Source of the DNA: Candidatus Aenigmatarchaeota archaeon
GTDB taxonomy: Archaea; Aenigmatarchaeota; Aenigmatarchaeia; GW2011-AR5
Reading direction: 5' to 3'
NCBI GenBank assembly: GCA_016187335.1
Contig: JACPJW010000001.1
Span: 853,978-917,977, forward strand
Length of the DNA: 64,000 nucleotides
Translations under genes and position numbers: made by a program
The notes under the pieces: generated by a model
The model's database searches: none
Told to the model about the DNA's origin: nothing
What the model saw: the letters and a program-made list of their open reading frames with translations, nothing else
Shown here: positions 1 to 64,000 of the stretch, in pieces
Layout: the number at the start of each line of letters is the position of its first letter
How positions within the stretch are numbered: position 1 is the stretch's first letter

Positions 1-14
1 TCTTTCAACCGGTT

Positions 15-467
15 TTATTTTACTATGCTTAGCCATACTACCGCACCTAAAATCAGCGTTGACGCTATTTCAAAATGCATCCTGTATTTGTCGGGAAGCA
101 TCCCCAAGGAAATCTCCTTTTTTGAGAAAGGATAGAAGGGCCTGCTTTTGCCCACCAGAAAATCGGCGGCGTAGTGGACAATAGCCGAAAGCGCTATGAC
201 CTTTGCCAGCGTGGCACCGGAGAAAAAAGCAAGCAGAGACGCGGCTGCCGAAAAGAGCGTTAATCCGTACAGTTCATGGAACCTTGACCTGGATTCGGAA
301 CCGAATTTCTTCCGCAGGACTTTTCTCCTTGTTTTTATTACATACGGGATGTGGTCAAGGTCAAGGATAACGGAAAACAGAAGGATGTAAACGGCGTAGT
401 TGTAGGCATTGCCTAAGGCGCCTTCAACAACAAGGTAGCTGAGAAAAAAATGAAGCAGCGTGTTCAT
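15..467 (-). CDS. membrane-bound metal-dependent hydrolase-like (DUF457-type) integral membrane protein
   Basis: 150 aa ORF with several hydrophobic segments and His/Asp-rich loops (LDLDHIPYV, IVHYAADF). Family assignment is from memory of motif style only. Confidence 0.4.
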   Translation of the reverse strand: MNTLLHFFLSYLVVEGALGNAYNYAVYILLFSVILDLDHIPYVIKTRRKVLRKKFGSESRSRFHELYGLTLFSAAASLLAFFSGATLAKVIALSAIVHYAADFLVGKSRPFYPFSKKEISLGMLPDKYRMHFEIASTLILGAVVWLSIVK

Positions 468-530
468 GATTTTTATTTATCCTTTCTTTTTATAAAGTAT
501 CTGAAAATTAAAATATAAACGGTATTTTTC

Positions 531-2036
531 ATGAAAATCTACAACACGCTGACAAGGCGGAAAGAAGATCTCGTGCCGCTGCAGGACAATACTGTGCGAA
601 TATACACGTGCGGCCCGACGGTTTACGATTACGCGCACATCGGCAACCTGCGCACGTACGTTTTCGAGGATGCCCTTGTCCGTGTTTTGGAATGGCTGGG
701 ATTCACCACACTGCGCGTGATGAACATAACCGACGTCGGGCACCTGACCAGCGACGCCGACACTGGCGAGGACAAGATAGAAGTGGGCGCGCGCCGCGAA
801 GGCAGGAGCGCGTGGGAAATTGCTGCTTTCTATACCGAAGCATTCCTCAGTGACATGAAAAAGCTGAGGATAAAGGAAGCCGATGTATTGTGCAAGGCAA
901 CCGACCACGTAAGCGAGATGATTCAGATTATACAGGAGCTGGAAAGGCGCGGATTCACTTACAAAATCTCCGACGGGATTTATTTTGACACCTCAAGGCT
1001 GAAGGATTACGGGAATATGGCGCTGGTTGATTTGGAGCAGTTAAAGGCGGGGGCGCGCGTCGAGATGGTTCCGGGCAAAAAGAATGCAACGGACTTCGCG
1101 CTGTGGAAATTAACGCCGAAACAGACCGACGCCGAAGGCGTCATGCGCCCTGTCAAAAGGCAAATGGAATGGGACTCGCCATGGGGCCGCGGCTTCCCCG
1201 GCTGGCACATCGAGTGCAGCGCCATGTCAATGAAATATATCACGGACGCTTTTCTCAGCGGCGTATTCAAGCCTGAAAAATTCCAGACGATTGACGTTCA
1301 CGGCGGAGGCGTTGACCACATAAACGTTCATCACACCAACGAGATAGCGCAGAGCGAGGGGGCGACAGGCAAAAAATTCGTGAATTACTGGGTCCATGGG
1401 GAGTTCCTGCTGGTGGAAGGGCAGAAGATGGCAAAATCCCTCGGGAACCTTTATACTGTAGCTGATTTGGAAAAGAAAGGCTACAGCCCGCTGGCGTTCC
1501 GCCTGCTCTGCCTGATGTCCCATTACCGCAACCAGATGAACTTCACCTTCAACGCATTGGACGACGCAGAAAAAAATTTGGAAACAGTGAACGATTTTTT
1601 CTGCAGGGTGGAAGATTACCTGAAATGGAGCGCCGTGCCCGAACTGAAAGAAGCGCCTTTGCTCGTGGAGGAATTCAGGGAAAAAATAAGGCTCAAGCTT
1701 GCGGACGACCTTAACACGCCGGAAGCTCTGGCGGTTTTCTTTGATTTCATGAGCGAAATAAACAAGCTGCTTGACAGGAACGTTCTTGGCAGGGAATCGC
1801 TCGGGCTTGTAAGGGATTTTGTTCTTGAATTAGATGATGTTTTCTGTTTCCTTCAGCCCAAGGGAGAGCTTACTGACGTTGAGCAGGACCTTCTGGAAAA
1901 AAGAGAAGCCGCGCGCGCCGCGAAGGACTACGAGAAATCAGACCACTACCGCGCCCGCTTGCGCAGCATGGGCGTTGTTCTGGAAGACACGCCGTATGGA
2001 ACGAGATGGAGAAGAACGAAGTTTAAGGAAGAATAG
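531..2036 (+). CDS. cysS: cysteine--tRNA ligase
   Basis: 501 aa with class I HIGH-type motif (YDYAHIGNLRTY) and KMSKS variant (KMAKSLGN). It also has Cys/Trp zinc-site residues typical of CysRS (CSAMS, GWHIEC). Confidence 0.9.
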   Translation: MKIYNTLTRRKEDLVPLQDNTVRIYTCGPTVYDYAHIGNLRTYVFEDALVRVLEWLGFTTLRVMNITDVGHLTSDADTGEDKIEVGARREGRSAWEIAAFYTEAFLSDMKKLRIKEADVLCKATDHVSEMIQIIQELERRGFTYKISDGIYFDTSRLKDYGNMALVDLEQLKAGARVEMVPGKKNATDFALWKLTPKQTDAEGVMRPVKRQMEWDSPWGRGFPGWHIECSAMSMKYITDAFLSGVFKPEKFQTIDVHGGGVDHINVHHTNEIAQSEGATGKKFVNYWVHGEFLLVEGQKMAKSLGNLYTVADLEKKGYSPLAFRLLCLMSHYRNQMNFTFNALDDAEKNLETVNDFFCRVEDYLKWSAVPELKEAPLLVEEFREKIRLKLADDLNTPEALAVFFDFMSEINKLLDRNVLGRESLGLVRDFVLELDDVFCFLQPKGELTDVEQDLLEKREAARAAKDYEKSDHYRARLRSMGVVLEDTPYGTRWRRTKFKEE

Positions 2037-2052
2037 AAGATTTAAATAAATT

Positions 2053-2069
2053 AGTATACTTAGTATACT
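2053..2069. promoter_or_regulatory. tandem palindromic operator-like repeat (AGTATACT x2) preceded by an AT-rich TATA-like stretch, overlapping the vapB start
   Basis: agtatact at 2053-2060 and 2062-2069, each self-complementary. ttaaataaatt lies just upstream. Typical position for an autoregulated toxin-antitoxin operator. Confidence 0.4.
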
Positions 2070-2326
2070 TGGTGTTAAAAGTGGAAAAAACTATAAAAGT
2101 GGATGAACGCACTTACAAGCTTCTTAACGAGCTTGTCGGAGAGATAAGGGCTGAAGAAAAGAGGCCTGTTTCTATAAACGAGGCCCTTTCGCGGGTGCTG
2201 AAAGAAAAGAAAAAGCGTAATTTAATGGATTTCGCCGGGTCATGGTCGATGAGCGACAACGAAGCGAAAAAAATGAAGTCTGGGTTAAGAAAAGTGTGGT
2301 CTAAATGGAAGCCAAGGTCGTTCTAG
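2069..2326 (+). CDS. vapB: VapB-like antitoxin
   Basis: 85 aa Lys/Glu-rich ORF ending 22 nt inside the downstream PIN-domain ORF. Start is ambiguous (TTG 2069, GTG 2072 or 2081). Confidence 0.55.
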   Translation: MVLKVEKTIKVDERTYKLLNELVGEIRAEEKRPVSINEALSRVLKEKKKRNLMDFAGSWSMSDNEAKKMKSGLRKVWSKWKPRSF

Positions 2327-2700
2327 ACACATCAATCCTGATAGATTTCATCAGAAACAGGGACGGCGCTGTTTCTCTTGTAAAAAGGCTTTCAGAAAAG
2401 TATGATATCTGCACAACAGACATAAATGTATTTGAACTCTATTACGGCGCTTACCTGAGCAAAGAAACAAGCAAAAACATGGCTGCGGTGAAAGGAATTA
2501 TTAATACCATACTTGTTTTCAGCACTTCACCGGAGAGCGTGGAGATATCGGCAAAAATACTGGCAGAATTGGACAGGAAAGGCCAAAAGATTGAAATCAA
2601 GGATATACTTGTGGCTGGCATTTGCATGGTAAATTCTTGCATTGTAGCAACGCATAACAAGCAGCACTTTGAACGGATGGGCGTAAAATTAATAGAATAA
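2305..2700 (+). CDS. vapC: PIN-domain ribonuclease toxin VapC
   Basis: 131 aa with N-terminal VVLDTSILIDF and acidic residues spaced as in PIN domains. Overlaps the upstream small ORF. Confidence 0.75.
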   Translation: MEAKVVLDTSILIDFIRNRDGAVSLVKRLSEKYDICTTDINVFELYYGAYLSKETSKNMAAVKGIINTILVFSTSPESVEISAKILAELDRKGQKIEIKDILVAGICMVNSCIVATHNKQHFERMGVKLIE

Positions 2701-2722
2701 GGAATTCATGGGGGAATAATTC

Positions 2723-3025
2723 ATGCGCTCGCGCAGCAAGCCGGAATACCAGCTGAAGATAGCAAGGGAGCGGATACAGATACTGTTTGATGAAGCTGAG
2801 CATGCCGAAGACCCGAAGCTCGCGAAGCGGTACATCGAGCTGGCGCGAAAAATCGGCATGCGCTACAACGTCAGGATACCAAGGGACCTGAAAAGGAAAT
2901 ACTGCAGGCACTGCGGGGCATTTTTAAGGTACGGCGCCAACGCAAGACACAGCGTCAGGAAAGGCGTAGTAACTATTAAATGCTTTTCCTGTCAAAGTGA
3001 AATGCACTATCCGTACGGGAAGTAA
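2723..3025 (+). CDS. rnp4: RNase P protein component Rpp21/Rpr2 (zinc ribbon)
   Basis: 100 aa with a basic N-terminal helix (KRYIELARKIGMRYNVRIP) and C-terminal CxxC...CxxC (CRHCGAF...CFSCQ). Confidence 0.7.
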   Translation: MRSRSKPEYQLKIARERIQILFDEAEHAEDPKLAKRYIELARKIGMRYNVRIPRDLKRKYCRHCGAFLRYGANARHSVRKGVVTIKCFSCQSEMHYPYGK

Positions 3026-3040
3026 AGTGGAAAGATTGAT

Positions 3041-3451
3041 ATGGTTTCAGCAAGAGACGCAGAACCGCAAAGGCTCATCGAAAGTACAGCGGAAGAGCTG
3101 AAAAAAACCTTGAAAAGACCTGGCTGGGCCGATTACGTAAAGACCGGTGTATCGCGGGAGCGCCCGCCCGAGGACGCTGACTGGTGGTATATGCGCGCCG
3201 CATCCGTGCTGAGAAAGGTTTATGTTGACGGCCCTGTTGGCGTGTCGCGGCTGCGCAGCTTTTACGGCGGCCTGCACAGGAGGGGGCACAAGCCTGCGCA
3301 TTTCGCCAAGGGCGGCGGGAAGGTTGTGCGTGTCATCCTGCAGGACCTGGAAAAAGCCGGCTTTGTGAAGCAGGCCGAGAAGAGGAAAGGGCGTATAATC
3401 ACCCCGGCCGGCCAGAAGTTCCTGAACGGTGTCGCGAAAAACACTAAATGA
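3041..3451 (+). CDS. rps19e: 30S ribosomal protein S19e
   Basis: 136 aa. PGWADYVKTGVSRERPPED...WYMRAASVLRKVYVDGPVGV is characteristic of S19e. Confidence 0.85.
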   Translation: MVSARDAEPQRLIESTAEELKKTLKRPGWADYVKTGVSRERPPEDADWWYMRAASVLRKVYVDGPVGVSRLRSFYGGLHRRGHKPAHFAKGGGKVVRVILQDLEKAGFVKQAEKRKGRIITPAGQKFLNGVAKNTK

Positions 3452-3767
3452 TTGCTGTAACTCCTTCTGCAATAATTTTATTTGTTCTGAAATCCAAAAG
3501 GTAAGCATCCGAGTGATGCCTTTGATAAGACACAATCCATATCCGGCACAAAATATCCCTGACATTCCGTATGTAGAAGGTTTCTGTCAAGAAAGGCATT
3601 TGCTTTATACGAGAAATTTTCCACATGCACGTTCATATATGGGTGACAGGACCGCCGTAGAAAAAGTTCTTTTTCACAGGAGCTTGAGAAAATATTGTCA
3701 CAAGCCGGATATTTCTCGATGGGAAAAACATTGGAGTTTCCGATGGATATAGACCTTTTTAAAACCT

Positions 3768-4121
3768 TTGCGGCCATCTTTTGATATGCCCACGGAAGAA
3801 GAACTGAAAAGGAAGATATTGCAGCAGCGCATGCTTGAGCAGCAACAGCATGCGCTTCAGGAGCATATGCAGGCACAGGCGCAGCAGCAGCAAATGGAAG
3901 AAGTCCTGCGCGTCATAAAGATGCAGGTCCTGGAGCCGAAGGCCCGCGAGCGCCTGGCAAACCTGAAGCTGGTCAAGCCGGAGCTGGCAACGCAGCTTGA
4001 GCTTTATCTGGCCCAGCTTTACCAGTCCGGCCAGATACGCGGAAAAATCAATGATGAGCAGATGGTCTCAATCTTAAAAAAGATTTCCGAGAAGAAAGAA
4101 TACAGGATAAAGAGGAAATAG
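3768..4121 (+). CDS. PDCD5/TFAR19-like double-stranded DNA-binding protein
   Basis: 117 aa with a Gln-rich helical N-terminus and a conserved ARERLANLKLVKPELA...QLYQSGQIRGKI block. Lies in the conserved ribosomal-protein neighbourhood. Confidence 0.6.
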   Translation: MRPSFDMPTEEELKRKILQQRMLEQQQHALQEHMQAQAQQQQMEEVLRVIKMQVLEPKARERLANLKLVKPELATQLELYLAQLYQSGQIRGKINDEQMVSILKKISEKKEYRIKRK

Positions 4122-4174
4122 CCTGGATTTAAAGATGCGCTAACAATTCTGTTACGCTTTTGAAAGTGATATTC

Positions 4175-4339
4175 ATGGGCTCAAAAAAAACATTGTGGCA
4201 GAAAATAAAGCTGATAGCGTCCAGAAGAAGCAACGCGCCGCGCTGGGCGGACATAAAGAAGTTCGGGCTGAAAAGAGCCAGAGGCCGCCGCATCGCTGCG
4301 GTTACCAAGCACTGGCGCCGCGGCAGGAACAAGATATAG
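4175..4339 (+). CDS. rpl39e: 50S ribosomal protein L39e (ORF below the 60 aa cutoff, not in the supplied track)
   Basis: Manual translation gives MGSKKTLWQKIKLIASRRSNAPRWADIKKFGLKRARGRRIAAVTKHWRRGRNKI* (54 aa). The basic HWRR C-terminus and its position just upstream of L31e match the archaeal L39e-L31e-eIF6 cluster. Confidence 0.65.
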   Translation: MGSKKTLWQKIKLIASRRSNAPRWADIKKFGLKRARGRRIAAVTKHWRRGRNKI

Positions 4340-4427
4340 AAAACCGGAAGCAAAAGTTCGGCTTATGTTCCAACGGCAACTGACGTTTTGAAATTAGGAA
4401 ACTAGAAGCTTTTCCGTCCTGACAAGA

Positions 4428-4826
4428 GTGGTTCTCATGCCTGAAGAAAAAATCTACACGATACCGATTCGCGCAGAAAAGAAAACGCGCGTAAAGAGAA
4501 GCGCGCACGCTGTAAGGATTGTCCGCGCCTTTTTGAAAAAGCACTCTAAAGCTGACGAAATAAAGCTTGGCAGAAAGCTCAACGAAGCTGTATGGAGCAG
4601 GGGTGCAAAGAAGCCGCCTTCTTCCGTGCGCGTCAAAGCAGTGAAAGACGCCGGCGTCGTGCGCGCAGAGCTGCTCGGCTTCGATTACGAGGAATTCCGC
4701 GCGAAACCCAAGGAAGAAAAGAAGGGCATGAAGGAGCGGCTGATGGAACGCCTGGGCCCGAAGGCGCAGCAGAAGCAGGAACTGGAAGAAAAGATAGAGG
4801 GGAAAGCTGAGGAAAAGAATGAATAA
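4428..4826 (+). CDS. rpl31e: 50S ribosomal protein L31e
   Basis: 132 aa. The N-terminal EKIYTIPIRAEKKTRVKRSAHAVRIVRAFLKKH matches the L31e signature. A Lys/Glu-rich C-terminal extension follows. Confidence 0.8.
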   Translation: MVLMPEEKIYTIPIRAEKKTRVKRSAHAVRIVRAFLKKHSKADEIKLGRKLNEAVWSRGAKKPPSSVRVKAVKDAGVVRAELLGFDYEEFRAKPKEEKKGMKERLMERLGPKAQQKQELEEKIEGKAEEKNE

Positions 4827-4875
4827 GTTACTATAAAGTAGTGACTTTAAGTACTTTTATTCTAAACTTGTTATC

Positions 4876-5973
4876 ATGGCATCACAGTTTGTAGAAAGAA
4901 AAGATTATTTAGTCGGAAAATTGCTGGATGGCAACAGAGTTTTATATGAATTTTTTGAAGTGGTGATTTCTAGAAAAAGTACTGACCCGTTTCAAGTAGC
5001 TGAAAATCTTATACGTCATTATAATCTTACTCCAAATCAACAGAAATATTTGCGCAGAATTGCTGACAGAACACAAAGAGCAAAAAGAGTTATTTCTTAT
5101 CTTGAAAAAAGATTTGGAATTAACAGAGAGGGATATTTCGATAATCCAGAAGAAGTTTATAGATTTATGCATAGTGGCAAAGAACCACCAAAGCCGGTTT
5201 TGAATGCAAAACCTTATTCTATAGCTGTTGGGTTTGAACATGTTGAATGGGTTTATCAAAATATATTAGGTTATGCCGGACGAGGAAGTGTGGATATTGA
5301 TTCTTTGGACTCAGATGAAAATCTTAGAAGAACTTTCAAAAGAGCAATTAAAGGCGATGATAGAAGTTTTGAAATGTTATCATTTTCTTATCGCACGCCA
5401 GAACAAAGACATAGAATTTTAGAACAAGAATTTCTAGATTATTTAGGAACAGATGAAAGTGCAGATGTCAAGGCACTAAAACATGGTGTTCGTCGTACTG
5501 TATTACATGAGATAAGACATGTTATAAATAGAATAATTTCACCAGAAAATTATTATTCAGAAGAAATAAGTGCTCGTTTATACGAAAGAGGTGGTGACCT
5601 TTTGAGTGTTTATACCGGATTTGACCAAGAAATTGAAAAGGCTAAAAAAATGGCAGAAAAACTTATAAATGAACATGAAATGAGATTGAAAAGACTGATT
5701 GAGCAAGGAGCACCACCTATTATTGTTGAAAGATCAAATAAGCGACTTCCCGAATTAAGAGAAAGGGGAAAGAAAGATGTAGAAGATATAACCAGTTGGG
5801 AAGATCTTACAAGGCAGATTTTAGGAAGTCTTAGATGGAATAGTACTTATAGAAGAGAACTTTCATACTTTTTCACTACAACGCCCCAAGAAAAAACAAG
5901 ACACAGACTGGAACTAATAAGAGATTATTTACCTAGAAGGATAAAACGAAAAGGCAAAAGTATTAAACATTAA
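4876..5973 (+). CDS. hypothetical protein with an HExxH zinc-metallopeptidase-like motif (AT-rich, likely foreign)
   Basis: 365 aa. HEIRH in TVLHEIRHVINRI plus a downstream Glu (SEEISARLYE) would fit a gluzincin-like arrangement. About 35 % GC versus 50-55 % in flanking ribosomal genes. Confidence 0.5.
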   Translation: MASQFVERKDYLVGKLLDGNRVLYEFFEVVISRKSTDPFQVAENLIRHYNLTPNQQKYLRRIADRTQRAKRVISYLEKRFGINREGYFDNPEEVYRFMHSGKEPPKPVLNAKPYSIAVGFEHVEWVYQNILGYAGRGSVDIDSLDSDENLRRTFKRAIKGDDRSFEMLSFSYRTPEQRHRILEQEFLDYLGTDESADVKALKHGVRRTVLHEIRHVINRIISPENYYSEEISARLYERGGDLLSVYTGFDQEIEKAKKMAEKLINEHEMRLKRLIEQGAPPIIVERSNKRLPELRERGKKDVEDITSWEDLTRQILGSLRWNSTYRRELSYFFTTTPQEKTRHRLELIRDYLPRRIKRKGKSIKH

Positions 5974-6032
5974 TTTTTCTATATCAAGTCCTAGGAGAAT
6001 TCTTTTATAAGCCTTTAATAAAAATAATACTC

Positions 6033-6488
6033 ATGCTCGCGAAAGCGACGGTTTCGCCGGGAGTTCACAGAGGATCAGGCCTCATAAAGAAATATGCGCC
6101 ACGCCTCAGGAGTATCATAGGGTTCAAGCCTTTCCCGGGAACCATGAACCTGAAAATAGAAAGAAAGATCAGCTTCAGGCTGTACGCCACGCAGACAATC
6201 GGTCATCTCCTTCTGAGCGGCCACAGCTACGTGGAGGCATACCTTGCGCCCGCGCGGCTGCATATCCGCGGAGAAAGCTACGACTGCTGGGGTTTCTGGC
6301 CTTTCGTGCAGGACAGGACAACGCAGCGGAACGAAGTGGAAATAATAGCCCGTGACAATCTTCACGAAAAATTCAAGCTCGAGGACGGTGACGAAGTTAC
6401 ATTGGAGCTGCTTGAGCACCCCGGCAGGCCGAAGAAGGATGGCATCCTGAAAGGGCTTTTCAGGAACGAGACGAGAATTTCAAGGTAA
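6033..6488 (+). CDS. ribK: archaeal CTP-dependent riboflavin kinase
   Basis: 151 aa. The GTMNLKIE motif and C-terminal FKLEDGDEVTLELL resemble the MJ0056-type RibK family. Confidence 0.65.
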   Translation: MLAKATVSPGVHRGSGLIKKYAPRLRSIIGFKPFPGTMNLKIERKISFRLYATQTIGHLLLSGHSYVEAYLAPARLHIRGESYDCWGFWPFVQDRTTQRNEVEIIARDNLHEKFKLEDGDEVTLELLEHPGRPKKDGILKGLFRNETRISR

Positions 6489-6595
6489 AAATCAAAACGG
6501 AATGTAATTTACCATTCATTTCCTGGCATAAACTTTGCTTTCTTCTTTTGAATTTTTCAGACTTAAAAAACTGACTGTTCATTATCTTTCTGAAC

Positions 6596-7249
6596 ATGTT
6601 CCTGAAAACGTCTGTGAGGGGGGACCCCAACATAGGGCTGTACGGCTTTGCAACCGACAAGTACGCTTTTTTCGGTGCAAATCCGGAAAAGAAGGTAAAG
6701 GAAATTTTAGGCGTGAAAATCGTGACCTCGACGACAATGCACACGGATTTCGCCGGGATGTTCGCTGCAGGAAATTCTTCGGGCATTGTCGTGCCTGGAA
6801 TCCTTGAAGAATACGAGCTGCCCCGTCTTCGCAGGCATTTCAGGGATGTACTTGTCCTTGAAACAAATTACACGGCACTGGGAAACCTGATTCTCATGAA
6901 CGACGCCGGCATTGTCCTCTCCCCGCTGCTGAGGAAGCACAAAGCCGCTGTAGAAAGGTTTTTCGGCCTGAACGCCGAGACAGCAACAATAGCGGGAATA
7001 AATCTTGTCGGTTCCGTGGCGATAGCAACAAACAAAGGATGCCTTGCCCACCCGAAAATAAGGGAAAAGGAAGCCGCCATTGTCGAGAAAACGCTTGGTG
7101 TCCAGCTGAATGTCGGCACGGTGAATTTCGGCTCGCGCTTCGTGAAGGCGGGCGTCATTGCGAACAGTTCAGGCTTCCTTGCTTCCAAGAGCACCTCCGG
7201 CTCCGAGCTCGGCAGGATAAACGAGGCGCTGGGCTTTCTGAAAGCTTAA
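6596..7249 (+). CDS. eif6: translation initiation factor 6 (aIF6)
   Basis: 217 aa with repeated Gly-rich pentein-fold motifs (GDPNIGLYGFATDKYAFFG, AGNSSGIVVP, NDAGIVLSP, ANSSGFLAS). Confidence 0.85.
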   Translation: MFLKTSVRGDPNIGLYGFATDKYAFFGANPEKKVKEILGVKIVTSTTMHTDFAGMFAAGNSSGIVVPGILEEYELPRLRRHFRDVLVLETNYTALGNLILMNDAGIVLSPLLRKHKAAVERFFGLNAETATIAGINLVGSVAIATNKGCLAHPKIREKEAAIVEKTLGVQLNVGTVNFGSRFVKAGVIANSSGFLASKSTSGSELGRINEALGFLKA

Positions 7250-7274
7250 ATAAACTGGAGTTATTTTTCTGATA

Positions 7275-7751
7275 ATGGGAATGGCAAATTATATGAGAGT
7301 AACTCCACCGGCAAGTCCGGTAATTATAAGAACAATTTTACAAGTTCTTCCAGAGCCTTCTTCAGTAGAAGTTCATTTATCAGGTAATTTAGATTATTCC
7401 TCTATTTCAAAACAGGTTGGGGAAATACTTCCAGGTGTAGAAATTTACAAGGGTCATGATTTTTATTTAAAGGATCCTGAAAAAGAAACTATTTTTGACA
7501 TTTTCTTGCCATCCAGCGGGAGTGCTAACGCTGAACGTCATAGTGTAAGAGGAATCCAATTAATAAAAGCTACTTGGTACATACCAGACCTAATGGCTTA
7601 TGATCTTAGACATCCTAGCAGTGCCCATATAGAGCTGACGCCTTATGAACTCAGCATAAGTTACAACAGCCCAATGCCCGACTACGTTTCCAAACTCGTA
7701 CAAAAGATTAGGAGAGGAAAAGTTGCACTTAAATTTGAACTTAGTTCTTAA
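7275..7751 (+). CDS. hypothetical protein (AT-rich block)
   Basis: 158 aa ORF with no recognisable motif. Low GC like its neighbours at 7761-8428. Confidence 0.4.
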   Translation: MGMANYMRVTPPASPVIIRTILQVLPEPSSVEVHLSGNLDYSSISKQVGEILPGVEIYKGHDFYLKDPEKETIFDIFLPSSGSANAERHSVRGIQLIKATWYIPDLMAYDLRHPSSAHIELTPYELSISYNSPMPDYVSKLVQKIRRGKVALKFELSS

Positions 7752-7760
7752 TTATCAAGA

Positions 7761-8051
7761 TTAAACTCTGAAAATCCTTTCAATGATTTCTTTCTTTCCT
7801 TTGTGCTTGTAATAAAAGCCAAGCGCCGCCCGGTAAAGCCTGTAATTCCCGTAGGGCATTATTTCCCATGAAAAGGTCTGGAATTTCTTGTGCCACAGAA
7901 GCCTGAAAATCAGGTAGTCTTTTTTTGATTTCCCGAACTTCTCGGCTTCCTCGACCTTTTCAAACATCCTTGAGTGAATCCTTCTTGTGTTCCTGGTTAC
8001 CCAGACGACCTTTATGGTTCCTTTTTCTATTGCCATACTATCCTCGTGCAT
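7761..8051 (-). CDS. hypothetical protein (AT-rich block)
   Basis: 96 aa basic ORF with no recognisable motif. Confidence 0.35.
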   Translation of the reverse strand: MHEDSMAIEKGTIKVVWVTRNTRRIHSRMFEKVEEAEKFGKSKKDYLIFRLLWHKKFQTFSWEIMPYGNYRLYRAALGFYYKHKGKKEIIERIFRV

Positions 8052-8110
8052 TATCTAACTGTAATATCTTAAAAAGAAAGAGGGTCAAGGGAGAAAGGCT
8101 TTTCTCCTTG

Positions 8111-8428
8111 TTACCAGTGGCTGACTTTCTTGGACGATGACTTCATCTCAATGTCTTCCTCGACGTACCACAGCTCCTTGTGACGGTAAAGGAAAAAGCT
8201 TCCTACCATCAGGGAAGTTCCCGACACTACAAGGACCATTCCTTCCAGCGAGAACAGGGGGATGTTGTAAAGGTAGGAGAAAACGATGAAATGCGCGTCA
8301 AAAAGGTAAATTCCTGTGGACATGAAAATCCATATGTATTTGTATTTGTTGGAAAGCTGCGCGACGTACGAAAGGACAAAGGCCGATATAAGGTATTCAA
8401 TAAAGGCCACTATAATCGCTGTTGCCAT
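8111..8428 (-). CDS. hypothetical small membrane protein (AT-rich block)
   Basis: 105 aa with 3 hydrophobic segments and an aromatic-rich sequence. Confidence 0.4.
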   Translation of the reverse strand: MATAIIVAFIEYLISAFVLSYVAQLSNKYKYIWIFMSTGIYLFDAHFIVFSYLYNIPLFSLEGMVLVVSGTSLMVGSFFLYRHKELWYVEEDIEMKSSSKKVSHW

Positions 8429-8530
8429 TCTTACATCTTCCCGCTACAAAGACTATTTTCTCGGCCCTTATTTAAAGATTTATAAAAACTTTTACAGCAA
8501 AGCCGGAAATGCAGCATTCCGTCCGCTGAG

Positions 8531-8977
8531 GTGGATATCATGCCCAACGAAAAAGAGATACAGAAAAAATACATCCAGGCCCAGCTGCTCAAGCAGCAGA
8601 TAAACGCCATGATAGAGCAGAAAAGCGCTATAGATGAAAAGCTCGGCGAAATGGCCGTTTCCCTGGACGCCATAAGCAAGCTGGAAGAAATAAGGAAAGG
8701 CGAGGAGATATGGTCTTCCGTGGGCGGCGGCGTGTTCGTGAGGAGCGACATAAAGGACACTGAAAGCATCCTTGTGAGCGTCGGTGCCGGGGTTGTTGCC
8801 AAAAAATCGCGGCAAAGGGCCTCGGAAATCCTGAAAGAAAGGATGGTCGAGCTGAAAAAGGCGGATTTGCAGATAATGGAAGAAGTGACCAGCTATGCGC
8901 ACCAGATCGAGGAGCTGGAAGGGGAAATGGAATCCATGATGGAAGAGCAAGAAGGGAAAAAAAGCAGGAAGAAATGA
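8531..8977 (+). CDS. pfdA: prefoldin alpha subunit
   Basis: 148 aa coiled-coil protein with a central beta-hairpin segment (EEIWSSVGGGVFVRSDIKD). Lies in the conserved position between eif6 and ftsY. Confidence 0.75.
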   Translation: MDIMPNEKEIQKKYIQAQLLKQQINAMIEQKSAIDEKLGEMAVSLDAISKLEEIRKGEEIWSSVGGGVFVRSDIKDTESILVSVGAGVVAKKSRQRASEILKERMVELKKADLQIMEEVTSYAHQIEELEGEMESMMEEQEGKKSRKK

Positions 8978-9101
8978 GGCGCCTTTGATTCTTGGCATTG
9001 AAACGTCGTTCTCGGATTTCTTTTATAAACATTCTCCTGATACTTAATTAAAATAAAATGGTCTGGACAGAATTGCTTTGCAATTCTGGGTAGTGATACT
9101 T

Positions 9102-10367
9102 ATGTTCGGCGCTTTGAAGAAAAAACTGCAGGAAGCAATAAGCAGGATTACGGGCAAGGAAAAGCCGGCTGAAGAGGAAAAGCCAAAGCCACAAGAAACG
9201 ACGGTGGAACCGAAACAGCCTGAAGTTCCTTCGAAACTTCCTTCTGCCCAAGATCTTCTTGAAGAGAAAACAGAAGGGAGAGAAGAGAAACCAGGGCAGC
9301 CGGAAGAAATCAAAAAGGAAGAGGCGAAGCCTTTTGTCTTGGAAAAAGAAGAAAAGCCGCTGATAAAAGAAGTTGACGAAATTCTTGAAGAAGAGAAGCT
9401 TCCTGTTACGGAAAAAGAGGAAAAAGAACGGCTGGGCAGGAGAGAAGAGCTGAAACCGGAGCCTGTTCTGGAAGAAGAAAAGCCCGGATTTTTTTCCGGT
9501 CTGCTGAGGAAAGTCACGAAGAAGGTAACGGAAAAAACGCTTGGCGGCGAGGAAATTGACAAGTTCCTGAAAGATTTGCAGTTAGCGCTGCTTGAAAACG
9601 ACGTTTCAATGGAAACAGCAGAACGGATATGCGAAGAAGTGAAGCAGCAGCTGAGCGGCAAAAGCGTGAGGCGCGGCGATGTTGAAAAGGAAATAAAGTC
9701 AGCGTTGCGCAGCGCCATGCTCGACGTGATGCAACAGCCTGAACTGGATTTGGAAAAAATGATAGAAGAAAAAGGCGGCAGCCCGCTGCTTGTGGTGTTC
9801 TTCGGCTTCAACGGCACCGGAAAAACTACAAGCATAGCAAAGCTTGCGCACAGGCTGAAGCAGTACAGGCCCGTGATTGCCGCAGGCGATACGTTCCGCG
9901 CGGCGAGCATCGAGCAGCTGGAGGAGCACGGCCGCAGGCTTGGCGTTGATGTTGTAAAGCACAAATACGGCGCTGACAGCGCTGCGGTGATTTTTGACGC
10001 CGTGAAGCATGCATCAGCAGTTGGCGGCAAAATAGTGCTGGCGGATACAGCCGGCCGCAGCCACAGCAACGTGAATTTGATGGACGAGCTGAAAAAAATA
10101 GTGCGGGTGAACAAGCCTGACCTGAAGGTCCTGATACTGGATTCCATAACCGGCAACGACATCTACGACCAGTCGGTGCTTTTTGAAAAAGCCGCGGGCG
10201 TTGACGCAATAATACTGACAAAAGCCGACGTCTACGAGAAAGGCGGGGCGGCGCTTTCAGCTACTCATACGCTGAAAAAGCCCGTGCTGTTCCTTGGCGT
10301 AGGGCAGGAATACGGTGATTTGAAGGAGTTCGAGCCCGAGGAGATCGTAAGGAATCTGCTGGAGTAG
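9102..10367 (+). CDS. ftsY: signal recognition particle receptor FtsY
   Basis: Glu/Lys-rich acidic N-domain, then an NG domain with G1 (GFNGTGKTTS), DTFRAAS, DTAGR and TKAD motifs. The likely start is Met 9102 (the track ORF begins at 9078). Confidence 0.9.
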   Translation: MFGALKKKLQEAISRITGKEKPAEEEKPKPQETTVEPKQPEVPSKLPSAQDLLEEKTEGREEKPGQPEEIKKEEAKPFVLEKEEKPLIKEVDEILEEEKLPVTEKEEKERLGRREELKPEPVLEEEKPGFFSGLLRKVTKKVTEKTLGGEEIDKFLKDLQLALLENDVSMETAERICEEVKQQLSGKSVRRGDVEKEIKSALRSAMLDVMQQPELDLEKMIEEKGGSPLLVVFFGFNGTGKTTSIAKLAHRLKQYRPVIAAGDTFRAASIEQLEEHGRRLGVDVVKHKYGADSAAVIFDAVKHASAVGGKIVLADTAGRSHSNVNLMDELKKIVRVNKPDLKVLILDSITGNDIYDQSVLFEKAAGVDAIILTKADVYEKGGAALSATHTLKKPVLFLGVGQEYGDLKEFEPEEIVRNLLE

Positions 10368-10777
10368 AAATCGAAATGGAAATTTTTGAGTTCTAAACCA
10401 AATAACTTATAAACTGGTTAGTCGATTCTCGAAATCAGAGGGTCAGTTCTACCGATACAAACAATATCTGATTCACCAGCACCTACATATGATGATTTTC
10501 CTAACCGCCACTTGAAATTTTTTACTGTATTTAGATTCACTTCAAAATCTGTGTTTCTAGGTCCTAGTCTTTTAATGTACAATTCCGATGTACCAAAGGG
10601 GTTTCTGTCCTTATTGCAGGGAAAGTATGAAAGAACCTTTTTCTGGGACGATCCGCTTGATCCTTAGTCATTTTGATGCACCTATGCAATTCTCTTTATT
10701 TGCTAATAAAATCCAACTTCTGGCCTCTCATGCACGCTTATCTTGAAAGAATATCGTGTGTTTTGATCGCTTCGCGT

Positions 10778-10924
10778 CTAGTTCCCGTTGTTCTCGCCCA
10801 CGAGCTTGCGGACAGCGTCCCTGACAGCTTCGCTGCGGTTCGGGTAGACGCCTTTCTTGACAAGAACGTCTATGTTCTTTATCTGCTTCTCCGTGAGCCT
10901 TATCTGGATTGTTTCCATGACCAT
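10778..10924 (-). CDS. ribbon-helix-helix (CopG/NikR-type) small DNA-binding protein (48 aa, not in ORF track)
   Basis: Manual reverse translation gives MVMETIQIRLTEKQIKNIDVLVKKGVYPNRSEAVRDAVRKLVGENNGN*. This is a classic RHH pattern (beta-strand IQIRL, helix, SRSEAVR helix). It lies 12 nt downstream of the 10937-11251 ORF on the same strand. Confidence 0.6.
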   Translation of the reverse strand: MVMETIQIRLTEKQIKNIDVLVKKGVYPNRSEAVRDAVRKLVGENNGN

Positions 10925-10936
10925 GATGATTTCACC

Positions 10937-11251
10937 TCATTTCAATTGAAGAGTTTTTGTCGTATCTTTACCAACATAAAAATCCGGTATTGAAGCCTCA
11001 TTTTGCGGTTCTCCGTCTGGAATACCAAAAACGCGATAATACCCTTCTTTAACTTTAGTTGTGACAAAGGGATCTTCGTCAAAAGCGTCCACTTCTAATG
11101 GAAGGCCGACACGGACACCATTTATCGTCATTATGCTAACTTTAACCGGATATCTGCCTTCACGGCTTCCTCTTCTTGCAATTACATTTTCAGGGTCCAA
11201 TCTTATTCTCAGATTGTATTTCGGCATTTCACCCATCAGACCACCTTCCAA
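10937..11251 (-). CDS. hypothetical protein, co-oriented immediately upstream of the RHH gene
   Basis: 104 aa ORF with no recognisable motif. Possible alternative start at internal Met (MPKYNL). Confidence 0.4.
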   Translation of the reverse strand: MEGGLMGEMPKYNLRIRLDPENVIARRGSREGRYPVKVSIMTINGVRVGLPLEVDAFDEDPFVTTKVKEGYYRVFGIPDGEPQNEASIPDFYVGKDTTKTLQLK

Positions 11252-11413
11252 ATGTGCGTGTAATGCATTACCTTCATAATGTAATTACTTTACAATAGTG
11301 ATTATAGTAATCTTTAAATACCTTACTACGGGGCGGTGACTATAAGCAGGAAACTGCTGCTTTACAATGAATTTGTTTCCGAGGATTTAATCTTTTTGCT
11401 TCATCTTGTTGTT

Positions 11414-12718
11414 ATGCTTTCAGGATTGTCGCAGAAGCTCAGGGACGCCATAGACAGGTTCTCCAGGGGCGGCGCGAACAGGGAGGAAGTGGATGAGCTG
11501 GTGAGGGAAATCCAGCGCTCCCTGATATCCGCGGACGTTGATGTCCAGCTTGTCCTGCAGCTGAGCGAGTCCATAAAGAAGCAGTCCTTTGAAAAGATGC
11601 CCGCAGGCCTGACAAGAAGGGAGCATGTTGTCCGCGTTGTCTACGAGGAACTGGCGGAAATAATGGGCAGAGAGAAGTCGGCTATCGCCCTAAAACCGAA
11701 AAAAATACTGCTTGCGGGGCTTTACGGCAGCGGAAAGACGACTACAGCCGCAAAGCTCGCGCGCTTTTACCAGAAAAAAGGGCTGAAAACAGCGCTGATA
11801 TGCTGCGATACGGTAAGGCCCGCGGCTTATGAGCAGCTGAAGCAGCTGGCGGAAAAAATAGACGCGGAATTCTACGGCGAGAAGGGCGAGAAGGATTCTG
11901 CTGCTGTTTTAAGAAACGCGCTGAAAAAAGTCCGCGGCGACGTGATCATTGTAGACTCATCAGGAAGAAACGCCCTTGACGGTTCTTTGATAGAAGAGAT
12001 AAAGGAAATTGATTCTTTGCTTAATCCCGACGAGCGCATTTTAGTGATACCAGCCGACATCGGCCAGGCGGCTAATGAGCAGGCGACGGCGTTTTCTAAT
12101 GCCCTTCACATCACGGACGTCATTGTCACAAAACTGGACGCGACGGCGAAAGGCGGCGGAGCGCTTACGGCTTGTTATCAGACGAGGGCGAAAGTGATTT
12201 TTGTCACCGTAGGCGAGACGCCTGAGGACCTTGAGCAGTACGACCCGAAAAAATTCGTCGCGCGGCTGCTGGGTTTCCCGGATTTAGAGGCGCTGCTGGA
12301 AAAAGCCAAGACCGCAGTTGATGAAGAAAAGGCGAAAAAAGTTGTCAGCGGGGATTTTACAATAGAGGAATTCTACGAGCAGATAGAGTCTGTGCAAAAA
12401 ATGGGCCCGCTGTCGCAGATAATGGACATGATGGGCCTCGGCAAGATGAGCGGAAAGGTTCCGGGCGGCGTTGATGTCCACGAGGCGAAGATGAAGAAAT
12501 GGGGGCACATCATAAAAAGCATGACAAGAGAGGAGAAATCCAGCCCGGACATCATCAATCCTTCGCGCGTGAGCAGGATAGCCAGGGGCAGCGGAACAAG
12601 CGAATCAGAAGTCCGCGAGCTGCTGTCAAACTACGGAAAAATAAAGAAGATGATGAAGAAGATGTCGCCATCAAAATTAAAAAGAAGCGGGCTGTTCAGG
12701 AAGTTCGGGCTGAGATAG
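11414..12718 (+). CDS. srp54: signal recognition particle protein SRP54
   Basis: N domain, then a G domain (GLYGSGKTTTAAKLA, DTVRPAAYEQL, DSSGR, TKLD) and a Met-rich M domain (MGPLSQIMDMMGLGKM). Start chosen at Met 11414 (track ORF 11336). Confidence 0.9.
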   Translation: MLSGLSQKLRDAIDRFSRGGANREEVDELVREIQRSLISADVDVQLVLQLSESIKKQSFEKMPAGLTRREHVVRVVYEELAEIMGREKSAIALKPKKILLAGLYGSGKTTTAAKLARFYQKKGLKTALICCDTVRPAAYEQLKQLAEKIDAEFYGEKGEKDSAAVLRNALKKVRGDVIIVDSSGRNALDGSLIEEIKEIDSLLNPDERILVIPADIGQAANEQATAFSNALHITDVIVTKLDATAKGGGALTACYQTRAKVIFVTVGETPEDLEQYDPKKFVARLLGFPDLEALLEKAKTAVDEEKAKKVVSGDFTIEEFYEQIESVQKMGPLSQIMDMMGLGKMSGKVPGGVDVHEAKMKKWGHIIKSMTREEKSSPDIINPSRVSRIARGSGTSESEVRELLSNYGKIKKMMKKMSPSKLKRSGLFRKFGLR

Positions 12719-12739
12719 CAATTCTGGAGTTTTTCATTA

Positions 12740-13387
12740 TCAGGATTGCGGCGAATAAGGCAGGAAAAGCACGGTTTCTCTCAGCGAAAACATTTTCGGA
12801 TAATAATCGCTTCTGCCTTGCCTGTCCACGAGAACTCCTCTTATCCCTGCTTTTCCGGCGCCTTCAATGTCGTCGGCAATCCTGTCGCCGACCATCACCG
12901 CTTGTTCAGCAGTAACTCCTAATCTTTCTAATGCCGTTCTGTAAATCCGCGGGTCCGGTTTCACCAGACCAATGTCGCAGGAAACAATAACGGCGTCAAA
13001 GCAATCGTATATGCCAAGGCCTTTGATCATGCTGTGGGCGCCAGCGTAGCCGTTTGACACTATGCCGAGCTTGTATCTTTTTTCTTTCAATTTATGAAGG
13101 ACTTCCCTTGTTTCAGGAAACAATCTTACCTTTCTTACGTTCTCTTCCCATATTGAGGCAAGCTTCTCCTCAACAGAAGCGTCGCTCACGCCAAACTCCC
13201 CGCAGACGTACGCAAAAGCGGCTTTGAAAGAAGGAAACTGCCTTGTCATCAGTGACGACTGGAATTTCGCCATGAATTCCTCGAAGCTTTTGTCGTAGCC
13301 AAGAAGTTCCCGCGCTTTTTGCACAGGATTTCCCGCCTCGCTGTAAATAAGCGTGTCCCACAAGTCAAATATGACCGCGCGAATCAT
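12740..13387 (-). CDS. HAD-superfamily hydrolase (phosphatase/dehalogenase-like)
   Basis: N-terminal motif I VIFDLWDTLI (DxD-type) and C-terminal GDRIADDIEGA motif. Confidence 0.75.
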   Translation of the reverse strand: MIRAVIFDLWDTLIYSEAGNPVQKARELLGYDKSFEEFMAKFQSSLMTRQFPSFKAAFAYVCGEFGVSDASVEEKLASIWEENVRKVRLFPETREVLHKLKEKRYKLGIVSNGYAGAHSMIKGLGIYDCFDAVIVSCDIGLVKPDPRIYRTALERLGVTAEQAVMVGDRIADDIEGAGKAGIRGVLVDRQGRSDYYPKMFSLRETVLFLPYSPQS

Positions 13388-13589
13388 GTTAACTCACATT
13401 TCTGGTTTCAGATTAGCTTAAAAAGTTATTGTTGTATATCATAAGTTGATAATATTTTCTCCGGGAAAGCTGTTGCAGACCGTCATCGGCTGCTTGATCC
13501 AGATTCCTGGCGGTCTCGTGGAACGCCTGGCGTTCTCTTGGCTTTTAGAAAAATGAAAAGAGGTTTTTGATATCGAAGTAACTCCCCCT

Positions 13590-14285
13590 ATGAAGCAGAT
13601 GGGATATGACCGCGCCATCGTTGTATTTTCTCCAGAGGGCAGGATGTATCAGGTGGAGTACGCAAGGAAAGCTGTTGAAAAGGCAACAACCATAGTCGGC
13701 GTGACGTTTGTCAACGGCGTCGTGCTCGTGGCAACAAAAAGCCTGCAGAAGCTGCTCGTTCCCGAAAGCGTGGAGAAGATTTCAAAGATAGACGAGCACA
13801 TAGGCGCAGGCTCTGCGGGCATTCTTGCTGACGCCCGTGTCCTTGTTGATTACGCGCGCGTGCGCTGCCAGGTCAACAGGATAAGCTTCGGCGAATCCAT
13901 AGAAATCAACGCGCTTGTAAAGGACATTTCCGACAGGAAGCAGAGGTTCACCCAATTAGGCGGCATCAGGCCTTACGGTGTATCGCTGCTTTTGGCAGGA
14001 GTGGACGGCGGGCCGCATCTGTACGAAACAGACCCTTCCGGCACGATCAGGGAGTGGCGCGCGCATGCCATAGGCAGGGGCGCGAAGGAAGCGAAGAAAG
14101 TTCTCATAGAAGAATACAAGGATGAAATAAGCAGGGAAGAAGCCCTTGCGCTTGCGCTGAAGGCGCTGAAAACCGGCGAAAAGAAGCTTGCAGCAAAGGC
14201 CGTGGAGATAGGAGTTGTCGAGGACGGGAAATTCCGCTTGCTGGAGCGCAATGAGGTCCGCGAGGCGCTGAAGGGATTTGTGTGA
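13590..14285 (+). CDS. psmA: proteasome subunit alpha
   Basis: The N-terminal YDRAIVVFSPEGRMYQVEYA block is the archaeal/eukaryotic proteasome alpha signature. Confidence 0.9.
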   Translation: MKQMGYDRAIVVFSPEGRMYQVEYARKAVEKATTIVGVTFVNGVVLVATKSLQKLLVPESVEKISKIDEHIGAGSAGILADARVLVDYARVRCQVNRISFGESIEINALVKDISDRKQRFTQLGGIRPYGVSLLLAGVDGGPHLYETDPSGTIREWRAHAIGRGAKEAKKVLIEEYKDEISREEALALALKALKTGEKKLAAKAVEIGVVEDGKFRLLERNEVREALKGFV

Positions 14286-14287
14286 AG

Positions 14288-15127
14288 TTAATAGACTTTT
14301 CTTCTAGCAAGAGCAATGTATTTTTCAGAAGATTTTAAATTGCCTCCACCGAGGTAAAATTTGTCTCGAGCATCCCAAAGATGATTACTATCGCGATCTC
14401 CTAAAAATCTCCTAAAACCATCAAGAAGTCCATGTTCTTCGACAAATTGTCTCGGTCGCATTCTGTAAAGCGCGTCGCAAAATTCTTCAGCATGAGGAAT
14501 TTCTAATGCATCAAGTCTTTGCCTTAACCTGTCAATACGCCTTTCTCTGTCTTTGCCGTCCATCCAATCGAATACTTCCGACCAGTAAGTCAAATCTGGC
14601 ATGTGTTTGCGATAAAGAAAATGATGCATTGCTGTAGAAATTCTTTCAGGTCTTGATAAGTGAGGATTTGAAAATTCTTCGTGGATGGGAAGCGCTTCAA
14701 GGAAGGAAGGTAAAATATTGTCAATACCTACTATCATGTCAGAAGCTGCGTGCATGTATTCGTGAGTTAAGGCAGGTCTGCCAGATAAATACATTACAAT
14801 TCCATAAAGACCAATACAAGATGCCGGAATTATAGAAATTTTCCCTATTGCTGTATAAGATAAAATTCCTAACGCTGTGGAAAGAGCAATACTTCCTGTA
14901 ATTACACCAACATCATGACCAAAAATGTAAATGGTTTCAGTCTCGGGATCGTAATGCGTATAATAAGGTTTTCCTGTTTTTGGACCATAGACTGGACTGC
15001 CTATAAATTTTAGTTCAATGCCCGACAAATCAACATCATATTTCGTTTCGATATAACTTCGTGTCTGTTTAATTGCGGATTCGTTTATCATAGTTATTAA
15101 GAAGTGGTGACAAATGTTTAAATGCAT
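14288..15127 (-). CDS. hypothetical membrane protein with an HExxH motif (putative zinc metalloprotease)
   Basis: 279 aa. LTHEYMHAASD contains HExxH, with hydrophobic segments in the N-terminal half. Confidence 0.4.
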   Translation of the reverse strand: MHLNICHHFLITMINESAIKQTRSYIETKYDVDLSGIELKFIGSPVYGPKTGKPYYTHYDPETETIYIFGHDVGVITGSIALSTALGILSYTAIGKISIIPASCIGLYGIVMYLSGRPALTHEYMHAASDMIVGIDNILPSFLEALPIHEEFSNPHLSRPERISTAMHHFLYRKHMPDLTYWSEVFDWMDGKDRERRIDRLRQRLDALEIPHAEEFCDALYRMRPRQFVEEHGLLDGFRRFLGDRDSNHLWDARDKFYLGGGNLKSSEKYIALARRKVY

Positions 15128-15231
15128 GAGCCCTGAGCTTTCAGGAACGCGTTAATTATGTGAAAATGAATTACGCATTACTCCTGAATTACGTTTTTCG
15201 CCATTTCAAATCTTAAAAGTGTTTTTGTGAA

Positions 15232-16275
15232 TTGTATCTAATGGGCAGCGTAAAGGACCTGGTAGTCCGTCAGCATCCGTCTCCGCAGGAAATGGGCTCG
15301 GGCGCGTTTGTTTTTTCTGACCGCTATTCTGTTTTTGACTGGGGAGAAATGCCTGATCATGTACCTAACAAAGGTTCTTCCCTGTGCTTGATGTCGGCAT
15401 ATTTCTTCGCGCAGCTTAATCAAAGCGGAATCCGGACGCATTATACCGGGCTTGATGGCAACCATGCAATGAATGTGCATCTTGTGAATGTTGTGAAGCC
15501 CGGCGTCCTTGCTGGCGGCTATGATTATTCATCTTTTCGTTCAATGCAGGGTAATTTCGTAATTCCTTTTGAGATAATTTACAGGAACACCTTGCCGAAA
15601 GGAAGCTCTGTGTTCAAAAGGCTGAGAGAAGGTTCGCTTTCCCTCTTGTCAATGGGCTTGACGGAGCAGCCCGGAGAAGGCGACCCTCTGCCGCGAATGT
15701 TTCCGGATATAAGCACAAAATACGAGGCATTCGACCGCTATCCGGATGAAAGAAAAGGCGAAAGCAGGGCAGCGTTCCTAAGAGACCTTGGCGGCCTGAG
15801 CGAAGAAGAAGCAGTGATGATAGACTGCATTACAAAAGAAGCAAACAAAGTTATAACAGATGGTATCGGGCACGCTGGCCTGCGCAATGATGACGGGAAG
15901 CTTGAATTCGCTTTCACGCCTGAAAGAGATCTGATGGTTGTTGATGCCATAGGCACGCTTGATGAATGCAGGTTCACATATCCTGCTGGAGGCAGGCGGA
16001 TAGAGGTGAGCAAGGAAATCCCGAGGCAGTGGTACCGTTACAGGCAGCCGGAATGGGTCGCAGAAGTGGAAGCTGCAAAAAGCACAGGAAATGCTGAGTG
16101 GCGGGCTCTTGTTACGCAGAAACCTGAACCATTGCCGCCACGTTTATTGGAATTGCTGGGCATGGCTTACGCGTCGTCAGCAAACGCGGTTTTGGGAAAA
16201 GACGTCTTTGATTGCCCGCCGCTGGATACAGTTGTAAGGGAATACCAGAGGTTCAAGGAGATTGAGATGAAATGA
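15232..16275 (+). CDS. purC: SAICAR synthetase-like protein (phosphoribosylaminoimidazole-succinocarboxamide synthase family)
   Basis: 347 aa with an N-terminal GSVKDLVV...FSDRYSVFDW pattern reminiscent of PurC. Sits next to purB and purF. Longer than typical PurC, so the assignment is tentative. Confidence 0.5.
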   Translation: MYLMGSVKDLVVRQHPSPQEMGSGAFVFSDRYSVFDWGEMPDHVPNKGSSLCLMSAYFFAQLNQSGIRTHYTGLDGNHAMNVHLVNVVKPGVLAGGYDYSSFRSMQGNFVIPFEIIYRNTLPKGSSVFKRLREGSLSLLSMGLTEQPGEGDPLPRMFPDISTKYEAFDRYPDERKGESRAAFLRDLGGLSEEEAVMIDCITKEANKVITDGIGHAGLRNDDGKLEFAFTPERDLMVVDAIGTLDECRFTYPAGGRRIEVSKEIPRQWYRYRQPEWVAEVEAAKSTGNAEWRALVTQKPEPLPPRLLELLGMAYASSANAVLGKDVFDCPPLDTVVREYQRFKEIEMK

Positions 16276-17693
16276 GCTCGGTTCTTGAAAAAAGATATGC
16301 TAGCAGGCGCATGCGAGAAATCTGGGATGATAACCAGAAATATCTCAGGTGGCGTGGCGTATGGGTTGCATCGGCCGAGGCATTGATGGAATTAGGAATC
16401 CTGGGAACTCAGGAACAGATTGACGAGCTACGTGCTTATCGTAGCATAATTGATTATGACAAGGTTGCGGTGTACGAAAGGCAAACAAAACATGATGTTC
16501 TTGCCCACAGAAAAGCTTATGCAGACCTATGCCCTAATGGCGGAAAAATATTGCATGCGGGTCTGACAAGCGATAACGTCACAAGCCCTGCTGAATCAAT
16601 GCAGATGCGGGATGCGCTTCATCTTCTTGTTTTGGAAGCGGCGCGAACCGTAGACCTGCTTGGCATGCAGGCAGAACGTTACCGGGACCTTCCTTGCGTC
16701 GGTTACACCCATTTTCAGGAAGCCCAGCCAACAACTATTGGAAAACGCATCGCATTATGGGGCCAAGGATTTTCAGATGCTCTTCACGACTTAGAAAAAA
16801 GGCTTGAATTAAGATGGGGTGGAATGAGGGGAGCAACAGGAACGCAGGAAGCGCTTTTGCATCTTTTCAATGGAGACGTCAAGAAAATAGAAGAGTACGA
16901 AAGGCGCGTTGCAGAAAAGCTTGGTCTGGGCGAAACTTATATATTAACGGGCCAGACGCCGCCAAGGTCAGGCGACTACCAGATTCTTTCTGCTTTGGCT
17001 GAAATAGGAATGGCAGGACAAAAATTTGGCACGGACATACGGCTTTTATGGAATACAAAGCAGGTCGGGGAGCCGTTTGAAGAGGGACAACTGGGTTCCA
17101 GCGCAATGGCTTACAAACAAAATCCCAGCCGTTCAGAAAGGATTTGCGGGCTTGCAAGAAATTTGTATGCATACGCGGAAGCTGCGGCGCATATGGCCGG
17201 ACAACAATGGCTTGAAAGAACTTTGGATGATTCTTCGCAGCGAAGGATTATAAACCCGGATGCGTTTCTGACTGCCGATGCTGTCCTGAACCTTGCCATG
17301 TATGTCGCAAAAGGTCTTCGTGTTTATCCCGCGCGTGTAAAGCGTGAATTAATTGAGCACCTTCCTTTTGTGGCAACTGAAAATATAATCACATCAGCTG
17401 TAAGGTCCGGCAGGGACAGAACAACTGTTTATGACGCTGTGCAGAGACACAGCAGAAGTGTTATGGAACATCTTATGGAAGATCCTTATGCGCAAAACGA
17501 CCTTCTAGAACGTATTGCCCGTGACCCCGATGTAGGATTGGCGAAAGAACAAATAGACGGAATTGTTGGGGACGGCCGCCATTATGCAGGTCTTGCGCCG
17601 CAGCAAGTTGATAAGTTTCTCCGGGAAGTTGTCCAGCCTGTCCGTGAAAAATATCCGGAAGCATTGGTCATAGAGCCGGAAGTTGAAATCTGA
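16272..17693 (+). CDS. purB: adenylosuccinate lyase
   Basis: 473 aa fumarase/aspartase-fold protein with GSSAMAYKQNP (lyase signature SSxMPxKxN). Confidence 0.85.
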   Translation: MSSVLEKRYASRRMREIWDDNQKYLRWRGVWVASAEALMELGILGTQEQIDELRAYRSIIDYDKVAVYERQTKHDVLAHRKAYADLCPNGGKILHAGLTSDNVTSPAESMQMRDALHLLVLEAARTVDLLGMQAERYRDLPCVGYTHFQEAQPTTIGKRIALWGQGFSDALHDLEKRLELRWGGMRGATGTQEALLHLFNGDVKKIEEYERRVAEKLGLGETYILTGQTPPRSGDYQILSALAEIGMAGQKFGTDIRLLWNTKQVGEPFEEGQLGSSAMAYKQNPSRSERICGLARNLYAYAEAAAHMAGQQWLERTLDDSSQRRIINPDAFLTADAVLNLAMYVAKGLRVYPARVKRELIEHLPFVATENIITSAVRSGRDRTTVYDAVQRHSRSVMEHLMEDPYAQNDLLERIARDPDVGLAKEQIDGIVGDGRHYAGLAPQQVDKFLREVVQPVREKYPEALVIEPEVEI

Positions 17694-17783
17694 TTTATAA
17701 GATTTGCGGGTATTGATTCTGCATGGTGCTGCAGCATAACTGCGGAATAGCCGCGGTTTACAATCCAAACAGACTAGGCTGAA

Positions 17784-19247
17784 CTATTTCACGCCTTGAA
17801 ATTCTTTTAGAAAATTTGGTGCTTCAATTTTCCCGTCAAAGCCTATCCCGAGGCATTTCATGCATATTTCCTCGCCAAGAACCTCTTGTAAACCTTCTAT
17901 TGTCATGTAACCCCACGAGTCGGCACCTGTTAGTTGTCTCATATATTCATTTGCTACTTTTATATCATCCGAAGCAATCTGGCTTGCTATTAATTCCTCG
18001 GCTCCTCTGAAATCAATACCCCAGTGGCAGGCGTATTTTATCGGAGGGTCAGAAACTCTGATATGCACCTCTTTGGCGTTCATTTTTTTTAGCAACTCTA
18101 TATTTCGTCCTATCGTTGTTCCCCTTACAACACTGTCTGTAAGATACCCGACTCTTTTACCACTAACAAATTCTTCCAAAAGAAGTCTGTTTCCAGCTAT
18201 GAACTGTCTTTTCTGCAAGTTGTCTGTCATGAACCCTCTCTGAGACAGACTGACACCTCTGTCAGCCAGTTTTACAGGAAATCTTTCTTTGGGCATAGCT
18301 TTTATGTACAAAGTGCCTGCTTGTGCTGCAAATCCCATTGCTACATAGTCGCCTGACTCCGAATCAGGGACGATAACGTCAACGTCAGCAGGACAAATCT
18401 CATGTAATTTTTCGCCAAGCCTGTATCTAGCAACGGCTACCCGCAAATTTCCATTAGTTGTTGTGAAAGATGAATCGGGTCGTGCAAAATAAATGAATTC
18501 AAAGTGGCATAGCGATCTATTCGGATGACTTTCAATAGTATGAGTACGAATCCCGCCTTTATTTACAACTATTAACTGGGTGGGACCTATTTCTTCGATT
18601 TTTTGAATCGGGAAATCTGGACACAAGCCGTTATGTATTGCAGGCTCTTCAGAAGCAAATACATATGTCGCGCCTGATTGTCCGAAGAAAAGAGGTCTGT
18701 AGTTTTTCGGGTCCTGAATAGCCAGCAAAGTATTCTGTTCAGGAAGCAAGGCGACAACAGCGTAAGCACTGTCCTCCAGTTCTTTCATAAGTTTCTTCGT
18801 CCCGTTTTCGATTCCGTGTTGAGAAATTTCCCGCAGCCACAGTGCACCCAGAGATTCAGTGTCAGTCGTTGTCGTGTGATGATAGCCATCTCTTTCCATG
18901 TATTGTCTGAGTACATCTGCATAAGGTACATTCCCGTTGTGCACAATATGAAGCGACATGCCTTTGTACCCGACTACAATAGGAGGAGCGTTTACCATGC
19001 CTGACCGCCCACCTTCTGTACCGTATCTTAATCCTGCCACGCCCATATGCCCGGAGAGTCTGCCAGATATGTTGGGAAAGAATTCATAAGGTGGGTCAAG
19101 GCTCTTTTCTATCGGCAAAGTGCCGTTTGAAATTCCTACACCCTGCGGGTGCAAGCCGCCACGATTTTGCAGCATCTGAGCCGCTGTTGAAATCAAAGGA
19201 ATTACGTTTCTTCCATCAACAGAATAAGCTCCCGTAATTCCGCACAT
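17784..19247 (-). CDS. purF: amidophosphoribosyltransferase
   Basis: N-terminal MCGITG (Ntn Cys), then a glutamine amidotransferase class II domain and a PRTase motif (GYLTDSVVRGTT). Confidence 0.9.
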   Translation of the reverse strand: MCGITGAYSVDGRNVIPLISTAAQMLQNRGGLHPQGVGISNGTLPIEKSLDPPYEFFPNISGRLSGHMGVAGLRYGTEGGRSGMVNAPPIVVGYKGMSLHIVHNGNVPYADVLRQYMERDGYHHTTTTDTESLGALWLREISQHGIENGTKKLMKELEDSAYAVVALLPEQNTLLAIQDPKNYRPLFFGQSGATYVFASEEPAIHNGLCPDFPIQKIEEIGPTQLIVVNKGGIRTHTIESHPNRSLCHFEFIYFARPDSSFTTTNGNLRVAVARYRLGEKLHEICPADVDVIVPDSESGDYVAMGFAAQAGTLYIKAMPKERFPVKLADRGVSLSQRGFMTDNLQKRQFIAGNRLLLEEFVSGKRVGYLTDSVVRGTTIGRNIELLKKMNAKEVHIRVSDPPIKYACHWGIDFRGAEELIASQIASDDIKVANEYMRQLTGADSWGYMTIEGLQEVLGEEICMKCLGIGFDGKIEAPNFLKEFQGVK

Positions 19248-19415
19248 AAACTATCTTAAACCAGTGAAATTTTAAAAAGTGATTCTGTTCTGCTGCGGAC
19301 TGAATAATCTCCGATGTTTTTAACCCCTTAAATCCTTTGCGATTCAGAATAATTCTTGGAATTACGAAAAGGCTCCCTATTACGCACGCTGTGCTTACAA
19401 ACGGAGCCTCGGATT

Positions 19416-20126
19416 ACCGGTGAAAAGATGGTTACAGTCGACGAAGCCATAATTGCCAAGTACAGCAGGGAAGGAAAGCATTTTGAAATCCTTGTTGACC
19501 CTGACTTGGCTTATGACCTCAAGGAAGGCAGAACTGTTTCTCTTTCCAGAATGTTGGCTGTTAACACGGTGTTTACAGACGCGCGCAAGGCGGACAAGGC
19601 GTCGCCGTCGGACATCCAGAAGGCTTTCGGCACAGGCGACGCCGAGAAGATAGCTGAGTTCATCGTGAAGCACGGCGAAGTGCAGCTCACGACGGAATTC
19701 CGCAGGAAGAAAACGGAGGAGAAGAGGAAGCAGATAGCCGCCTTCATCTCGCGCAATGCAATAAATCCGCAGACCCGCGTGCCGCATCCGCCCGAAAGAA
19801 TTCTTACAGCCATGGAGCAGGCACGGGTCAGCATAGACCCGTTCAGGCCCGCGGAGCAGCAGGTGGATGACGCCGTAAAGGCGATAAAAAGCATCATCCC
19901 GATATCAATAGAAGAAATCGTGCTGGACATTGAAATACCGGCGAAATATTCGGCGCGCGCTTACGGGCTTTTGAAGGAACTGGGAACGCTGCAGAAGGAC
20001 AACTGGCTCAGCGACGGCTCGCTTTTCGCCAAATTGCTCATCCCCGCGGGGCTCAAGGAGTCAGTATTCAGAAGGCTAGGCGCAGTCACGGAAGGCAATG
20101 TCAGTATTACGGAAGCGAAGAAATAA
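19416..20126 (+). CDS. sdo1: SBDS/Sdo1 ribosome maturation protein
   Basis: FYSH-domain N-terminus VDEAIIAKYSREGKHFEILVDPD. Located upstream of the exosome operon as in most archaea. Start chosen at Met 19416. Confidence 0.8.
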   Translation, partial: TGEKMVTVDEAIIAKYSREGKHFEILVDPDLAYDLKEGRTVSLSRMLAVNTVFTDARKADKASPSDIQKAFGTGDAEKIAEFIVKHGEVQLTTEFRRKKTEEKRKQIAAFISRNAINPQTRVPHPPERILTAMEQARVSIDPFRPAEQQVDDAVKAIKSIIPISIEEIVLDIEIPAKYSARAYGLLKELGTLQKDNWLSDGSLFAKLLIPAGLKESVFRRLGAVTEGNVSITEAKK

Positions 20127-20158
20127 AATGGTCTAGACAGAATCCGAAGGAGTATGAG

Positions 20159-20890
20159 GTGTTGATTATGGAAATGGAAACAACGGAGACAAAAAGGAAG
20201 CTTGTAGTTCCAGGCGACCTGCTGGGAGAAGGCCGCGCGGGGCGGGGCGCTTACGAAGACGGCGACAGGGTTTACTCGCAATACATCGGGCTTGCCGAGG
20301 AGCGCAACGGCGTTTTCGTCGTGATTCCGCTGAGCGGCATTTACGACCCGAAGCGCGGCGACGGGGTAGTGGGCAAGATAGAGGACATAATTTTCTCGAA
20401 ATGGATTGTTGACATAAACAGCCCGTACGAAGCTGTCCTGCCGATAAGCGAAGCAACGGACGAGTTCATAGACATGACAAAGACGGACCTGACGCATTTC
20501 TTTAATTACGGCGACCTGATTTTCGCGGAAATCAGCAGCGTGACAAAGACAAAAAACGTTCAGCTGTCAATGATGAACAGGAAATGCAGGAAGCTGAAAG
20601 GCGGGCGCATCATCAAGGTCACCCCCGCGAAAGTTCCTCGCATAATAGGGAAAGCCGGCTCGATGGTCGAGATGATAAAGAAGCTCACGGACACGCAGAT
20701 TGTTGTCGGCCAGAACGGCATCGTCTGGGTAAAGGGGACGAACGAAGACGTTGCGGCTGAAGCGGTCCTGCTGATAGAAAAGAAATCGCACATTTCCGGG
20801 CTCACCGATTACATAAGCAGCATGCTCCAGCAGCGCCTGGGCGAGAAAACGGAAACGAAGGGCGATAATGATGATTTTGGAGGACGATAA
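20159..20890 (+). CDS. rrp4: exosome complex RNA-binding protein Rrp4 (S1 + KH)
   Basis: N-terminal domain, an S1-like region, and a KH motif IIKVTPAKVPRIIGKAGSMVEMI. Confidence 0.8.
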   Translation: MLIMEMETTETKRKLVVPGDLLGEGRAGRGAYEDGDRVYSQYIGLAEERNGVFVVIPLSGIYDPKRGDGVVGKIEDIIFSKWIVDINSPYEAVLPISEATDEFIDMTKTDLTHFFNYGDLIFAEISSVTKTKNVQLSMMNRKCRKLKGGRIIKVTPAKVPRIIGKAGSMVEMIKKLTDTQIVVGQNGIVWVKGTNEDVAAEAVLLIEKKSHISGLTDYISSMLQQRLGEKTETKGDNDDFGGR

Positions 20891-20892
20891 TC

Positions 20893-21630
20893 ATGGGCGG
20901 AAAAACGAATCCCGACATAATAAAAAACGGCATCCGCATTGACGGCCGCAGGCTTGATGAGATGCGCCCCGTGGAAGCGCAGGTCGGCGTGCTGAAAAAT
21001 GCCGACGGCTCCGCGCTTTTCAGGATGGGCAGCACAATAGCCGTGGCAGGCGTTTACGGCCCGAGAAAGGTGCACCCCAAGCACGAAGAGGAAGCGGAAA
21101 GGGCAATTTTACGCACGCGGTACAACATGGCGGCTTTCTCCACTACGGAAAGAAGCAGGCCCGGACCGAGCAGGAGAAGCCAGGAAATATCAAAGGTCAC
21201 AAGGGAAGCGCTCGCGCCCGTGATATTTCTGGAGGAATTCCCGAAAACTGCGATAGACGTTTACATCGAGATACTGCAGGCGGACGCTTCAACGCGCATT
21301 GCCGGCATAAACGCCGCCTCGCTGGCGCTGGCTGACGCCGGAATCCCGATGGCAGACCTCGTTGCAGCGTGCAGCGCGGGAAAGGTCGCGGGCCATCTCG
21401 TGCTTGATGTCGCAGGAAAAGAGGATACGGAAGGCGAGCTGGATCTGCCCGTGGCGCTTTACAAGAGAAAAAACATCATAACGCTCCTGCAGATGGACGG
21501 GCTGGCGCCGAAAGAAGAAGTCAAGGAGCTGATTAAGCTGGCACTGAAGGGCTGCGAGATTGTTTATGAGAAGCAGAGGAGCGCCCTGAAGAAAGAATAT
21601 TCTGTTGACGAAAAAGAGGCGGGGAAGTAA
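20893..21630 (+). CDS. rrp41: exosome complex exonuclease Rrp41 (RNase PH domain)
   Basis: RIDGRRLDEMRPVEAQVGVLKNADGSALFRMGST is a typical RNase PH/Rrp41 N-terminus. Confidence 0.85.
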   Translation: MGGKTNPDIIKNGIRIDGRRLDEMRPVEAQVGVLKNADGSALFRMGSTIAVAGVYGPRKVHPKHEEEAERAILRTRYNMAAFSTTERSRPGPSRRSQEISKVTREALAPVIFLEEFPKTAIDVYIEILQADASTRIAGINAASLALADAGIPMADLVAACSAGKVAGHLVLDVAGKEDTEGELDLPVALYKRKNIITLLQMDGLAPKEEVKELIKLALKGCEIVYEKQRSALKKEYSVDEKEAGK

Positions 21631-21643
21631 AGGAGGCTAAAAA

Positions 21644-22444
21644 ATGACACTGGAAATCGATGCTGACCTGGTTAAGGAAATCGTAGGAAACGAGAAAAGG
21701 CTGGATTACAGGAAGTTTGACCAGTACAGGGACATCGTGATTGAGACGGATTTCATAACATCGGCAGAAGGCTCAGCCAGAGTCAGGCTGGGCGACAGCG
21801 TTGTCGTTGCCGGGGTGAAGATGGACGTTGGCGAGCCTTTTCCTGACACTCCTGATGAAGGGGTAATGATGGTTGCCGCGGAATTCCTGCCGCTGGCTTC
21901 GCCGGAATTCGAGCCCGGCCCGCCTGGCGAGAATGCCATTGAATTGTCAAGGGTTGTTGACCGCGCCATCCGCGAATCAAAGTGCATCGACTTCAAGAAA
22001 TTGTGCATAACGCCGGGCGAAAAGGTCTGGATGGTTTTCATTGACCTTGATATTCTGGATGACGACGGAAACCTGATAGACGCCGCAGGGCTCGCCGCGA
22101 TGGCTGCCCTGCTCAATGCGAGAATGCCTGCGCTGAAAGAAGACGGAAGGACTGATTACGACAATAAAACGGACAAAAAACTGCCCATGAGCGGCGTTGC
22201 TGTGTCAACGACGTTCGCGAAAATTGCCGACCGCATCATTGCCGACCCTTCCTACCCTGAATGGCGTGCGCTTGACGCGCGCCTTACAGTAGGCACAGTC
22301 GACAAGGGCGGAAAAACCATGCTCAGCTCAATGCAGAAAGGCGGCAGCTACGGCTTTACCTTGGAAGAAATAGAATACATAGTCGGGAAAGCCGTGGAAA
22401 AGGGCGATGAGCTGAGAAGCAAGATAAAAGAAGCGGTTTCTTAG
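21644..22444 (+). CDS. rrp42: exosome complex subunit Rrp42
   Basis: RNase PH-like. Sits immediately after rrp41 in the canonical operon order rrp4-rrp41-rrp42. Confidence 0.85.
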   Translation: MTLEIDADLVKEIVGNEKRLDYRKFDQYRDIVIETDFITSAEGSARVRLGDSVVVAGVKMDVGEPFPDTPDEGVMMVAAEFLPLASPEFEPGPPGENAIELSRVVDRAIRESKCIDFKKLCITPGEKVWMVFIDLDILDDDGNLIDAAGLAAMAALLNARMPALKEDGRTDYDNKTDKKLPMSGVAVSTTFAKIADRIIADPSYPEWRALDARLTVGTVDKGGKTMLSSMQKGGSYGFTLEEIEYIVGKAVEKGDELRSKIKEAVS

Positions 22445-22515
22445 TCAGCTTTCTTTTTTATGGGTCCTGAATGTTCGTGTGATACCTATTCAGCAGACGG
22501 AGTTCATCAGCGCTT

Positions 22516-22872
22516 TTATTTTCTTCTGCGCCTGCGCACATAAACGATAGTTTCCCTGGGCACGATTTTCAGGGTTCCAAGACCTTCGCCAAAAGGAATT
22601 ACTTCGTAAGGCATCTTCTTTTTCAGGGAACGTAGCTTTCTGGAGAAGTACTTTCCTGTTCTTCTGATGTCGGGCCCGATGCCGTCGATTGCTTCTTTTA
22701 AATATTCAACCCCTATCTCGCTTCCAAGCATCCCGGAATTTTCAATGTAGCTTCTTATGCTCGCGTAAAGATCTCCCACATGTCCTCTCAATTTTTCCTG
22801 CAGGTACGATAAAACTGTTTCTCTTGCACGTATCTCTTCCAGCAAACGCATGGCTTCTTCTTTCTGCGACAT
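22516..22872 (-). CDS. hypothetical protein
   Basis: Start chosen at Met (MSQKEE). The longer track ORF would overlap htpX. Confidence 0.35.
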   Translation of the reverse strand: MSQKEEAMRLLEEIRARETVLSYLQEKLRGHVGDLYASIRSYIENSGMLGSEIGVEYLKEAIDGIGPDIRRTGKYFSRKLRSLKKKMPYEVIPFGEGLGTLKIVPRETIVYVRRRRRK

Positions 22873-22940
22873 GCAAACCAGAAAACGATAACATGAAAAC
22901 TTTTTAAGATTAGAAATTACGCATGTAATTACAAAGTAAT

Positions 22941-24071
22941 TCACTTCTTCTTCCATTCCCGCGCCATCTTGATGCGCCGCCACGTCGCCGGGTGCGTATG
23001 GAACAGGGCTTCAATTATTGGGTGCGGCCTGTGGTCGCCCAGGGAAAGGTCCGCGAGCCTCTTTTCCGTGGACACCTGCGCCTTCGCTTTCTGCACAGTG
23101 TTCAGGGCGAACAGGTCCGCCTCGGCTTCCCTTCGGCGTGAATAAGTGTTGGCAAGGGGCATGGCGATAAGCTCTGCTACGGAGAACAGCAGCATGAACA
23201 GGGGCAGCGCGGCAAGGTCGCCGAAATACGCTATGCCGAAATAATTCACCGAAGAATGCATTATTTTGTCAATGATGAACAAAACGGGGAAAATCTTTAT
23301 AGCATCAACAGCAATGGAACGCCATATGTCATGGTTCACGTAATGGCCGAGCTCGTGGCCGATGACCGTTTCTATCTCATCCTCGGTGAAATTGTTTGTC
23401 AGCGTGTCGAACAAGGCGATTTTCTTGGTGTTGCCGAAGCCCGTGAAGAATGCGTTGGGCTTCTTGCTTTTTTCTGATTCCTTTACGACAATCACGTCCT
23501 TTATCTCGCTGACGCCAAGCATCCTGCACAAAGCAAGCAGTTTTTTCTTGTGCCTCTGGTTCCTGTAAGGCCCGAACTTGTAGAAGAACGGGACGAGCAC
23601 GACGGGATAAATATAGTTGAGAAATACTGAGAACAGGGTATAGAGCACCCCGGCAACCAGCCACCAGCTGCTTACCGACCATAAATAAAAGAAAGCCGTC
23701 AGCGTTATTATCCCGATAATGTACCCGATAAGCTGCCTTTTCATGTAGTCTTTGAACCAGCCGCGAATAGTGTAATTGGACAGCCCGTACTTGTGCTCAA
23801 AGACATAGCCGGCGTAAAAGCTGAGCGGCAGCTTTGCGAGGTTCATTATGGTCATCAGAAAGAAGGCATAAAGCGGGACAACCAGCAGCGTGGGCAGCGG
23901 CGACAATGCCTCCTTCAGGAAAACGTTCGCCTGGAAAAGCAGTATAAGCAGCAATGTTAGCAGCTCAATTATTATGCCGTTGGCTATTCCCATCAGCAGC
24001 CTTTGCCTTGAGTAAAGCTTTGCCATATTGCGCTTTTTCGGGTCGAATTCGTAGGGATATTTGATGGGCAT
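22941..24071 (-). CDS. htpX: M48-family zinc metalloprotease (HtpX/Ste24-like), membrane
   Basis: Multiple TM segments, HELGHYVNHD (HExxH), and downstream EAEAD (third ligand region). Confidence 0.8.
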   Translation of the reverse strand: MPIKYPYEFDPKKRNMAKLYSRQRLLMGIANGIIIELLTLLLILLFQANVFLKEALSPLPTLLVVPLYAFFLMTIMNLAKLPLSFYAGYVFEHKYGLSNYTIRGWFKDYMKRQLIGYIIGIITLTAFFYLWSVSSWWLVAGVLYTLFSVFLNYIYPVVLVPFFYKFGPYRNQRHKKKLLALCRMLGVSEIKDVIVVKESEKSKKPNAFFTGFGNTKKIALFDTLTNNFTEDEIETVIGHELGHYVNHDIWRSIAVDAIKIFPVLFIIDKIMHSSVNYFGIAYFGDLAALPLFMLLFSVAELIAMPLANTYSRRREAEADLFALNTVQKAKAQVSTEKRLADLSLGDHRPHPIIEALFHTHPATWRRIKMAREWKKK

Positions 24072-24239
24072 ATTGATACCTCATTAGGATTTTAAAGTCT
24101 TGTTGCAGGATAAATAGGTTATAGCGATACAAGGAGAACATCCGGTTCTCCTGTATGTGAAACCAGGAAATCTTGTTATATCTTCTGGTTTCACTATAAA
24201 TGGCGCAAAGCATTTTTAAGGTTTTTCGCGTATGCTTAG

Positions 24240-25196
24240 GTGGTTCTCGTGAACGATCTTGCTGAACATATTCTCGGGCGGGGGGCCAGAAAGGTCATGC
24301 TGCAGATGCCGGAAGGGCTGAAATCAAGGGCTGCAGCGATAGCCGGGATGCTGGAGAAAGAGGGCATTGAAACTTTGATTTCCGCCGAGGCATGCTACGG
24401 CGCCTGCGACCTGCGCGACCATGAGGCGAAAGCGGCTGGGTGCGACCTGCTTGTCCACATAGGACACAGCAAGTTCTACGTGGATTCCGCTACGGAAGTG
24501 CCTGTTTTGTATTATCCATACCACGTGCCGTATCGATTTGACGGAATCGACTTCTCGCCGATTCCCGAGAAAAGGATAGGCCTTGTCACCACGATACAGC
24601 ACCTGCCCCTGCTGAAGGACGTAAAGCAGCTGCTGGAGAAGCAGGGCAGAGAAGCCGTCGTAGGCGGCCAGATTCTGGGCTGCTGGTTCGTGAATGCTGA
24701 AAAAATTGAGGAGAAGGTAGACGCCTTCCTCTTCGTCGGCTCGGGAAAGTTCCACCCTCTCGGCATGGAAACGAAAAAACCGGTGTATACATACGATCTG
24801 GAAACGCACGAGCTTGAGAAGATTGACCTGGTGACTGCAAAAAAGCGGAAATACGCGATGATTTACATGTGCAAGGACGCGAAGACCTTCGGCGTCATCG
24901 TCTCGTCAAAAACGGGCCAGCACGAGCTGCAGGGAAGGGCGGAAAAAATTGTCAGCTACCTGAAAGAAAAGGATAAAAGGGCTTTCATCATAGTTATGGA
25001 TGAGATAACGGACAATAAATTGCTGGCATTAAGATTGGACGCTTACGTCAACACCGCATGCCCGCGGCTGATGGACGACCATTTCACCAAGCCGCTCATA
25101 AACGCCGAGGACGTCCCGAAAATCTTTGACGAGGATTTTATTGATTTTGAAGGAGCGATGAACCGGGAAAGAATTGAAGCGGAAAAGGAAATTTAG
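24240..25196 (+). CDS. dph2: 2-(3-amino-3-carboxypropyl)histidine synthase (diphthamide biosynthesis Dph2)
   Basis: 318 aa with three conserved Cys in separate domains (CYGACD, GCWF, NTACP), typical of archaeal radical-SAM-type Dph2. Confidence 0.8.
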   Translation: MVLVNDLAEHILGRGARKVMLQMPEGLKSRAAAIAGMLEKEGIETLISAEACYGACDLRDHEAKAAGCDLLVHIGHSKFYVDSATEVPVLYYPYHVPYRFDGIDFSPIPEKRIGLVTTIQHLPLLKDVKQLLEKQGREAVVGGQILGCWFVNAEKIEEKVDAFLFVGSGKFHPLGMETKKPVYTYDLETHELEKIDLVTAKKRKYAMIYMCKDAKTFGVIVSSKTGQHELQGRAEKIVSYLKEKDKRAFIIVMDEITDNKLLALRLDAYVNTACPRLMDDHFTKPLINAEDVPKIFDEDFIDFEGAMNRERIEAEKEI

Positions 25197-25205
25197 GTGT
25201 CTTAT

Positions 25206-25475
25206 ATGAAAATCGAAGTCCTTGAAGATGAAGATGAAAGGCTGAAAATAGAAGTCCACGACAACCTGACGCTGCTGAACCTGCTCAACGAGAACCTGTG
25301 GAAGCAGCGGGGGCTTGATTACGCCGCCTATGCCCAGGACCATCCGTACATTTCCAAGCCCGTTCTTGTCGTGAAAAGCAGGAATCCCAAGAAAGCCCTG
25401 CTGGACGCCGCTGACCGGATTGTTGAGGACGCCAGGGATTTGAGGAAGCAGCTGGAGCGGGAACTGAAGGACTGA
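25206..25475 (+). CDS. rpoL: DNA-directed RNA polymerase subunit L
   Basis: MKIEVLEDEDERLKIEVHDNLTLLNLLNENL is the Rpb11/RpoL fold signature. ATG at 25206 is preferred over GTG at 25197. Confidence 0.75.
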   Translation: MKIEVLEDEDERLKIEVHDNLTLLNLLNENLWKQRGLDYAAYAQDHPYISKPVLVVKSRNPKKALLDAADRIVEDARDLRKQLERELKD

Positions 25476-25516
25476 ACAAAAACAGCATTAATTCTTTTCT
25501 TCTCACTTTATTATCC

Positions 25517-26089
25517 ATGTTCAAGCCCGAGGTCCGCATTATAGCCTGGGACGACTGCTCCTTCAAATACAGGACGAAGAAGGTCCGTCTTGTAGGCGTT
25601 GTCTACCGCGGCGGCTCGTTCCCTGACGGATTATTGTCTTCGAGCATTAAGAAGGACGGACTTGACGCTACGGAAAAAATCTCCGCAGCAATAAACAGCT
25701 CAAGGCATTACGACCAGCTGTCCTTAATCATGACAGACGGCATAACCTTTGCGGGCTTCAACGTAGTGGACATAAAACAGCTGGCGAAGCAGACGAAGAT
25801 GCCTGTTATAGCAGTAATAAGAAAAAAGCCGGACATGCAGCAGTTTTTGCAGGCTCTGGGAAAGTTTGGCAGTCTTAAAAAAAGAAAAAATGCCGTCAGG
25901 AACGCGGGGAAAATCTACAAGTATAAAAGCAGGTTCGGCGATATCTTTTACCAAAAGCGCGGGCTGGGCAGCAGGGACGCAAAGGAAATTTTGAAGATAA
26001 CGTGTATCAGGTCCAATATCCCGGAGCCGATACGCGTCGCCCATCTTATTGCAACAGGGCTTTCCGGAGAATCAAGAGGAAGAGCGTAA
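25517..26089 (+). CDS. conserved archaeal protein of the DUF99/UPF0215 family
   Basis: 190 aa. A RIIAWDDCSFKY N-terminus and its position next to rpoL fit this family (recognised from memory). Confidence 0.55.
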   Translation: MFKPEVRIIAWDDCSFKYRTKKVRLVGVVYRGGSFPDGLLSSSIKKDGLDATEKISAAINSSRHYDQLSLIMTDGITFAGFNVVDIKQLAKQTKMPVIAVIRKKPDMQQFLQALGKFGSLKKRKNAVRNAGKIYKYKSRFGDIFYQKRGLGSRDAKEILKITCIRSNIPEPIRVAHLIATGLSGESRGRA

Positions 26090-26616
26090 TGCCGAAAAAG
26101 AAAAACTGGCTTCACGATTTGGGTGAAATACTCGTAGCTTTCGTCGCGGCGTTTGTTTTTTACCAGCTTCTGGCGTTCGCCACGGGCACGCCTATGCCCA
26201 TAGTTTCCGTTGTCTCGCAGTCAATGTACCATAGCAGCCCTTCCCCGTATGCTTCGTTCGACCAATGGTGGAACGAGAAGTCTTCTTTCTATATTTCCAG
26301 CGGCATCTCAAAGCAGGAATTCAAGGCATTTCCTAACCCCAACGGCATGTCGCGCGGCGATTTGCTGCTTGTGATAAAGGAAAAGCCCCGCGTCGGCGAC
26401 ATAGTCATTTTCCAGACAACAACAGCACCGTACACGATTGTCCACAGGGTTTTGAGAATCAATACTGACGGCACTTTGGAAACGAAAGGCGACGCCAACA
26501 GCGGCCAGAACAGCTACGAGCACAGCATCCCTGAAGAAAAAATCGTCGGCAAGGTAATCTTTGCCGTGCCGCTGCTGGGCTATCCGCGCCTCGCGCTGCA
26601 TGCCGTGGGGATATGA
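26089..26616 (+). CDS. signal peptidase I (archaeal Sec11/S26B type)
   Basis: N-terminal TM anchor, catalytic-region motifs (VSQSMYHS, GDLLLVIKE, GDIVIFQT), and a C-terminal VPLLGYP. Start overlaps the upstream stop (TAATG). Confidence 0.75.
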   Translation: MPKKKNWLHDLGEILVAFVAAFVFYQLLAFATGTPMPIVSVVSQSMYHSSPSPYASFDQWWNEKSSFYISSGISKQEFKAFPNPNGMSRGDLLLVIKEKPRVGDIVIFQTTTAPYTIVHRVLRINTDGTLETKGDANSGQNSYEHSIPEEKIVGKVIFAVPLLGYPRLALHAVGI

Positions 26617-26651
26617 ATTACGAACTTTGACTAAGAAATTTAAGGCTTGTT

Positions 26652-27062
26652 CTATTTATGTATCCCATGTCTTCTCTTGTAACAGTTGCGCTGAATTATC
26701 CAGTCTGAAAATTGTAGGGAAGACACCTTGATTTTCTTGTATTTGGGCATGACCTCTATGTGGCACACGCTTGTGCGCCCTGCGGTTCTCAGACGGCTTG
26801 CATCAACTTTCTCGGATTTGAGCTCCTTCAGAATGTTCATCCCGTCTTCGTCTTCCCCACAAGTTCCTATAATCCCTGTCCGCAGGCCGAACCGTGCCAG
26901 AGTTATTATAGTGCTCGTGTTGGACCCGCCGTGAAATTTCTTCCTGCCTTCAGGCGTATAAAGTATGTCCACAAACGGATTGTCGACTCCTACCACATCA
27001 AGACGCATAGAAAAAAATGTCGGTAAAGGTTTAATTCCTTTTATTTTCCGAATCTCTGCCAA
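26652..27062 (-). pseudogene. truncated PfkB-family sugar/ribokinase (N-terminal fragment only)
   Basis: 136 aa with the PfkB N-terminal Gly-Gly region (FHGGSNTSTIITLARFG). It lacks the C-terminal ATP-binding DTxGAGD half. Only 35 nt separate its stop from the upstream signal peptidase gene. Confidence 0.45.
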
Positions 27063-27073
27063 AAAGGCTTCTT

Positions 27074-27553
27074 CTATGGATTTTTTGCTCCTTGATCCTG
27101 TGGCCCTTTTGTTTCTTCGTTCTCTCTGTTAGCAGCCATGTCGGCAAGGTTGCGCGTATCGTGTTCCACAGCGAACAAAACTTCTATTAAACCTAGAGTG
27201 TCCATGCGTTCTCTTTGCTTCAGGGGTTCAACATCTCGCCTAAAGGTTGTCGCTGTGTATACGGCATCGTCAACAATTACAAGCTTTCTGCCCCTGACAT
27301 CGTTTAATCTATATTCCGGAATGCCTTCTCCTTTCCTGATTTCTACGTATGTCACATCTGACCCTTCTTGTGTTAAGTATGCGTAAAGTTTCAGGGCAAA
27401 AAACTTCCCGCCGTCTCCTATAGGAGCTACGCATGCGGGATAACCACCAATCCTGGAAAGTATTTTTGGTCCTAACTTGACTACAAAATAGTTGACCCTC
27501 GGGTCGTCGATTGCCACTATAGTAGGTTTGCAGTCAACAGTCATAACGGTCAC
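27074..27553 (-). CDS. type I phosphoribosyltransferase
   Basis: PRPP-binding motif KLVIVDDAVYTATTF. Confidence 0.7.
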   Translation of the reverse strand: MTVMTVDCKPTIVAIDDPRVNYFVVKLGPKILSRIGGYPACVAPIGDGGKFFALKLYAYLTQEGSDVTYVEIRKGEGIPEYRLNDVRGRKLVIVDDAVYTATTFRRDVEPLKQRERMDTLGLIEVLFAVEHDTRNLADMAANRENEETKGPQDQGAKNP

Positions 27554-28485
27554 TCCAAAAATTCCACGGAATCTATTATTCCATCGCTGTCTTTGTCAAA
27601 GCCTCTAACAACCTTTGCCATAATTTTTTTATCTTTATCGTTGCCTTTCATTATTTCTTCCATGTGTCTTGTGAAAGCTAAAACGGCTGTTTCGAGTCCT
27701 GCCGACCTCTTGCCCGCTAAAATCAATATTTCATTTTTTTTATTGAACGGATTTCTTGTTCTGATTATAACTGCATCGTGATCGTAGTCGTAAGAGTTGC
27801 CGCTGATTTTTGACGTTATTGACCATTCCCTGTTCTTGTCAAAATATACAGGCAAAGTTCCATTAAGCTTGTCTGTAATAGCATTTATCTTCGGATTGCC
27901 TATTATGATAAGATTTTCTTCCAAATCCTTCTCCTTTACTTCTGTATCAAGCTTGTAATTCATGGAGTTAAGGTGTGTCAGAAACGATCCGAGGAACAGC
28001 GCAAGGTCAACTGCATGGACTCCGTCCCTTGCCGTTGCTGCATATCTGCCGTGCGGTCGGGGGCTGCCTAAAATGATTCTGGCGTTCAGCTTCCCGCCTT
28101 TGATGAACGGCTTCAGGAACTCTTCTATTTCAGGGTCCCTGGGTACATCCTTGCTGACAGTCCTGTACCCCTCCTCGTGCAGTTTCGCTGCTATAACCGG
28201 GGAAACCAGCTCGTAAATCTTCGCCGTCATGCCGGAGCGGTTTTCCTCGATGAGAAGTCTTATCAATCCGGCGTTGCGCAGTCTTTTCAGGTGGTAGTAG
28301 ACATTCTGCTCGTGCTCCTTCAGCTTCCTGGCAAGGTCCATGGCGCACTGCGGCTGCTTCCCAAGCTCGCGCACGATTTTCATGGGCAGGCCGTTGCTGA
28401 AGACATTCAGGCTCTCAGGCTTCACGAGCACTGTGTTGTAAACGCGCTGGTTCTCTCTATCTTTCTCAACAAGGACTGTTCCCAT
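27550..28485 (-). CDS. winged-helix (ArsR-like) transcriptional regulator with a large C-terminal domain
   Basis: N-terminal MKIVRELGKQPQCAMDLARKLKEHEQNVYYHLKRLRNAGLIRL (wHTH), then an uncharacterised domain of about 200 aa. Confidence 0.55.
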   Translation of the reverse strand: MGTVLVEKDRENQRVYNTVLVKPESLNVFSNGLPMKIVRELGKQPQCAMDLARKLKEHEQNVYYHLKRLRNAGLIRLLIEENRSGMTAKIYELVSPVIAAKLHEEGYRTVSKDVPRDPEIEEFLKPFIKGGKLNARIILGSPRPHGRYAATARDGVHAVDLALFLGSFLTHLNSMNYKLDTEVKEKDLEENLIIIGNPKINAITDKLNGTLPVYFDKNREWSITSKISGNSYDYDHDAVIIRTRNPFNKKNEILILAGKRSAGLETAVLAFTRHMEEIMKGNDKDKKIMAKVVRGFDKDSDGIIDSVEFLE

Positions 28486-28835
28486 TTCAGCTCAACTTCA
28501 GGGTATATAGCTATATCCGCTAGACTAGTCTTCTTCAGAAAGCAGTTTCCATGCCGAAGAATTATTTTAATTAGCCATGAAAAGCTTTTAAAGATTCTGT
28601 TAAGGTTACAAACTTTTTCATAGATACCTATTTAAGTATCATGCCTGATTTGCAAGAAAATTCATAAGTTTTCTAAGGAAAGTCTTGACCGGAGCTTATA
28701 TCGGTTCTTTGTCTCTGTTATTATGCCCATGACTTAGGTGGGATAACAGTGGGCTGTAGAAAATGGAAAAATTACGCGAATTAACATGATTTGCTGGTGT
28801 TTGCTGTGGATCACATAAAATGCTGCGGCAGGGAA

Positions 28836-28949
28836 ATGAAGCTGAAGATAGAGACGCTGCGGTTCAGCGAATTCGGCTGCGAAAAATGCGGCGACATTGT
28901 TTACATCAAAAAGATTTCCAGCTCAAAGCCGCAGCTGCTGGACGATTGA
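28836..28949 (+). CDS. small zinc-ribbon protein (possible GTG-extended start at 28806)
   Basis: MKLKIETLRFSEFGCEKCGDIVYIKK with CxxC. The upstream in-frame KCCGRE would complete a 4-Cys ribbon if the GTG start is used. Confidence 0.3.
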   Translation: MKLKIETLRFSEFGCEKCGDIVYIKKISSSKPQLLDD

Positions 28950-28958
28950 GGTGCTGGC

Positions 28959-29324
28959 ATGAACATAGCCAAGACAAGGATTGACTCAAAGGGGCGCATT
29001 TCAATACCCTACCATATGCGCACTTCCCTGAATCTGGACAGCTCTTCTGAAATGAAAATAGCCGCGAACGAAAAGGAGATAGTCCTGACGCCTTCCATGG
29101 ACGGCGTAAGGGTGAGGATAAGGTTCAGGGATTTCCCTGCCCTGCTTAGGGTTATAAAAATGATTTCCGGATTCAAGGTATACATAGGGGACGACAGGAT
29201 AACAAATTTTGACCGCAGGAACGTTGAGTGGTCGGCAGTCCTTGAAGGGGACAGCAGAATTCTGAAAAACCTGGTAAAGAAAATAAAGAAATACGGAAGC
29301 GTCAAAAGCGTTGTTTTAAACTGA
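28959..29324 (+). CDS. AbrB/SpoVT (swapped-hairpin) N-domain + ACT-like C-domain protein
   Basis: N-terminal RIDSKGRISIPYHMRTSL (AbrB/MazE-type motif). The C-terminal VRVRIRFRDFPALLRVIKMI is ACT-like. Confidence 0.55.
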   Translation: MNIAKTRIDSKGRISIPYHMRTSLNLDSSSEMKIAANEKEIVLTPSMDGVRVRIRFRDFPALLRVIKMISGFKVYIGDDRITNFDRRNVEWSAVLEGDSRILKNLVKKIKKYGSVKSVVLN

Positions 29325-29336
29325 GAATGATGCCTT

Positions 29337-29732
29337 CTAGTTATTCTTGATTTCAGCGCTTTTCACCGCGCTGAGCGATTTCAGCTGCCTTTCAAGCTTT
29401 TTGGAGTCGCTGCATTTTGATACGTCTATGATCGCCGTCCATTCCGCCGTTTTGCCTTTCACGACAGTCTTGCTCATGCTTATCAGTATGTCAACCTTGT
29501 GCTTCGCGACCGTTTCAATAACCTTTGCGAGCGACCCCGGCGTGTCGTTAAGCAGAACGCTGACGTTGGCCGTTGAGGAATTCAGCGGGAATATCCTTAG
29601 TTCCTTTTTCCCGTTGTTGCTTACAATCAGCTCCGTTCCTTCCTTGAGGCCCAAATAATCCCTGATGTGGAAAGGAACTATAATCCTGCCTTTTGAATCT
29701 ACCCTGACAACGTTGAAATTTTTCATAAGCAA
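29337..29732 (-). CDS. AbrB/SpoVT N-domain + ACT-domain protein (paralog of 28959-29324, convergent)
   Basis: N-terminal VRVDSKGRIIVPFHIRDYLGLKEGTEL. The C-terminal VLLNDTPGSLAKVIETVAKHKVDILI is a classic ACT motif. Confidence 0.55.
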   Translation of the reverse strand: MLMKNFNVVRVDSKGRIIVPFHIRDYLGLKEGTELIVSNNGKKELRIFPLNSSTANVSVLLNDTPGSLAKVIETVAKHKVDILISMSKTVVKGKTAEWTAIIDVSKCSDSKKLERQLKSLSAVKSAEIKNN

Positions 29733-29916
29733 TCACGAATTATCAAGATGGAAAGATGGGCCGGGCTTGAAAATAGATTTTTAGAAAAATTATATTCCAT
29801 TTTTGCTTCCCTTGACCACAAACGTCCCACCTAACTTATATAAAGATATTTTTAAAAGGATTGTGCTTAGTGAATATCGTTTATTTTGCTATGCGAAAAA
29901 AATCCGCGTGATTCTT

Positions 29917-30306
29917 ATGGCAGGGAAAAAAAGAGCGAAAAAGGAGAAGAAGACAGCCAAGCAGGCGCCGCCAAAAGCTCCTTCCGTGGAATTCTGCAAG
30001 AAATGCGGCGCGATTCTTGTTCCGCAGAAAAAAAGAACAAACGTTGTCATGAAATGCCGCCATTGCGGCTACGAGCTGAAAAAAAATATCAGGAACCTGA
30101 AGATAGTTGAGGAGAAAAAGAAACCCGCCGGTATAATTGTCTTGGAAAAAGACGACACGCCCCTGCCGATGACAGTAAGGGAATGCCCGAAATGCGAAAA
30201 CCAGAAGGCATGGTACTGGATGCAGCAGACGCGCGCCGCTGATGAGCCGCCGACCCAGTTCTTCCGCTGCACCAGATGCAAGCATGTCTGGCGCGAGTAC
30301 AAGTAG
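29917..30306 (+). CDS. tfs: transcription factor S (TFIIS-type) / RNAP subunit M paralog
   Basis: N-terminal Zn ribbon (FCKKCGAIL...CRHCGY) and C-terminal TFIIS-type ribbon (CPKCENQKAWYWMQQTRAADEPPTQFFRCTRCKHVW, which includes the acidic insertion-hairpin DE). Start chosen at Met 29917. Confidence 0.8.
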   Translation: MAGKKRAKKEKKTAKQAPPKAPSVEFCKKCGAILVPQKKRTNVVMKCRHCGYELKKNIRNLKIVEEKKKPAGIIVLEKDDTPLPMTVRECPKCENQKAWYWMQQTRAADEPPTQFFRCTRCKHVWREYK

Positions 30307-30396
30307 ACCCTTTTTCTTTGAAAGAAAAACCGTCTACGGAAAAAGAACATATTAGTTTTCAATAAAAAGAAAAGCTACATTTTCCAAAAGAAAATA

Positions 30397-30807
30397 TTAC
30401 TTTCTAAAGGCCTTAGCGCAGCTGGGGCAGCAGAAATATTTTGTCGCGCCTTTCACTTTCTCGCTGTGGCCGCCGCTGTATATCTCGCAGCCGCAGTGGG
30501 CGCACGTCTTGAGCCTGTTTTGCACGGCAAGTTCAACCATAGAACCGAATTTTTCTATCATTGCTTTTGAAAATCTTTCGCCGCTTTTCGTCAGAACGTA
30601 AACCTTCTTGTCTCTGGTTCCGACCTTTCGTATTTTCACATAACCAAGATTCTGCAGCTTTTTCAGGAAAGGGTATATCTGTCCGGGCGAGGCGTTCCTG
30701 CCCAGCTTCTCCTTTATCGTTTTGATTATCTCGTAGCCGTGCACCTGCTTTTGCAGAAGCAGCAGTGCGTACAGCTTCACCAAGTTGTCTACCCTGACTT
30801 CTTTCAT
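30397..30807 (-). CDS. PadR-like winged-helix regulator fused to a C-terminal TRASH-type Cys motif (candidate copper-responsive regulator)
   Basis: The N-terminal LLLQKQVHGYEIIKTIKEKLG...GQIYPFLKKLQNLGYV is a PadR signature. The C-terminal CAHCGCEIY...YFCCPSCAKAF is a CxxC-Xn-CxxxC TRASH/YHS-like pattern. Divergent from the copper locus. Confidence 0.6.
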   Translation of the reverse strand: MKEVRVDNLVKLYALLLLQKQVHGYEIIKTIKEKLGRNASPGQIYPFLKKLQNLGYVKIRKVGTRDKKVYVLTKSGERFSKAMIEKFGSMVELAVQNRLKTCAHCGCEIYSGGHSEKVKGATKYFCCPSCAKAFRK

Positions 30808-30884
30808 GAACTATTCTTATGGAAGAATCTTTAAATATATTACTTATCATGATATATCAGATTATGATATATGGAGGCGGTTAA

Positions 30885-31208
30885 ATGGCAAAAAAGAAGG
30901 AATGGAACGCGGCTTTGATTTTTGGCGCCGGTATGCTGGCTATGCTAATGCTTCTGACAGCATGGAATTACGCAACTGCACCGCGCTATCCCAACGCTTA
31001 CATGATGCCTATGGCGAGGATGATGATGGGAAGCGCAAGAAGCGTTGATTGCGGCTCCCTGACGGAAAACGACCTGGAAATAATAGGTGACAGCATGATG
31101 GGTCAGATGATCGGCGACGAACAGCTGCATGAGCAGATGGACGCACAAATGCGCGATGAAAGGGTAATGCATATACTCATGGCAAAGATGATGACCGGTT
31201 GTCGATAA
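30885..31208 (+). CDS. Met-rich membrane/secreted protein (candidate Cu(I)-binding)
   Basis: 107 aa with a signal anchor and dense Met clusters (MMPMARMMMGS, MMGQMIGDEQLHEQMDAQM, MAKMM). Met-rich motifs are known Cu(I) ligands in CopC/PcoC/CusF-type proteins. Confidence 0.5.
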   Translation: MAKKKEWNAALIFGAGMLAMLMLLTAWNYATAPRYPNAYMMPMARMMMGSARSVDCGSLTENDLEIIGDSMMGQMIGDEQLHEQMDAQMRDERVMHILMAKMMTGCR

Positions 31209-31223
31209 TGGAGGTATGATATC

Positions 31224-31460
31224 ATGGCACTGAACGAAAAAGCCTTTGCGTTCGCGTCAGCGGCAGTAACCGCTTTGACCGACGTGGCGGGCTATGTGTG
31301 GCACGGCCTGCTTCAGCAGCCGAGCATGATGAACACGCTGTATCCGGGATTCTGGAGCGACTGGACACTGATGGCTCTAGGTTTGATCGGAACAGTTGTT
31401 GGCGCCTACATATTGGGCTACGTGTTCGCATGGGCTTACAACAAGCAGAGCAAGAAGTAA
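31224..31460 (+). CDS. small membrane protein
   Basis: 78 aa with two hydrophobic segments. Confidence 0.4.
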   Translation: MALNEKAFAFASAAVTALTDVAGYVWHGLLQQPSMMNTLYPGFWSDWTLMALGLIGTVVGAYILGYVFAWAYNKQSKK

Positions 31461-31472
31461 ATCAATAAAGAA

Positions 31473-31685
31473 GTGATGAAAAGAATGGTGAAACAAAATC
31501 TGGACAGACTTGACAGGGTCCTGCGCTTTGCGCTCGCCTTCTGGTGGCTCGGGCCTCTTGCCCCGCAATACAGCGCCGTGTGGGCAAACTGGATTATAGC
31601 TGCTATAGGCTGGATCGCGCTCATAGAGAGCTTCATCGGCTGGTGCTGGCTGCATGACATGCTTGGCATAAAAAAGGGTAGGTGA
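31473..31685 (+). CDS. small inner-membrane protein (YgaP-like DUF2892-type)
   Basis: 70 aa. A Trp-rich two-TM pattern (FWWLGPLAPQYSAVWANWIIAAIGW) is typical of the DUF2892 family. Confidence 0.4.
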   Translation: MMKRMVKQNLDRLDRVLRFALAFWWLGPLAPQYSAVWANWIIAAIGWIALIESFIGWCWLHDMLGIKKGR

Positions 31686-31755
31686 TTTCATGGCAAAGAA
31701 GAAGGAAAGGAAGCACGGCTGCTGCTGAGTTTTTTGTTTTTTATCTTCTTTTTAA

Positions 31756-32004
31756 TTGATTCGGCGGGATGATTTTATGAAAGAAAAATGCCTGGTATGC
31801 GGCATGGAAAAAATTTATTCAAACCAGCATAAATGCAAGAGAAGCAAGCTTCTCTGTAAGATGTGCGGCATGGCGGTAAACTATGAAAGCGCCGAATATT
31901 TTATGAATTTTGTTTTCTGCTCCAAGAGGTGCAGGATTCTGTTTGAAAATCTGCTTGAAAAAACAAACGTTAAGGATTTATTTGAGAGAGAAATTGTAAT
32001 TTAG
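31756..32004 (+). CDS. TRASH/YHS-type metal-binding zinc-finger protein (metallochaperone-like)
   Basis: CLVCGMEK ... [26 protein letters not shown]: two CxxCGM units as in TRASH domains. Immediately upstream of copA. Confidence 0.5.
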
Positions 32005-32012
32005 GGGTAACC

Positions 32013-34121
32013 ATGGCAAAAGACGTAATATGCGGCATGTACGTTGACGAGAAGACGCCGTTCAGGGCGGAGCAGGACGGCGTAAAGTATTACTTCTGCA
32101 GCCAGAAGTGCCTTGACACGTTTTTGCAGCCGCAGGTTGAGATGAGAAAGCTGAAATACCTGACGGTGTTCGCTTTGACTTTCGGCTTCCTTACCGCGTT
32201 CTTTGAATATTTCTACCCTGTGTCGCCTTTCGGCCTGCCTAACTACGTTCTATTGTTTCTGTTAGCCACGCCGGTCCAGTTCGTAGCCGGCTGGCGCTTC
32301 TACCAGGGCGCGCGCGACGCTGTAAAGGCAAAGCAGGCGAACATGGACCTTCTCATTGCCATAGGCACGAGCGCCGCGTGGATTTACTCAACGCTGTACA
32401 CATTCCAGGGCATTTTGTGGCCAAGGTTCCTGCCGTCAGTGTCAGCAGGAACGGAGGTTTATTTCACGGAATCCGGGCTCATTATTGGCTTCATCCTTCT
32501 CGGAAAATACATGGAGCACATCGTTAAAGGAAGGGCGTCGCGGGCAATAAGCCGCCTGATTGACTTGCAGCCCAGGATGGCAACAGTTGTCAGAAAGGGA
32601 AAGGAAATTCAGGTGCCCGTAGAGCAGGTGAAAGTCGGAGATGTTATCATCGTAAAGCCCGGCGAGAAAATACCCGTTGACGGGCTGGTTGTTGACGGCT
32701 ATTCTTCCGTTGACCAGTCAATGATAACCGGAGAAAGCATTCCTGTGGAAAAAAAGAAAGGCGACGAGGTAATCGGTGCGACCATAAACAAAACGGGCTT
32801 GCTGAAAGTAAAAGCGACTAAGGTGGGAAGCGACACAACGCTGTCGCAGATAGTCAAGATGGTCCAGGAAGCGATTGTCTCAAGGACGCCGATGCAGCGC
32901 CTGGCCGACGTTGTTTCGTCTTATTTCGTGCCTGCTGTGGTGCTCATAGCCGTATCTTCCTTCCTGTTCTGGTATTACATAGCTGGCCTGGAGTTCTCTT
33001 TGGCATTCACGATGCTCATCGCCGTGCTGATTATCGCATGCCCTTGCGCCCTGGGCATTGCCACGCCCGCTGCAATAATGATAGGCGCGGGCAAGGGCGC
33101 GCAATACGGTATCCTGATAAAAAGCGGCGAGTATCTCGAAAAGGCGAGAAAGATTAACGTTATTGTTTTTGACAAGACGGGAACGCTGACAAGGGGTGAA
33201 CCGTCAGTAACAGACGTGATGCCAATAAGCGGCAGCGACAAGGATGTTCTCCGGTACGCAGCGATAGCTGAGAAAGGCTCGGAGCATCCGCTTGGTGAAG
33301 CGATCGTCCGCGCTGCGCAGGAAAAAAGAATAAAAATACCTTCTGCAGGCAGATTCCGCGCAATTCCTGGTCACGGCGTGGAAGCTTCCTATCAGGGAAA
33401 GAAAATCCTGCTGGGGAACAGGAAATTAATGGGAAAGAGCAAGATAAAGATTGGGAGCGAGGAAAAAATTCAGCAGCTTGAAAATGAGGGAAAAACCGTC
33501 ATGCTTCTGGCAGTCAATAAAAAACTTCTCGGCATGATTGCTGTCGCCGACACGCTGAAGGAAGAATCAGCGGAAACCGTGGAGAAGCTTCATAGTATGA
33601 ACATTGAGACTGTCATGATAACCGGCGACAACCCCAGGACAGCTGATGCCATAGCATCAAAGTTAGGAATAAAGCGCGTGCTTGCGGAAGTGCTGCCGCA
33701 GGACAAGGCAAAAGAAATAAAAAAGCTGCAAAAAGAAGGTAAGATAGTTGCTATGGTCGGCGACGGCATAAACGACGCGCCCGCGCTTGCGCAGGCTGAT
33801 GTCGGCATCGCCGTAGGCGCGGGAACGGACGTTGCAAAGGAAACCGGCGGCATAATATTGATCAAGAACGACCTCCGCGACGTTGTGTTCAGCATTGAAT
33901 TGAGCAGGAAAACCGTGAGGAAGATAAAGGAGAATCTTTTCTGGGCGTTCTTCTATAACATCGCCCTCATCCCGGTTGCCGCCGGTGCCCTGTATCCTTT
34001 CGGGATACTGCTTAATCCTGTTTACGCCGCGATAGCGATGGCGCTCAGCTCCGTCACGGTCGTCGGCAACTCCATGCTGCTGAACCTGTACAATCCGAAA
34101 AAAGGTGATGCGCATCAATGA
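32013..34121 (+). CDS. copA: copper-translocating P1B-type ATPase
   Basis: N-terminal TRASH/YHS metal-binding domain (ICGMYVD...YYFCSQKC), TM CPC motif (IIACPCALG), DKTGTLT phosphorylation site, GDGINDAP hinge, and HP motif (SEHPLGEA). Confidence 0.9.
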
Positions 34122-35259
34122 GAAAAAAGTGGCTTCATTTATCATAGCCATACTCATACTGTCAATTTTGGCGATAATCATATTGTCCGTGTCAATGGCA
34201 TGGTTCTTTTTCAAGTCGCCGCCAAAGACCGGCGGGATTTCCGAGAATGTCCTGAAATCTTCAATGAAAGGGATGATGGGCTACGCATCGCCTGATGACA
34301 TTCCAATTAGGACTCCGCATGACAGGACACCGTTAAGCTTTAATGAGAAAGACGGCGTCAAAGAATTCCGTCTTTCTGCGGAGCCTATAAGATGGGAATA
34401 CGCGAACGGCTATTACGTGACAGCATGGGGGTTCAACGGCCAGGTGCCGGGACCGGAGATACGCGTTTCAGAAGGCGACAGGGTGAGAATAATTTTCACG
34501 AATAACCTTCCAAAGGCAACAGCAGTCCACTGGCACGGCGTAAACGTCCCTAACGGCATGGATGGCGTTCCCGGCGTTACGCAGGAAGCTGTAAAGCCCA
34601 ATGAAACTTTCGTTTACGAATTCACAGCAGAACCAAAAGGCACAAGATACTACCATGCCCACGGCTCGTCGCACATGGACGAGGCCCAGCAGCTTGACAT
34701 GGGATTGTACGGCGCATTCATAATAGAGCCAAGCAACTTTTCAGAAAAGTTGCATCAAAACGGTAAATACGACAAGGAATTTACGCTGCTGCTTGACGAA
34801 TGGGAAATCATGCCCGATGGAACAAACGCTGCCATGCTGCCAGGAATGCATTCAATGGACCATAACGTTTTTACCATAAACGGAAGAGCTTTTCCCGACA
34901 CGGAGCCGCTCAATGTCGCGGAAGGAGATAAGGTTCTTGTGAGAATAATAAACGCCGGCTCGTCAACGGCACATCCCATGCACTTGCACGGGCATTCCTT
35001 CAAAATTGTTGCCGTTGACGGGAATCCCGTGCAGGCGGGGGCGCAGATTGTGAGGGACACCCTGCCTGTGAGCCCGGGAGAGCGATATGATATAGAAATC
35101 ACGGCCGGCAATCCCGGAACATGGATATTCCACTGCCACGAGCTTCATCATGCGGACGGCGGGATGATAATACCTTTTATGTATGAAGGGTATGATAACA
35201 TAAGCAGGCCGCCATCCCAAAAAGTGCCGGGCTTGGGGCACGAAATGCACGGAGGATAA
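34105..35259 (+). CDS. multicopper oxidase (two/three cupredoxin domains)
   Basis: HWHG (type 2/3 Cu site), HxH (HAHGSSH), C-terminal [12 protein letters not shown] (type 1 Cu Cys plus His pairs), and an N-terminal signal anchor. Overlaps the copA 3' end by 17 nt. Confidence 0.8.
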
Positions 35260-35260
35260 A

Positions 35261-35758
35261 ATGTTAAGCAACATTTCATTGAGCAGGAAAAACATCGGCG
35301 CGATAATCATAGTCATATCGCTTTTCATCTTCGTGCTTTCATACCTCTACATGGACACCGTGAAAAAGCTGGATGCGCAGCTCCACAAGGACTGCGACCT
35401 GCCTGACGAGATATGCCCGTTCAAGAAGAACATACCGCCCGAAGCTGCGGCGGGCTTCGCCGTTTCAGCCGTTACAGGCTTGTTCGGCGCTTTCGTTTAT
35501 TTTTCCTCTCCCAAAAACGAAAAGGAAGTCGCGGAAAAATTAAGCAGGAGCAAAGAAATTCTCTCAAGGCTTGACATCGACGAAAAGAAAATCTACGGCA
35601 TGATAGCAGAAAGCGGCTCAGTGTTCCAGAGCGAGCTTGTTGAGAAGAGCGGCATGAGCAAGGTGAAGATAACGCGATTATTGGATAGATTAGAGTCAAA
35701 AGGCGTCGTGGAAAGGAAGAGAAGGGGCATGACGAACATAGTCATGGTGAAGCAGTAA
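35261..35758 (+). CDS. membrane-anchored winged-helix (MarR-like) transcriptional regulator
   Basis: N-terminal TM, a second hydrophobic segment, and a C-terminal wHTH (ESGSVFQSELVEKSGMSKVKITRLLDRLESKGVVERK). Confidence 0.5.
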   Translation: MLSNISLSRKNIGAIIIVISLFIFVLSYLYMDTVKKLDAQLHKDCDLPDEICPFKKNIPPEAAAGFAVSAVTGLFGAFVYFSSPKNEKEVAEKLSRSKEILSRLDIDEKKIYGMIAESGSVFQSELVEKSGMSKVKITRLLDRLESKGVVERKRRGMTNIVMVKQ

Positions 35759-35882
35759 AACGAAGAATTTCTCTTTCATCTAATTCTATTTTAATTGCAG
35801 AACAAAATGGAAGTTCAAATAGCTCGGTAAGTTGCCAGAACCAAGCATTACCATCAACTTTATTATGCCGATATTCACATAA

Positions 35883-37193
35883 ATGATTATCATGAAAAAC
35901 AAAAAAGGCCATTACAAGCTGAAGCGCTCGCTGGGATTGCTTGAGTTGTCTTTGTACGGCATCGGGATAATCCTCGGCGCCGGGATTTACGCCCTGATAG
36001 GCGTTGGCGCAGGGATTGCCGGAAATGCGTTGTGGATTTCCTTTGTCGTAGCGGCGATGATAGCGGCTTTTACGGGGCTGAGCTACGCGGAACTGTCTTC
36101 TATATATCCTAAGGAAGCCGCGGAATACAATTACACGAAAAATGCGTTCAATAGAAAATACCTGTCGTTCAGCGTAGGCTGGCTCATGGTCGTCGCAAGC
36201 GTCGTCGCGGCTGTTACCGTGGCTTTCGGCTTCGCAGGTTATTTCACGCACATGTTCGGCGGCAACGTAACAATTGTCGCTGCCGCTCTGGTCCTGGTTC
36301 TTTCGGCCATAAATTACATCGGGATAAAGGAGTCATCCGCCTTTAACATAGTTTCCACTATTATTGAAAGCGCAGGCCTGCTGATTGTGATTTTTGTAGG
36401 GCTGCTCTTTTTCGGCTCAAACGGAGTCAGTGTCGACCTGTTCGAGACCCCGGGCAGTGCGGGCATTCCTGCAATCCTTTCCGCGACGGCGCTGATATTC
36501 TTCGCTTACCTGGGCTTCGAGGACATTGTCAACGTTTCCGAAGAGACGAAAAACGCAAAAAAGATTGTCCCGAAAGCGCTTTTGATAGCGATAGTCGTGT
36601 CCACGGTGCTTTACATTCTGGTGGCCCTCTCCGCCGTGAATATCTTGGGATGGGAAAGGCTTGCCGCGAGCAAGGCGCCGCTCACGGAGGCGGTTTCTTC
36701 GGTAATTCCTAACAGCGATTTCATGTTTTCGCTCATTGCGCTTTTTGCAACGGCGAACACGGCGCTGATACTGCTCATTGTCGGCTCGCGCATACTTTAC
36801 GGCATGTCTTCGGACCGCTCCATGCCCGAAATGTTCTCCGTCATAGGCAAGAGGGGAACGCCTTATTTCTCCGTCGCGGCTGTCGCGCTTGCCTCGATGG
36901 CTGTAACCTCTGTCGGAAACATCAAGGCTGTTGCGTCGATAACCGACATCACGCTGTTCATCATCTATTTCGCCGTCAACGCGTCGCTGATTGCGCTGCG
37001 ATATAAACAGCCCAATGCGAAAAGAACTTTCAGGACTCCCCTGAACATCGGAAAATTCCCGGTCCTCGCTTTCCTCGGCCTGCTTTCCTCGCTCTTCATG
37101 CTGTTTTATTTTGAGAAGGACCTCATCGTCATCGAAATCGCCCTCATCCTTGCGGGCTTCGTTCTTTACAAGGCTTTCGGCAAGAAACAGTGA
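35883..37193 (+). CDS. APC-superfamily amino acid/polyamine permease
   Basis: 12 predicted TM segments. The N-terminal LGLLELSLYGIGIILGAGIYALIG is typical of the APC family. Confidence 0.8.
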   Translation: MIIMKNKKGHYKLKRSLGLLELSLYGIGIILGAGIYALIGVGAGIAGNALWISFVVAAMIAAFTGLSYAELSSIYPKEAAEYNYTKNAFNRKYLSFSVGWLMVVASVVAAVTVAFGFAGYFTHMFGGNVTIVAAALVLVLSAINYIGIKESSAFNIVSTIIESAGLLIVIFVGLLFFGSNGVSVDLFETPGSAGIPAILSATALIFFAYLGFEDIVNVSEETKNAKKIVPKALLIAIVVSTVLYILVALSAVNILGWERLAASKAPLTEAVSSVIPNSDFMFSLIALFATANTALILLIVGSRILYGMSSDRSMPEMFSVIGKRGTPYFSVAAVALASMAVTSVGNIKAVASITDITLFIIYFAVNASLIALRYKQPNAKRTFRTPLNIGKFPVLAFLGLLSSLFMLFYFEKDLIVIEIALILAGFVLYKAFGKKQ

Positions 37194-37370
37194 AACTTTT
37201 TCCAGAAATTCCTCAGAATCTGAGCTTGTTCACGACGCCGTCCAGTGCCTTGGCAAATTTCTTGTGCAAAATAATTTCAGAAACCTCGTTGGCGAAGTCG
37301 CCGAATCTGTGCTTTCTGACCTTGTTTTTCACGAATCCTATTGGCATGAAAGTGATTTCTTCCGTAGCGT

Positions 37371-37805
37371 TCACCCCGCGCCGCTGATTTTCTTTCGGGG
37401 CATCAGGTAGAGTGAAACAAGCCTGTCAGCAAGCTTGTCCTCGTATTTCATCAGGTCTGTTGCAGTTACCATGCCTATGCACCTGTTGTCCTTGCATACT
37501 GGCAGCCGCTTGATGTTGTGCTTCAGCATAAGTCTTGCAGCTTCTTCCAGCGTCGTTTCCGGCGTTATCGTGATGACTTTTTTTGTCATTATGTTTTTTA
37601 TCAGCGTGTCCGGGCTTTTCCCTGCTGCAAACGCCTTTAAAATATCCCGCTCCGTGATGATGCCGCTCAGCTCAAAGCTGTCAACAACAATCAGGGAGCC
37701 GATGCCGTACTTGCTCATGACCTCGGCGGCAAACCTTATTGTTTCGCCTGGCTCGATTATTTTCAGCTTCGTGCTCATGATTTCCTTGACTTTCATCGGT
37801 TTCAA
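37371..37805 (-). CDS. CBS domain pair protein
   Basis: Two CBS motifs (VKEIMSTKLKIIEPGETIRFAAEVMSKYGIGSLIVV and IMTKKVITITPETTLEEAARLMLKHNIKRLPV). Confidence 0.75.
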   Translation of the reverse strand: MKPMKVKEIMSTKLKIIEPGETIRFAAEVMSKYGIGSLIVVDSFELSGIITERDILKAFAAGKSPDTLIKNIMTKKVITITPETTLEEAARLMLKHNIKRLPVCKDNRCIGMVTATDLMKYEDKLADRLVSLYLMPRKKISGAG

Positions 37806-37908
37806 TTCCTCCGCTGATGACTTAACATTATAGTTCCTTGCTTATAAATAGCTAGATGAAACTAGTTTCACCTTATCCGATATATGGTGTTTCATTTATT
37901 CTAAATGC

Positions 37909-38643
37909 ATGAACGAAAAGGAAAACGGCAACAAAGAAAAGCGCGGGGAAGTCGTAAACCTGAGCATCCCGCTGGAAACAATAACCATCGTCCTGGCAGT
38001 TGCCCTGGTCATCGTGGTTGTCTACAACCAGCTGGCAATCAACGAGCTCGGCTACCTTGCGGCTGCGGTCGGCGCGTCGCCGGAAAACCAGAACGCCGCT
38101 CAAAGCGCTGTATTAAGCAGCATTGACGTGACTCCGAAAGGCGTTCCGGCGGTGTACGGAGCGGAACTCGGAATAAGCTACGATGACGTGAGCGCAGGCA
38201 ATCCCCAGAAAGCCGATGCAACGATACAAAAATTAGCGGCATATGACACAAGCATAGAGCTTGATGCGCAGCAGCTTGAGCGGTACGTGAAAATTGCAGG
38301 CCAGATATCCTGCGAGTACTGCTGCGGGGCCGACTCAATTATCTTCACGAAGGATTCAGGACAGTACAAGAAGGGCGACGCGGCATGCGGCTGCGCGCAC
38401 AGCTACGCGATGAGGGGCTTGGCGAAATACCTGATAACGCAGCACGGTGACGAATTCACGGACGACCAGATACTCGAGGAACTGGGCAAGTGGAAGACGC
38501 TGTTCTTCCCTGACATCCTGGCACAGAAAGCTGCAGTGCTCCAGGATAAAGGAATAGAGCTTAACTACGTGAACCTTGCCTCCAACAAGTACAGGAACAT
38601 AGAAGCGGGAACTGACGGAGGCGGAATGGTAGGAGGTTGCTGA
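37909..38643 (+). CDS. secreted/membrane-anchored Cys-motif protein (PCYCGC-like motifs) ending in GGGMVGGC
   Basis: N-terminal TM, SCEYCCGADS and ACGCAHS motifs, and a C-terminus GTDGGGMVGGC*. First gene of a co-directional cluster. Confidence 0.45.
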   Translation: MNEKENGNKEKRGEVVNLSIPLETITIVLAVALVIVVVYNQLAINELGYLAAAVGASPENQNAAQSAVLSSIDVTPKGVPAVYGAELGISYDDVSAGNPQKADATIQKLAAYDTSIELDAQQLERYVKIAGQISCEYCCGADSIIFTKDSGQYKKGDAACGCAHSYAMRGLAKYLITQHGDEFTDDQILEELGKWKTLFFPDILAQKAAVLQDKGIELNYVNLASNKYRNIEAGTDGGGMVGGC

Positions 38644-38647
38644 ATTT

Positions 38648-38671
38648 GAAACTTTGCTTCTCCAAAGTTTC
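38648..38671. repeat. B-type hairpin (GAAACTTT-N8-AAAGTTTC) in the intergenic spacer between 38643 and 38697
   Basis: Perfect 8-bp inverted repeat, a member of the AACTTTT/AAAAGTT hairpin family seen elsewhere in the window. Confidence 0.55.
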
Positions 38672-38696
38672 ATCAAAAGAGACTAGTGGTGAATAA

Positions 38697-38888
38697 ATGA
38701 ACGTAAATATCTTGTTTGCAGTATTCATGGCTGTCCTGCTTGTGCTGTCCGTGTTCCAGACGATGCAGATAACAAGCATAAAGAGCGAGCTGAAAACAAA
38801 AATATCTGCCTCGCCGTCTGCCGCATCAAGCAGTCAAAGCCAGGGAAGCACGGGCTCCAGCAGCTCCGGAATGGTCGGTGGGTGCTGA
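38697..38888 (+). CDS. small single-TM protein with Ser-rich tail ending in SGMVGGC
   Basis: 63 aa. Shares the C-terminal GMVGGC-stop with the upstream gene at both amino-acid and nucleotide level (ggaatggtNggNggNtgctga). Stop overlaps the next start (TGATG). Confidence 0.4.
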   Translation: MNVNILFAVFMAVLLVLSVFQTMQITSIKSELKTKISASPSAASSSQSQGSTGSSSSGMVGGC

Positions 38889-39400
38889 TGATAGCCTTCT
38901 TTGCTTTTTTTATTATTTTTTTGCTTTCGCTGGCGCAGAAATCTTTCGCCCACTGCCCGCTGTGCGTGGCTGCAACGGGCTCTGTGGTGGCTGCATCAAG
39001 GGTAATGGGAGTTGACGATGCCATAACCGGAACGTTCGCGGGAGCTTTCATAATATCGACAGCATTGTGGACGGACAAAATGCTTTCAAAAAGAAAAGTC
39101 CATCTGCCTTTGCAGCCATACCTGCTGTCGGCGCTATTCATTACAATGACATTCGCAGGGTTTTACCTTTTCGGATTCGTCGGGACCGAGCCGGGATTCC
39201 TTAGCATAATGGGGATCGAGAGGCTCTCTTTTGGCATCATTGCCGGAAGCTTAATAGTCCTGATTTCGTATGAAGCTCACAACTTTTTGAGAAAATCGAA
39301 CAGCGGCAGGAATCACATACCTTTCCAGGGAATTCTTGTGCCGATAATTGCTCTGGTCATTTTTGACGTGCTGATGTACGTAGCAGGTGTGTTCGGATGA
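38888..39400 (+). CDS. integral membrane protein with HCPLC motif
   Basis: 4-5 TM segments and a CPLC pair at the start of the first TM (AHCPLCVAATG). Candidate thiol/metal-handling membrane protein. Confidence 0.45.
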   Translation: MIAFFAFFIIFLLSLAQKSFAHCPLCVAATGSVVAASRVMGVDDAITGTFAGAFIISTALWTDKMLSKRKVHLPLQPYLLSALFITMTFAGFYLFGFVGTEPGFLSIMGIERLSFGIIAGSLIVLISYEAHNFLRKSNSGRNHIPFQGILVPIIALVIFDVLMYVAGVFG

Positions 39401-39822
39401 AGCCGCAGAAAAATAATAAGGGAAATGAGGTTAGAAGGAGAAAAACCGTAGGTTTTTCCTCCTCTAAAGGCGATGTAACGAAGGCGCAGGACCTCGCGCT
39501 CGCAGTCACGAACCTGATAAGCCTTGAGGAGCACCTTGCCTTCACGGCAATGAAGACAGGAAACAGCGACTTTCACGAGATGGCTAAAGCAGTGAGAAAG
39601 ATAAGAATCATGTGCCTGCGCAACCTGATAGGCGAGCCTGCGGGCGAGTTATGGTGCTCGTCAAAGCACGCGCTGTCGGCCATGATGCGTTTGTTTGAGG
39701 TCGCGAGCAAGGAAGAAGGCAAAAAATGCGAGGAATACATGAAAGCTGCGTTCGATCTGTACCAGCTGTTCTGGCTTTTCAAGGAGATAGGAAATGATGG
39801 AACTAAAACTAAAAAGGCTTAA
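39397..39822 (+). CDS. hypothetical protein
   Basis: 141 aa soluble ORF with conserved Cys (CLRNL, WCSS, KKCEEY). No recognisable family. Confidence 0.35.
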   Translation: MKPQKNNKGNEVRRRKTVGFSSSKGDVTKAQDLALAVTNLISLEEHLAFTAMKTGNSDFHEMAKAVRKIRIMCLRNLIGEPAGELWCSSKHALSAMMRLFEVASKEEGKKCEEYMKAAFDLYQLFWLFKEIGNDGTKTKKA

Positions 39823-39858
39823 AGCAAAATTAAGCAAAGCGGTAAAAAACGCGCTGCA

Positions 39859-40290
39859 GTGCTGCTACGAGGAGTGAACAAACTTTTCAAAATGGTGATA
39901 AAATTCATGAAGAAGATATACCTTGCACTTGCTGTATTTCTGGTCGCCGCGCTTGTCGCAGGAGTTGTCATAGCATTTCCCAATAAAAATGCGGTTCCGG
40001 CGTATGCAACAAGGCATCCCCTGATAAAGGAAGCCTACATGTTTTCAGTGGACAGCCCCGAAGCACTTGACGGCGTGAACTGCTACTGCGGCTGCATGCA
40101 CCACCCTCATGACGGGCGCATTCATGCCCGCGGGCTGCTTGACTGCTTCAGGACAGCAGACGGCGGCTTTGACCGGCACGCGAGTGAGTGCGACATGTGC
40201 ATCAAGGATGCACTAGAGGTCAAGCAGATGACCCAGCAGGGAAAATCACGCGATGAAATAAGAAGCTACATAGACGGAAAATACGCCTGA
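39859..40290 (+). CDS. PCYCGC-motif domain protein (membrane-anchored)
   Basis: Signal anchor, then VNCYCGCMHHPHDG...CDMC. The CYCGC motif defines the PCYCGC family of unknown function. Confidence 0.5.
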   Translation: MLLRGVNKLFKMVIKFMKKIYLALAVFLVAALVAGVVIAFPNKNAVPAYATRHPLIKEAYMFSVDSPEALDGVNCYCGCMHHPHDGRIHARGLLDCFRTADGGFDRHASECDMCIKDALEVKQMTQQGKSRDEIRSYIDGKYA

Positions 40291-40292
40291 AA

Positions 40293-40360
40293 GAAACTTT
40301 TCCAAAAAGTTTCATCATTTGCGAAGAAACAAAGTTTCTTCGAAATCCCGAAGAACTTCG
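40293..40360. repeat. three consecutive hairpins immediately after the 40290 stop
   Basis: gaaactttt-cca-aaaagtttc (40293-40313), cgaagaaac-aaa-gtttcttcg (40322-40342), and cgaag-aa-cttcg (40349-40360). Confidence 0.55.
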
Positions 40361-40440
40361 CTCTTCGAGGAAAATGGTAGACCTTCTTAGAGGTCTTCAA
40401 TCAAAAATAAGAATCCAAGGTTTGCTTTCCATCTTGATAG

Positions 40441-40908
40441 ATGATTGTTATGAAAAAAACGGGGAAAAAGAACGGCAAAAGTATCTTTGGTTGGCTGGGT
40501 TCAGCTTCAGGAAGCGGCGCGATAGCGGGCGCCCACAACGTATGCCATGCCCTGTGCCAGGGCTTGGTTCTTTTCTTGGCGCTGTTCGGGATAGCCGTCT
40601 CGTCAACCGCCCTCATGTTTCTGGAGGACTACGCGGTGTATTTCTGGTCAATGGGACTGTTTTTCCTTTTAATCTCGGCGTATTTTTTTGCTGTCAGGAA
40701 ACAGGGCTCGCAAAAGCTGCTGCTCGCGAACTCGGGAATACTTTTGGCAGGAATACCTTTCAGGCAGTTCGAGGCATTTTCGGCGGCTTTTCTTGCCGCG
40801 GGCGGGGCGATGATAGCTTTCAGTGTTTTCCTTTATTTGAACGAAAGAAATTTTCTTGTATTTGGAAATAGGAACAATGGAGGGCGTAAGAATGGCAAAA
40901 GTGGCTAA
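40441..40908 (+). CDS. integral membrane protein with CxxxC motif
   Basis: 155 aa with 4 TM segments. NVCHALCQG lies at the first TM. Confidence 0.45.
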   Translation: MIVMKKTGKKNGKSIFGWLGSASGSGAIAGAHNVCHALCQGLVLFLALFGIAVSSTALMFLEDYAVYFWSMGLFFLLISAYFFAVRKQGSQKLLLANSGILLAGIPFRQFEAFSAAFLAAGGAMIAFSVFLYLNERNFLVFGNRNNGGRKNGKSG

Positions 40909-41134
40909 GGAAAAAATATTCACGTATGTATTGGCAGGAGCGATAGCAGTGCTCGTCGCAGTTCTTTTATGGTCGCTGCTCCAGCCGGCGCCTGATTACT
41001 ACGGCGCCAGCTATGAGCGCGCGAAGCAGAGCAAGCTGTCAGACAAATGCGCGACGCCGTCTGGCTACACCGATGCGCAGTGGCGCGAGCATATGGGCCA
41101 CCACCCGGACCAGTACGCGGAATGCTTTAAGTAA
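40877..41134 (+). CDS. small TM-anchored protein with C-terminal Cys/His motif
   Basis: Start uncertain (40856/40877/40892). C-terminus CATPSGYTDAQWREHMGHHPDQYAEC. Confidence 0.35.
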   Translation: MEGVRMAKVAKEKIFTYVLAGAIAVLVAVLLWSLLQPAPDYYGASYERAKQSKLSDKCATPSGYTDAQWREHMGHHPDQYAECFK

Positions 41135-41169
41135 ATTTTTGAATAATTTGAACTGCGGAAAGGATAGGA

Positions 41170-41787
41170 ATGAAAATGAAAAAAGCCGCATATATTGCCG
41201 CAGGGCTTATTCTTGTTGCTATAATCTACCTTGCATTCTTCACCAAGCCTTCCTATGAGCCGGGAGAGATGGAAGAGCACATCAGGGGAAACCACAACGC
41301 TCCCATTGTCATCGTGGAGTTCAGCGACTTCCAGTGCCCTTACTGCAGGGCCGTGCAGCCGGCGCTCAACCAGCTGCTAACGGAATACCCCGATGATGTC
41401 AAGCTGATTTACCGGCATTTCCCGCTGCCTTCGCACCAGTACGCCATGAAAGCCGCGGAAGCCTCGGAATGCGCAGCCAACCAGGGAAAGTTCTGGGAAT
41501 ATCACGACATGCTTTTCCAGAATCAGGAGCGGCTTGACGTAAATTCGCTGAAAAGTTACGCAAAGCAACTTGGATTAAACACGACCTCTTTCAATGCGTG
41601 CCTTGACAGCGGAGCAATGCAGCAACGCATAGAAATAATCGTAAAGAACGGCGCGGAGAAAGGCGTTACAGGGACGCCGACATTCCTGATAAACGACAAA
41701 ATGCTGTCAGGCAACCAGCCCTACAGCGTGTTCAAAACATCTGTGGACGAAGAGCTGAAAAAATTAAATGAAACCCGGCGAGTCTAA
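41170..41787 (+). CDS. DsbA-like thiol:disulfide oxidoreductase (thioredoxin fold), membrane-anchored
   Basis: Signal anchor plus a CPYC active site in FSDFQCPYCRAV, and a DsbA-type second domain. Confidence 0.7.
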   Translation: MKMKKAAYIAAGLILVAIIYLAFFTKPSYEPGEMEEHIRGNHNAPIVIVEFSDFQCPYCRAVQPALNQLLTEYPDDVKLIYRHFPLPSHQYAMKAAEASECAANQGKFWEYHDMLFQNQERLDVNSLKSYAKQLGLNTTSFNACLDSGAMQQRIEIIVKNGAEKGVTGTPTFLINDKMLSGNQPYSVFKTSVDEELKKLNETRRV

Positions 41788-42128
41788 TGATTTGCATCGC
41801 GGCTTTGATAGTCCTCGGCATTCTCGGCATTTTTTCCGCATATCATCGGAAGCTCGCCAGAGAAGCCTTTGACTGCGTGCTGAACAGGATAAAGCTGCGC
41901 GAGTGCGAGGCGGGCTTTGACCGCAGGATGAAGATGGCTGTTTTCAATAAGCTTTCATGGTCGCCGCGCCTTGCACGGCTCTGGTATGACCACTTTGAGC
42001 TTGTTTCGTGGGCTTTCGTGATTTTGTTTTTTGCAAGCCTGTATTTCGCGGCTGCCGGAATCTACAACCTTATAACATACGGGACATGCGACCCCGCGAC
42101 GGGGCAGTGCATTTTGAAATTGAAATAG
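41787..42128 (+). CDS. small membrane protein with conserved Cys pairs
   Basis: 113 aa with two TM segments. CVLNRIKLRECEAG and a C-terminal GTCDPATGQC. Start overlaps the dsbA-like stop. Confidence 0.4.
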   Translation: MICIAALIVLGILGIFSAYHRKLAREAFDCVLNRIKLRECEAGFDRRMKMAVFNKLSWSPRLARLWYDHFELVSWAFVILFFASLYFAAAGIYNLITYGTCDPATGQCILKLK

Positions 42129-42130
42129 AA

Positions 42131-43306
42131 TCAGTACCTTCTTCTGCCGAAGCGCCTGTGAAATCCCCTTTCCTGATACCTTCTTTTCACGAAAACCTTC
42201 GGATAGTCCCTTTCGACAATTTTTTCTATGTCAGAAATGAAACGCATTATGCGCCTGAAAGATTCGTGGTCCTTTTTTGACAGGAGGGTTATTGCCTTGC
42301 CCTCTCTGCCTATGCGCGCTGTCCTGCCTATCCGGTGCGTGTAGCCGTCGGCATCGTTTGGGACATCGTAATTGAAGATGTGCGTGACGTTTCGTATGTC
42401 CAGGCCGCGCGCCGCGACATCCGTGGCAACAAGTATATGCGGCCTGCCCCGGTGGAATCCCTCCATGACATGCATTCTCTGCTGCTGGGTCATGTCGCCG
42501 TGTATCGCTTTCGCCTCAGCGCCGTTCTGTTCCAGCGCGTCGGCGACAAAATCCGTTTCCCTTTTCGTGTTACAGAAAATTATTGCCAGAGAAGGCTTTT
42601 CCTTCTTTATCAGGTGCAGCAGGAGCGATATCTTGTCATCTTCGCGCACGTCATAATAAAACTGCTTCAGCTTGTGCTTCGGCACGCGCAGGGCGACTGA
42701 AATCCTGACAGGCTCGTGCATGTAATTCCTTGCTATTCGCATAACATCGTCGGATATCGTCGCCGAGAACAGCATGGTCTGCCTTTTCCGGGGCAGGGCG
42801 CTGATGATGCGCCGTATGTCGTCGATGAATCCCATGTCAAGCATGCGGTCCGCTTCGTCCAGGACAAGTATTTTTAGCGACGAGAAATTCACGGTTCTTC
42901 TGCTCATGTGATCCAATATTCTGCCGGGCGTTCCGACAACTATTTCGGATGACCGCAGCGCGTTTATCTGCGGCTCTATGCCCACGCCGCCGTAAACCTT
43001 CGCGACGTTCAGCTGCATGTATTTCGAGAATTTTCTCATCTCGTTGGCAACCTGCTCGGCCAGTTCCCTTGTCGGCACAAGGACAAGCGCCTGCACGCCG
43101 CGCCGCGCCTCAATGGAATGAAGCATCGGGACGCCGAAAGCAGCTGTTTTGCCGGACCCCGTCATTGACTGTGCCACGACGTCATTGCCGCGCATCGCTA
43201 TGGGTATAACTTTTTCCTGTATTTCCGTCGTCTTGACGAAGCGCATATCCTTGAGCGCTGACAGAACTCTTTTGTCAATATTCAGCTTTTCAAACATGAT
43301 AATCAA
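42131..43306 (-). CDS. deaD: DEAD-box ATP-dependent RNA helicase
   Basis: Q motif (FVKTTEIQ), motif I AQSMTGSGKT, PTRELA, DEAD (VLDEADRMLD), SAT, and HRIGRTAR. Confidence 0.85.
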   Translation of the reverse strand: MIIMFEKLNIDKRVLSALKDMRFVKTTEIQEKVIPIAMRGNDVVAQSMTGSGKTAAFGVPMLHSIEARRGVQALVLVPTRELAEQVANEMRKFSKYMQLNVAKVYGGVGIEPQINALRSSEIVVGTPGRILDHMSRRTVNFSSLKILVLDEADRMLDMGFIDDIRRIISALPRKRQTMLFSATISDDVMRIARNYMHEPVRISVALRVPKHKLKQFYYDVREDDKISLLLHLIKKEKPSLAIIFCNTKRETDFVADALEQNGAEAKAIHGDMTQQQRMHVMEGFHRGRPHILVATDVAARGLDIRNVTHIFNYDVPNDADGYTHRIGRTARIGREGKAITLLSKKDHESFRRIMRFISDIEKIVERDYPKVFVKRRYQERGFHRRFGRRRY

Positions 43307-43327
43307 TTGGATGGTAGGTTTATATCT

Positions 43328-43589
43328 GCAGAAAGCATAGCTTTCTGAGATTTCAAAAAGCTTTGCTTTTTGTAAATTCTGTTAAGATGGGGAGGAAATC
43401 CCGTTTTTATTGCATGAAATGCAGTCAATAAGTTCATAATACTTCTGCATTCGCTCAAAAAGCGAAGCTTTTTGGCGTGTCAGAAAGCTCTGCTTTCTGA
43501 ACATATGCAACTCGAAGAAAGCGAAGCTTTCTTGAGTCTTCGGAAAGCTATGCTTTCCTGAAGAAAATACTACGGGCTTTAGCCCGTAG
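43328..43589. repeat. tandem array of 7 short palindromic hairpins (A-type: xRAAAGC-N3-GCTTTYx) in the deaD upstream/leader region
   Basis: cagaaagc-ata-gctttctg (43328-43346), caaaaagc-ttt-gctttttg (43353-43371), caaaaagc-gaa-gctttttg (43456-43474), cagaaagc-tct-gctttctg (43481-43499), aagaaagc-gaa-gctttctt (43515-43533), ggaaagc-tat-gctttcc (43542-43558), and ctacgggct-tt-agcccgtag (43570-43589). Base changes are compensatory between arms. Confidence 0.6.
43561..43589 (-). terminator. GC-rich hairpin followed (on the minus strand) by a U-tract: candidate terminator of the 43642-44643 gene
   Basis: Minus-strand reading gives ctacgggctaaagcccgtag tattttctt, 50 nt after the stop. Confidence 0.3.
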
Positions 43590-43641
43590 ATATTTATCCG
43601 CTGCTTTGAACGGAAAATCCACTTTTCGCCCCGTTTTGCTT

Positions 43642-44643
43642 TTACCCGAACGTGAACGCGAAAATCTTCAGCCCGTCCTCCGTGACGATTTTTATCTCCC
43701 TGGTGCCGTGGTTTCCTTTTACGAGATTGTACATATCGGGATGCGTTACGACGACAAAGCTCTTTCCGCCCTCGGTGACGACATCATCGCCCGCTTCTTC
43801 TTTCTTCAGGGGCTTGTCGTTGAGCAGTATTTCCGCTTTCGCTTTGCTGGAGTCCATCACGGCGTTGACTTCCGAGGCCGTGAATTTCAATGTGAGGTGA
43901 CCTTTCTTCTTTTCATGCTGCAGGAACTCGTCGTGCTGCGACCAGTCGCCGTCAAGGTAGATTGTGTCATTGCGGTGGTGCTTCGGGTCTGCGTAGGAAC
44001 CGCAGTCGCCGGGCATGCAGACGATGCCGTTGCCCAGCCCGGGATTGCGCAGCAGGCCGCAATACAGTTCGGGTGTTATTTTCAAAGCGGAAGGGCGGGG
44101 CTCGCTCCCAAGCTTGGCCGGAAGATCATCCTTGGTTTTTCTTTTTATTCCGAGCAGTTCGACAATCTTTCCCTCCGTTTCCCCGTAGGCGCCCTCGCCG
44201 GCGTGGTCGTAAACAATAACGCCTTTCCTGTCAACAAGAAGCTTTCTCGGCCACCATCTGTTTTTGTATCTGTACCATGTTTTGTATTCGCTGTCAACCG
44301 CTACGGGGTAAGCAATGTTATACTTTTTCACGGCGCTGCGCACATTTTCAGCGTCCTTCTCAAAATCAAACTCCGGCGTATGCACGCCGATTATCACCAA
44401 GCCTTTCTTTGAGTACTGCTGATGCCACTGCTTCAGGTATGGCAGCGTCCTCTGGCAGTTGACGCATGAATACGTCCAGAAATCTATCAGAACAACCTTG
44501 CCCTTTAGTTGGCTGATTTTCAGCGGCTTTGAATTGAGCCATGCCACAGCGTCTATTTCAGGCGCCTGTTTGCCCATCCATCCCTGTGAAAGCAGTCTTT
44601 CGAACATGATTAACACCGGAAGAAAAGCAGAGCGATCCGGCAA
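43642..44643 (-). CDS. thioredoxin-like (TlpA/ResA-type CxxC) oxidoreductase with a C-terminal beta-rich domain (DipZ C-terminal-like)
   Basis: FWTYSCVNCQRTLP is the redoxin active site. An extra domain of about 170 aa with conserved Cys (YCGLL, CMPGDCGSY) follows. Confidence 0.6.
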   Translation of the reverse strand: MPDRSAFLPVLIMFERLLSQGWMGKQAPEIDAVAWLNSKPLKISQLKGKVVLIDFWTYSCVNCQRTLPYLKQWHQQYSKKGLVIIGVHTPEFDFEKDAENVRSAVKKYNIAYPVAVDSEYKTWYRYKNRWWPRKLLVDRKGVIVYDHAGEGAYGETEGKIVELLGIKRKTKDDLPAKLGSEPRPSALKITPELYCGLLRNPGLGNGIVCMPGDCGSYADPKHHRNDTIYLDGDWSQHDEFLQHEKKKGHLTLKFTASEVNAVMDSSKAKAEILLNDKPLKKEEAGDDVVTEGGKSFVVVTHPDMYNLVKGNHGTREIKIVTEDGLKIFAFTFG

Positions 44644-44684
44644 AAGGTTCGTCTGCTCTTTGTTTGAAAAATTTAATCCTCCTC

Positions 44685-44843
44685 TTACTTTGCGTACTTG
44701 TCAGGGCTTTCCATGAACTTTTTCCTGCAATCCGGGCTGCAGAAGAAATAGCCAGCACCCTTGTAGCTCGCCCTCTCTCTGCCGGCGCTTATGTGCATCT
44801 TGCAGACAGGGTCTATCGGCATAATTCCATCCTTTCTGTTCAT
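44685..44843 (-). CDS. YHS-domain small metal-binding protein (52 aa, not in ORF track)
   Basis: Manual translation gives MNRKDGIMPIDPVCKMHISAGRERASYKGAGYFFCSPDCRKKFMESPDKYAK*. It fits the YHS consensus (DPVCGM...Y.G..YYFCS..C...F). Lies directly upstream of, and co-oriented with, the redoxin gene. Confidence 0.6.
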   Translation of the reverse strand: MNRKDGIMPIDPVCKMHISAGRERASYKGAGYFFCSPDCRKKFMESPDKYAK

Positions 44844-45036
44844 TAACTTTGTGATTAAGGGTTTAAATTCCTGAAAACAAGAAGAGGATGATTATAGGGA
44901 AATGGGGATAAGAAGAAAATCTGTAATATTTTTAATTAAGGAAATGAGGGTACAAGCAGTTTGATAAATTATATAAAATTTGAAATAGTTTGTCAAACTG
45001 CTTGAAGGGAGAGAAACCGCAAGTTTCCCTTTTGAT

Positions 45037-45057
45037 GAAACTTTTCGGAAAAGTTTC
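45037..45057. repeat. B-type hairpin gaaacttttc-g-gaaaagtttc abutting the 5' end of tRNA-Cys
   Basis: Perfect 10-bp inverted repeat whose arms are identical to the hairpin at 40293-40313. Confidence 0.55.
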
Positions 45058-45225
45058 GCTGGGTTGGCAGATCGGCTATCTGCAAAGACCGTCGGAAAAA
45101 CGGTTGCGGATAACGCAAACCGAAGATGTGCCCGCCTGCAGAAACCCTTTTGCACATGTAAACGTGCAAAAGCGTTTACGGAAAGCAGCGAGCGGGATAG
45201 GGGGGTTCGACTCCCTCACCCAGCT
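45058..45225 (+). tRNA. tRNA-Cys(GCA) with two introns (non-canonical intron near position 26/27 and canonical 37/38 intron)
   Basis: Acceptor GCTGGGT/ACCCAGC (7/7 bp) and D-arm GCAG-ATCGGCTAT-CTGC (45067-45083). Exon 2 CCCGC-CTGCAG (45131-45141) gives the anticodon loop C-T-GCA-G. Exon 3 from 45191 (A38, then GCGGG pairing CCCGC), variable loop ATAG, T-arm GGGGG-TTCGACT-CCCTC, discriminator T. Introns about 45084-45130 and 45142-45190. The 5' half resembles known archaeal tRNA-Cys (GCCAGGGTGGCAGA...GGCTAT). Confidence 0.6.
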
Positions 45226-45291
45226 TTATAGAAAATTAAAAGTGGGTGAATAGTTTTTTATATTTATCTTTCTTACTACTCTGAAATAACT

Positions 45292-46395
45292 ATGAGAAAT
45301 CTTAATCCTGACTTTGATATAAAAGGTTCGTCGCCGGCAATAAATGGGGTAAAATTGCTGATTGAAACGTATGCGCCATGGGATATTTCGGTCCTAATAA
45401 CAGGAGAGAAGGGAACCGGAAAAGAACTTGTTGCGCGCCAGATGCATAATAGGTCAGGACGAAAAGGCAATTTTGTTGCTCAGAATTGCGGCGGCGTACC
45501 AGAGGGTCTCGCGCCTACGCTTTTTTACGGCCATAGAAAAGGTGCATTTACAGATGCCAGGGATGACAAACCCGGGCTATTCTTGCTCGCTGAAAACGGC
45601 ACGTTGTTTCTTGACGAAGCCGAAGCCATGCCTCTGTCAATTCAACCGGTATTACTAAGGCCGCTTGATGGTTACGGCATCAGGCCGATAGGCAGCACTG
45701 CAGAAATTTATCCTAATTTTCGTGTTGTTGCAGCCACAAATCAAGAGCTTACACCAGACGGTTTCAGGAGCGACCTTCTTGACCGGCTTGATGGTTTCAG
45801 AATTCATATGCCGCCGCTGCGCGAGATACGAGAGGATATCCCAGAGATAGTAGAATTTTACTTGGAACAGATGAGGCGTAATTACGGTAGGAGAAAACAA
45901 TTTACAAGTGACGCGCTTTCCTTGTTGAAAAATCATGACTTTCCCGGAAACACGCGCCAGCTTATAAATGTTGTAAAATACGCTTATTTTGGCTCGAATA
46001 TGCACGATTTTATAGGAGCCGACCTGGTAGAACGGAGGCTATTTGGGAAAACAGCTGTAGAAGTTCCTGAAAAAGATGCGCCAGCTTATGAACCCGGAAG
46101 AGTTGTACCTGTTACCGGCAACGGTGAAGTCCGGGATAGAATTGCTGCCATACAAAATCCGCGCGAAAGAGAAATAGTTGAGGCGCTTTTAAGGCATGGC
46201 GGAAGAATGAGAGATGTCGCAGCAGAAATGCATATTACGTATCAAGGATTGTACGGAAGAATAAGAGCCTTAGGTTATCCAGGAACGGAAGAATTATATG
46301 TAAAGCATGAAATACCGAATTACAGGACTAGAACATCCAAGGCTCCTCCAGGTGTGCGGGTTGAAGTGCGGCAAAGAAGCAGCCATGTTATGTAG
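45292..46395 (+). CDS. sigma54-interaction-domain AAA+ transcriptional activator (PspF-like bEBP lacking a sensor domain) with a C-terminal Fis-type HTH
   Basis: Walker A GEKGTGKE, GAFTGA-like loop KGAFTDA, Walker B LFLDEAEAM, R-finger RVVAATNQ, and the FRSDLLDRL...PPLREIREDI block. C-terminal HTH IVEALLRHGGRMRDVAAEMHITYQGLYGRI. Confidence 0.75.
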   Translation: MRNLNPDFDIKGSSPAINGVKLLIETYAPWDISVLITGEKGTGKELVARQMHNRSGRKGNFVAQNCGGVPEGLAPTLFYGHRKGAFTDARDDKPGLFLLAENGTLFLDEAEAMPLSIQPVLLRPLDGYGIRPIGSTAEIYPNFRVVAATNQELTPDGFRSDLLDRLDGFRIHMPPLREIREDIPEIVEFYLEQMRRNYGRRKQFTSDALSLLKNHDFPGNTRQLINVVKYAYFGSNMHDFIGADLVERRLFGKTAVEVPEKDAPAYEPGRVVPVTGNGEVRDRIAAIQNPREREIVEALLRHGGRMRDVAAEMHITYQGLYGRIRALGYPGTEELYVKHEIPNYRTRTSKAPPGVRVEVRQRSSHVM

Positions 46396-46425
46396 GCTTC
46401 GCTGGTTCTAAATTCATGCGTCTTG

Positions 46426-47559
46426 TTATATACCGTGTTCTATGCCGTAAAGAATGGCTTCGGCCCTGCTGTGAACGCCTAATTTCTTGAAAAGAGTGCC
46501 AGCATGCGTTTCAACTGTTTTAACTTGTAATCCCATCCTTTTTGCGATCTGCCTATATGTATTTGCCTCGCCGCTGGCCAGAACGCGCAGCACTTCCTTT
46601 TCACGTCGTGTAAGAGGTTCAGGCGGGGAGTAATCATGTCCGGTGACTTGGTCCTGCCGGGATTCAAATCCATGAAAACTGCCGTTCCTTAAGAGTTCGC
46701 GGAACCTGGCGTAAACGATAAGTTGCGCTTTTTTTTCAAGACCCAGCTTTTCCATAATATGTGAAACATGTGCTTCAGCCGTCTTCACCGACATGCAAAG
46801 GCTGCCGGCAATCTCCTTGTTTCCGGTGCATACACCCTCCCCGATAAGCTTCAGGATTCTTTGCTCCATTGGGGCAAGTTTCAAAGTATTGTATTTAACG
46901 CCTTCGGGATGCCCGCGGAAATCTGCGTCTTCAGGCCTTCTGTAGACGTAGCCTATCCCGCCAACATTCATGATGTAGGGGGTTTCGGCGTCTCCGGTTT
47001 TCAAGTTAAGCGACCGGACCATTGAATCAACATCAATTTCATTCAAATGACCGTTTCCTGCTGCGTGGCTTAGTTCCTTGGGCGTCATGACAGTGCCGGA
47101 TGCCGCCAGCGCGTGCAGCAGCGACAGCTCCGGGCGCGACATTTCTCTGCGCCTGCCGCCAATCACCGCGTAATCCTCGGTCATCGTAATTTGCGAGTCT
47201 CTGTACACTATCCTTGGTTCTGCCATGTGCTTGAGCCTGTCCTGCTCAAACTTGATCCTTTCAACGTCAATCCGCATGCATACCCTCTCTCCATCTATCG
47301 GACTGATGTATCCTTGCGTCATAGCATCGTTCAAATAACTCCAAAATGTCCTGGCATCCATCCCCATATTCCTGCATTTAGCCCAAAGGGAATCTTCATA
47401 AAATATTCCGGTCTCCTGATTGGTGCTTTCAAGGGCTGCAAGAACAAGCTGCGCAAAACCGCTCATAGGGCGGTGATGCTGTTTGTTGTTTTGTCTCCTA
47501 TAGCTGAAATCATTTACTCCTGTCTGGTAAGTAATTTTTGCTCTTTTTCCTGAAGCCAT
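46426..47559 (-). CDS. transcriptional regulator with two LuxR/GerE-type HTH domains
   Basis: Two segments matching the LuxR-type HTH signature (MEQRILKLIGEGVCTGNKEIAGSLCMSVKTAEAHVSHIMEKLG and TRREKEVLRVLASGEANTYRQIAKRMGLQVKTVETHAGTLFKKLG). Confidence 0.6.
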   Translation of the reverse strand: MASGKRAKITYQTGVNDFSYRRQNNKQHHRPMSGFAQLVLAALESTNQETGIFYEDSLWAKCRNMGMDARTFWSYLNDAMTQGYISPIDGERVCMRIDVERIKFEQDRLKHMAEPRIVYRDSQITMTEDYAVIGGRRREMSRPELSLLHALAASGTVMTPKELSHAAGNGHLNEIDVDSMVRSLNLKTGDAETPYIMNVGGIGYVYRRPEDADFRGHPEGVKYNTLKLAPMEQRILKLIGEGVCTGNKEIAGSLCMSVKTAEAHVSHIMEKLGLEKKAQLIVYARFRELLRNGSFHGFESRQDQVTGHDYSPPEPLTRREKEVLRVLASGEANTYRQIAKRMGLQVKTVETHAGTLFKKLGVHSRAEAILYGIEHGI

Positions 47560-47792
47560 ATTACATGTTAAAACACAATGTTTTTAAATCCATGGCGTCT
47601 GGGACGATTTCCCATGCGACCTAAGCCTGCGCTGTTGTACAATCCTGCCCAGCTCTTGGAACAAAATTGCTAATCTGTTAACCCTTTTAAGCGCGCGGAA
47701 ACAAATTATCAAAGACATCAAAGACGGAATGAATTAGCTGGAATTTAACTGCGCGGGCTTTCCTTTCCGTTTTGATATGGAGGTTGTGAAAA

Positions 47793-48377
47793 ATGGCAGA
47801 AAATGTCAAGGACCTGATAGAGGAAGCGAAAAACCTTTCCGAGCTGATGCTGGATTTGTCTTATTCCGCCGTGCTTTTTGAGAGCAAGGACATAGCAAAA
47901 GAGGTCATTATATCTTACGACAGGCTGAAGGAGCTGCAGGAGCGGCTTTACATGCACCTGTTTGCTGCGTCGCGCGGAAAATTCTCAAGAAAGTTCGTGA
48001 GCATCATAGACCTGATAGAGAACGCCGAAAGGGTGGCTGTTGCCGCAAAGAACATGTCTGAGCTTGTTCTGGAAGGCAGGGAAATGCATCCTGTGATAAA
48101 GTCAGCCCTGAAAGGAAGCGACGAGACGATGGTCCGCACGCAGGTCAGCGGCAATTCCGTTCTTGCAGGCCAGGTGATAGGCGACCTGAAGATAAGGACG
48201 CAGACAGGCGCGCAGATTATAGCGATAAGAAGGGACGAGGGAGGGCGCAGCAAGTGGGTGTTCAGCCCGAAGAAGGATACAGTTATTGTAGGGAATGATG
48301 TTATCATCGCCGTGGGCCCGAAGCAGGCGTGCGACAAGCTGCGTAAACTAGCCGAAGGGGTGCTGAAAAAGTTATGA
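47793..48377 (+). CDS. PhoU-like / TrkA-C (RCK_C) regulatory protein
   Basis: Helical N-terminal domain and a C-terminal RCK_C-like beta domain (VSGNSVLAGQVIGDLKIRTQTGAQIIAIRR...VGNDVIIAVG). Stop abuts the start of the downstream transporter. Confidence 0.6.
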   Translation: MAENVKDLIEEAKNLSELMLDLSYSAVLFESKDIAKEVIISYDRLKELQERLYMHLFAASRGKFSRKFVSIIDLIENAERVAVAAKNMSELVLEGREMHPVIKSALKGSDETMVRTQVSGNSVLAGQVIGDLKIRTQTGAQIIAIRRDEGGRSKWVFSPKKDTVIVGNDVIIAVGPKQACDKLRKLAEGVLKKL

Positions 48378-49727
48378 GTGAGAGCGATGAAAAGGACGCA
48401 CAAAGGAACTTTTCAGGAAAGTTCCACCAGAACGGAGAGGGCACAACCAGAACCCCTTTCAGGCGAGAAGACGATTTACGAATCAATCGCCTCAACGTTT
48501 TCTGATTTCTTCAGCCTTCTCGGGGGGAGCTCCGATGTCCTGAGGCAGAGCCTCACGGCAATAATGCTGAGCATTGCAACGGACGTGTTTGCAGGCGTGC
48601 TGCTTCACGGCGCCGAGGAGACGCTGGCGCTTCTGCCGGGGCTTATCGTTCTTGTTCCGGCGGCCATAGGAATGCGCGGAAACATATTCTCGTCCATGGG
48701 CTCGCGCCTGGGATCTGCCCTCCATCTGGGAGCTGTTGACAGGCTGTCCCTTGACGACAGGACCGTGAAGAACAATATTTACGCCCCATTGAGCCTCAGC
48801 ATCATTTTTTCTGTCCTTTCCGCTTTCATCGCGAAAGCCGTGCTCCTTCTGGCAGGGTTCCCGAGCATAAGTGTTTTTTCGCTTGTCCTGATCTCCTTCA
48901 TCGGCGGCATGATATCAAGCATCCTCCTGCTGATAATCACCTTCGGCATTTCCTTCCAGTCATACAGGCGCGGATGGGATCCGGACAACCTTACGTCGCC
49001 TATGCTGTCAGGACTTGGCGACCTGTTCACGATACCGGCATTGCTCATCGCGGCGGAATTCGTCATTGGCCTGGGCGGCAGGACCCAGATTGCCGAGGTT
49101 TTTGTGCTTTCAATTTTCATTCTCAGCGTCCTTTTCTTCTTCAAGGCCGGGATGTCCAGGGAAGCGGTAGCGGGCAGCTACAGGGGGATAGTTCTTCAGA
49201 GCGCTCCCGTCATCGCGGTGGGCCTTCTGCTCGATTCTTTCGCCGGCCTTTTCATCCACATAAAATTCGAGAACTTCGCGACCCTCGGGTTCCTGATTGT
49301 CATGCTTCCAGCTTTCCTGGAAGAGGGCGGGAACATAGGGACTATACTCGCCTCCCGGCTTGGGACGAAGCTGCATCTGGGCACTTTGGACCCCGAGCTT
49401 ACGATATCAAAGGAAATAAAGAAGGAATTCTTCAACTCTTACTTCCTTGCCATGGTTATATTCCCTGTAGTTGCCGTGGCTTCGTACTTCACGGCAAGGA
49501 TACTTTCGATACCTGTCTTGCCGCTTGCGCAGGCCGTGTACATCTCCGTATTCGCGGGGCTTGCGCTGACGACGCTGATCATCATACTCAGCTTCTCGAT
49601 TTCCGTCATTTCCTACAAGCACAACCTGGATCCTGACAACGTTACGATACCGCTGATAACGAGCACAGCCGACCTGGTGGGCGCGTTCTCGCTTCTCGCA
49701 ACCGCAAGCCTGTTCGGGATAATTTAA
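48378..49727 (+). CDS. MgtE/SLC41-family divalent cation transporter (duplicated MgtE TM domain)
   Basis: Two internal repeats, each with PGLIVLVPAAIGMRGNIFSSMGSRLGSALHLG-like and DPDN(L/V)T motifs, and 10 TM segments. Confidence 0.7.
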   Translation: MRAMKRTHKGTFQESSTRTERAQPEPLSGEKTIYESIASTFSDFFSLLGGSSDVLRQSLTAIMLSIATDVFAGVLLHGAEETLALLPGLIVLVPAAIGMRGNIFSSMGSRLGSALHLGAVDRLSLDDRTVKNNIYAPLSLSIIFSVLSAFIAKAVLLLAGFPSISVFSLVLISFIGGMISSILLLIITFGISFQSYRRGWDPDNLTSPMLSGLGDLFTIPALLIAAEFVIGLGGRTQIAEVFVLSIFILSVLFFFKAGMSREAVAGSYRGIVLQSAPVIAVGLLLDSFAGLFIHIKFENFATLGFLIVMLPAFLEEGGNIGTILASRLGTKLHLGTLDPELTISKEIKKEFFNSYFLAMVIFPVVAVASYFTARILSIPVLPLAQAVYISVFAGLALTTLIIILSFSISVISYKHNLDPDNVTIPLITSTADLVGAFSLLATASLFGII

Positions 49728-49747
49728 GAAATAATATGTTCTTTGCT

Positions 49748-49844
49748 CAGAAAGCAAAGCTTTCTGGCAACTCAAGAAGCTTATGCTTCTTCGAGTTTTC
49801 CGTAGACGATTTTCGTTTTGATGCAACTTTTCTGAAAAGTTGCA
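49748..49844. repeat. hairpin cluster between convergent transporter and mscL genes: two A-type and one B-type
   Basis: cagaaagc-aaa-gctttctg (49748-49766), aagaagc-ttat-gcttctt (49774-49791), and tgcaactttt-ctg-aaaagttgca (49822-49844). A T-rich tract (tctatttcttttcatcttt) follows. Confidence 0.55.
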
Positions 49845-49850
49845 AAGGGT

Positions 49851-50147
49851 CTATTTCTTTTCATCTTTCGCGACCTTCTTCACGATAATGAAGACCACAA
49901 GCGCGATAATCAGGAAGTTTATCACTGCCGCAAGGAACGCGCCCCATCCGATGACAACAGGCCCTATGGACAGCTTTGCGGTCTGCCACTCCCCGCCGGG
50001 AATGAAAAAAGTTATCACGGGCATGATTACGTTGCTTACCAATGACTGCACCAGCGCCGTCAGGGCAAGCCCTATGATGAACGCCACTGCCAGTCCTACG
50101 ACTTTGTATTCCTGCAAAAATTCGCTGAACTCCTGCGCAAAGCCCAT
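49851..50147 (-). CDS. mscL: large-conductance mechanosensitive channel
   Basis: 98 aa. VVGLAVAFIIGLALTALVQSLVSNVIMPVI is the MscL TM1 signature, and the C-terminus is charged. Confidence 0.8.
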   Translation of the reverse strand: MGFAQEFSEFLQEYKVVGLAVAFIIGLALTALVQSLVSNVIMPVITFFIPGGEWQTAKLSIGPVVIGWGAFLAAVINFLIIALVVFIIVKKVAKDEKK

Positions 50148-50493
50148 AAAAATCCTTATCCACCCAAGAAGCAGGAAGAAGACCTAAATTCTCATAGGAG
50201 GCGAAAGGTTCTTAATGGTTTCAAGGCATCAGAACAGCGCGTCAACCTTCACTCCGTGCTCTGTTAAATCATCTGTTGCAAAAACAGGCGTTAAACTTCT
50301 GTTGCTGGACTTTTTCTCTGGATGGCGGTCTGAACGAATAAGCGAACTTATATAGCCCTTACTCTGTCGTCTTTTGTGATTGGTTAAATGATTGCGGTAA
50401 ATTATTGAATATCACTTTTGGCTGTTCTTGTTGTTTTCTTGCTGTTGAGGGAAGGGCTTTTAAAGTTAAGTTTGAAAAAATAAAATATAAGAA

Positions 50494-50781
50494 GTGTCTA
50501 AAATGGAACAGAAAGAAAAAGACAATATAATTAAAGAAATAAAAAAAAGAGCACCTCATCCTTCATGCCCTATTTGTGGCAATAAGCAATTTTCTTTGGC
50601 AGATGGCTATCATAACAAAAACCTGCAAGATAAATTATCTGGCGGAATCATTTTTGGTGGCAAAGCTATACCAACTGTTTGTGCAATATGTAGTAATTGC
50701 GGTTATATTGCAGAATTAGCCGTTGGTATTCTTGGATTTTTACCAAAAAGTGAGGGAAATGAAGATGAAAAACAAAAGTAA
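50494..50781 (+). CDS. small zinc-ribbon protein (AT-rich block)
   Basis: CPICGN ... CAICSNCG gives a four-Cys ribbon. About 30 % GC. Confidence 0.4.
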   Translation: MSKMEQKEKDNIIKEIKKRAPHPSCPICGNKQFSLADGYHNKNLQDKLSGGIIFGGKAIPTVCAICSNCGYIAELAVGILGFLPKSEGNEDEKQK

Positions 50782-51133
50782 AAAGCCGGCGATAAGCGAT
50801 ACCCCACTTAAAGTATATGATGTCGCAAAGAATGAAGGTTTATTTCGTATAACAGAAAACCAATTAGCTTCGGTATTACGTAAATCTCATGAAACAAAAA
50901 GTTATAAAGAAAGTTTTTTCTTTTCATTAAGTATCGTAATAGGAATTAGTCTTGTATTTGGAACAACTAATTTTATAGATGCTTTAGGTGTTCCATCAAC
51001 TTCTTGGCAAGCGGTTTTTATAATACTTTTTGGATTGGCTTTTTTATGTATTTGTTATTTTGGTTATAAGTGGTATACCAATAGATGTTCAGTAGATGAA
51101 ACCATAGAAAAACTAAAGGAAAATAAAATATAA
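50759..51133 (+). CDS. small membrane protein (AT-rich block)
   Basis: Two TM segments after a basic N-terminus. Overlaps the upstream zinc-ribbon ORF by 23 nt. Start at Met 50759 (TTG 50723 is also possible). Confidence 0.35.
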   Translation: MKMKNKSKKPAISDTPLKVYDVAKNEGLFRITENQLASVLRKSHETKSYKESFFFSLSIVIGISLVFGTTNFIDALGVPSTSWQAVFIILFGLAFLCICYFGYKWYTNRCSVDETIEKLKENKI

Positions 51134-51182
51134 CAATAGGATTTTAACAAGAGATGAATTTCACTGAAAAACAACAGTTCGT

Positions 51183-51923
51183 TTAACAGAGCATCACTCC
51201 GCTTTCCTTGAAAACTGCAGCCAGCTCGTCCCTGGTTCTTTCATAAAACTCCTTGCCCAGCTGCAGCTTATGCTTTTCCGCTATGCTTTTCCACAGCTGC
51301 GGGTAATTCAGCTTGTCTATGAACGCGCTGTCTATATTCGGCGAGACCGCGTTTCCTACTGCTGAAGCGTCCATCGGCAGCATCGGCCCTATGAACGCAT
51401 AAGTCCGCAGCCCTGCATCCTTGAGCTTTTTCAGCGTTTCTATCCTGACCCTGAAAGGCGGCGTGAACGGCTCAAAAATATTTTTTATTTTGTCGTTGTC
51501 CGTGGTGATGCTCACGCCGACGGTGCATTCCCTGAACTGCTGAAGCAGGTCAATATCGCGCATGACCAGAGGGGAACGTGTAAGGATAGTTATCGGAAAA
51601 TCATGCTTCAGCAGGATTTCCAGGCACTTCCTTGTCAGCTCGTATTTCTTTTCAAACGGCTGGTAAGGATCAGTAACGGAAGAAAGCATTACAACGCCCT
51701 TTTCTGCTTTCTTTATTTCCCTTTCCAGAAGCTCCGGTGCGTTCACCTTTACATCCAGATATCCGCCCCATTCCTCGTTGGGATGGAACTTGCGGATAAG
51801 CAGCTGCGCGTAGCAGTAAGTGCAGCCGAAGCCGCAGCCCATGTAGCAGTTCACGCAGTAATCCGTGATTCCGCTTTTGCTGAGGATGCTTCTAGCCTGA
51901 ACTTCGCGGATTTTCAGCGGCAT
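51183..51923 (-). CDS. radical SAM protein of the SplB-like (DNA repair photolyase) family
   Basis: CVNCYMGCGFGCTYCYA Cys cluster near the N-terminus. 246 aa. Confidence 0.65.
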   Translation of the reverse strand: MPLKIREVQARSILSKSGITDYCVNCYMGCGFGCTYCYAQLLIRKFHPNEEWGGYLDVKVNAPELLEREIKKAEKGVVMLSSVTDPYQPFEKKYELTRKCLEILLKHDFPITILTRSPLVMRDIDLLQQFRECTVGVSITTDNDKIKNIFEPFTPPFRVRIETLKKLKDAGLRTYAFIGPMLPMDASAVGNAVSPNIDSAFIDKLNYPQLWKSIAEKHKLQLGKEFYERTRDELAAVFKESGVMLC

Positions 51924-51984
51924 GATAAGAGTAAGCCGGGAAAGTTAAAAAAGAAGCAGGGTGAAAATCATAGCGCGCAAGTGA

Positions 51985-52650
51985 TTACGAAGCCGGCACG
52001 TCCCGGTAAAGAATGTCCAGGGCATCGGTGATTTCCGGCGTGATTTCCTGCGAATAAGCGTTGAACGGGAACATCACGCTGTGGGAATTGTCGTTGTGGG
52101 CGAAGCCCATTACGTGCCCTATCTCGTGCATTATCTGGACAAGGTTCTCGGCGCCCCCGAAAGTGGGCTCCAGTTTCATTTCTCCTCCCGTTATCAGGCT
52201 GTAGTCGTCATACTGGTATCCGAACGGCCTTGCCTCGCCTATCGTGTCGCTTGTCAGGTTCGTGACGAGCTTTATGGTTATCCCGTCCTCCGGTTTCTGG
52301 GATGCCTGCACGAACATTACCCTTCCTTTCGTGGCGTTTTCCCACCTGTCAAACGCTGTCCTTACGTTCCTCATCGTCAGCTCGTACTTGTATTCGTTGA
52401 TTTCCGTGTCGTTGTACACGTAGTAAGGCATCGGCGATTTCACTATCGGGAACTTAACGAGAAGCGGGTGCTTTATTTCCGTTGCCGGCGGCTTGTAGTT
52501 CTCGTAGTCAAAGCCTTTGCTGGTTTCAAGGTTTTTGTTCTGGACGGCCTTCTCGTAGCCGTATGTTCCCTGCGTTCCCTGCGAGACGCATGCCGAAGCG
52601 AGCACGGCAAGAATTAACGCAAGCGCAGATAAGTTCCTGAAAAGTTTCAT
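51985..52650 (-). CDS. secreted metzincin-type zinc metalloprotease (matrixin/archaemetzincin-like)
   Basis: Signal peptide, then HEIGHVMGFAHNDNSHSVMFP (HExxHxxGxxH plus Met-turn). Confidence 0.75.
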   Translation of the reverse strand: MKLFRNLSALALILAVLASACVSQGTQGTYGYEKAVQNKNLETSKGFDYENYKPPATEIKHPLLVKFPIVKSPMPYYVYNDTEINEYKYELTMRNVRTAFDRWENATKGRVMFVQASQKPEDGITIKLVTNLTSDTIGEARPFGYQYDDYSLITGGEMKLEPTFGGAENLVQIMHEIGHVMGFAHNDNSHSVMFPFNAYSQEITPEITDALDILYRDVPAS

Positions 52651-52714
52651 AATAACAAATGCTGCGGTTAGATTTTAATAAGCAATCACAATAGATTAAT
52701 GAATCGTCTGGATT

Positions 52715-52906
52715 GCGTCTGTAGTCTAAACAACTTTTCTTGGAAAGAAAAATTGTATCAAAAGAATCCAAGAAAGTTGGGATAACGGTTAGGACCTCAG
52801 CCTTCCATGAAAGGCTGTCAGAAGAAAATTTTAGAAAGAAGTTTTTGACCAAACTTTTTTCTAAAAAGTTTGGCTGATGATCCGGGTTCGAATCCCGGCG
52901 GACGCA
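52715..52906 (+). tRNA. tRNA-Gly(UCC) with two introns (D-loop intron and canonical 37/38 intron)
   Basis: Acceptor GCGTCTG/CGGACGC, TA, D-stem GTCT (52724-52727) pairing GGAC (52792-52795), and D-loop AAAC[intron about 52732-52785]CGGTTA. C26, anticodon stem TCAGC (52797-52801), loop C-T-TCC-A (52802-52807), intron 52808-52871, G38, stem GCTGA (52873-52877), variable TGAT, T-arm CCGGG-TTCGAAT-CCCGG, discriminator A. Matches the archaeal tRNA-Gly pattern GTAGTCTA..GGTTAGGAC...CTTCCA. Confidence 0.75.
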
Positions 52907-52912
52907 TTATTT
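52892..52912. repeat. 21-nt direct repeat copy 1 (tRNA-Gly 3' end, attL-like)
   Basis: atcccggcggacgcattattt, identical to 54430-54450. Confidence 0.7.
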
Positions 52913-52915
52913 GAA

Positions 52916-53209
52916 TTAAAGTTCGATGTGAAGAACCCTTTTGATGAATTCTTTCATTTCCTGCGACTTTGTAGAATTCAGTGACACATGCAATCCGTAG
53001 GAAGTCGGCTTTTTTATTATGAAGCCTTCTCTTGCCAGCTCGTCGGCAAGCCTGCCTATTCTCTTGTGCCCTGACTTTCCCAGATGCTGCGGCTTGAATC
53101 CTTTTGAAATATTCTCGAAATCAGTATGCCTTCCGTGAAAATATCCGTGCTTTGCAAGCTTGTACAAAATCCATGCCTTCAACTCCTCATCGCTTTTTTC
53201 TTGTCTCAT
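52916..53209 (-). CDS. hypothetical small protein (possible winged-helix) inside cassette 1
   Basis: 97 aa basic ORF. No confident family. Confidence 0.35.
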   Translation of the reverse strand: MRQEKSDEELKAWILYKLAKHGYFHGRHTDFENISKGFKPQHLGKSGHKRIGRLADELAREGFIIKKPTSYGLHVSLNSTKSQEMKEFIKRVLHIEL

Positions 53210-53262
53210 ATGCTTTACATCTAAAATAAAGCTTTTAATACTTTAATTCTCTATATTTTTGT

Positions 53263-53580
53263 ATGGAAACATTGCTGAAATCCTTGAGGCCGAACATAAC
53301 GGACCTGATAAACCCTTCGGTCAGAAAAGTCCTTGAATTTCTGGTTGAAAACAGGGGGTTTGATTACTCGAAAGAAGAAATAGCCGGAGGCTCGGGTATA
53401 TCGCGCCCCACATTATACAGGATATGGCCAATGCTGGAAAGGAACGGGCTGCTTCAGGCAACGAGGAAATACGGGAAAACGCAGCTTTACAAGATAAACG
53501 AAAGCAGCGAGCTAGTCAAGCTCCTGATAAAGCTGGAGATAGCCGCGGTGAAGGAGCAGTTCAAGCGGATGGAAAGATAA
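53263..53580 (+). CDS. winged-helix transcriptional regulator (MarR/ArsR-like) inside cassette 1
   Basis: VRKVLEFLVENRGFDYSKEEIAGGSGISRPTLYRIWPMLERNGLL is a wHTH. Confidence 0.5.
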   Translation: METLLKSLRPNITDLINPSVRKVLEFLVENRGFDYSKEEIAGGSGISRPTLYRIWPMLERNGLLQATRKYGKTQLYKINESSELVKLLIKLEIAAVKEQFKRMER

Positions 53581-53656
53581 CATGAAGGGCAGATGCAGAT
53601 TTATTATGATGAAGAGGGCGGGAAATAAAGAGAAAGGTTTAGTTCTTGAGATTCTG

Positions 53657-53668
53657 GGCGGACGCATT
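53657..53668. repeat. 12-nt partial copy of the tRNA-Gly 3'-end repeat (internal att-like remnant)
   Basis: ggcggacgcatt, identical to the core of the 21-nt repeat. Confidence 0.45.
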
Positions 53669-53707
53669 GATTAATGGCAATTATAAGACTTTGCCTAAAA
53701 TTCAACT

Positions 53708-54376
53708 TTAGCTAGTAAAACTGCGCCATCTAATTGTTCCTTTTTTTGTAACTTCCCATATGCCGCTTTCAGTTACACTTTCTACCTCAAAATCATATTT
53801 TTCTACAACTTCTCTAATTTGCGGGTCAAATTCTGGCGGAACGTAAATTGTTCCGCGATTTCGGTAATGACTAAGGTCGTTTGATCTCACCCCAATCCCC
53901 ATTTCTTTAAGTGTTCCGTTTATATGTCTCCAAAATTCTTCCTTCTCTCGGTTTCGGTAAGGTTTTGGTTTTAATTTATATCCTGAAAGAGGCTGTACCA
54001 GTTCGACGTTGGAAGGGCCTTCAAGTCTGTCTATTGTATCTTCTTTTGGATGTTTATTGATATCCGGGGCGTTGTAAAATGGTTCTACCATATCTACAAG
54101 AATAGGCGATCCGTATTGAATCCAAGGCGGAACAAGTACGTATCCTTTGCTTGGCGAATCTGATCTCGGAACCAAGTACAAATGACCTGGTGATGCTAGA
54201 TGAAATCTTTTAGATGAAGAAATTAAACCACCAATCTCTTCTTGATCAACTCTAGAAAGCCTGTTTCCAGATAATCTGTTGAGTTCATCATCAAGCTGAT
54301 CTCGAGAGGAGGCGAATTGATTATAAACCCTAACAACATCTTGAGAGGAAGGTATCATAGCCACACAACTTTTCAC
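53708..54376 (-). CDS. hypothetical protein inside cassette 2
   Basis: 222 aa ORF. No recognisable motif. Confidence 0.4.
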   Translation of the reverse strand: MKSCVAMIPSSQDVVRVYNQFASSRDQLDDELNRLSGNRLSRVDQEEIGGLISSSKRFHLASPGHLYLVPRSDSPSKGYVLVPPWIQYGSPILVDMVEPFYNAPDINKHPKEDTIDRLEGPSNVELVQPLSGYKLKPKPYRNREKEEFWRHINGTLKEMGIGVRSNDLSHYRNRGTIYVPPEFDPQIREVVEKYDFEVESVTESGIWEVTKKGTIRWRSFTS

Positions 54377-54429
54377 TACTTTATAGTAATATATATTTAA
54401 AGATATCGCCTTATCGCCCGCCTTCCTTT

Positions 54430-54450
54430 ATCCCGGCGGACGCATTATTT
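54430..54450. repeat. 21-nt direct repeat copy 2 (attR-like)
   Basis: atcccggcggacgcattattt. It provides the stop codon of the 54445-55653 gene. Confidence 0.7.
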
Positions 54451-55653
54451 TCTTCCGTGCCGTGCTTCGGCTTTTTCATACCAGGGCATTATAAGCGATG
54501 CCTCCACGGAGCTTCTTGCATAGACCTTCCTGGCGGAATCAAGATATTCCAAGGTTCCTAAATGAAATTTGCGTCGTGGCTTTCTGAGATGCCTGATAAC
54601 CGCCCCCCTGCTTGCGGGGAGATTATGCGTGGCTGCCGTCATTGCCGCCACAAATATTTCTCTTTCCCTCTCGTCCAGGCTCTCTATAGCTTTTCTCGCA
54701 TCGTCAATCAGCCCGTATCTTCCCAGATCAAACACCATGCGCCTCCAGTTGGCGTAGCTGAACAGCATAGCGGAGTTCGCATGGTCCTGCAGGCTTTTCA
54801 AATTTAGTGCAGACTCCGGTACCCTTTTCGCTTCGGGAAGGAACTGGTTCATGGCAGCCACATCTTCCATGGCATATTTTGTCATCTGGAAAGGGCTGAT
54901 GCTGACGAAAGGATCGGCCCTGGCAGGGTAGAACGTCAGGAATTGTATTCCAGCTTCCTTCAGAAGCCTGTCGAGATACCATGCCTTGAGCGCGGCGTTT
55001 ATCCATTCACGTCTTCCGTTCCTGAATGCTACGCGGGGGAGCATTTCAGTAATGTTATAGCCGATAATGACATCGGGGTTTGTGCTATTCACTACGGCGT
55101 CCATGAAGGGCCGTGCATTGTCGCCGTAAGTTCGCCTCCTGTCCTCGTGAAGCTCTTTAAGAAGTTCTATTGCCTTGGCAGCTTCGTTTTGCTTATACTG
55201 CTTCAATGAATAGCGGGCTCCTTTTCTTGTTTCTGCAACGGCCTTTTCCCTGAATCTTTGGAGAAGTTCTTTCTGCCTTTGGTAACCGGGCCTTGAAAAT
55301 TCGCGCCGTCTTAATTTTTCATCCCACATTGCCCTCATTGCGCGCTCGAAATCAATCTTTTCTCCGTGTCTTGACACTCCGAGGGGCAATGCAAAATCTC
55401 CATCGGTTTCAAGGCGTATAATGCGTTGATCAACGGCCTGCTGGAGTGTAAGAGGATAAAGCTCGCGCGCAACGCCCCATGCCGACGGCGCATCGAAAGT
55501 GTACACTTCATCAAACAGCCTGCCAGTCATCATGTTCTGGGGCTTTTTGTAAGATATTCTTTCCGCCGGCCTGCAACCGGAAAAATAGAAAGCTGCAGCA
55601 CTAGCTAATGCAAGATGTATAAGTTCTCTTCTAGTGGGATTTCCATAGACCAT
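54445..55653 (-). CDS. hypothetical lipoprotein-like protein
   Basis: N-terminal hydrophobic leader ending AAFYFSGC (lipobox-like Cys). 402 aa helical protein. No family recognised. Confidence 0.4.
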   Translation of the reverse strand: MVYGNPTRRELIHLALASAAAFYFSGCRPAERISYKKPQNMMTGRLFDEVYTFDAPSAWGVARELYPLTLQQAVDQRIIRLETDGDFALPLGVSRHGEKIDFERAMRAMWDEKLRRREFSRPGYQRQKELLQRFREKAVAETRKGARYSLKQYKQNEAAKAIELLKELHEDRRRTYGDNARPFMDAVVNSTNPDVIIGYNITEMLPRVAFRNGRREWINAALKAWYLDRLLKEAGIQFLTFYPARADPFVSISPFQMTKYAMEDVAAMNQFLPEAKRVPESALNLKSLQDHANSAMLFSYANWRRMVFDLGRYGLIDDARKAIESLDEREREIFVAAMTAATHNLPASRGAVIRHLRKPRRKFHLGTLEYLDSARKVYARSSVEASLIMPWYEKAEARHGRK

Positions 55654-55718
55654 AAAATACTTTCACAAGAAAGCTTTAAATTTTCACTACTTTGAAGTGA
55701 AACTTTGTTTTCTTCCCT

Positions 55719-57185
55719 CTACCTCGGCTTGTAGTTGTACCGGGGCTCGGATAATTTTCTTCCATGGCCGTGGTAATGGAACCATCCCAGAATGAGCACG
55801 ATTATGATTACGGCTATTAATATAGCTATTCCGTAGTCGGCAACAGCCTTTGGAACTTTTATGCCGGCTATTTCGCCTTGTTCCTGCGGCTGCTCAACCT
55901 GCTGTTGCCCTGCGCCCGGCTCGGCGCTTGCTGCAGGCTGCGCGGTTATCGCGAACACGCTGAAGCCCGGCGTCGCTGCAGTGTACTTTACGGAAGCTGT
56001 TTCTTCGCTCAGCAGCGTTGTTGGAAGCTCATTCCATCCTCCCGCATACCTGCTGAGCTTCACGGAATTCCTGTCCTTGTCCGCGAGCCATGTCTTGTTG
56101 ACGGAAAAAGTGATTGACGCTGATTTTATGTCGCTGTCAGAAATATTGATTGTTTTTATGTCAAGATACTTGTAAACGCCCTGCGGCGGCGCGGGCACGC
56201 TGGGCGCTGTAACCTCCTTGACAGTTATGGAAACATCCTTGACCGCGTTCACAACATCTATCAGAATGCTGCTCACGGCGGTTTTCGTGAACGTGACTGT
56301 TGATGCAACGCCCGGGCTTATCTGGCTTATTGTTTTCGTTTCCGAAACCTCTGTGGTTGTGACAGAGCCGCCGCCGCCTCCACCCCCTCCAGAACTGGAG
56401 CTGCTTGATGGCGAACCGCTGGAACTGCTCCCTGTGCCGCTGAACGTCACCGTCGCGCTTTTTGATTTTGTTGTAGTCACTGATGAAGAAGTTCCCGATG
56501 CCGTTACCGTGTTCGTGCAGTCAGCGCCTCCCTGGACAATGCGCCACGTTCTTGTGGCTTCCGTATTATGCGACAATGCCCCTACGCTCTTGGCGGCAGT
56601 ATGACCAGAAGAAAGCGAGCATCCGCCTGCGCCGCCCCATGTCATTGTAACATCTCCAAGGTCGCCGCCTGCTATGGTTGTTGCCGTCACGTCAAACTCG
56701 GCGCCCTGCGCGGCTGAAGCGACTGATGCCGATGCCGTCAGTGATTTTATGGTTATTACGTTTATGTTTGTGTTCGTCACGAACGTGTCCGCTGTGTTGT
56801 CAATCTGCACCGACTGGAACTTGTTCGTGGCTCCGGGACTCACGGCCTTTATGCCTGAGAAGGTTGCCGTTGTGCTTCCGCCCGCGGTTATGCTCGTTGA
56901 AAAGCTAGTTCCTGTGTAAGACGTCTGCTCCGCCCAGCTGCCGCTGACAAGAAGCGATACTGTGCTTATGCTTGCGGAATTCTGCGTGTCTTCGTTCTTC
57001 AATGATACCTGGCATGAGAACGCCGCGCCGTTCTCCACTACAACCGTGCCCGACTGGCCGTTGCACGTGAACGTCTCGACGCTCACCGCGGCAAAGGCGG
57101 GAGCAATCAGAGCGGAAAGGAAAACCATCAAGGCTGCCAAAAGCGTCATTTTGCCCGGTCCGAATTTTTTTTTCATTCCTTTCAC
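55719..57185 (-). CDS. cell-surface protein with C-terminal TM anchor
   Basis: Signal peptide, Thr/Ser-rich beta-domain, poly-Ser/Gly linker (SSSSSSGGGGGGGGS), Gln/Pro-rich stalk, a C-terminal TM (IAILIAVIIIVLILGWF), and a basic tail. Confidence 0.55.
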   Translation of the reverse strand: MKGMKKKFGPGKMTLLAALMVFLSALIAPAFAAVSVETFTCNGQSGTVVVENGAAFSCQVSLKNEDTQNSASISTVSLLVSGSWAEQTSYTGTSFSTSITAGGSTTATFSGIKAVSPGATNKFQSVQIDNTADTFVTNTNINVITIKSLTASASVASAAQGAEFDVTATTIAGGDLGDVTMTWGGAGGCSLSSGHTAAKSVGALSHNTEATRTWRIVQGGADCTNTVTASGTSSSVTTTKSKSATVTFSGTGSSSSGSPSSSSSSGGGGGGGGSVTTTEVSETKTISQISPGVASTVTFTKTAVSSILIDVVNAVKDVSITVKEVTAPSVPAPPQGVYKYLDIKTINISDSDIKSASITFSVNKTWLADKDRNSVKLSRYAGGWNELPTTLLSEETASVKYTAATPGFSVFAITAQPAASAEPGAGQQQVEQPQEQGEIAGIKVPKAVADYGIAILIAVIIIVLILGWFHYHGHGRKLSEPRYNYKPR

Positions 57186-57195
57186 TTCCGTTTTC

Positions 57196-60100
57196 TTACG
57201 CCGTAGCGTTTATCCTTATCGTGCGCGAAGCCGTGACGTTCGTGTTCCCGAAGGTGTCGTTGGCGTAAACCTTGTACGTGTAATTGCCGATGCTGAGCCC
57301 TGTCTGGTTCCTGAACCAAAGAAGCTTTGTCGCAGACAGGTTGGTCATGCTGTAGTTGGTTCCGTTGAACTCAAGCTGCGCTACATCGGCTGCCTCGTTT
57401 AATGTGATATTAACAAACGTGTGGTTGACGTTAATAACAGCGCCGCTGCTTGCCGTTGGCGCCACAAAAGTAATGTTCGGCCCGTTCGTGTCCACGGTGA
57501 AATTGATTACGGCTGATAAATTGCTTCCGCTGGAATTGCTCACGTTCACCTGCAGTTTGTTGGACCCTTCGCCCCCGAGGAACGATGTGTTCCCGCATGC
57601 AAATGTCGTGAATGATATCCACTCGTCGCTGGTAAGGTTGTAAGTGCATGTTGTTATGTTCCCTGTCCATGTGAAATTAAGAGTGATGTTCTTCGCCGTA
57701 TACGTCGTGTTTGTCGGGCTTTGTACGGATATCTGCGAGGTGAAATTATTCAGGGTCACAGTAAATCTTATGAGCGAAGAATTCGCTGTTGTCCCGCCCG
57801 TGCTGTTGGCGTATATTGTCAGATTGTTCGCCCCTTCGGCTGCCGTGAACGTGCTGTTGCCGCAGCCGGCTAGCGTTACATTCGTTGTGTTGCTGTTCAG
57901 CCTGTACCAGCATGCCGACGCCGTTGCGTTGACTACGGAGTAGCTCAGCGATATGTTCGTGAAACTATAGCTTGTGTTGGCTGGCGATGAAACGGTTACC
58001 GCAGGCGTTCCGTTCATGTTCAACGTGAACCTGACAATAGACGAGTTGACCGTCGTGCCATTGGTGCTGGTCGCATAAACGGTTACGTTGTTGGCGCCGC
58101 TTGAAGCCGTGAAAGAGCTGTTTCCGCAGCCTGTCAGCGTTACATTGCTGGCGTTGTTGAGCTTGTACCAGCACGCTGTGACTGTTCCGCTCACTATGGA
58201 ATAATTAAGCGAAATGTTCGTGGACGCGTACGTTGTGTTCGCGGGCGATGAAACAACTACCGCAAACGTCCCGTTCACGCCGGTGGCGTTGCTCGTTGCG
58301 TTTGACAGTCCTCCTATAAGGTTGAACGTCGTCGCGTTCGTCGCGGAGTTCCAGTCGTTATCATAGCAGTACGTATACACTGTATAGTTCTGCTGCGTCG
58401 TCATGCCCGCCGTGCTGTGGTTGTACGAATGCGACGTTGAGTCTGTGGAAACAGGGACTCCTGAGTTGCTCCACCACTTTGACGCGTAGCTGAAATATGC
58501 CGTGCTTGAATTTGTAGGATCATACTTCGTAAGGTTGCACGCCGAAGGCAGCGAAGTGCCGTTGCTTCCGCAATAGTTAGCGTTGTACTGCCCGTAATTG
58601 TAAATGTAAATATAGCATACGGCCTGCTCCGTTGTGGTCGCAGTGAACAGGATGCTTGTCGCGTTTATCACCTGCTCCGCCGTTGGCGATGTTATCGTTA
58701 TGCTCGGCGCAGTCCTGTCAATGATGCGGAACGTTGCGTCCTTTATTATTCCTATTTCTCCAGTGGTTTTTTCCGTGACAAAGATCTTCACCGCGTAATC
58801 GCCGAAGTCCCATAACCCGCCGGATGCATTGATGCGTATATATCCCGAACCTGTCATGTTGGCTCCTGCAACGCTCGTGAACCTGCCGCTGGTGAGGTTC
58901 ATTGCCTCAAACGTCGCGTTCTGGTATACCCTGCAGCTGTCAGACCAGCATCCTGATGATGTCTTAGCTATCTGGACATTGGTTACGTTCACGCTTATCT
59001 GGGTTCCGCTCACGTTCCGCAGCGAATACACGAACATTGTCACGTTCTCGCGCTGGCCGAAGGAATTCTTCCATCCCCCGCTGTCGTCAACGGAATACAT
59101 GTATCCCGTCAGCGTCTGCTGCGCGTAGAAATAAACGCTGTTGTAGGATTCTATGATTGATGAAGCGTCGTCCTGTTCCACGTATTCAAAGTAAATATAA
59201 TTGTATCCCTCGTTCCACCCGTTCGCAGGGGGCACTATTGTTACTATGGCTGACCTGTTTATGAAGCATGTCGTTGATGTCTGTGAGTCGCAGCTTCCTA
59301 TCACAAACCTGTACCTTGTCTTGCTGGGCCATCCCCAGTAGAATGCCGACGAGAGGTTGCCTGTTGCCGGCGCGCCGGCTGGGGTTGTGAGCGTTATGTT
59401 GACGGTTATGTTCGTGTTGAGGCCGACATTGTAACTGGATATCCTGTTGGTGCTGTCAATGAACGAGGTTACCCTGAACCAGAACCATGCCGTCTGCGTG
59501 TCGTTCGTCAGGTTGTCCTTGACTATTATGGTGCCGCTCTTGTAGCCCGGCCTCCACTTGCCGCTTGTGGGGTTTATCACAAGCGTCGTGGTGTTCCTGA
59601 ACGTCGAGGCGTTGCTGCTTATGCTGTAGTTGAGGTTCGTTATCCTGTAGACGCCGTTGGTCCATGATGTTTCCTGGACTTTCGTGACTGTATAATTTCC
59701 GTTGATAAGGGCGCTGTTGTACCAGTCAGGCTCGTTGACAGTCAGGGAAACAGACGCGTTTTCAGTTGTGCCGACGTTGTAGGAAACAATATTTGTGGAA
59801 ACCCTGAAAGGCTGCACGGAGAACCATATGTACCCTTTTGACGTTGTATTTTCCACGCTCTCTCTCATCTTGATTTCGCCGTTGTACCATCCTGAAGGCC
59901 AGTTTCCTGCAAGATACGTCACGTTTATTATTTGGGTTCCGTTTACAAGCAGCGGCGTTATGTTTATGTCGCCGGGATATCTGAACTCCCGCTGCGACTG
60001 CGTTGTCTGGTCCCACATGCGTATGACGGCTTCTGTTATGGTTGCGTTGACGTAGTCAGCAGCGGTATAGCTGCTTTTTTGCGATTTTGTTGTTGTCACG

Positions 60101-63100
60101 TTGAAATAAATCGGGGTGTTGCCCTTGTTGTTGTAGACGTAACCGGAGCCGTTTGCATTCGTCGGCTGCGTGTTCACGTAGAAGGTTATGACATTGAACC
60201 ATCCGTAGCCGCTTTCCGTGCCGTTCAGGTCTAAAACAACTGAATAATATCCTGACGACCACGTGCCCCCTGTCGGCGAGATGTTGAGCAGGTATTTGCC
60301 GTGCGTTGCCGTATTGGCAGAGGAAAACCACGGGCTTGAGGTGTTTATGGTTATCGGCGTCGCCGTGAAGTTGCTTGTTGTCAGCTCAACAGGCGGCCAC
60401 TGGGAATAGTCAAGTATTTTCTTCACGTTTATCGTGACGTTGCCCAGAGCCGTTCCTCCGTTGTCGTTCCAGTTGCTGGCCTCCGTTATCCTTACGTACA
60501 ATGACACGTTCTCGCGGGCGTTTAATGAGTTCTTGTAATCAAAGCTGCTGCCCCTTATTTCAACGGGCTGCGCGTAGGCGTCCCAGTTCCTTATGCTGAA
60601 CCACGCCTCGCCGTAATCCACCTGGCTGTTAACGGTCACCTTGATGACCGCTGAATAATATCCTCCTGCCCAGATCCCGGATGAGGAACGGCCCGAAGGA
60701 AGCGTGACGCTGCCCACGCCGTTCGTTATGGTCATGTTCAGGCCCGTTGCGTTGTAGTCGTATTTTATCGGCGGCCATATCCATTCGCCGACGCCGCCGT
60801 AAAAGTTTATGCTGTCAACAACAGCTGTCCCCGACAATCCGTTGGAAGACGTCCACCACCCGCTTCCCGCCTCGTAGACGTTGACATTCAGCGAGATGTT
60901 GGAGGTGCCTTTGTTCGCCCAGTTGGTGCTGTAGCCGTACACGTAAAACGCCCGCGCCTCAAAATAGCTTCTTGCCTTGTGGTACGTTATCTTGTCGTCG
61001 CCGAGTATGTTGAAGGTCACGACGTGCCTGCCGCCGTCCCACGTGCCGTCGGGCTGGACGGTGCAGATGTACCCGCCGCTGTTGTCCGTGGCGCTGCATG
61101 TTGACGCGCTCGTATTCAGCGACTTTGTTTTTCCTGTCTGCGTGTTGAACACGTTTTCTATCGTCACTGTCGCGTTGTTGATTGACCTTTTCTTTGTCGT
61201 GTCAAAGCTGCATTGCGTTCCGCGGCCGTAAGAGGCGTTTCCTGATATGTTGCTCAGGGAAGCCTTCCCTGTAGGATTCTGCGCCTCGTTGATTGTCAGC
61301 TGGAAGTAAATCGTATCCGACGTCCTGAACTGGTACCAGTAGTCGCTCGTGCTGGTATCGGATGTGCCTTTTGCCGACGCGCATACGTCATAAGGATTTA
61401 TCCCGAAGCGCGTTGTTACGACAGCTGACTTGTTGTTGGCGTAAACCTCAACAAGATATACGCCGCCTGTCTTCGGGGGATCAATCTGCAGCCTGCCTGC
61501 CGTGCTGTTCCACGCCCACTGCAGCGTCGCGTCGGAAAAATTCATGGAGCTTACGTTCGTCTCGCTGTATGAAAACTGCGTGCCGTTGTCGTAAGTTATG
61601 CTTGATAAAGCCGCGTTGTATATCGTGATATTTGACGTCACGTTCTTGCCGGACAGGGATATGTAAACGAATTCCGTCGTGCCAAAGAGCTCTTTTATAT
61701 TTCCTTCTGAATCCGATGGGTACGAAGTTGCTGTTATGTCCGTTGCTTTTATTGTCTGATCCGCCGATTCGTAAACCCCCGAGTAGTTCGCTGCTACTGA
61801 AAGCGTATAGTCTCCTACCGTGGACGGCACTGCCAGGTTGAATTCGTAGCACGCCTTCCCGCCGCAGCTTGCGTTGTAGCGGACCGTGGTATTTCCTACG
61901 ATGGAGCCCAGCGGGTTTTTCAGAAGGATTGTGAAATTTGACGTGAGGTTCTGCAATACAGTGCCGTTGGCCCTTTCGGTCGGGTACGCTTCAAACGAGA
62001 CGTTCTTGCCGACGAACGCGGTGTAGCCGTATTCAAAGCCGGAGTTCTGGGACGCTTTCTTGAAGCTCATGGACCAGTCGCGCACCTGGAACGATGTTGT
62101 CGCGTTGACGGTCTCGCCGCCCTGCTTCGCAACGGAAATCCTTGTCGTGTAAAATCCTACAATGAGCGACGAAGAAGCAGTAAAAGGTATCTTGTCAACG
62201 AAGCCGTTTGATGAGTTGAGCAGCACGCTTGTCAGGTTCAGCACGTTGTTGCCGTTCGTGTCTATGACATCGCCCGTCGCGTTGTAAACCCCCGTCGGCG
62301 TCGTGGAGTTGTAGCTGACCCGGACTTCAACGAAGCCCGTCTCGCCCCTTGTGAAGATATTCTTGAAAACAAGAGCGGAAGAGTCTTTCATGTACGCTTC
62401 AACGTCAAACGGCACGACCTTGAAATTGGTAAAGCCCACGAAGTTGTTTGCCTCCAGAATGTATGTGCCTGATGCGGAGGGCGCCGTCGTGTTTATGGCG
62501 CATGTTCCCGACGCCGACGTCACGCAGGTGTAGCTGCTGATGATGCTTTCGTTCAGCTGCATCATTGTCATGTTTATTGTAATATTGCTGACAGCGGCGA
62601 AGCTGTCGCCCACTTTCTGCACGGCTCTCACTGTTATTGACATGTTTTCGGACGCGTAGAAATTTATTTTCGCCAGCTGAAAGAGAATGTCGTCAATCCT
62701 GCTGTTCACGACAACGATGTTTGCCTTGGAAATCCATATGCCGCTTTCTATTGACGAGTTGGCAACTAATATGTACGTACCTGTCGCATTGGGCGATAAT
62801 ATTGCCGTGGCGGAAGGGTTGAAGCTGCTCCTGGAGAAGAAGGTGCCGTTCTCGTTTGTCGTGAAAGTGTAATTGCTGACTGTCCCGTTGGTTGAATTGA
62901 GCATGGAAACGTTAACGTTCACGCTGCCGAGATAAGTCGTGATGTTGAGCGTGGAATTGGATGTGATGTTCAGCACGGTCCCTGTTATGGAAACATTTTC
63001 CGCGGGCCCGAAGACGTACTTGGAAACGACAAGCTGTATCTCGTAGGTGCTGGATGCAAAGGATATGGACGAAAGTAGCAATACAAACAAGAACAGGAAC

Positions 63101-63117
63101 AAGCTGTTATTTTTCAT
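57196..63117 (-). CDS. giant secreted surface (S-layer-like) glycoprotein, 1973 aa
   Basis: Signal peptide and extreme Asn/Thr/Ser content with very many N-x-S/T sequons. Four tandem Ig-like repeats of about 85 aa at the C-terminus (VTVSSPANTSYSFTNISLSYS...CWYRLN...). No TM anchor. Confidence 0.6.
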   Translation of the reverse strand: MKNNSLFLFLFVLLLSSISFASSTYEIQLVVSKYVFGPAENVSITGTVLNITSNSTLNITTYLGSVNVNVSMLNSTNGTVSNYTFTTNENGTFFSRSSFNPSATAILSPNATGTYILVANSSIESGIWISKANIVVVNSRIDDILFQLAKINFYASENMSITVRAVQKVGDSFAAVSNITINMTMMQLNESIISSYTCVTSASGTCAINTTAPSASGTYILEANNFVGFTNFKVVPFDVEAYMKDSSALVFKNIFTRGETGFVEVRVSYNSTTPTGVYNATGDVIDTNGNNVLNLTSVLLNSSNGFVDKIPFTASSSLIVGFYTTRISVAKQGGETVNATTSFQVRDWSMSFKKASQNSGFEYGYTAFVGKNVSFEAYPTERANGTVLQNLTSNFTILLKNPLGSIVGNTTVRYNASCGGKACYEFNLAVPSTVGDYTLSVAANYSGVYESADQTIKATDITATSYPSDSEGNIKELFGTTEFVYISLSGKNVTSNITIYNAALSSITYDNGTQFSYSETNVSSMNFSDATLQWAWNSTAGRLQIDPPKTGGVYLVEVYANNKSAVVTTRFGINPYDVCASAKGTSDTSTSDYWYQFRTSDTIYFQLTINEAQNPTGKASLSNISGNASYGRGTQCSFDTTKKRSINNATVTIENVFNTQTGKTKSLNTSASTCSATDNSGGYICTVQPDGTWDGGRHVVTFNILGDDKITYHKARSYFEARAFYVYGYSTNWANKGTSNISLNVNVYEAGSGWWTSSNGLSGTAVVDSINFYGGVGEWIWPPIKYDYNATGLNMTITNGVGSVTLPSGRSSSGIWAGGYYSAVIKVTVNSQVDYGEAWFSIRNWDAYAQPVEIRGSSFDYKNSLNARENVSLYVRITEASNWNDNGGTALGNVTINVKKILDYSQWPPVELTTSNFTATPITINTSSPWFSSANTATHGKYLLNISPTGGTWSSGYYSVVLDLNGTESGYGWFNVITFYVNTQPTNANGSGYVYNNKGNTPIYFNVTTTKSQKSSYTAADYVNATITEAVIRMWDQTTQSQREFRYPGDINITPLLVNGTQIINVTYLAGNWPSGWYNGEIKMRESVENTTSKGYIWFSVQPFRVSTNIVSYNVGTTENASVSLTVNEPDWYNSALINGNYTVTKVQETSWTNGVYRITNLNYSISSNASTFRNTTTLVINPTSGKWRPGYKSGTIIVKDNLTNDTQTAWFWFRVTSFIDSTNRISSYNVGLNTNITVNITLTTPAGAPATGNLSSAFYWGWPSKTRYRFVIGSCDSQTSTTCFINRSAIVTIVPPANGWNEGYNYIYFEYVEQDDASSIIESYNSVYFYAQQTLTGYMYSVDDSGGWKNSFGQRENVTMFVYSLRNVSGTQISVNVTNVQIAKTSSGCWSDSCRVYQNATFEAMNLTSGRFTSVAGANMTGSGYIRINASGGLWDFGDYAVKIFVTEKTTGEIGIIKDATFRIIDRTAPSITITSPTAEQVINATSILFTATTTEQAVCYIYIYNYGQYNANYCGSNGTSLPSACNLTKYDPTNSSTAYFSYASKWWSNSGVPVSTDSTSHSYNHSTAGMTTQQNYTVYTYCYDNDWNSATNATTFNLIGGLSNATSNATGVNGTFAVVVSSPANTTYASTNISLNYSIVSGTVTACWYKLNNASNVTLTGCGNSSFTASSGANNVTVYATSTNGTTVNSSIVRFTLNMNGTPAVTVSSPANTSYSFTNISLSYSVVNATASACWYRLNSNTTNVTLAGCGNSTFTAAEGANNLTIYANSTGGTTANSSLIRFTVTLNNFTSQISVQSPTNTTYTAKNITLNFTWTGNITTCTYNLTSDEWISFTTFACGNTSFLGGEGSNKLQVNVSNSSGSNLSAVINFTVDTNGPNITFVAPTASSGAVINVNHTFVNITLNEAADVAQLEFNGTNYSMTNLSATKLLWFRNQTGLSIGNYTYKVYANDTFGNTNVTASRTIRINATA

Positions 63118-63163
63118 TAATCGCCCTTTCCCCTGACCACTGAAATAATATGCAGAAACACGG

Positions 63164-63171
63164 TATATAAG
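63164..63171 (-). promoter_or_regulatory. candidate archaeal TATA box for the giant surface-protein gene
   Basis: Minus-strand TTATATAC lies about 47 nt upstream of the ATG at 63117. Confidence 0.35.
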
Positions 63172-63222
63172 CGTAATCCCTGCGGAATCCCGGGCAATCC
63201 AGGGCGTAATCCAGGCGTAATG
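63171..63222. promoter_or_regulatory. array of five direct repeats (GCGTAATCC / GGAATCC / GCAATCC) with 10-12 bp periodicity upstream of the surface-protein promoter
   Basis: AATCC at 63175, 63186, 63196 and 63208, plus a partial copy at 63219. The helical-turn spacing suggests an activator-binding array. Confidence 0.4.
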
Positions 63223-63335
63223 TAGTTTAAGAAACAGCTGGGAATATTACAATTTTGGACATTAAGTCTGGTGTAATTTTACCAAAAGGTTAAATTTAAA
63301 TAGATTACTATTAAGTGATAACTTAAGGTACAGAC

Positions 63336-63701
63336 ATGACGAAGAAAATTATTATTGCTGATGACCAGAGCTTCTTTAGAGATTCTATTGTTTTATTAGT
63401 CCAAGGTGAATATCCCACTCTTGAAATTGAAACAGTTGATGACGGGAAGCCCCTTGTAGAAAAAGTCAGAAATGGCGGGTATTCTTTTGTTTTAACGGAT
63501 AATAATATGCCTGTGATTAAGGGAACAGAAGCAGTAAGACAAATAAGACAATACGACGAGAATACTCCAATATATTTGATGAGTAGCAGCAACGATCCTG
63601 ATACAGTAAGAGGAGCTTTAAAAGCAGGAGCAACAGATTTCATATATAAAAATAAATTATGGGAAGAATTACAACCAGTTCTGAAAAAGCATCTGGGATA
63701 A
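63336..63701 (+). CDS. stand-alone response-regulator receiver (CheY-like) protein
   Basis: IIIADDQ, phospho-Asp region FVLTDNNMPVIKG, LMSSS (Thr/Ser) and FIYKN (Lys) all intact. About 36 % GC. Confidence 0.7.
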   Translation: MTKKIIIADDQSFFRDSIVLLVQGEYPTLEIETVDDGKPLVEKVRNGGYSFVLTDNNMPVIKGTEAVRQIRQYDENTPIYLMSSSNDPDTVRGALKAGATDFIYKNKLWEELQPVLKKHLG

Positions 63702-63735
63702 AATTATTAATCCTTCTTATATATTCTTCAAATAA

Positions 63736-63978
63736 TTATTCCAGCTCCCAGCTTTCTATGAAGCGGTCAACAGCCTTGTCAAAGAAGCTCGCCTTGTAGG
63801 CGACAAGGTATTTTATTATCCTTTTCTCGTCGCTCACGGAATAGAAGCGGAACCGCCCCTTCCTTTTCTGCACGACCAGCTTTTTTTCAAGAAGCATTTT
63901 CAGGTACCACGAAAGGTTTGAAGGGCTTACGCCAAGTTCGTCGGATATTTTCCTGGCGTTTGATTTTCTGTTTTCCAT
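63736..63978 (-). CDS. ArsR/winged-helix transcriptional regulator
   Basis: 80 aa. ISDELGVSPSNLSWYLKMLLEKKLVV is a wHTH motif. Confidence 0.6.
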   Translation of the reverse strand: MENRKSNARKISDELGVSPSNLSWYLKMLLEKKLVVQKRKGRFRFYSVSDEKRIIKYLVAYKASFFDKAVDRFIESWELE

Positions 63979-64000
63979 GAGGTGAATAAGTATTTTTCTT

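Follow-up and report, generated by a model that had tools for sequence, protein, structure and literature searches.

We found that the locus at positions 45058-45225 on the plus strand of the window, by which we mean the whole stretch of 64,000 nucleotides that was analysed, reads with a probability of roughly 0.85 as a functional tRNA-Cys(GCA) gene carrying two protein-spliced introns of the BHB type, as judged from the sequence. The original prediction had proposed that a tRNA-Cys(GCA) is interrupted here by a canonical intron and a non-canonical one, and this was borne out by the cloverleaf of the spliced product, by the conservation of the exons in relatives and by the BHB cores present at both junctions. 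The borders that it had given to the non-canonical intron were replaced.

The acceptor 5' strand GCTGGGT, starting at 45058, pairs with the acceptor 3' strand ACCCAGC, and the latter is directly followed by the discriminator U73 at 45225, U73 being the usual discriminator in tRNA-Cys. The anticodon stem-loop is formed by CCCGC-CUGCAG (45131-45141) and A-GCGGG (45191-45196), with GCA held in the loop. Within the 3' exon, the A38, the GCGGG strand and the 4-nt variable loop were as predicted, while the T arm (GGGGG-TTCGACT-CCCTC), which had been described as perfect, contains one G.U pair. No CCA is encoded at the 3' end of this exon. Joining 45058-45077, 45126-45141 and 45191-45225 gave a 71-nt product, GCTGGGTTGGCAGATCGGCTATGTGCCCGCCTGCAGAGCGGGATAGGGGGGTTCGACTCCCTCACCCAGCT, which showed a cloverleaf with the GCA anticodon and U73 and was accepted by ARAGORN. 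The window encodes CysRS at 531-2036, so that the organism needs a tRNA-Cys; SRP54 and a PGF-pre-PGF protein, the latter an archaeal marker, are also encoded in it. Two proteins of the window are assigned at NCBI to a 'Candidatus Aenigmarchaeota archaeon'.

On the unspliced sequence, default ARAGORN called zero tRNAs across the window, and Rfam reported no tRNA at gathering scores in the window and none down to E = 10 in the surroundings of the locus. When introns were allowed, ARAGORN placed the ends of the gene on the raw sequence at exactly 45058 and 45225 and mis-assigned the middle; the resulting call, a tRNA-Pro(CGG) with a 75-nt intron, was rejected as wrong, its ends only being correct. 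In the genome collection the D-arm 19-mer gave 11 hits, all bacterial and none archaeal, which were judged by taxon alone to be chance matches, and of the 59 matches to ATGYRCCCGCCTGCAG in the viral collection 0 were tRNA-like. The interruption of the gene is all that speaks for group I or group II self-splicing introns, or for pieces joined in trans as in a split or permuted tRNA. The inserts of 48 and 49 nt are far too short for ribozyme introns, no intron family was matched by Rfam in the window at gathering scores, nor near the locus with the cutoff relaxed to E = 10, and the three exons follow one another colinearly on the same strand, all inside 168 nt; these explanations are thus extremely improbable.

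Table 1. Features of the tRNA-Cys locus and of a second tRNA gene in the window.
Feature	Position	Strand	Composition and remarks
Exon 1 (20 nt)	45058-45077	+	Acceptor 5' strand, U8, G9, D-stem GCAG, D-loop AUCGGCU; tRNA positions 1-21
Intron 1 (48 nt)	45078-45125	+	Non-canonical, at the D-loop/D-stem junction (~21/22); absent in relatives, BHB on the junction
Exon 2 (16 nt)	45126-45141	+	AUGUGCCCGCCUGCAG; D-stem AUGU, G26, CCCGC, nucleotides 32-37 including the GCA anticodon
Intron 2 (49 nt)	45142-45190	+	Canonical, 37/38; CUGC (45136-45139) with GCAG (45185-45188); 3' bulge CG/A (45189-45191), slash marking the cut
Exon 3 (35 nt)	45191-45225	+	A38, GCGGG, variable loop AUAG (4 nt), T arm, acceptor 3' strand, U73
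Intron 1 BHB, 5' half	45066-45083	+	Outer GGCAGA 45066-45071; central TCGG 45072-45075; bulge CU/A 45076-45078; inner UCUGC 45079-45083
Intron 1 BHB, 3' half	45115-45132	+	Inner GCAAA 45115-45119; central CCGA 45120-45123; bulge AG/A 45124-45126; outer UGUGCC 45127-45132
Copy of the repeated element	45141-45187	+	RCCC, T-rich/A-rich hairpin and GCGTYTACGGAAA; fills nearly all of intron 2; found with model R1
TATA-like box	44969-44976	.	TTATATAA; centre of a 26-nt inverted repeat (44953-45004); 82-89 nt upstream of the tRNA
Perfect 10-bp hairpin	45037-45057	.	GAAACTTTTC-G-GAAAAGTTTC; abuts the tRNA 5' end; repeated hairpin family
Trailer hairpin and T6	45216-45259	+	45216-45228 pairs with 45237-45249; T6 at 45254-45259
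tRNA-Gly(UCC)	52715-52906		T-arm scan, then ARAGORN after removal of the D-loop intron

Relatives of the gene were obtained from two sources. A metagenome scan with the 3' exon pattern returned mostly other tRNAs together with five tRNA-Cys genes (L083, L040, L056, L057 and L066, the last one a partial copy), and the redoxin gene upstream of the locus led to the syntenic contigs L194 and L195; six complete relatives (L194, L195, L083, L040, L056 and L057) were compared. The best relatives of the downstream sigma-54-type ATPase reached only about 49% identity and were bacterial, so it was useless as a synteny anchor; this gene was probably acquired horizontally. In L194 the redoxin is 78% identical, the MgtE-PhoU ... 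redoxin-DEAD helicase neighbourhood is common to the window, and the tRNA-Cys carries a single 65-nt intron at 37/38. In L195, an Aenigmarchaeota genome at NCBI, the redoxin is 72% identical and the 71-nt tRNA-Cys is intron-less, as it also is in L083. The Rfam tRNA model scored these two intron-less genes at 54.1 bits (L195) and 57.6 bits (L083), and missed every intron-containing relative. L040, L056 and L057 have only one intron, a long one at 37/38, so that intron 1 is absent in 6/6 relatives.

All six encode a 71-nt tRNA-Cys with a D-arm of the form GCAG/GCGG/TCAG - ANNGGYY - A(T/C)G(C/T) - R26. The 71-nt product of the window was identical to the spliced L194 tRNA-Cys at 71/71 positions, exon 1 showing no differences from that of L194, and it aligned without gaps to the other five relatives with 56-64/71 identities; exon 2 matched that of L056 (ATGTACCCGCCTGCAG) at 15/16 positions. 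The 40-nt flanks, compared with those of L194, matched at 8/40 and 10/40 positions, which is chance level. Exons that are identical between flanks at chance level point to strong selection on the exons, and at the level of sequence this conservation implies function.

The relatives also decided the borders of intron 1. Exon 1 had been predicted to end at 45083, with intron 1 at 45084-45130 and an 11-nt micro-exon at 45131-45141; the alignment and the BHB place the 48-nt intron upstream of this and give a middle exon of 16 nt. The middle exon had been regarded as unusually small, and at 16 nt it is comparable to the A21-G37 fragment of Methanopyrus kandleri pre-tRNA-Glu (PMC5829648). Of the two intron lengths predicted, about 46 and about 49 nt, the second was confirmed with its position and the first was not. 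As originally drawn, the splice 45058-45083 + 45131-45141 + 45191-45225 gives 72 nt and lacks nucleotide 26, and adding G45130 or A45084 gives 73 nt. ARAGORN accepted all these versions, so the finder cannot decide between the boundaries and the relatives are required.

The exon model that ends at 45083 (intron 1 at about 45084-45129/30, a middle exon of 11-12 nt, a product of 72-73 nt, a perfect D-stem GCAG/CUGC and a 9-nt D-loop) draws on several features of the sequence. CUGC at 45080-45083 is perfectly complementary to GCAG and this hairpin is present in the free fold, cuts after 45083 and 45129 would each fall 2 nt past a perfect 4-bp helix (AUCU/AGAU), its product too is accepted by ARAGORN, and the precursor folded with its helix forced is slightly more stable than with the BHB forced (-60.7 versus about -58 kcal/mol). 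However, alignment to the relatives showed that this model inserts 2 nt in the D-loop compared with all six, including the syntenic L194 with its otherwise identical exons. It also makes the presence of ATGTG, the ancestral D-stem strand, directly upstream of CCCGC a coincidence, it leaves the AUCU/AGAU helix with almost no flanking pairs (outer 1/6, inner 1/7), and its exact coordinates omit nucleotide 26, all of which makes it very unlikely. Two further candidates were rejected: cuts after 45083 and 45131, giving a 71-nt product, would produce a D-stem with a C.C mismatch and lack any 4-bp helix, and a nested 26-nt intron (45086-45111) has a strong inner helix, yet its product is not a tRNA.

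With the 48-nt intron, the dinucleotide AT is repeated at both borders, so that a shift of the DNA-level junction by as much as 2 nt leaves the product unchanged; the cuts after 45077 and after 45125 are set by the BHB geometry. The cut geometry was calibrated on the four 37/38 introns of the window, L040, L056 and L057, whose junctions are known from the intron-less homologues, and in each of them both strands of the CUGC/GCAG helix are followed, after 2 nt, by the 37/38 junction. The motif of intron 1 has a central helix TCGG/CCGA with 4/4 Watson-Crick pairs, an outer helix with 5/6 pairs, an inner helix with 4/5 pairs and two 3-nt bulges on opposite strands, as in the hBHBh' form; both flanking helices are mismatched beside the closing pair. 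When every position pair in 45050-45230 was scanned for BHB motifs, this junction ranked first, with 9/12 flanking pairs. When the insert was shuffled 200,000 times, 2.9% of the shuffles formed a perfect central helix at a junction that preserves the product and 0.11% also matched the observed flanking-pair count (P about 0.001). The free fold of the precursor (MFE) has -67.5 kcal/mol, with GCAGAU paired to AUCUGC of intron 1. Neither the BHB of intron 1 nor the AUCU/AGAU helix of the other model is part of this MFE fold, so fold energies cannot choose between the two candidates.

A dead gene, inactivated by the 48-bp insertion or by both insertions in a cell served by another tRNA-Cys, would be in keeping with the absence of a call by the standard finders, with a BHB that is not the most stable fold and with the 2-nt repeat flanking the insert, as after a transposon-like insertion. 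A pseudogene would drift, however, and the exons are 71/71 identical to those of L194 next to flanks at chance level; three Logan contigs, each from an independent sequencing run, carried the identical 168-nt gene, the BHB lies exactly where precise excision needs it, the insert has no terminal inverted repeats and the other tRNA of the window (Gly) is built alike. A dead gene is therefore very unlikely. The related idea of a pseudogene or remnant of a mobile-element attachment site, with exons complete and 100% conserved relative to L194, was rejected, there being no integrase among the genes neighbouring the tRNA-Cys (YHS, redoxin, sigma-54-type ATPase and GerE regulator), and a MITE as the source of intron 1 was ruled out by the same lack of inverted repeats.

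The second intron carries a relaxed motif. Its outer helix is the anticodon stem, and this stem, the CUGC/GCAG helix and the 3' bulge all form in the MFE fold. The 5' site, AG/A, falls in a 2x7 internal loop with no inner helix adjoining the 5' bulge, and the motif as modelled corresponds to the relaxed hBH/BHL form. The CUGC/GCAG helix was also found in L040, L056 and L057, and the 37/38 intron of L194 is without any central helix. Given the relaxed 5' side of intron 2 and this L194 intron, the endonuclease of the lineage probably tolerates relaxed motifs, and recognition for splicing may not need a strict BHB.

A second tRNA with two introns, tRNA-Gly(UCC), was found in the window. Its D-loop intron of 56 nt (52730-52785) has a BHB with a central helix GUCU/GGAU, two 3-nt bulges and a 7-bp inner helix, and ARAGORN placed a second intron of 64 nt near 38/39, for which no strict BHB was found. 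The orthologous tRNA-Gly of L194 has a D-loop intron at the same position with the same central helix, and the inner helix is fully compensated between the two (CAACUUU/AAAGUUG in the window, CAUCCUU/AAGGGUG in L194). Since this helix is kept through different sequences, D-loop BHB introns are maintained in the lineage.

In the upstream flank, the TTATATAA box is a possible bidirectional promoter shared by the tRNA on the plus strand and the YHS/redoxin genes on the minus strand. A/T-rich TATA-like boxes also lie 55-85 nt upstream of the tRNA-Cys in L194, L195, L083 and L057, and the tRNA-Cys leaders are long in relatives too. The hairpin that had been reported next to the 5' end of the gene is real, with 10 bp, and would fall within the 5' leader of the pre-tRNA. 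Its family has four copies in the window, with related copies at 34733, 40293 and 49818; read on the minus strand, it is upstream of the YHS gene and resembles a long-form element upstream of the YHS gene in L197. A C/D-box small RNA in the leader was considered and rejected, as UGAUGA is present but no D box is found at a suitable distance. Downstream, the trailer hairpin with T6 looks like a terminator-like 3' end, a role suggested by its form.

Intron 2 shares an 18-nt stretch with intergenic DNA of the relatives, and this stretch is part of a repeated element that consists, in order, of TAR, RCCC, a T-rich/A-rich hairpin and GCGTYTACGGAAA. A C-G pair shifts along the stem of the hairpin between copies, three of the five intergenic copies have their start at a called gene's stop codon, and an A-rich, TATA-like stretch follows most intergenic copies. 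The hairpin at the tRNA 5' end is a long form of the same family. A covariance model, R1, trained on three intergenic copies only and searched against 134 kb, matched the tRNA-Cys intron of L056 (37.5 bits, E 1.3e-7), intron 2 of the window tRNA-Cys (32.4 bits, E 3.7e-6), the long-form intergenic copies of L197 (28.6 bits, E 4.1e-5) and of the window at 49794-49853 (22.8 bits, E 0.0017), and the D-loop introns of tRNA-Gly in the window (20.1 bits, E 0.01) and in L194 (18.2 bits, E 0.03). Intron 1 of the tRNA-Cys showed a weak similarity to the box of the element, with P about 0.01-0.02 before multiple-test correction. BLAST of the introns against the other fetched loci gave nothing beyond this box. 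We tentatively consider that the tRNA introns of this lineage could be copies of a short terminator-like repeat that usually follows protein-coding genes, a doubtful but testable idea on the source of such introns which the intron-repeat match suggests. Were it to hold, it would provide direct evidence, at the level of sequence, for one of the routes of BHB-intron gain, the insertion of a terminator-like repeat able to fold into a cleavable motif, and the D-arm intron, as a recent gain, would then offer a snapshot of this process.

In the same gene neighbourhood, the tRNA-Cys has two introns in the window, one in L194 and none in L195, so that one gene is seen in three intron states with exons identical or nearly so. 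As the exons of the window and L194 are identical and intron 1 is present only in the window, the sequences indicate either a gain of the D-arm intron in the lineage of the window or its loss from every relative sampled. Between the window and L194 the introns at 37/38 are not alignable, and the intron of the more distant L056 has its beginning (AAACCCTTTT) and the box in common with intron 2 of the window.

We propose that the precursor would be transcribed from the A/T-rich promoter presumed upstream, through the leader that contains the hairpin. An archaeal splicing endonuclease, presumably EndA, would cut after 45077 and 45125, releasing the 48-nt intron, and after 45141 and 45190, releasing the 49-nt intron at 37/38, presumably in this order, each cut falling inside a 3-nt bulge 2 nt 3' of a 4-bp helix. 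The three exons would then be joined to the 71-nt tRNA by a ligase, probably of the RtcB type. RNase P and 3' processing would trim the leader and the trailer, and CCA would then be added, since none is encoded. The endonuclease and ligase steps rest on established archaeal tRNA splicing (PMC4090602, PMC5829648).

With this reading, tRNA-Cys and tRNA-Gly are restored to the gene set of a DPANN archaeon in which routine annotation would report both as missing, and this affects estimates of genome completeness and of decoding capacity. The case also indicates that boundaries read from the best-looking stem can err by several bases, and that orthologues decide.

For tRNA-Thr of Caldiarchaeum subterraneum, a D-arm intron at 24/25 has been described as a recent gain (PMC3293823), and intron transposition has been reported in Thermoproteales (Fujishima 2010, as cited in PMC4090602). 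Like these cases, the tRNA-Cys has a D-arm intron in one lineage that is missing in relatives with the same exons, and its introns have related sequences at other places in the genome. Unlike them, no integrase or large mobile element lies beside the gene, and the related sequences are terminator-like repeats after protein genes and not just tRNA introns. According to a published survey, the endonucleases of DPANN lineages carry an additional loop, disrupted tRNA genes are numerous in these lineages and the tRNA sets predicted for them are incomplete (PMC5829648), and ARMAN-2 combines non-canonical introns with an epsilon2 endonuclease (PMC3239211). The small-genome DPANN host, the relaxed splice motifs and the prediction-incomplete tRNA set resemble the disrupted tRNAs of Nanoarchaeum (split) and ARMAN-2; in contrast to the split tRNAs of Nanoarchaeum, the gene here is colinear and cis-spliced, being neither split nor permuted. 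The pre-tRNA-Glu of Methanopyrus kandleri has a D-loop intron and a 37/38 intron and yields the A21-G37 fragment (PMC5829648). With it and with the multi-intron tRNAs of Thermoproteales, the tRNA-Cys shares the combination of a 37/38 intron and a D-arm intron around a short middle exon, the junctions in 3-nt bulges beside a 4-bp helix and the fact that ordinary finders miss both. It differs from them in its Aenigmarchaeota (DPANN) host, in the Cys isoacceptor, in the intron position at ~21/22, in the imperfect flanking helices and in the relaxed type of the canonical intron. The two-intron tRNA-Cys is thus a further case within the known multi-intron archaeal tRNAs.

The window holds a second hidden tRNA gene, tRNA-Gly(UCC), at 52715-52906 (+), which was missed by both ARAGORN and Rfam and which, like the tRNA-Cys(GCA) gene, carries two introns. 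The D-loop intron has a good bulge-helix-bulge (BHB) motif, with a GUCU/GGAU central helix and an inner helix of 7 bp; the second intron yielded no strict BHB. The orthologue in the syntenic relative L194 (about 2745-2880, minus strand) contains the D-loop intron only, with the inner helix compensated with respect to the window.

Copies of a repeated element, composed in order of TAR, RCCC, a T-rich/A-rich hairpin and GCGTYTACGGAAA, were found in the window and in relatives. A model built from three intergenic copies matched tRNA introns as well. Of five intergenic copies, three start at a called gene's stop codon; a TATA-like A/T stretch follows most intergenic copies. The element could serve as a terminator and operator combined, or it may be a mobile repeat. 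The 'B-type hairpin' of the original prediction, at the 5' end of the tRNA-Cys gene, belongs to a family whose members are near-perfect hairpins of the form (T)TGATG-RAACTTTTC-NN-GAAAAGTTYC.

Features in the window, in L194 and in contigs of relatives (L197, L056)
Feature	Sequence	Position	Strand	Remark
tRNA-Gly(UCC) intron 1	window	52730-52785	+	D-loop, 56 nt, good BHB
tRNA-Gly(UCC) intron 2	window	about 52809-52872	+	about 64 nt, near position 38/39
Repeated element	window	30304-30345	+	
Repeated element	window	49794-49853	-	
Repeated element	window	45141-45187	+	
Repeated element	window	52727-52765	+	
Repeated element	L194	6098-6139	-	
Repeated element	L194	9735-9776	+	
Repeated element	L194	2833-2868	-	
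Repeated element	L197	5529-5586	-	
Repeated element	L056	2472-2523	-	
Hairpin family	window	34733-34758	-	apparently within multicopper-oxidase ORF
Hairpin family	window	40293-40318	-	at gene 3' end
Hairpin family	window	45032-45057	+	
Hairpin family	window	49818-49843	+	at gene 3' end

In the tRNA-Cys gene, a six-base near-repeat links the start of intron 1 (ATCTGC, 45078-45083) with that of exon 2 (ATGTGC, 45126-45131), giving a perfect pseudo-D-stem between pre-tRNA and intron 1. A second perfect helix of 4 bp, AUCU/AGAU (45078-45081 / 45124-45127), is compatible with the alternative junction of the original prediction. The near-repeat with its pseudo-D-stem and the second helix could be a trace of intron 1 insertion, or an alternative precursor fold.

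Among relatives, the contig L083 has an intron-less tRNA-Cys (481-551, +) about 0.8 kb upstream of a cysteinyl-tRNA synthetase gene (about 1380-2240), compared with 43 kb between the two genes in the window. On L056, which also carries a tRNA-Cys, Rfam matched the DUF3800-X small RNA family at 223-292 (+), with 48.7 bits (gathering score 38.2).

Beside the tRNA-Cys gene, this archaeal genome encodes an ATPase (45292-46395, +) with a sigma-54-interaction domain and without a receiver or sensor domain; the gene is missing from the corresponding position in L194 and in the Aenigmarchaeota relative L195. The nearest relatives of the protein, self excluded, are bacterial (37-49% identity), which suggests that the gene was acquired horizontally.

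Follow-up and report, generated by a model that had tools for sequence, protein, structure and literature searches.

A sensor-less, enhancer-binding-protein-like AAA+ ATPase gene in an Aenigmarchaeota genome and its short-linker relatives

By common view, bacterial enhancer-binding proteins (bEBPs) cannot be separated from sigma54, the factor that they contact through the GAFTGA loop. Sigma factors, sigma54 included, are not known in archaea. Among the bEBPs, PspF of E. coli and HrpR/HrpS of Pseudomonas syringae consist of an AAA+ domain, its lid and a C-terminal Fis-type helix-turn-helix (HTH) and lack an N-terminal regulatory domain. In surveys, archaea count as free of both bEBPs and sigma54; in one from 2025, the proteomes of 380 archaea served as the negative control (PMC12316311). 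NtrC-type regulators are absent from complete archaeal genomes, and the NtrC-family proteins of REC-AAA-HTH organisation that have been listed for archaea come from unfinished genomes, those of two crenarchaea and a Thorarchaeota MAG (Galperin et al. 2018, PMC5847659). Our literature search for bEBPs in archaea or DPANN returned nothing specific beyond that study. bEBP-like proteins that work independently of sigma54 have precedent, and every known derivative has lost or deleted GAFTGA (bioRxiv 10.1101/2023.06.06.543975): TyrR, NtrC of R. capsulatus and Caulobacter, NtrX and VpsR are bEBP-derived AAA+/HTH proteins that control transcription without sigma54, and all lack the loop.

The DNA analysed here, a 64-kb stretch of an archaeal contig that we call the window, encodes a protein with the layout of PspF and HrpR/HrpS, including a probable Fis-type HTH, and with an intact L1 loop and the same catalytic motifs, among them FR(A/S)DLLDRL (Table 1); in fold it agrees with PspF, NtrC1 and FleQ to about 2 Å. 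It differs from PspF and HrpR/HrpS in its archaeal host, in a linker of 7 rather than 11 residues between sensor I and the arginine finger, in an extra motif behind the HTH and in PTLFYGH in place of ESELFGH, and no pspA- or hrpV-like gene was found in the window. The DVU2106-type bEBPs of Desulfovibrio and other Desulfobacterota share its GAFTDA tip and the R.DKPG that follows, with a core identity of at most 46-49%; unlike the window protein, they carry PAS or other sensor domains and an 11-residue linker and have sigma54 in the cell. The archaeal NtrC-family proteins listed by Galperin et al. are likewise bEBP-type AAA+ proteins in archaeal assemblies, but they have a receiver domain and were listed as sporadic bacterial-type proteins, whereas the window protein belongs to a sensor-less group of about ten diverse members with shared derived features. 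The best PADLOC match is RtcR (CARF-AAA+-HTH; 226 bits), through its AAA+ and HTH parts; the window protein has no CARF domain and covers only profile positions 168-479 of 481. A reading as a defence system was dropped, the PADLOC matches being confined to the generic AAA+/HTH parts of CARF-fusion models.

Table 1. Features of the bEBP-like gene and its surroundings (positions in the window; res, residues of the encoded protein)
Feature	Position	Strand	Details
tRNA-Cys(GCA) gene, two introns	45058..45225	+	exons 45058-45077, 45126-45141, 45191-45225
tRNA-Cys intron 1	45078-45125	+	48 nt, D-loop, helix TCGG/CCGA
tRNA-Cys intron 2	45142-45190	+	49 nt, position 37/38, 4-bp central and 5-bp outer helix
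TATA-like box TTTTATAT	45256..45263	+	candidate archaeal promoter, -36 to -29 from ATG; mRNA would be near-leaderless
Sensor-less bEBP-like AAA+ ATPase-HTH gene	45292..46395	+	367 aa; NCBI MAG protein, Candidatus Aenigmarchaeota archaeon
Subfamily-specific N-terminus MRNLNPDFDIKGSS	45292..45333	+	motif M(R/N)xLNxxYxIxGxS
Walker A GEKGTGKE	45403..45426	+	res 38-45; G, T, G, K, E invariant in bEBPs and subfamily
Helix-3 segment into L1	45514..45534	+	PTLFYGH replacing near-invariant ESELFGH (homolog comparison)
L1 loop tip GAFTDA	45541..45558	+	res 84-89; equivalent of the sigma54-contacting loop of bacterial bEBPs
Walker B LFLDE	45604..45618	+	res 105-109
Sensor I AATN, 7-residue linker, arginine-finger motif FRSDLLDRL	45730..45789	+	AATN res 147-150; FRSDLLDRL res 158-166
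Sensor II FPGNTRQL	45940..45963	+	res 217-224; arginine retained, E223Q deviates
Probable C-terminal Fis-like helix-turn-helix	46165..46272	+	HTH_8 sub-threshold, AF2 helices, PADLOC RtcR_PspF2 AAA_HTH model
Post-HTH motif GYPGTEELYVKHEI, then disordered tail	46273..46314	+	consensus G[YH]xxxxxF[CY]xxHGI
Convergent orphan regulator	46426..47559	-	two GerE/LuxR HTH units, weak Trans_reg_C-like middle

An intact gene on an archaeal contig

An earlier note on this DNA had described a bEBP-type AAA+ ATPase with an HTH, encoded in an archaeon beside an intron-bearing tRNA, and the reading frame, its Pfam domains, the predicted fold and the genomic context all bear this out. The frame is preceded by an in-frame stop at 45247-45249. 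Pfam assigns residues 11-171 to Sigma54_activat (PF00158; 152 bits, cutoff 20.2) and residues 177-255 to AAA_lid_14 (54 bits), leaving only ten residues ahead of the AAA+ domain, as expected for the PspF-like architecture without a sensor that the note had proposed. The HTH_8 model scores 17.9 bits on this protein, below its cutoff of 22; it does match other members of the subfamily, and at the position of the Fis-like HTH the AF2 model (mean pLDDT 86) has helices at residues 290-301, 306-312 and 317-326, with pLDDT values of 84-93. The nearest relatives in the PDB (FlrA, FleQ, NtrC1, ZraR and PspF; E-values 1e-47 to 1e-40) are all bEBPs, and Foldseek superposes the model on the AAA+ domains of FlrC, NtrC1 and FleQ with an rmsd of about 2 Å.

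[quoted passage not shown] Every motif quoted in the earlier note was found in the protein, including PPLRE at residues 174-178, and the degeneration of loop and R-finger residues that it had considered was not seen: both the L1 tip and the arginine fingers are in place.

The highest-scoring homologs of the protein are bacterial, and the composition of the gene is somewhat atypical, with a GC3 of 0.39 compared to 0.65-0.67 in the flanking genes. Both observations would fit a faulty assembly, or contaminating bacterial DNA that was joined to an archaeal contig. We consider this extremely unlikely: the stretch 43568-49839 of the window, both junctions included, recurs at 100% identity and without polymorphism in three independent Logan assemblies of different runs, and since the junction is present in all three, the placement of the gene is no misassembly. 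In addition, the gene follows, at a distance of 66 nt, an archaeal tRNA with introns, and the flanking MgtE gene has its nearest relatives exclusively in archaea. The window also encodes eIF-6, proteasome alpha, SBDS, exosome Rrp4/41/42, TFS and Dph2, and the relatives of its SRP54 at 65-83% identity are all named Aenigmarchaeota. The bEBP-like gene itself is absent from well-sampled relatives and is the sole copy in that lineage.

The tRNA-Cys on whose 3' side the gene lies does contain more than one intron, as the note had claimed. Both introns carry bulge-helix-bulge motifs with 4-bp central helices, and their removal yields a cloverleaf with U73 that agrees at 69 of 71 positions with a tRNA-Cys without introns from L024, an unrelated contig. 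Comparison with L024 also led us to replace a first splice model, which had put intron 1 at position 26/27 (A26), by the D-loop model. Neither ARAGORN in its default mode nor Rfam detected the split gene. Upstream of the bEBP-like gene, the candidate TATA-like box stands at about the distance typical of the host, A/T boxes of the window genes peaking at -30 to -26.

A tRNA gene is a natural place to look for an island, and the note had judged any island boundary unproven. This judgement stands, as no att-like repeat or boundary was found in the window. The echo of the tRNA 3' end (cccagct) exists, at 47648, but has no value as an island mark: it is part of a 10-mer at chance level, of which a third copy stands at 46742. 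A synteny or empty-site test gave the island no support either; a contig scan with the flanking MgtE found only relatives of at most 36% identity from other archaeal orders, and a metagenome scan with the 3' half of the tRNA-Cys found one intron-less tRNA-Cys with unrelated flanks. The convergent neighbour on the opposite strand is indeed a regulator with two LuxR-type HTH units, preceded by its own TATA-like box at 47581-47589, and homologs exist only for these HTH units. We rejected it as a functional partner, as it is an orphan that is absent beside every other family member.

The L1 loop and the short-linker subfamily

The L1 tip reads GAFTDA rather than GAFTGA. This does not make it a degraded loop, for GAFTDA is common in bacteria and a sigma54 regulon has been documented for it: 33 of 119 homologs of the window protein have the variant, DVU2106 of D. 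vulgaris carries it and has a sigma54 regulon, and the variant is listed as compatible with activity (PMC4641369). The loop is thus intact, as the note had held, and its wording "nearly intact" was too cautious. A feature that the note overlooked is the unique change of the helix bearing L1: PTLFYGH differs from ESELFGH at five of seven positions, and all 119 other homologs differ at two at most.

An exhaustive HMMER search followed by inspection yielded about ten short, sensor-less relatives of the window protein. They share the N-terminus, a linker of 7-9 residues and the C-terminal motif behind the HTH, at pairwise identities of 32-53%. The N-terminal motif of the window protein recurs in P0296, P0302, P0310, P0326, P0332 and P0341. 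All members have the shortened linker, whereas 243 of 247 other bEBPs have 11 residues between sensor I and the R-finger, making the indel a putative synapomorphy. In a leave-one-out profile test, members scored +29 to +59 bits toward the subfamily profile and ordinary bEBPs -63 +/- 13; the window protein, at +7.7 bits, is the weakest member with a marginal core fit. It nevertheless has the N-terminus, the 7-residue linker, the motif behind the HTH and a core that prefers the subfamily profile. The window copy is the most divergent subfamily member known.

Phylogeny of the AAA+ domain, as proposed in the note, was less informative. In a crude neighbour-joining tree of the AAA+ core, the subfamily did not come out as a clade (7 of 100 bootstraps); the tree gave no resolution, and we used the indel and profile tests in its place. 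That the members have the indel and the terminal motifs in common speaks for a single origin. We take the sensor-less proteins with a short linker for a small family that stems from bacterial enhancer-binding proteins; it appears not to have been described before, and our literature search found no account of it.

At least two of its members sit in archaeal genomes, the window gene and the gene on contig L033, which also encodes a tRNA-Ala with G3-U70 and a 15-nt intron in the anticodon loop. Firm archaeal anchoring is available for these two only, and the others were assigned from the architecture of their promoters and from the family models that match best. On the member contigs, a TATA-like box stands before a leaderless ATG in 19 of 40 genes, its distance peaking at about -30, and an SD-like motif precedes 1 of 40; the window genes show the same leaderless pattern. 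Genes beside the members best match models of FlaI, archaeal Ogg, an archaeal-type NAD kinase and a Pyrococcus-type B12 RNR. The family as a whole shares no neighbouring gene; a B12-RNR and a PduO-type adenosyltransferase recur beside two members, and the LuxR-type gene lies beside none of the others.

Could the subfamily be bacterial after all, for instance from CPR or other groundwater bacteria with sigma54, with the window and L033 genes as two independent captures? In that case L1 would say nothing about function in archaea, and the finding would shrink to a curiosity of horizontal gene transfer. Most members do lie on short, unclassified metagenome contigs, the tree gave no clade, and PurA on contig L025 best matches a bacterial-type model. 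We regard this as very unlikely, as two members share their contigs with tRNAs that have archaeal introns, all inspected contigs follow the leaderless pattern with TATA at about -30 and without SD motifs as a pattern, the archaeal models named above fit the neighbours best, and the shared indel and termini speak for one origin. The L1 tip, for its part, is conserved across the subfamily as strictly as the Walker motifs (G in 10/10, F in 9/10 and T in 10/10 members), which argues that the loop still engages something. If a subfamily that keeps the loop resides in archaea, the loop would have a second client, or these archaea an unsuspected sigma54-like partner.

Possible roles of the window protein

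The note had left two options, a very recent acquisition or the recruitment of the ATPase to another partner. The first, a lone and very recent import from bacteria, is disfavoured: no protein above 42-49% identity to the window protein was found among 5.8 billion proteins, and the gene belongs to a diverse subfamily with at least two members anchored in archaea. The same observations, together with an L1 tip as conserved in the subfamily as the Walker motifs, make recruitment the better of the two options. With moderate confidence we thus favour the view that an Aenigmarchaeota (DPANN) archaeon really carries this gene in intact form, and that its product is a divergent member of a sensor-less, bEBP-derived subfamily whose ATPase would have been recruited to another target.

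On this favoured reading, the HTH would bind DNA and the protein would assemble into an ATP-hydrolysing ring, whose L1 and L2 loops may remodel a protein or nucleoprotein target. As it has no built-in sensor, it would probably, by analogy with PspF and HrpR/HrpS, be active whenever it is made, unless restrained in trans. Its target cannot be the sigma54-RNA polymerase, because sigma factors are not known in archaea; the most plausible target would belong to the archaeal transcription initiation complex, either as one of its components or as a regulator attached to it. No RpoN-box peptide occurs in the six frames of the window, so that the rpoN search proposed in the note came out as it had expected within these 64 kb. 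Sigma54 promoters (TGGCAC-N5-TTGCW, up to two mismatches) yielded 23 matches in the window compared to 36.9 expected, none of them perfect. As to the Psp-like or RtcB targets suggested in the note, no PspA-like gene was found among roughly 58 window ORFs scanned with Pfam, and no rtcBA genes lie near the bEBP-like gene. No partner, target promoter or binding site of the protein was identified, and this counts against the favoured explanation.

We rate a more specific version of recruitment as decidedly unlikely: a DPANN lineage may have domesticated the bacterial enhancer-binding AAA+ protein, whose ring, held on DNA by the HTH, would remodel a component of the archaeal TBP/TFB/TFE-RNA polymerase initiation complex, or an inhibitory protein resembling region I of sigma54, by means of the conserved GAFTGA-type loop. 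If this were true, ATP-dependent, enhancer-type activation of transcription would exist in Archaea.

The gene could also be a functionless passenger, of bacterial origin or borne by an archaeon, that decays slowly beside the tRNA-Cys and an orphan LuxR gene in a cell without sigma54. The protein deviates at 7 of 65 positions that are near-invariant in bEBPs, compared to 1.75 +/- 1.8 in other homologs, and five of the seven residues of ESELFGH are affected; these deviations could reflect decay instead of specialisation. The single copy in a well-sampled lineage, the low GC3, the weakest fit to the subfamily profile, the equally orphan neighbour and the lack of sigma54 promoters in the window point in the same direction. 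Weighed against them are the intact reading frame, the retention of all catalytic residues, of the L1 tip and of 58 of the 65 positions at a mean identity of about 41%, a confident AF2 fold, the candidate TATA-like box and a sequence that is identical in three samples, and we therefore hold a passenger to be rather unlikely.

Archaeal regulators are for the most part HTH proteins of bacterial type with a site of action close to the TATA/BRE elements, and the window protein, which retains its HTH, might be an ordinary repressor or activator of this kind. L1 would then be unused, and ATP binding or oligomerisation on DNA would be enough, as for TyrR, NtrC of R. capsulatus and Caulobacter, NtrX and VpsR, the precedent for bEBP-like proteins free of sigma54. 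These known sigma54-independent derivatives, however, lost GAFTGA, whereas the subfamily keeps its loop as strictly as the Walker motifs, and so we think an ordinary regulator unlikely.

Returning to the favoured reading of a recruited ATPase, the window copy would probably have moved into its locus secondarily, from another archaeon and not directly from a bacterium. Three observations are in line with such a relocation: the GC3 of the gene, its absence from well-sampled relatives, and the finding of another family member, P0305, in the same sample series as the window gene (SRR12113385).

A bEBP-type ATPase gene on an archaeal contig

[quoted passage not shown] Every motif quoted in the earlier note is found in it, Pfam assigns residues 11-171 to Sigma54_activat (152 bits, cutoff 20.2) and residues 177-255 to AAA_lid_14, and all ATPase residues are retained in the alignment with homologs. 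The solved structures closest in sequence are all bEBPs; an AlphaFold2 model built from 67 sequences has a mean pLDDT of 86, with the AAA+ domain and lid above 90, and its fold resembles the AAA+ domains of FlrC, NtrC1, FleQ, ZraR and PspF at about 2 Å. As proposed, an N-terminal sensor domain is missing: the AAA+ module begins at residue 11, and an in-frame stop (45247-45249) upstream of the ATG rules out a longer N-terminus. The proposed C-terminal Fis-type HTH fared less evenly, with HTH_8 at 17.9 bits under the Pfam cutoff of 22, while a confidently predicted helical unit at residues 290-326 of the AlphaFold2 model supports it.

Features of the activator locus (window coordinates)
Feature	Coordinates	Strand	Remarks
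tRNA-Cys gene	exons 45058-45077, 45126-45141, 45191-45225	+	modelled by hand, then compared with the intron-less tRNA-Cys of the unrelated contig L024
Activator ORF	45292-46395	+	367 aa
LuxR gene, convergent neighbour	46426-47559	-	two GerE/LuxR HTH units (Pfam)

The surroundings are archaeal. The window carries genes for Dph2, SRP54, FtsY, CysRS, eIF-6, proteasome alpha, SBDS and a CTP-dependent riboflavin kinase, as well as an exosome operon (Rrp4/Rrp41/Rrp42) and, separately listed, TFS. All window proteins that were looked up are listed in NCBI under 'Candidatus Aenigmarchaeota archaeon' and lie on one 918,042-bp contig, and each named relative among the dozens that match SRP54 at 65-83% identity is from Aenigmarchaeota. 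The tRNA-Cys gene ends 66 nt before the activator ATG and is interrupted by two introns, one of 48 nt in the D-loop and one of 49 nt at the canonical 37/38 position, each set in a bulge-helix-bulge motif whose 4-bp central helix is perfectly paired. Splicing yields a tRNA-Cys(GCA) with U73, identical to its L024 counterpart at 69 of 71 positions, which bears out the multi-intron tRNA read from the sequence earlier. Protein-spliced tRNA introns are a hallmark of archaea, above all when they sit at non-canonical positions. Neither Rfam nor the default mode of ARAGORN detected this gene, and an implausible tRNA-Pro forced by the ARAGORN intron mode was replaced by the hand model and L024 comparison. 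An assembly artefact, the bacterial misassembly considered in the earlier note, is very unlikely, because the stretch 43568-49839 of the window recurs at 100% identity in three Logan assemblies, each from a different run (SRR12113385, SRR12113419 and SRR12113430).

The activator is atypical in GC3 without being an outlier (0.39 vs 0.65-0.67 in the four flanking genes; window 0.56 ± 0.13). Its ATG is preceded by a TATA-like box at -36 to -29; boxes of this kind are most frequent between -30 and -26 relative to the start codons of this genome, a spacing that would fit leaderless mRNAs. Within the 64-kb window, -24/-12 promoters are not enriched (23 observed vs 37 expected) and no RpoN-box peptide was found.

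The L1 loop and a sensor-less subfamily

The loop that contacts sigma54 in bacterial bEBPs (L1) had been described as nearly intact, with GAFTDA in place of GAFTGA. It is intact, and 'nearly' can be dropped: GAFTDA is a variant in its own right rather than damage to GAFTGA. The tip reads GAFTGA in 65 of the 119 homologs retrieved, GAFTDA in 33 and GSFTGA in 15. In Desulfovibrio vulgaris, GAFTDA counts as an activity-compatible variant, and a sigma54 regulon is documented for its carrier DVU2106 (PMC4641369). What does depart is the segment preceding L1, ESELFGH, which differs from consensus by at most one residue in 113 of 120 sequences and otherwise never by more than two; the window protein has PTLFYGH, five changes. 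Over near-invariant positions it departs at 7 of 65 (other homologs 1.75 ± 1.8, maximum 9). Apart from this segment, the sub-threshold HTH_8 score and the sigma54 context in the window, the protein fits the bEBP family on each sequence and structure criterion tested.

The same sensor-less architecture and several of the idiosyncrasies recur in P0010, a 344-aa protein. We searched 1.84 billion representatives exhaustively with HMMER, using a profile of the two proteins, and inspected the matches. The resulting subfamily comprises about ten short proteins, 470 aa long in the case of P0303 and 325-399 aa in the others. Its members share an N-terminus of the form M(R/N)xLNxxYxIxGxS, a linker of 7-9 residues between sensor I and the R-finger (11 in 243 of 247 other bEBPs) and a motif G[YH]x5F[CY]xxHGI after the HTH; in P0283 and P0332, HTH and 'F..HGI' motif are doubled in tandem. 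Pairwise identity inside the subfamily is 32-53%, marking it as old and diverse. In leave-one-out scoring of the AAA+ core alone, the preference for the subfamily profile amounts to +29 to +59 bits among members and to +7.7 bits for the window protein, whereas ordinary bEBPs score -63 ± 13 bits (best -34). In a crude neighbour-joining tree built on the core, the subfamily does not form a clade (7 of 100 bootstraps), which we take to reflect saturation and which remains a caveat.

The window protein is one of a derived group without sensor domains that is anchored in archaea by at least two members and in which L1 is conserved. The tip residues (G 10/10, F 9/10, T 10/10) are kept as strictly as Walker A, Walker B, the R-fingers and sensor II; the degenerate loop and R-finger residues contemplated at the outset are not what is seen. 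Known sigma54-independent bEBP derivatives all lack this loop (bioRxiv 10.1101/2023.06.06.543975); the subfamily, in contrast, has kept it.

Hosts and gene neighbourhoods of the subfamily

Is the subfamily itself archaeal? The significance of the finding rests mainly on the answer. P0283 is encoded on contig L033 together with a tRNA-Ala (G3-U70, anticodon GGC) whose anticodon loop holds a 15-nt intron; the arm folds into an anticodon-intron helix between a bulge and a loop, and this intron identifies the contig as archaeal. DNA was at hand for seven member contigs; of their 40 genes, 19 are preceded by an A/T box, with a peak near -30 relative to the ATG, and only one by an SD-like motif, the same promoter pattern as in the window. 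By their NCBIfam matches, neighbouring genes also lean archaeal: the best model for an ATPase on the P0332 contig is FlaI, an archaeal N-glycosylase/DNA lyase model scores above cutoff, the three best models for an NAD kinase are all archaeal-type, and the best match of a ribonucleotide reductase (RNR) is the Pyrococcus-type B12 enzyme. The sample series that yielded the window organism also contains P0305. Overall, an archaeal host is firm for two members and probable for the remaining ones; the rival view, a bacterial subfamily with sporadic archaeal captures, has to be set beside these host signals.

P0302 and P0310 share a gene order (contigs L025/L026 and L027/L028): an adenosylcobalamin (B12)-dependent RNR, intein-containing in L026, then a PduO-type cob(I)alamin adenosyltransferase, the sensor-less bEBP-like gene itself and a small Acetyltransf_CG gene. 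The order may point to a connection with nucleotide or B12 metabolism; a MazE-PIN pair adjoins the cluster on L025 (2903-3555) and L026. Other members lie near pilus or archaellum genes, a HAD hydrolase and NAD kinase, or suf genes. The LuxR neighbour, which does have the double LuxR-type HTH noted earlier, occurs in none of these subfamily contexts.

Origin, possible client and neighbours of the window copy

Of the two explanations originally offered, we favour recruitment to another partner over very recent acquisition. The best non-self match among 5.8 billion proteins is only 42% identical overall (46-49% in the core), and with an old, diverse subfamily this disfavours a very recent arrival; the window protein is also the second most divergent of the homolog set. 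Neither the activator nor the LuxR gene occurs in relatives of the host clade, a well-sampled one, so the pair is specific to this lineage. Together with the GC3 dip and unique helix-3 changes, this suggests that the window copy moved to its locus secondarily.

Sigma factors are absent from archaea (PMC12316311); complete archaeal genomes have no NtrC-type regulators, and in unfinished ones only three REC-AAA-HTH proteins have been noted (PMC5847659). We infer that the ring may still apply L1 to a client other than sigma54-RNAP. Judged by sequence, the protein would resemble PspF-type activators in its engine, and its output would have to differ. Having no sensor domain, it would be controlled through its own expression or in trans. 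Two rivals bear on the proposed client: a functionless passenger gene, to be weighed with the five changes before L1 and the complete set of ATPase residues, and a plain HTH regulator making no use of L1, to be weighed with the modelled helical unit and the strict conservation of the loop tip.

Several further features of the window deserve mention. A copper/redox neighbourhood (32013-44843) with a YHS-domain P-type ATPase, multicopper oxidase, MarR/TrmB-type regulator, PCYCGC protein, DsbA-like protein, Thioredoxin_10-domain redoxin and 52-aa YHS protein stops just upstream of the tRNA and activator genes. The small YHS gene and the tRNA-Cys gene diverge from an intergenic region that contains a near-perfect palindrome (44953-45004; 26-nt arms, AT-rich centre; 20-bp single-strand hairpin, z = -7.8), which could be an operator or bidirectional promoter element. 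An 87-aa ORF (44990-45253, +) overlapping the tRNA-Cys gene and its introns is almost certainly spurious. A 16-nt inverted repeat (46516-46531/47560-47575, 15 of 16 complementary), marginally above chance, encloses the greater part of the LuxR-type gene and has one arm directly at its start codon. Four genes without a Pfam match (4876-5973, 7275-7751, 14288-15127 and 53708-54376) have a GC3 of 0.18-0.28, compared with 0.56 on average in the window, and may be further genes of foreign origin or rapid evolution. An ORF of 1973 aa and, following it, ORFs of 488 and 402 aa (54445-63117, -), all without a match in Pfam or PADLOC, form a picture typical of giant DPANN surface proteins. At 2069-2700 (+), a small ORF lies ahead of a PIN-domain (VapC-like) toxin gene. 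The TFS/RPB9-type transcription factor (29803-30306, +), at 167 aa, exceeds the usual length of archaeal TFS and has an additional N-terminal zinc-ribbon region.

Follow-up and report, generated by a model that had tools for sequence, protein, structure and literature searches.

Introduction

Cis-mobilizable elements (CIMEs) and their tandem accretion at tRNA and other att sites, as seen with the ICESt1-type elements of Streptococcus, have been reviewed (PMC5704250), and the CIME model holds that integration is followed by decay and then by fresh integration into the reconstituted site (PMC5704250). The ssrA islands of Dehalococcoides are associated with tandem repeats of the ssrA end, and 15 islands lack an integration module (PMC3146451). 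The tRNA islands of Prochlorococcus are stacked tycheposons (bioRxiv 10.1101/2020.12.28.424599).

We analyzed a 64-kb stretch of DNA (the window) from a Candidatus Aenigmarchaeota MAG, which represents a tiny symbiotic archaeon with a genome of ~0.9 Mb in a little-studied lineage. Like CIMEs (PMC5704250), the modules in this window are segments without an integrase that keep att-type direct repeats and follow one another head-to-tail downstream of the target gene. Unlike CIMEs, they reside in an archaeal (DPANN) host, are far smaller at 0.7-1.3 kb and have no known functional partner element or integrase; any mobilisation here is putative. Moreover, a degraded copy is found among the repeats, and the only repeat of one module is 9 nt long and not derived from the tRNA. 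The Dehalococcoides islands likewise lie in tandem behind a single-copy tRNA-like gene, each bounded by a 3′-end repeat of ~20 bp, with insertion in or near the T-loop, strain-specific content and a small, streamlined host genome. Those islands span several kb or more, however, and many carry a serine-recombinase module (DsiB), whereas the modules described here lack a recombinase and their target is an intron-containing archaeal tRNA-Gly rather than ssrA. In the Prochlorococcus islands, which also occupy a streamlined genome, successive integrations at one tRNA have shoved older ones outward and left partial tRNAs and degenerate remnants, much as we propose for the window. Tycheposons differ in having tyrosine recombinases as well as replication modules, neither of which was seen in our modules.

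The locus also resembles integrons, including archaeal ones (PMC9668308), in that units of one or two genes are arrayed in uniform orientation at one site. It has neither IntI nor attC hairpins, however, its repeat directly duplicates a tRNA end, and its ORFs appear to have their own upstream regions, in contrast to integrons with a common Pc promoter. Integrated viruses and plasmids of Archaea, among them SSV, pNOB8 and TKV-type elements, leave tRNA-fragment scars. In SSV-type elements attP lies within the int ORF, so that integration splits int across the att site and leaves int(N) on one side of the element and int(C) on the other; here, no ORF crosses an att copy. As with the scars of archaeal viruses and plasmids, a partial tRNA 3′ copy marks the distal end of the integrated DNA. 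The elements in a Thermococcaceae survey of partial tRNA genes left by virus and plasmid integration are about 9-23 kb long and encode integrases (PMC9897764), whereas the modules in the window are smaller and encode none.

Results

A tRNA-Gly(UCC) gene interrupted twice

ARAGORN called no tRNA on the 64-kb window, and Rfam gave no tRNA match in the window at gathering or relaxed thresholds, because two insertions interrupt the gene (Table 1). Without 52730-52785 and a 64-nt block, 52715-52906 forms a canonical cloverleaf that ARAGORN calls as tRNA-Gly(tcc), and the exons match intron-free tRNA-Gly(UCC) genes from other archaea. The D-loop intron carries an HBh′-type motif (H helix GUCU/GGAU, 3-nt bulges AAA and AAC, 8-bp inner helix) that is kept, with covariation, in a close relative (L015). 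Inspection by hand, constrained folding and exhaustive motif enumeration yielded no BHB-like motif that would give the required junctions for the 64-nt block in the anticodon loop. Judged from its sequence, the gene appears to be a bona fide tRNA-Gly(UCC) gene, though standard tools miss it.

Table 1. Features of the tRNA-Gly(UCC) locus, in window coordinates.
Feature	Position	Strand	Remarks
Matrixin-like metalloprotease gene, 221 aa	51985-52650	-	Conserved left boundary of the proposed hotspot
tRNA-Gly(UCC) gene	52715-52906	+	Interrupted twice; in-silico splicing, ARAGORN
tRNA-Gly(UCC) exon 1	52715-52729	+
tRNA-Gly(UCC) D-loop intron	52730-52785	+	Position 15/16
tRNA-Gly(UCC) exon 2	52786-52807/8	+
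64-nt insertion, tRNA-Gly anticodon loop	52808/9-52871/2	+
tRNA-Gly(UCC) exon 3	52872/3-52906	+
att copy 1	52892-52912	+	Exact 21-mer; last 15 nt of tRNA plus 6 nt T-rich flank; attL-like, functional tRNA part
Module A	52913-53649	.	737 bp, GC 0.43; two divergently transcribed ORFs
97-aa ORF (module A)	52916-53209	-	From ORF list; no family match
105-aa HTH-like ORF (module A)	53263-53580	+	Weak HTH/wHTH matches only
att copy 2	53650-53668	+	Degraded, 16/19 identical; exact 12-nt core 53657-53668
Module B	53669-54429	.	761 bp, GC 0.385
216-aa ORFan (module B)	53708-54358	-	222 aa counted from GTG at 54376
att copy 3	54430-54450	+	Exact 21-mer; displaced tRNA 3′ end
402-aa ORF	54445-55653	-	N-terminus resembles signal peptide with lipobox (FSGC)
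9-nt direct repeat TTTTCTTCC, left copy	54448-54456	+	Flanks module C
Module C	54457-55707	-	1251 bp; holds 402-aa ORF
11-bp hairpin	55678-55706	.	Between PGF stop codon and 402-aa ORF start
9-nt direct repeat TTTTCTTCC, right copy	55708-55716	+	Just before L015 homology resumes at 55718
PGF-pre-PGF surface-protein gene, 488 aa	55719-57185	-	TIGR04213, E = 1.5e-23; conserved right boundary of the proposed hotspot

Independent contigs support the assembly

The entire variable block is contained at 100% identity in an independent 10.2-kb Logan contig (L001); three others (L004, L023 and L024) cover it from att copy 1 outward, and another (L025) reaches from the tRNA into module B. Several Logan contigs stop within the T-arm, at 52881 and 52902, as might be expected if the arrangement were a chimeric join at the repeated tRNA sequence. 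We give such an artefact a negligible probability: the contigs named above span the block or parts of it, and the breaks fall in T-arm sequence that is widely conserved across many organisms. Only one contig end diverges (L005), and there the sequence is that of a Nextera adapter. Neither the breaks nor this end can therefore be taken as signs of excision or population heterogeneity, and no excision or circular junctions were seen at the Logan contig ends. The arrangement of repeats and modules is not an assembly artefact.

Displaced copies of the tRNA 3′ end

The 21-mer ATCCCGGCGGACGCATTATTT, composed of 15 nt of the tRNA (52892-52906) and 6 nt of its 3′ flank, occurs twice in the window, where no occurrence is expected, and allowing up to three mismatches revealed no further match in the window and none in 100 shuffles. 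The 12-mer GGCGGACGCATT recurs exactly within att copy 2, whose similarity to the tRNA end continues weakly into the T-loop. No 5′ tRNA parts lie beside the displaced copies. The left boundary of att copy 3, TATCCCGG, is the same as in the displaced copy of L015, and on this shared junction the two copies are consistent with being orthologous. The stop codon of the 402-aa ORF (54445-54447) falls within att copy 3. The original prediction of an exact pair of 21-mers, a 12-nt core copy between them and a downstream repeat that supplies this stop codon was thus accurate, except that the middle copy reaches further than its core. Its interpretation of the repeats as integration-type duplications of the tRNA-Gly 3′ end also gains support from L015, which keeps the flanks, has swapped cargo and holds a displaced copy of its own.

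Beyond the window, no GTDB representative genome contains the 21-mer, and 19- and 20-mers of att gave no useful match in IMG/VR viral contigs. One 20-mer match (L043) was rejected as an attP, because it belongs to a full-length tRNA-like gene within a 123-kb viral contig. A fourth att copy suggested by 24/32 identity to the copy 3 region, at 55735-55766, was also rejected, as it codes for the conserved C-terminus of the PGF protein; the L015 ortholog of this segment is less att-like.

Three small modules of strain-specific genes

The variable block extends over 52808-55717, wider than originally described, and comprises modules A, B and C. The 97-aa ORF of module A stops 3 nt short of att copy 1. 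Module C is flanked by the TTTTCTTCC repeat, which has 4 plus-strand copies in the 64 kb, three of them within the locus, and in-silico deletion of the 402-aa segment between the repeats produces an L015-like junction. The 11-bp hairpin upstream of the 402-aa ORF includes an exact 13-mer that is shared with the region upstream of the 216-aa ORF (54370-54382).

GC3 is 0.28 for the 216-aa ORF, 0.50 for the 97-aa ORF, 0.52 for the 402-aa ORF and 0.62 for the 105-aa ORF, compared with 0.60-0.71 for the flanking genes. The composition of module B is atypical and that of the other modules mildly so, with the 105-aa ORF not atypical.

The cassette ORFs proposed earlier (97 aa, 105 aa with weak HTH similarity, and 222/216 aa) are all present, and the comparison with viral and plasmid families that had been recommended gave nothing beyond the weak HTH match. 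Cargo function was sought in Pfam, PHROGs, NCBIfam and PADLOC, in the PDB by sequence and by profile, and among phages and plasmids by tblastn or blastn; only the 105-aa ORF gave matches, all weak and to HTH domains, and viral or plasmid relatives were found for none of the cargo ORFs. For the 216-aa ORF none of these searches gave a match, and a HMMER scan of 1.8 billion proteins returned three weak partial matches, none with a Pfam domain. The 402-aa ORF likewise has no family match in the Pfam, PHROGs, NCBIfam, PADLOC, PDB or phage and plasmid searches. Its product has a single homolog (33% identity), on a bacterial contig; the C-termini align, and the protein is full length relative to this homolog. 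Structure predictions were unusable (pLDDT 33 for the 402-aa and 44 for the 216-aa protein). Identical cassette proteins occur in one context only, across 7-9 assemblies.

A close relative has different cargo at the same site

L015 is a close relative that keeps both flanks, with the peptidase 86% and the PGF protein 85% identical to those of the window. Homology between L015 and the window ends at the anticodon (52807) and restarts at 55718. In the interval from tRNA to PGF, L015 lacks modules A-C and carries unrelated ORFs of 357 and 101 aa, and, at a distance of 6 nt from the PGF stop codon, it retains ATCCCGGCGGACGCA, a displaced tRNA end of the window type. Because L015 has swapped the cargo and holds its own displaced tRNA end, the interval probably represents a recurrently used integration hotspot. 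The orthologous tRNA-Gly locus had been proposed as a check, and its content does differ, yet L015 is the single syntenic comparator genome and shows an alternatively occupied rather than an empty site. Matrixin homologs with 45-67% identity (L016-L018, L037-L042) and PGF homologs from JGI metagenomes with 55-58% identity (L019-L021) were rejected as syntenic relatives, since the tRNA is not adjacent to them.

The tRNA that L015 now carries differs from that of the window at 5 of 34 nt in its 3′ half, compensatory T-stem pairs among them, and at one position in its 5′ half. Replacement by element DNA could account for the divergent 3′ half; the 15-nt displaced copy does not fit this simply.

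Both the PGF gene (488 aa) and a gene for a 1973-aa giant surface protein are conserved and syntenic in L015, and the surface-protein genes are therefore not part of the element. An extension into the surface-protein operon had been suspected; the variable region does pass 54450, but it ends at 55717 and excludes these genes. The 402-aa gene, in turn, had been taken for a host gene remodelled by the insertion. This view is refuted, as the gene lies inside the strain-specific block, is absent in L015 and has its lone homolog on a bacterial contig.

Recombinase genes and recombination sites

Searches with Pfam, PHROGs, NCBIfam and PADLOC identified no recombinase among the ORFs in 52913-57185, and none was found among 28 other window ORFs of at least 200 aa. 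The reported lack of an integrase thus extends from the block to these ORFs elsewhere in the window. An SSV-type split integrase was considered and rejected, because no ORF reads through any att copy and the 402-aa ORF stops 6 nt into copy 3. The suggestion of an integron-like array fails as well: there is no IntI, and the two inverted repeats in 52880-55760, neither of them at an att copy, leave no attC-like sites.

Several hallmarks of tRNA-targeted islands are present. A 3′ repeat lies distally and an intact tRNA proximally (the 21-mer pair and the tRNA as rebuilt in silico), content is polymorphic at the orthologous locus in the one comparator, L015, and three cargo ORFs have atypical composition by GC3; an integrase gene within the element is not among the features found. 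As in CIMEs, att repeats are kept while integration and transfer genes are gone, and these repeats bracket modules A and B together. Singly, modules A and B may now be recombination-incompetent because att copy 2 is degraded.

Discussion

We consider it probable that the interval from tRNA-Gly(UCC) to the convergent PGF gene is a site-specific integration hotspot of this Aenigmarchaeota lineage and that it holds decayed, CIME-like scars of successive tRNA-targeted integrations. Under this model, circular elements with an attP mimicking the T-loop-to-3′-end portion of the tRNA would recombine with the tRNA gene. Every integration would rebuild the tRNA end from element DNA and shift the prior end outward, so that displaced 3′ ends accumulate in series, with copy 3 still exact and copy 2 decayed. 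The outermost module, with the 402-aa gene, would have entered slightly 3′ of the tRNA end, by crossing over at the 9-nt sequence that now flanks it. The leftovers would be three foreign modules of 0.74, 0.76 and 1.25 kb, each comprising one or two ORFs with an upstream region of its own and lacking a recombinase, and these modules would now be immobile remnants equivalent to the bacterial CIMEs that arise by tandem accretion. The cargo fits this reading, as it consists of ORFans and, in one case, an ORF with a lone homolog in a bacterial contig.

Some observations sit less easily with decayed scars. None of the four modules, three in the window and one in L015, exceeds 1.6 kb; separate decay of four larger elements to one or two genes is possible in a deletion-prone genome of ~0.9 Mb, but it is not parsimonious. 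On its PGF side, module C has the 9-nt repeat and no tRNA-derived repeat. A crossover within the 15-nt core does not simply explain the altered T-stem of L015. Finally, neither an integrase nor a recognisable fragment of one was found in the block or among the scanned window ORFs, the cargo has no viral or plasmid relatives, and the att sequences of 19-21 nt are missing from viral contigs and GTDB representative genomes.

The small size of the four modules (0.74-1.6 kb), with one or two ORFs and no recombinase, would be expected if they were live integrase-less cassettes, excised and put back at the tRNA-Gly end by a recombinase whose gene lies at another place in the genome or on a virus or plasmid, as on an integron- or satellite-like capture platform with the tRNA 3′ end as its attI equivalent. 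One ORF per module converges on the tRNA, in three modules a gap of 3-39 nt separates this ORF from the tRNA-proximal repeat or the end of the tRNA, and in the fourth the 402-aa stop codon lies inside the repeat. Moreover, the outer repeats have kept full identity across their 21 nt, 6 of which are flank outside the tRNA, cargo has turned over since the strains of the window and L015 split, and an exact 13-mer is common to the upstream regions of modules B and C. We nevertheless regard live cassettes as unlikely, since the scanned window ORFs include no recombinase, the att copies lack attC-like inverted repeats beside them, identical cassette proteins are confined to one context in 7-9 assemblies, and contig ends show no excision or circular junctions. 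That copy 2 is degraded and that module C has no tRNA-derived repeat at one of its ends argue in the same direction. A more specific proposal, that the tRNA-Gly 3′ end is the docking site of a DPANN gene-cassette system in which units of 0.7-1.6 kb, each a promoter plus an ORF and none with a recombinase, are taken up, stacked and swapped by a recombinase in trans, is in our view quite unlikely. If true, it would describe a functional analogue of the integron built on a tRNA att site and would account for four tiny, uniformly oriented, repeat-ending modules that were turned over between two strains.

Only the outer pair of repeats is exact, the middle copy being limited to a 12-nt core, and the 9-nt repeat flanking module C is not tRNA-derived. 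Both facts would suit a single 1.5-kb integration between the 21-mers (52913-54450), with the middle copy and the 402-aa segment arising independently through local events, for instance illegitimate recombination or microhomology-mediated insertion. This history seems decidedly improbable to us, however: we estimate the chance of an exact 12-mer in 1.5 kb at ~2e-4 (2 strands x 1500 / 4^12), the similarity of copy 2 reaches 16/19 and runs weakly on into the T-loop, and modules A and B are far apart in composition (GC3 0.50-0.62 vs 0.28). We also disfavour, as very improbable, an origin of the repeats without mobility, through tandem tRNA-gene duplication, replication slippage or a common terminator or regulatory motif. 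The 21-mer does include the T-rich tRNA terminator, and a common 3′-end signal is conceivable given that ORFs end at or near each copy, but the copies lack 5′ tRNA parts, the motif occurs nowhere else in the 64 kb, and the DNA between the copies is compositionally foreign and replaced by unrelated genes in L015.

Successive integration followed by decay, the reading we prefer, is a known process; what is unusual here is the very small size of the integrase-less pieces and the little-studied lineage in which they occur. Integration scars linked to tRNA genes are routine in bacteria and well-studied archaea, whereas integrated mobile DNA is far less documented in DPANN. The locus supplies a concrete, strain-variable hotspot with defined junctions, as well as a test case for whether tiny integrase-less modules are debris or are mobilised in trans. 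It also indicates a possible route by which a ~0.9-Mb symbiont gains ORFans and at least one gene whose sole known homolog is bacterial. As a practical warning, automated island and att-site finders whose starting point is a tRNA call would overlook DPANN loci of this kind.

A doubly interrupted tRNA-Gly gene as the probable integration target

Neither ARAGORN nor Rfam, at gathering or relaxed thresholds, reports a tRNA in the window. We found that 52715-52906 outperforms shuffled sequences in folding by a wide margin (z = -6.5; stretch folded, 52715-52907), and that ARAGORN calls a canonical tRNA-Gly(UCC) once two insertions are taken out, a D-loop intron and, in the anticodon loop, a block of 64 nt. 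The exons are near-identical, base by base, to intron-free archaeal tRNA-Gly(UCC) genes. Folding, in silico removal of the two insertions and exon matches confirm the tRNA-Gly gene of the original prediction.

The D-loop intron motif has an H helix (GUCU/GGAU), 3-nt bulges (AAA and AAC) and an 8-bp inner helix. L015, a Logan contig from a close relative and our sole syntenic comparator, carries an intron of the same architecture, in which the inner helix differs but complementarity is kept. Disrupted tRNA genes and non-canonical D-loop introns are known in DPANN and other archaea (PMC5829648). For the 64-nt block, which is missing from the L015 ortholog, we found no BHB-like motif giving the required junctions. 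This block contains copies of both anticodon-stem strands (GGCUG and UCAG) and a 16-bp hairpin. Across the 64 kb, Rfam gives no above-threshold match to a tRNA or to any other family, a hint that annotation of this genome may systematically overlook disrupted or divergent RNA genes.

Coordinates of the locus and of neighbouring genes (window positions unless L015 is named)
Feature	Position	Strand	Remarks
Sigma-54-interaction AAA+ domain protein	45292-46395		
LuxR/GerE-family protein	46426-47559		
tRNA-Gly(UCC)	52715-52906		two interruptions; ARAGORN and Rfam blind to gene as it stands
D-loop intron	52730-52785		56 nt, position 15/16; relaxed HBh'-type motif
att copy 1	52892-52912		21-mer
Module A	52913-53649		divergent 97-aa and 105-aa ORFs
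att copy 2	53650-53668		16/19 identical; 12-mer at 53657-53668
Module B	53669-54429		216-aa ORFan
att copy 3	54430-54450		21-mer
Module C	54457-55707		402-aa ORF (54445-55653, minus)
13-mer, module B	54370-54382	minus	
13-mer, module C	55681-55693	minus	within 11-bp hairpin, 55678-55706
9-mer flanking module C	54448-54456, 55708-55716		
tRNA-Gly ortholog (L015)	9813-9933	minus	D-loop intron only

Copies of the tRNA end and the modules beside them

A pattern search of the window upheld the predicted repeats: the 21-mer ATCCCGGCGGACGCATTATTT occurs exactly twice, and the 12-mer GGCGGACGCATT has a third copy between them, around which the similarity extends and continues more faintly toward the T-loop. 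In each module, and in L015 as well, one ORF runs toward the tRNA. For three of these four ORFs the gap to the tRNA-proximal repeat, or to the tRNA end itself, is 3-39 nt; the 402-aa ORF has its stop codon within its repeat. GC3 is 0.28, 0.50 and 0.52 for the 216-aa, 97-aa and 402-aa ORFs, compared with 0.60-0.71 in five flanking genes. The 105-aa ORF has HTH/wHTH matches below threshold only. An exact 13-mer, AAAGTAGTGAAAA, is found upstream of both the 216-aa ORF and the 402-aa ORF, and has no other copy in the window; a role as a common operator or terminator is possible.

On either side of module C lies the 9-mer TTTTCTTCC, which has four plus-strand copies in the 64 kb, three of them in this locus. 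Conceptual deletion of the module yields a junction that aligns with the att-to-PGF junction of L015. On these two features, module C appears to have been inserted later, immediately beyond the former tRNA end. The N-terminus of its 402-aa product resembles a signal peptide with a lipobox. The sole homolog (33% identity) lies at 3677-4813 of another contig, L009, beside LptC, IGPD and SPOR-domain (SPOR/DPBB) genes, which point to a Gram-negative bacterium. The two proteins have LTLQQAVD, YLDRLLKEAG and PFQMT in common, and the lipoprotein-like gene is a candidate for cross-domain transfer. Their C-terminal ends coincide, so the att copy did not truncate a host gene.

A relative with different cargo at the same site

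The gene order of L015 matches that of the window: response regulator, giant protein, PGF-pre-PGF surface protein (488 aa in the window), variable block, tRNA-Gly, protease, radical SAM and MgtE, with 86% identity for the protease and 85% for the PGF protein. Nucleotide homology runs from the protease through the tRNA 5' half, ends at the anticodon (52807) and restarts at 55718, the first base past the PGF stop codon. Between these edges lie 2.9 kb in the window and 1.6 kb in L015, where 357-aa and 101-aa ORFs unrelated to the window cargo are encoded. L015 also retains a displaced window-type tRNA end, ATCCCGGCGGACGCA (8235-8249), 6 nt from the PGF stop codon and 1.6 kb from its present tRNA; the left boundary, TATCCCGG, is common to this end and copy 3. 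The orthologous site is alternatively occupied, and an empty site was not seen in L015; the comparison with relatives proposed alongside the original prediction thus bears it out in part. Together these features form the pattern expected of a recurrently used att site.

The present L015 tRNA has five changes in the 34 nt of its 3' half, including two compensatory T-stem pairs and an acceptor-stem G-U to A-U, versus one change in the 5' half. The altered half could represent replacement by element-derived sequence; the 15-nt displaced copy provides no simple explanation for it.

Origin of the variable block

We conclude that the block probably arose by successive rounds of site-specific integration into the part of tRNA-Gly from the T-loop to the 3' end, and that what is left is a stack of decayed products. 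The repeats and core integration reading of the original prediction stand, but its boundaries and its idea of a remodelled host gene end call for correction. As in the original prediction, no integrase was detected: neither the block ORFs nor 28 further window ORFs of at least 200 aa match recombinase families. No ORF reads through any att copy, which disfavours an SSV-type split integrase. Comparable cases have been described: in bacteria, CIMEs and tandem accretion (PMC5704250); in Dehalococcoides, tandem ssrA islands, 15 of them with no integration module (PMC3146451); in Thermococcaceae, scars made of tRNA fragments (PMC9897764); and in Prochlorococcus, stacked tRNA islands (bioRxiv 10.1101/2020.12.28.424599). 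The locus is a fresh instance of a known phenomenon in a poorly charted archaeal lineage, unusual in its uniformly miniature, integrase-less modules and doubly interrupted target.

The main rival is a tRNA-anchored cassette system whose modules still undergo mobilisation in trans; it would suit their tiny size, uniform orientation and lack of recombinases, and we consider it rather improbable. Contig ends gave no excision signal, identical cassette proteins occur in this context only, and the att copies have no inverted repeats of attC type. A check against viral and plasmid families suggested with the original prediction gave no relatives of the cargo ORFs in PHROGs, IMG/VR, INPHARED phages or PLSDB plasmids. 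A single event plus unrelated local rearrangements is unlikely. Non-mobile duplication or a shared motif is also an unlikely source of the repeats; the 21-mer has no further match with up to three mismatches in the 64-kb window, and none in 100 shuffles. Assembly artefact is unlikely too, and mis-assembly is ruled out because L001, a 10.2-kb contig from a separate Logan assembly, spans the entire block at 100% identity.

The att sequence was not found in IMG/VR or GTDB representative genomes, except in one viral tRNA-like gene. That gene, at 643-790 (minus) of a 123-kb IMG/VR viral contig (L043, UViG_3300020577_012633), has the same first 11 nt as tRNA-Gly. At the 3' end, a count by eye gives 28 of 30 aligned nt in common, the unusual U6-G67 pair among the shared features, and a pattern search gives 20 nt exact. 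The long middle part of the gene is unrecognisable, and ARAGORN makes no call.

Neighbouring sequences

NCBI lists the cassette proteins as hypothetical and places them on a 918-kb contig of a Candidatus Aenigmarchaeota MAG. Matrixin-like protease and radical-SAM genes lie left of the tRNA, and the PGF protein and a 1973-aa giant surface protein are encoded right of the block. Part of the PGF C-terminal coding region (55735-55775) resembles copy 3 and its flank (54428-54467): the tool gave 24/32 identity, and extension by eye gave about 31/41; both ORFs read ...HGRK there. This resemblance could be coincidental, or could result from gene conversion or from an old scar. On L020, a contig from a more distant relative, a 200-aa ORF just downstream of the PGF homolog lies between perfect 15-nt inverted repeats (8937-8951 and 9614-9628; AAGGGGAACTCGCTA / TAGCGAGTTCCCCTT). 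Its long non-coding flanks are mutually similar by eye, and a repeat finder gave no direct repeat.

Further strain-specific indels lie near the hotspot: a low-GC (0.38) 1.5-kb block at 49728-51224 of the window, with MscL, zinc-ribbon and membrane ORFs, and, in L015 (10663-12316), a BglII-type restriction-modification pair that separates the protease gene from the radical-SAM gene. Bacterial-type regulators occur at window positions 45292-47559 in this archaeal genome. The window's lowest-GC kilobase (GC 0.33) contains a 365-aa ORF without a Pfam match (4876-5973), which may be another foreign insert.
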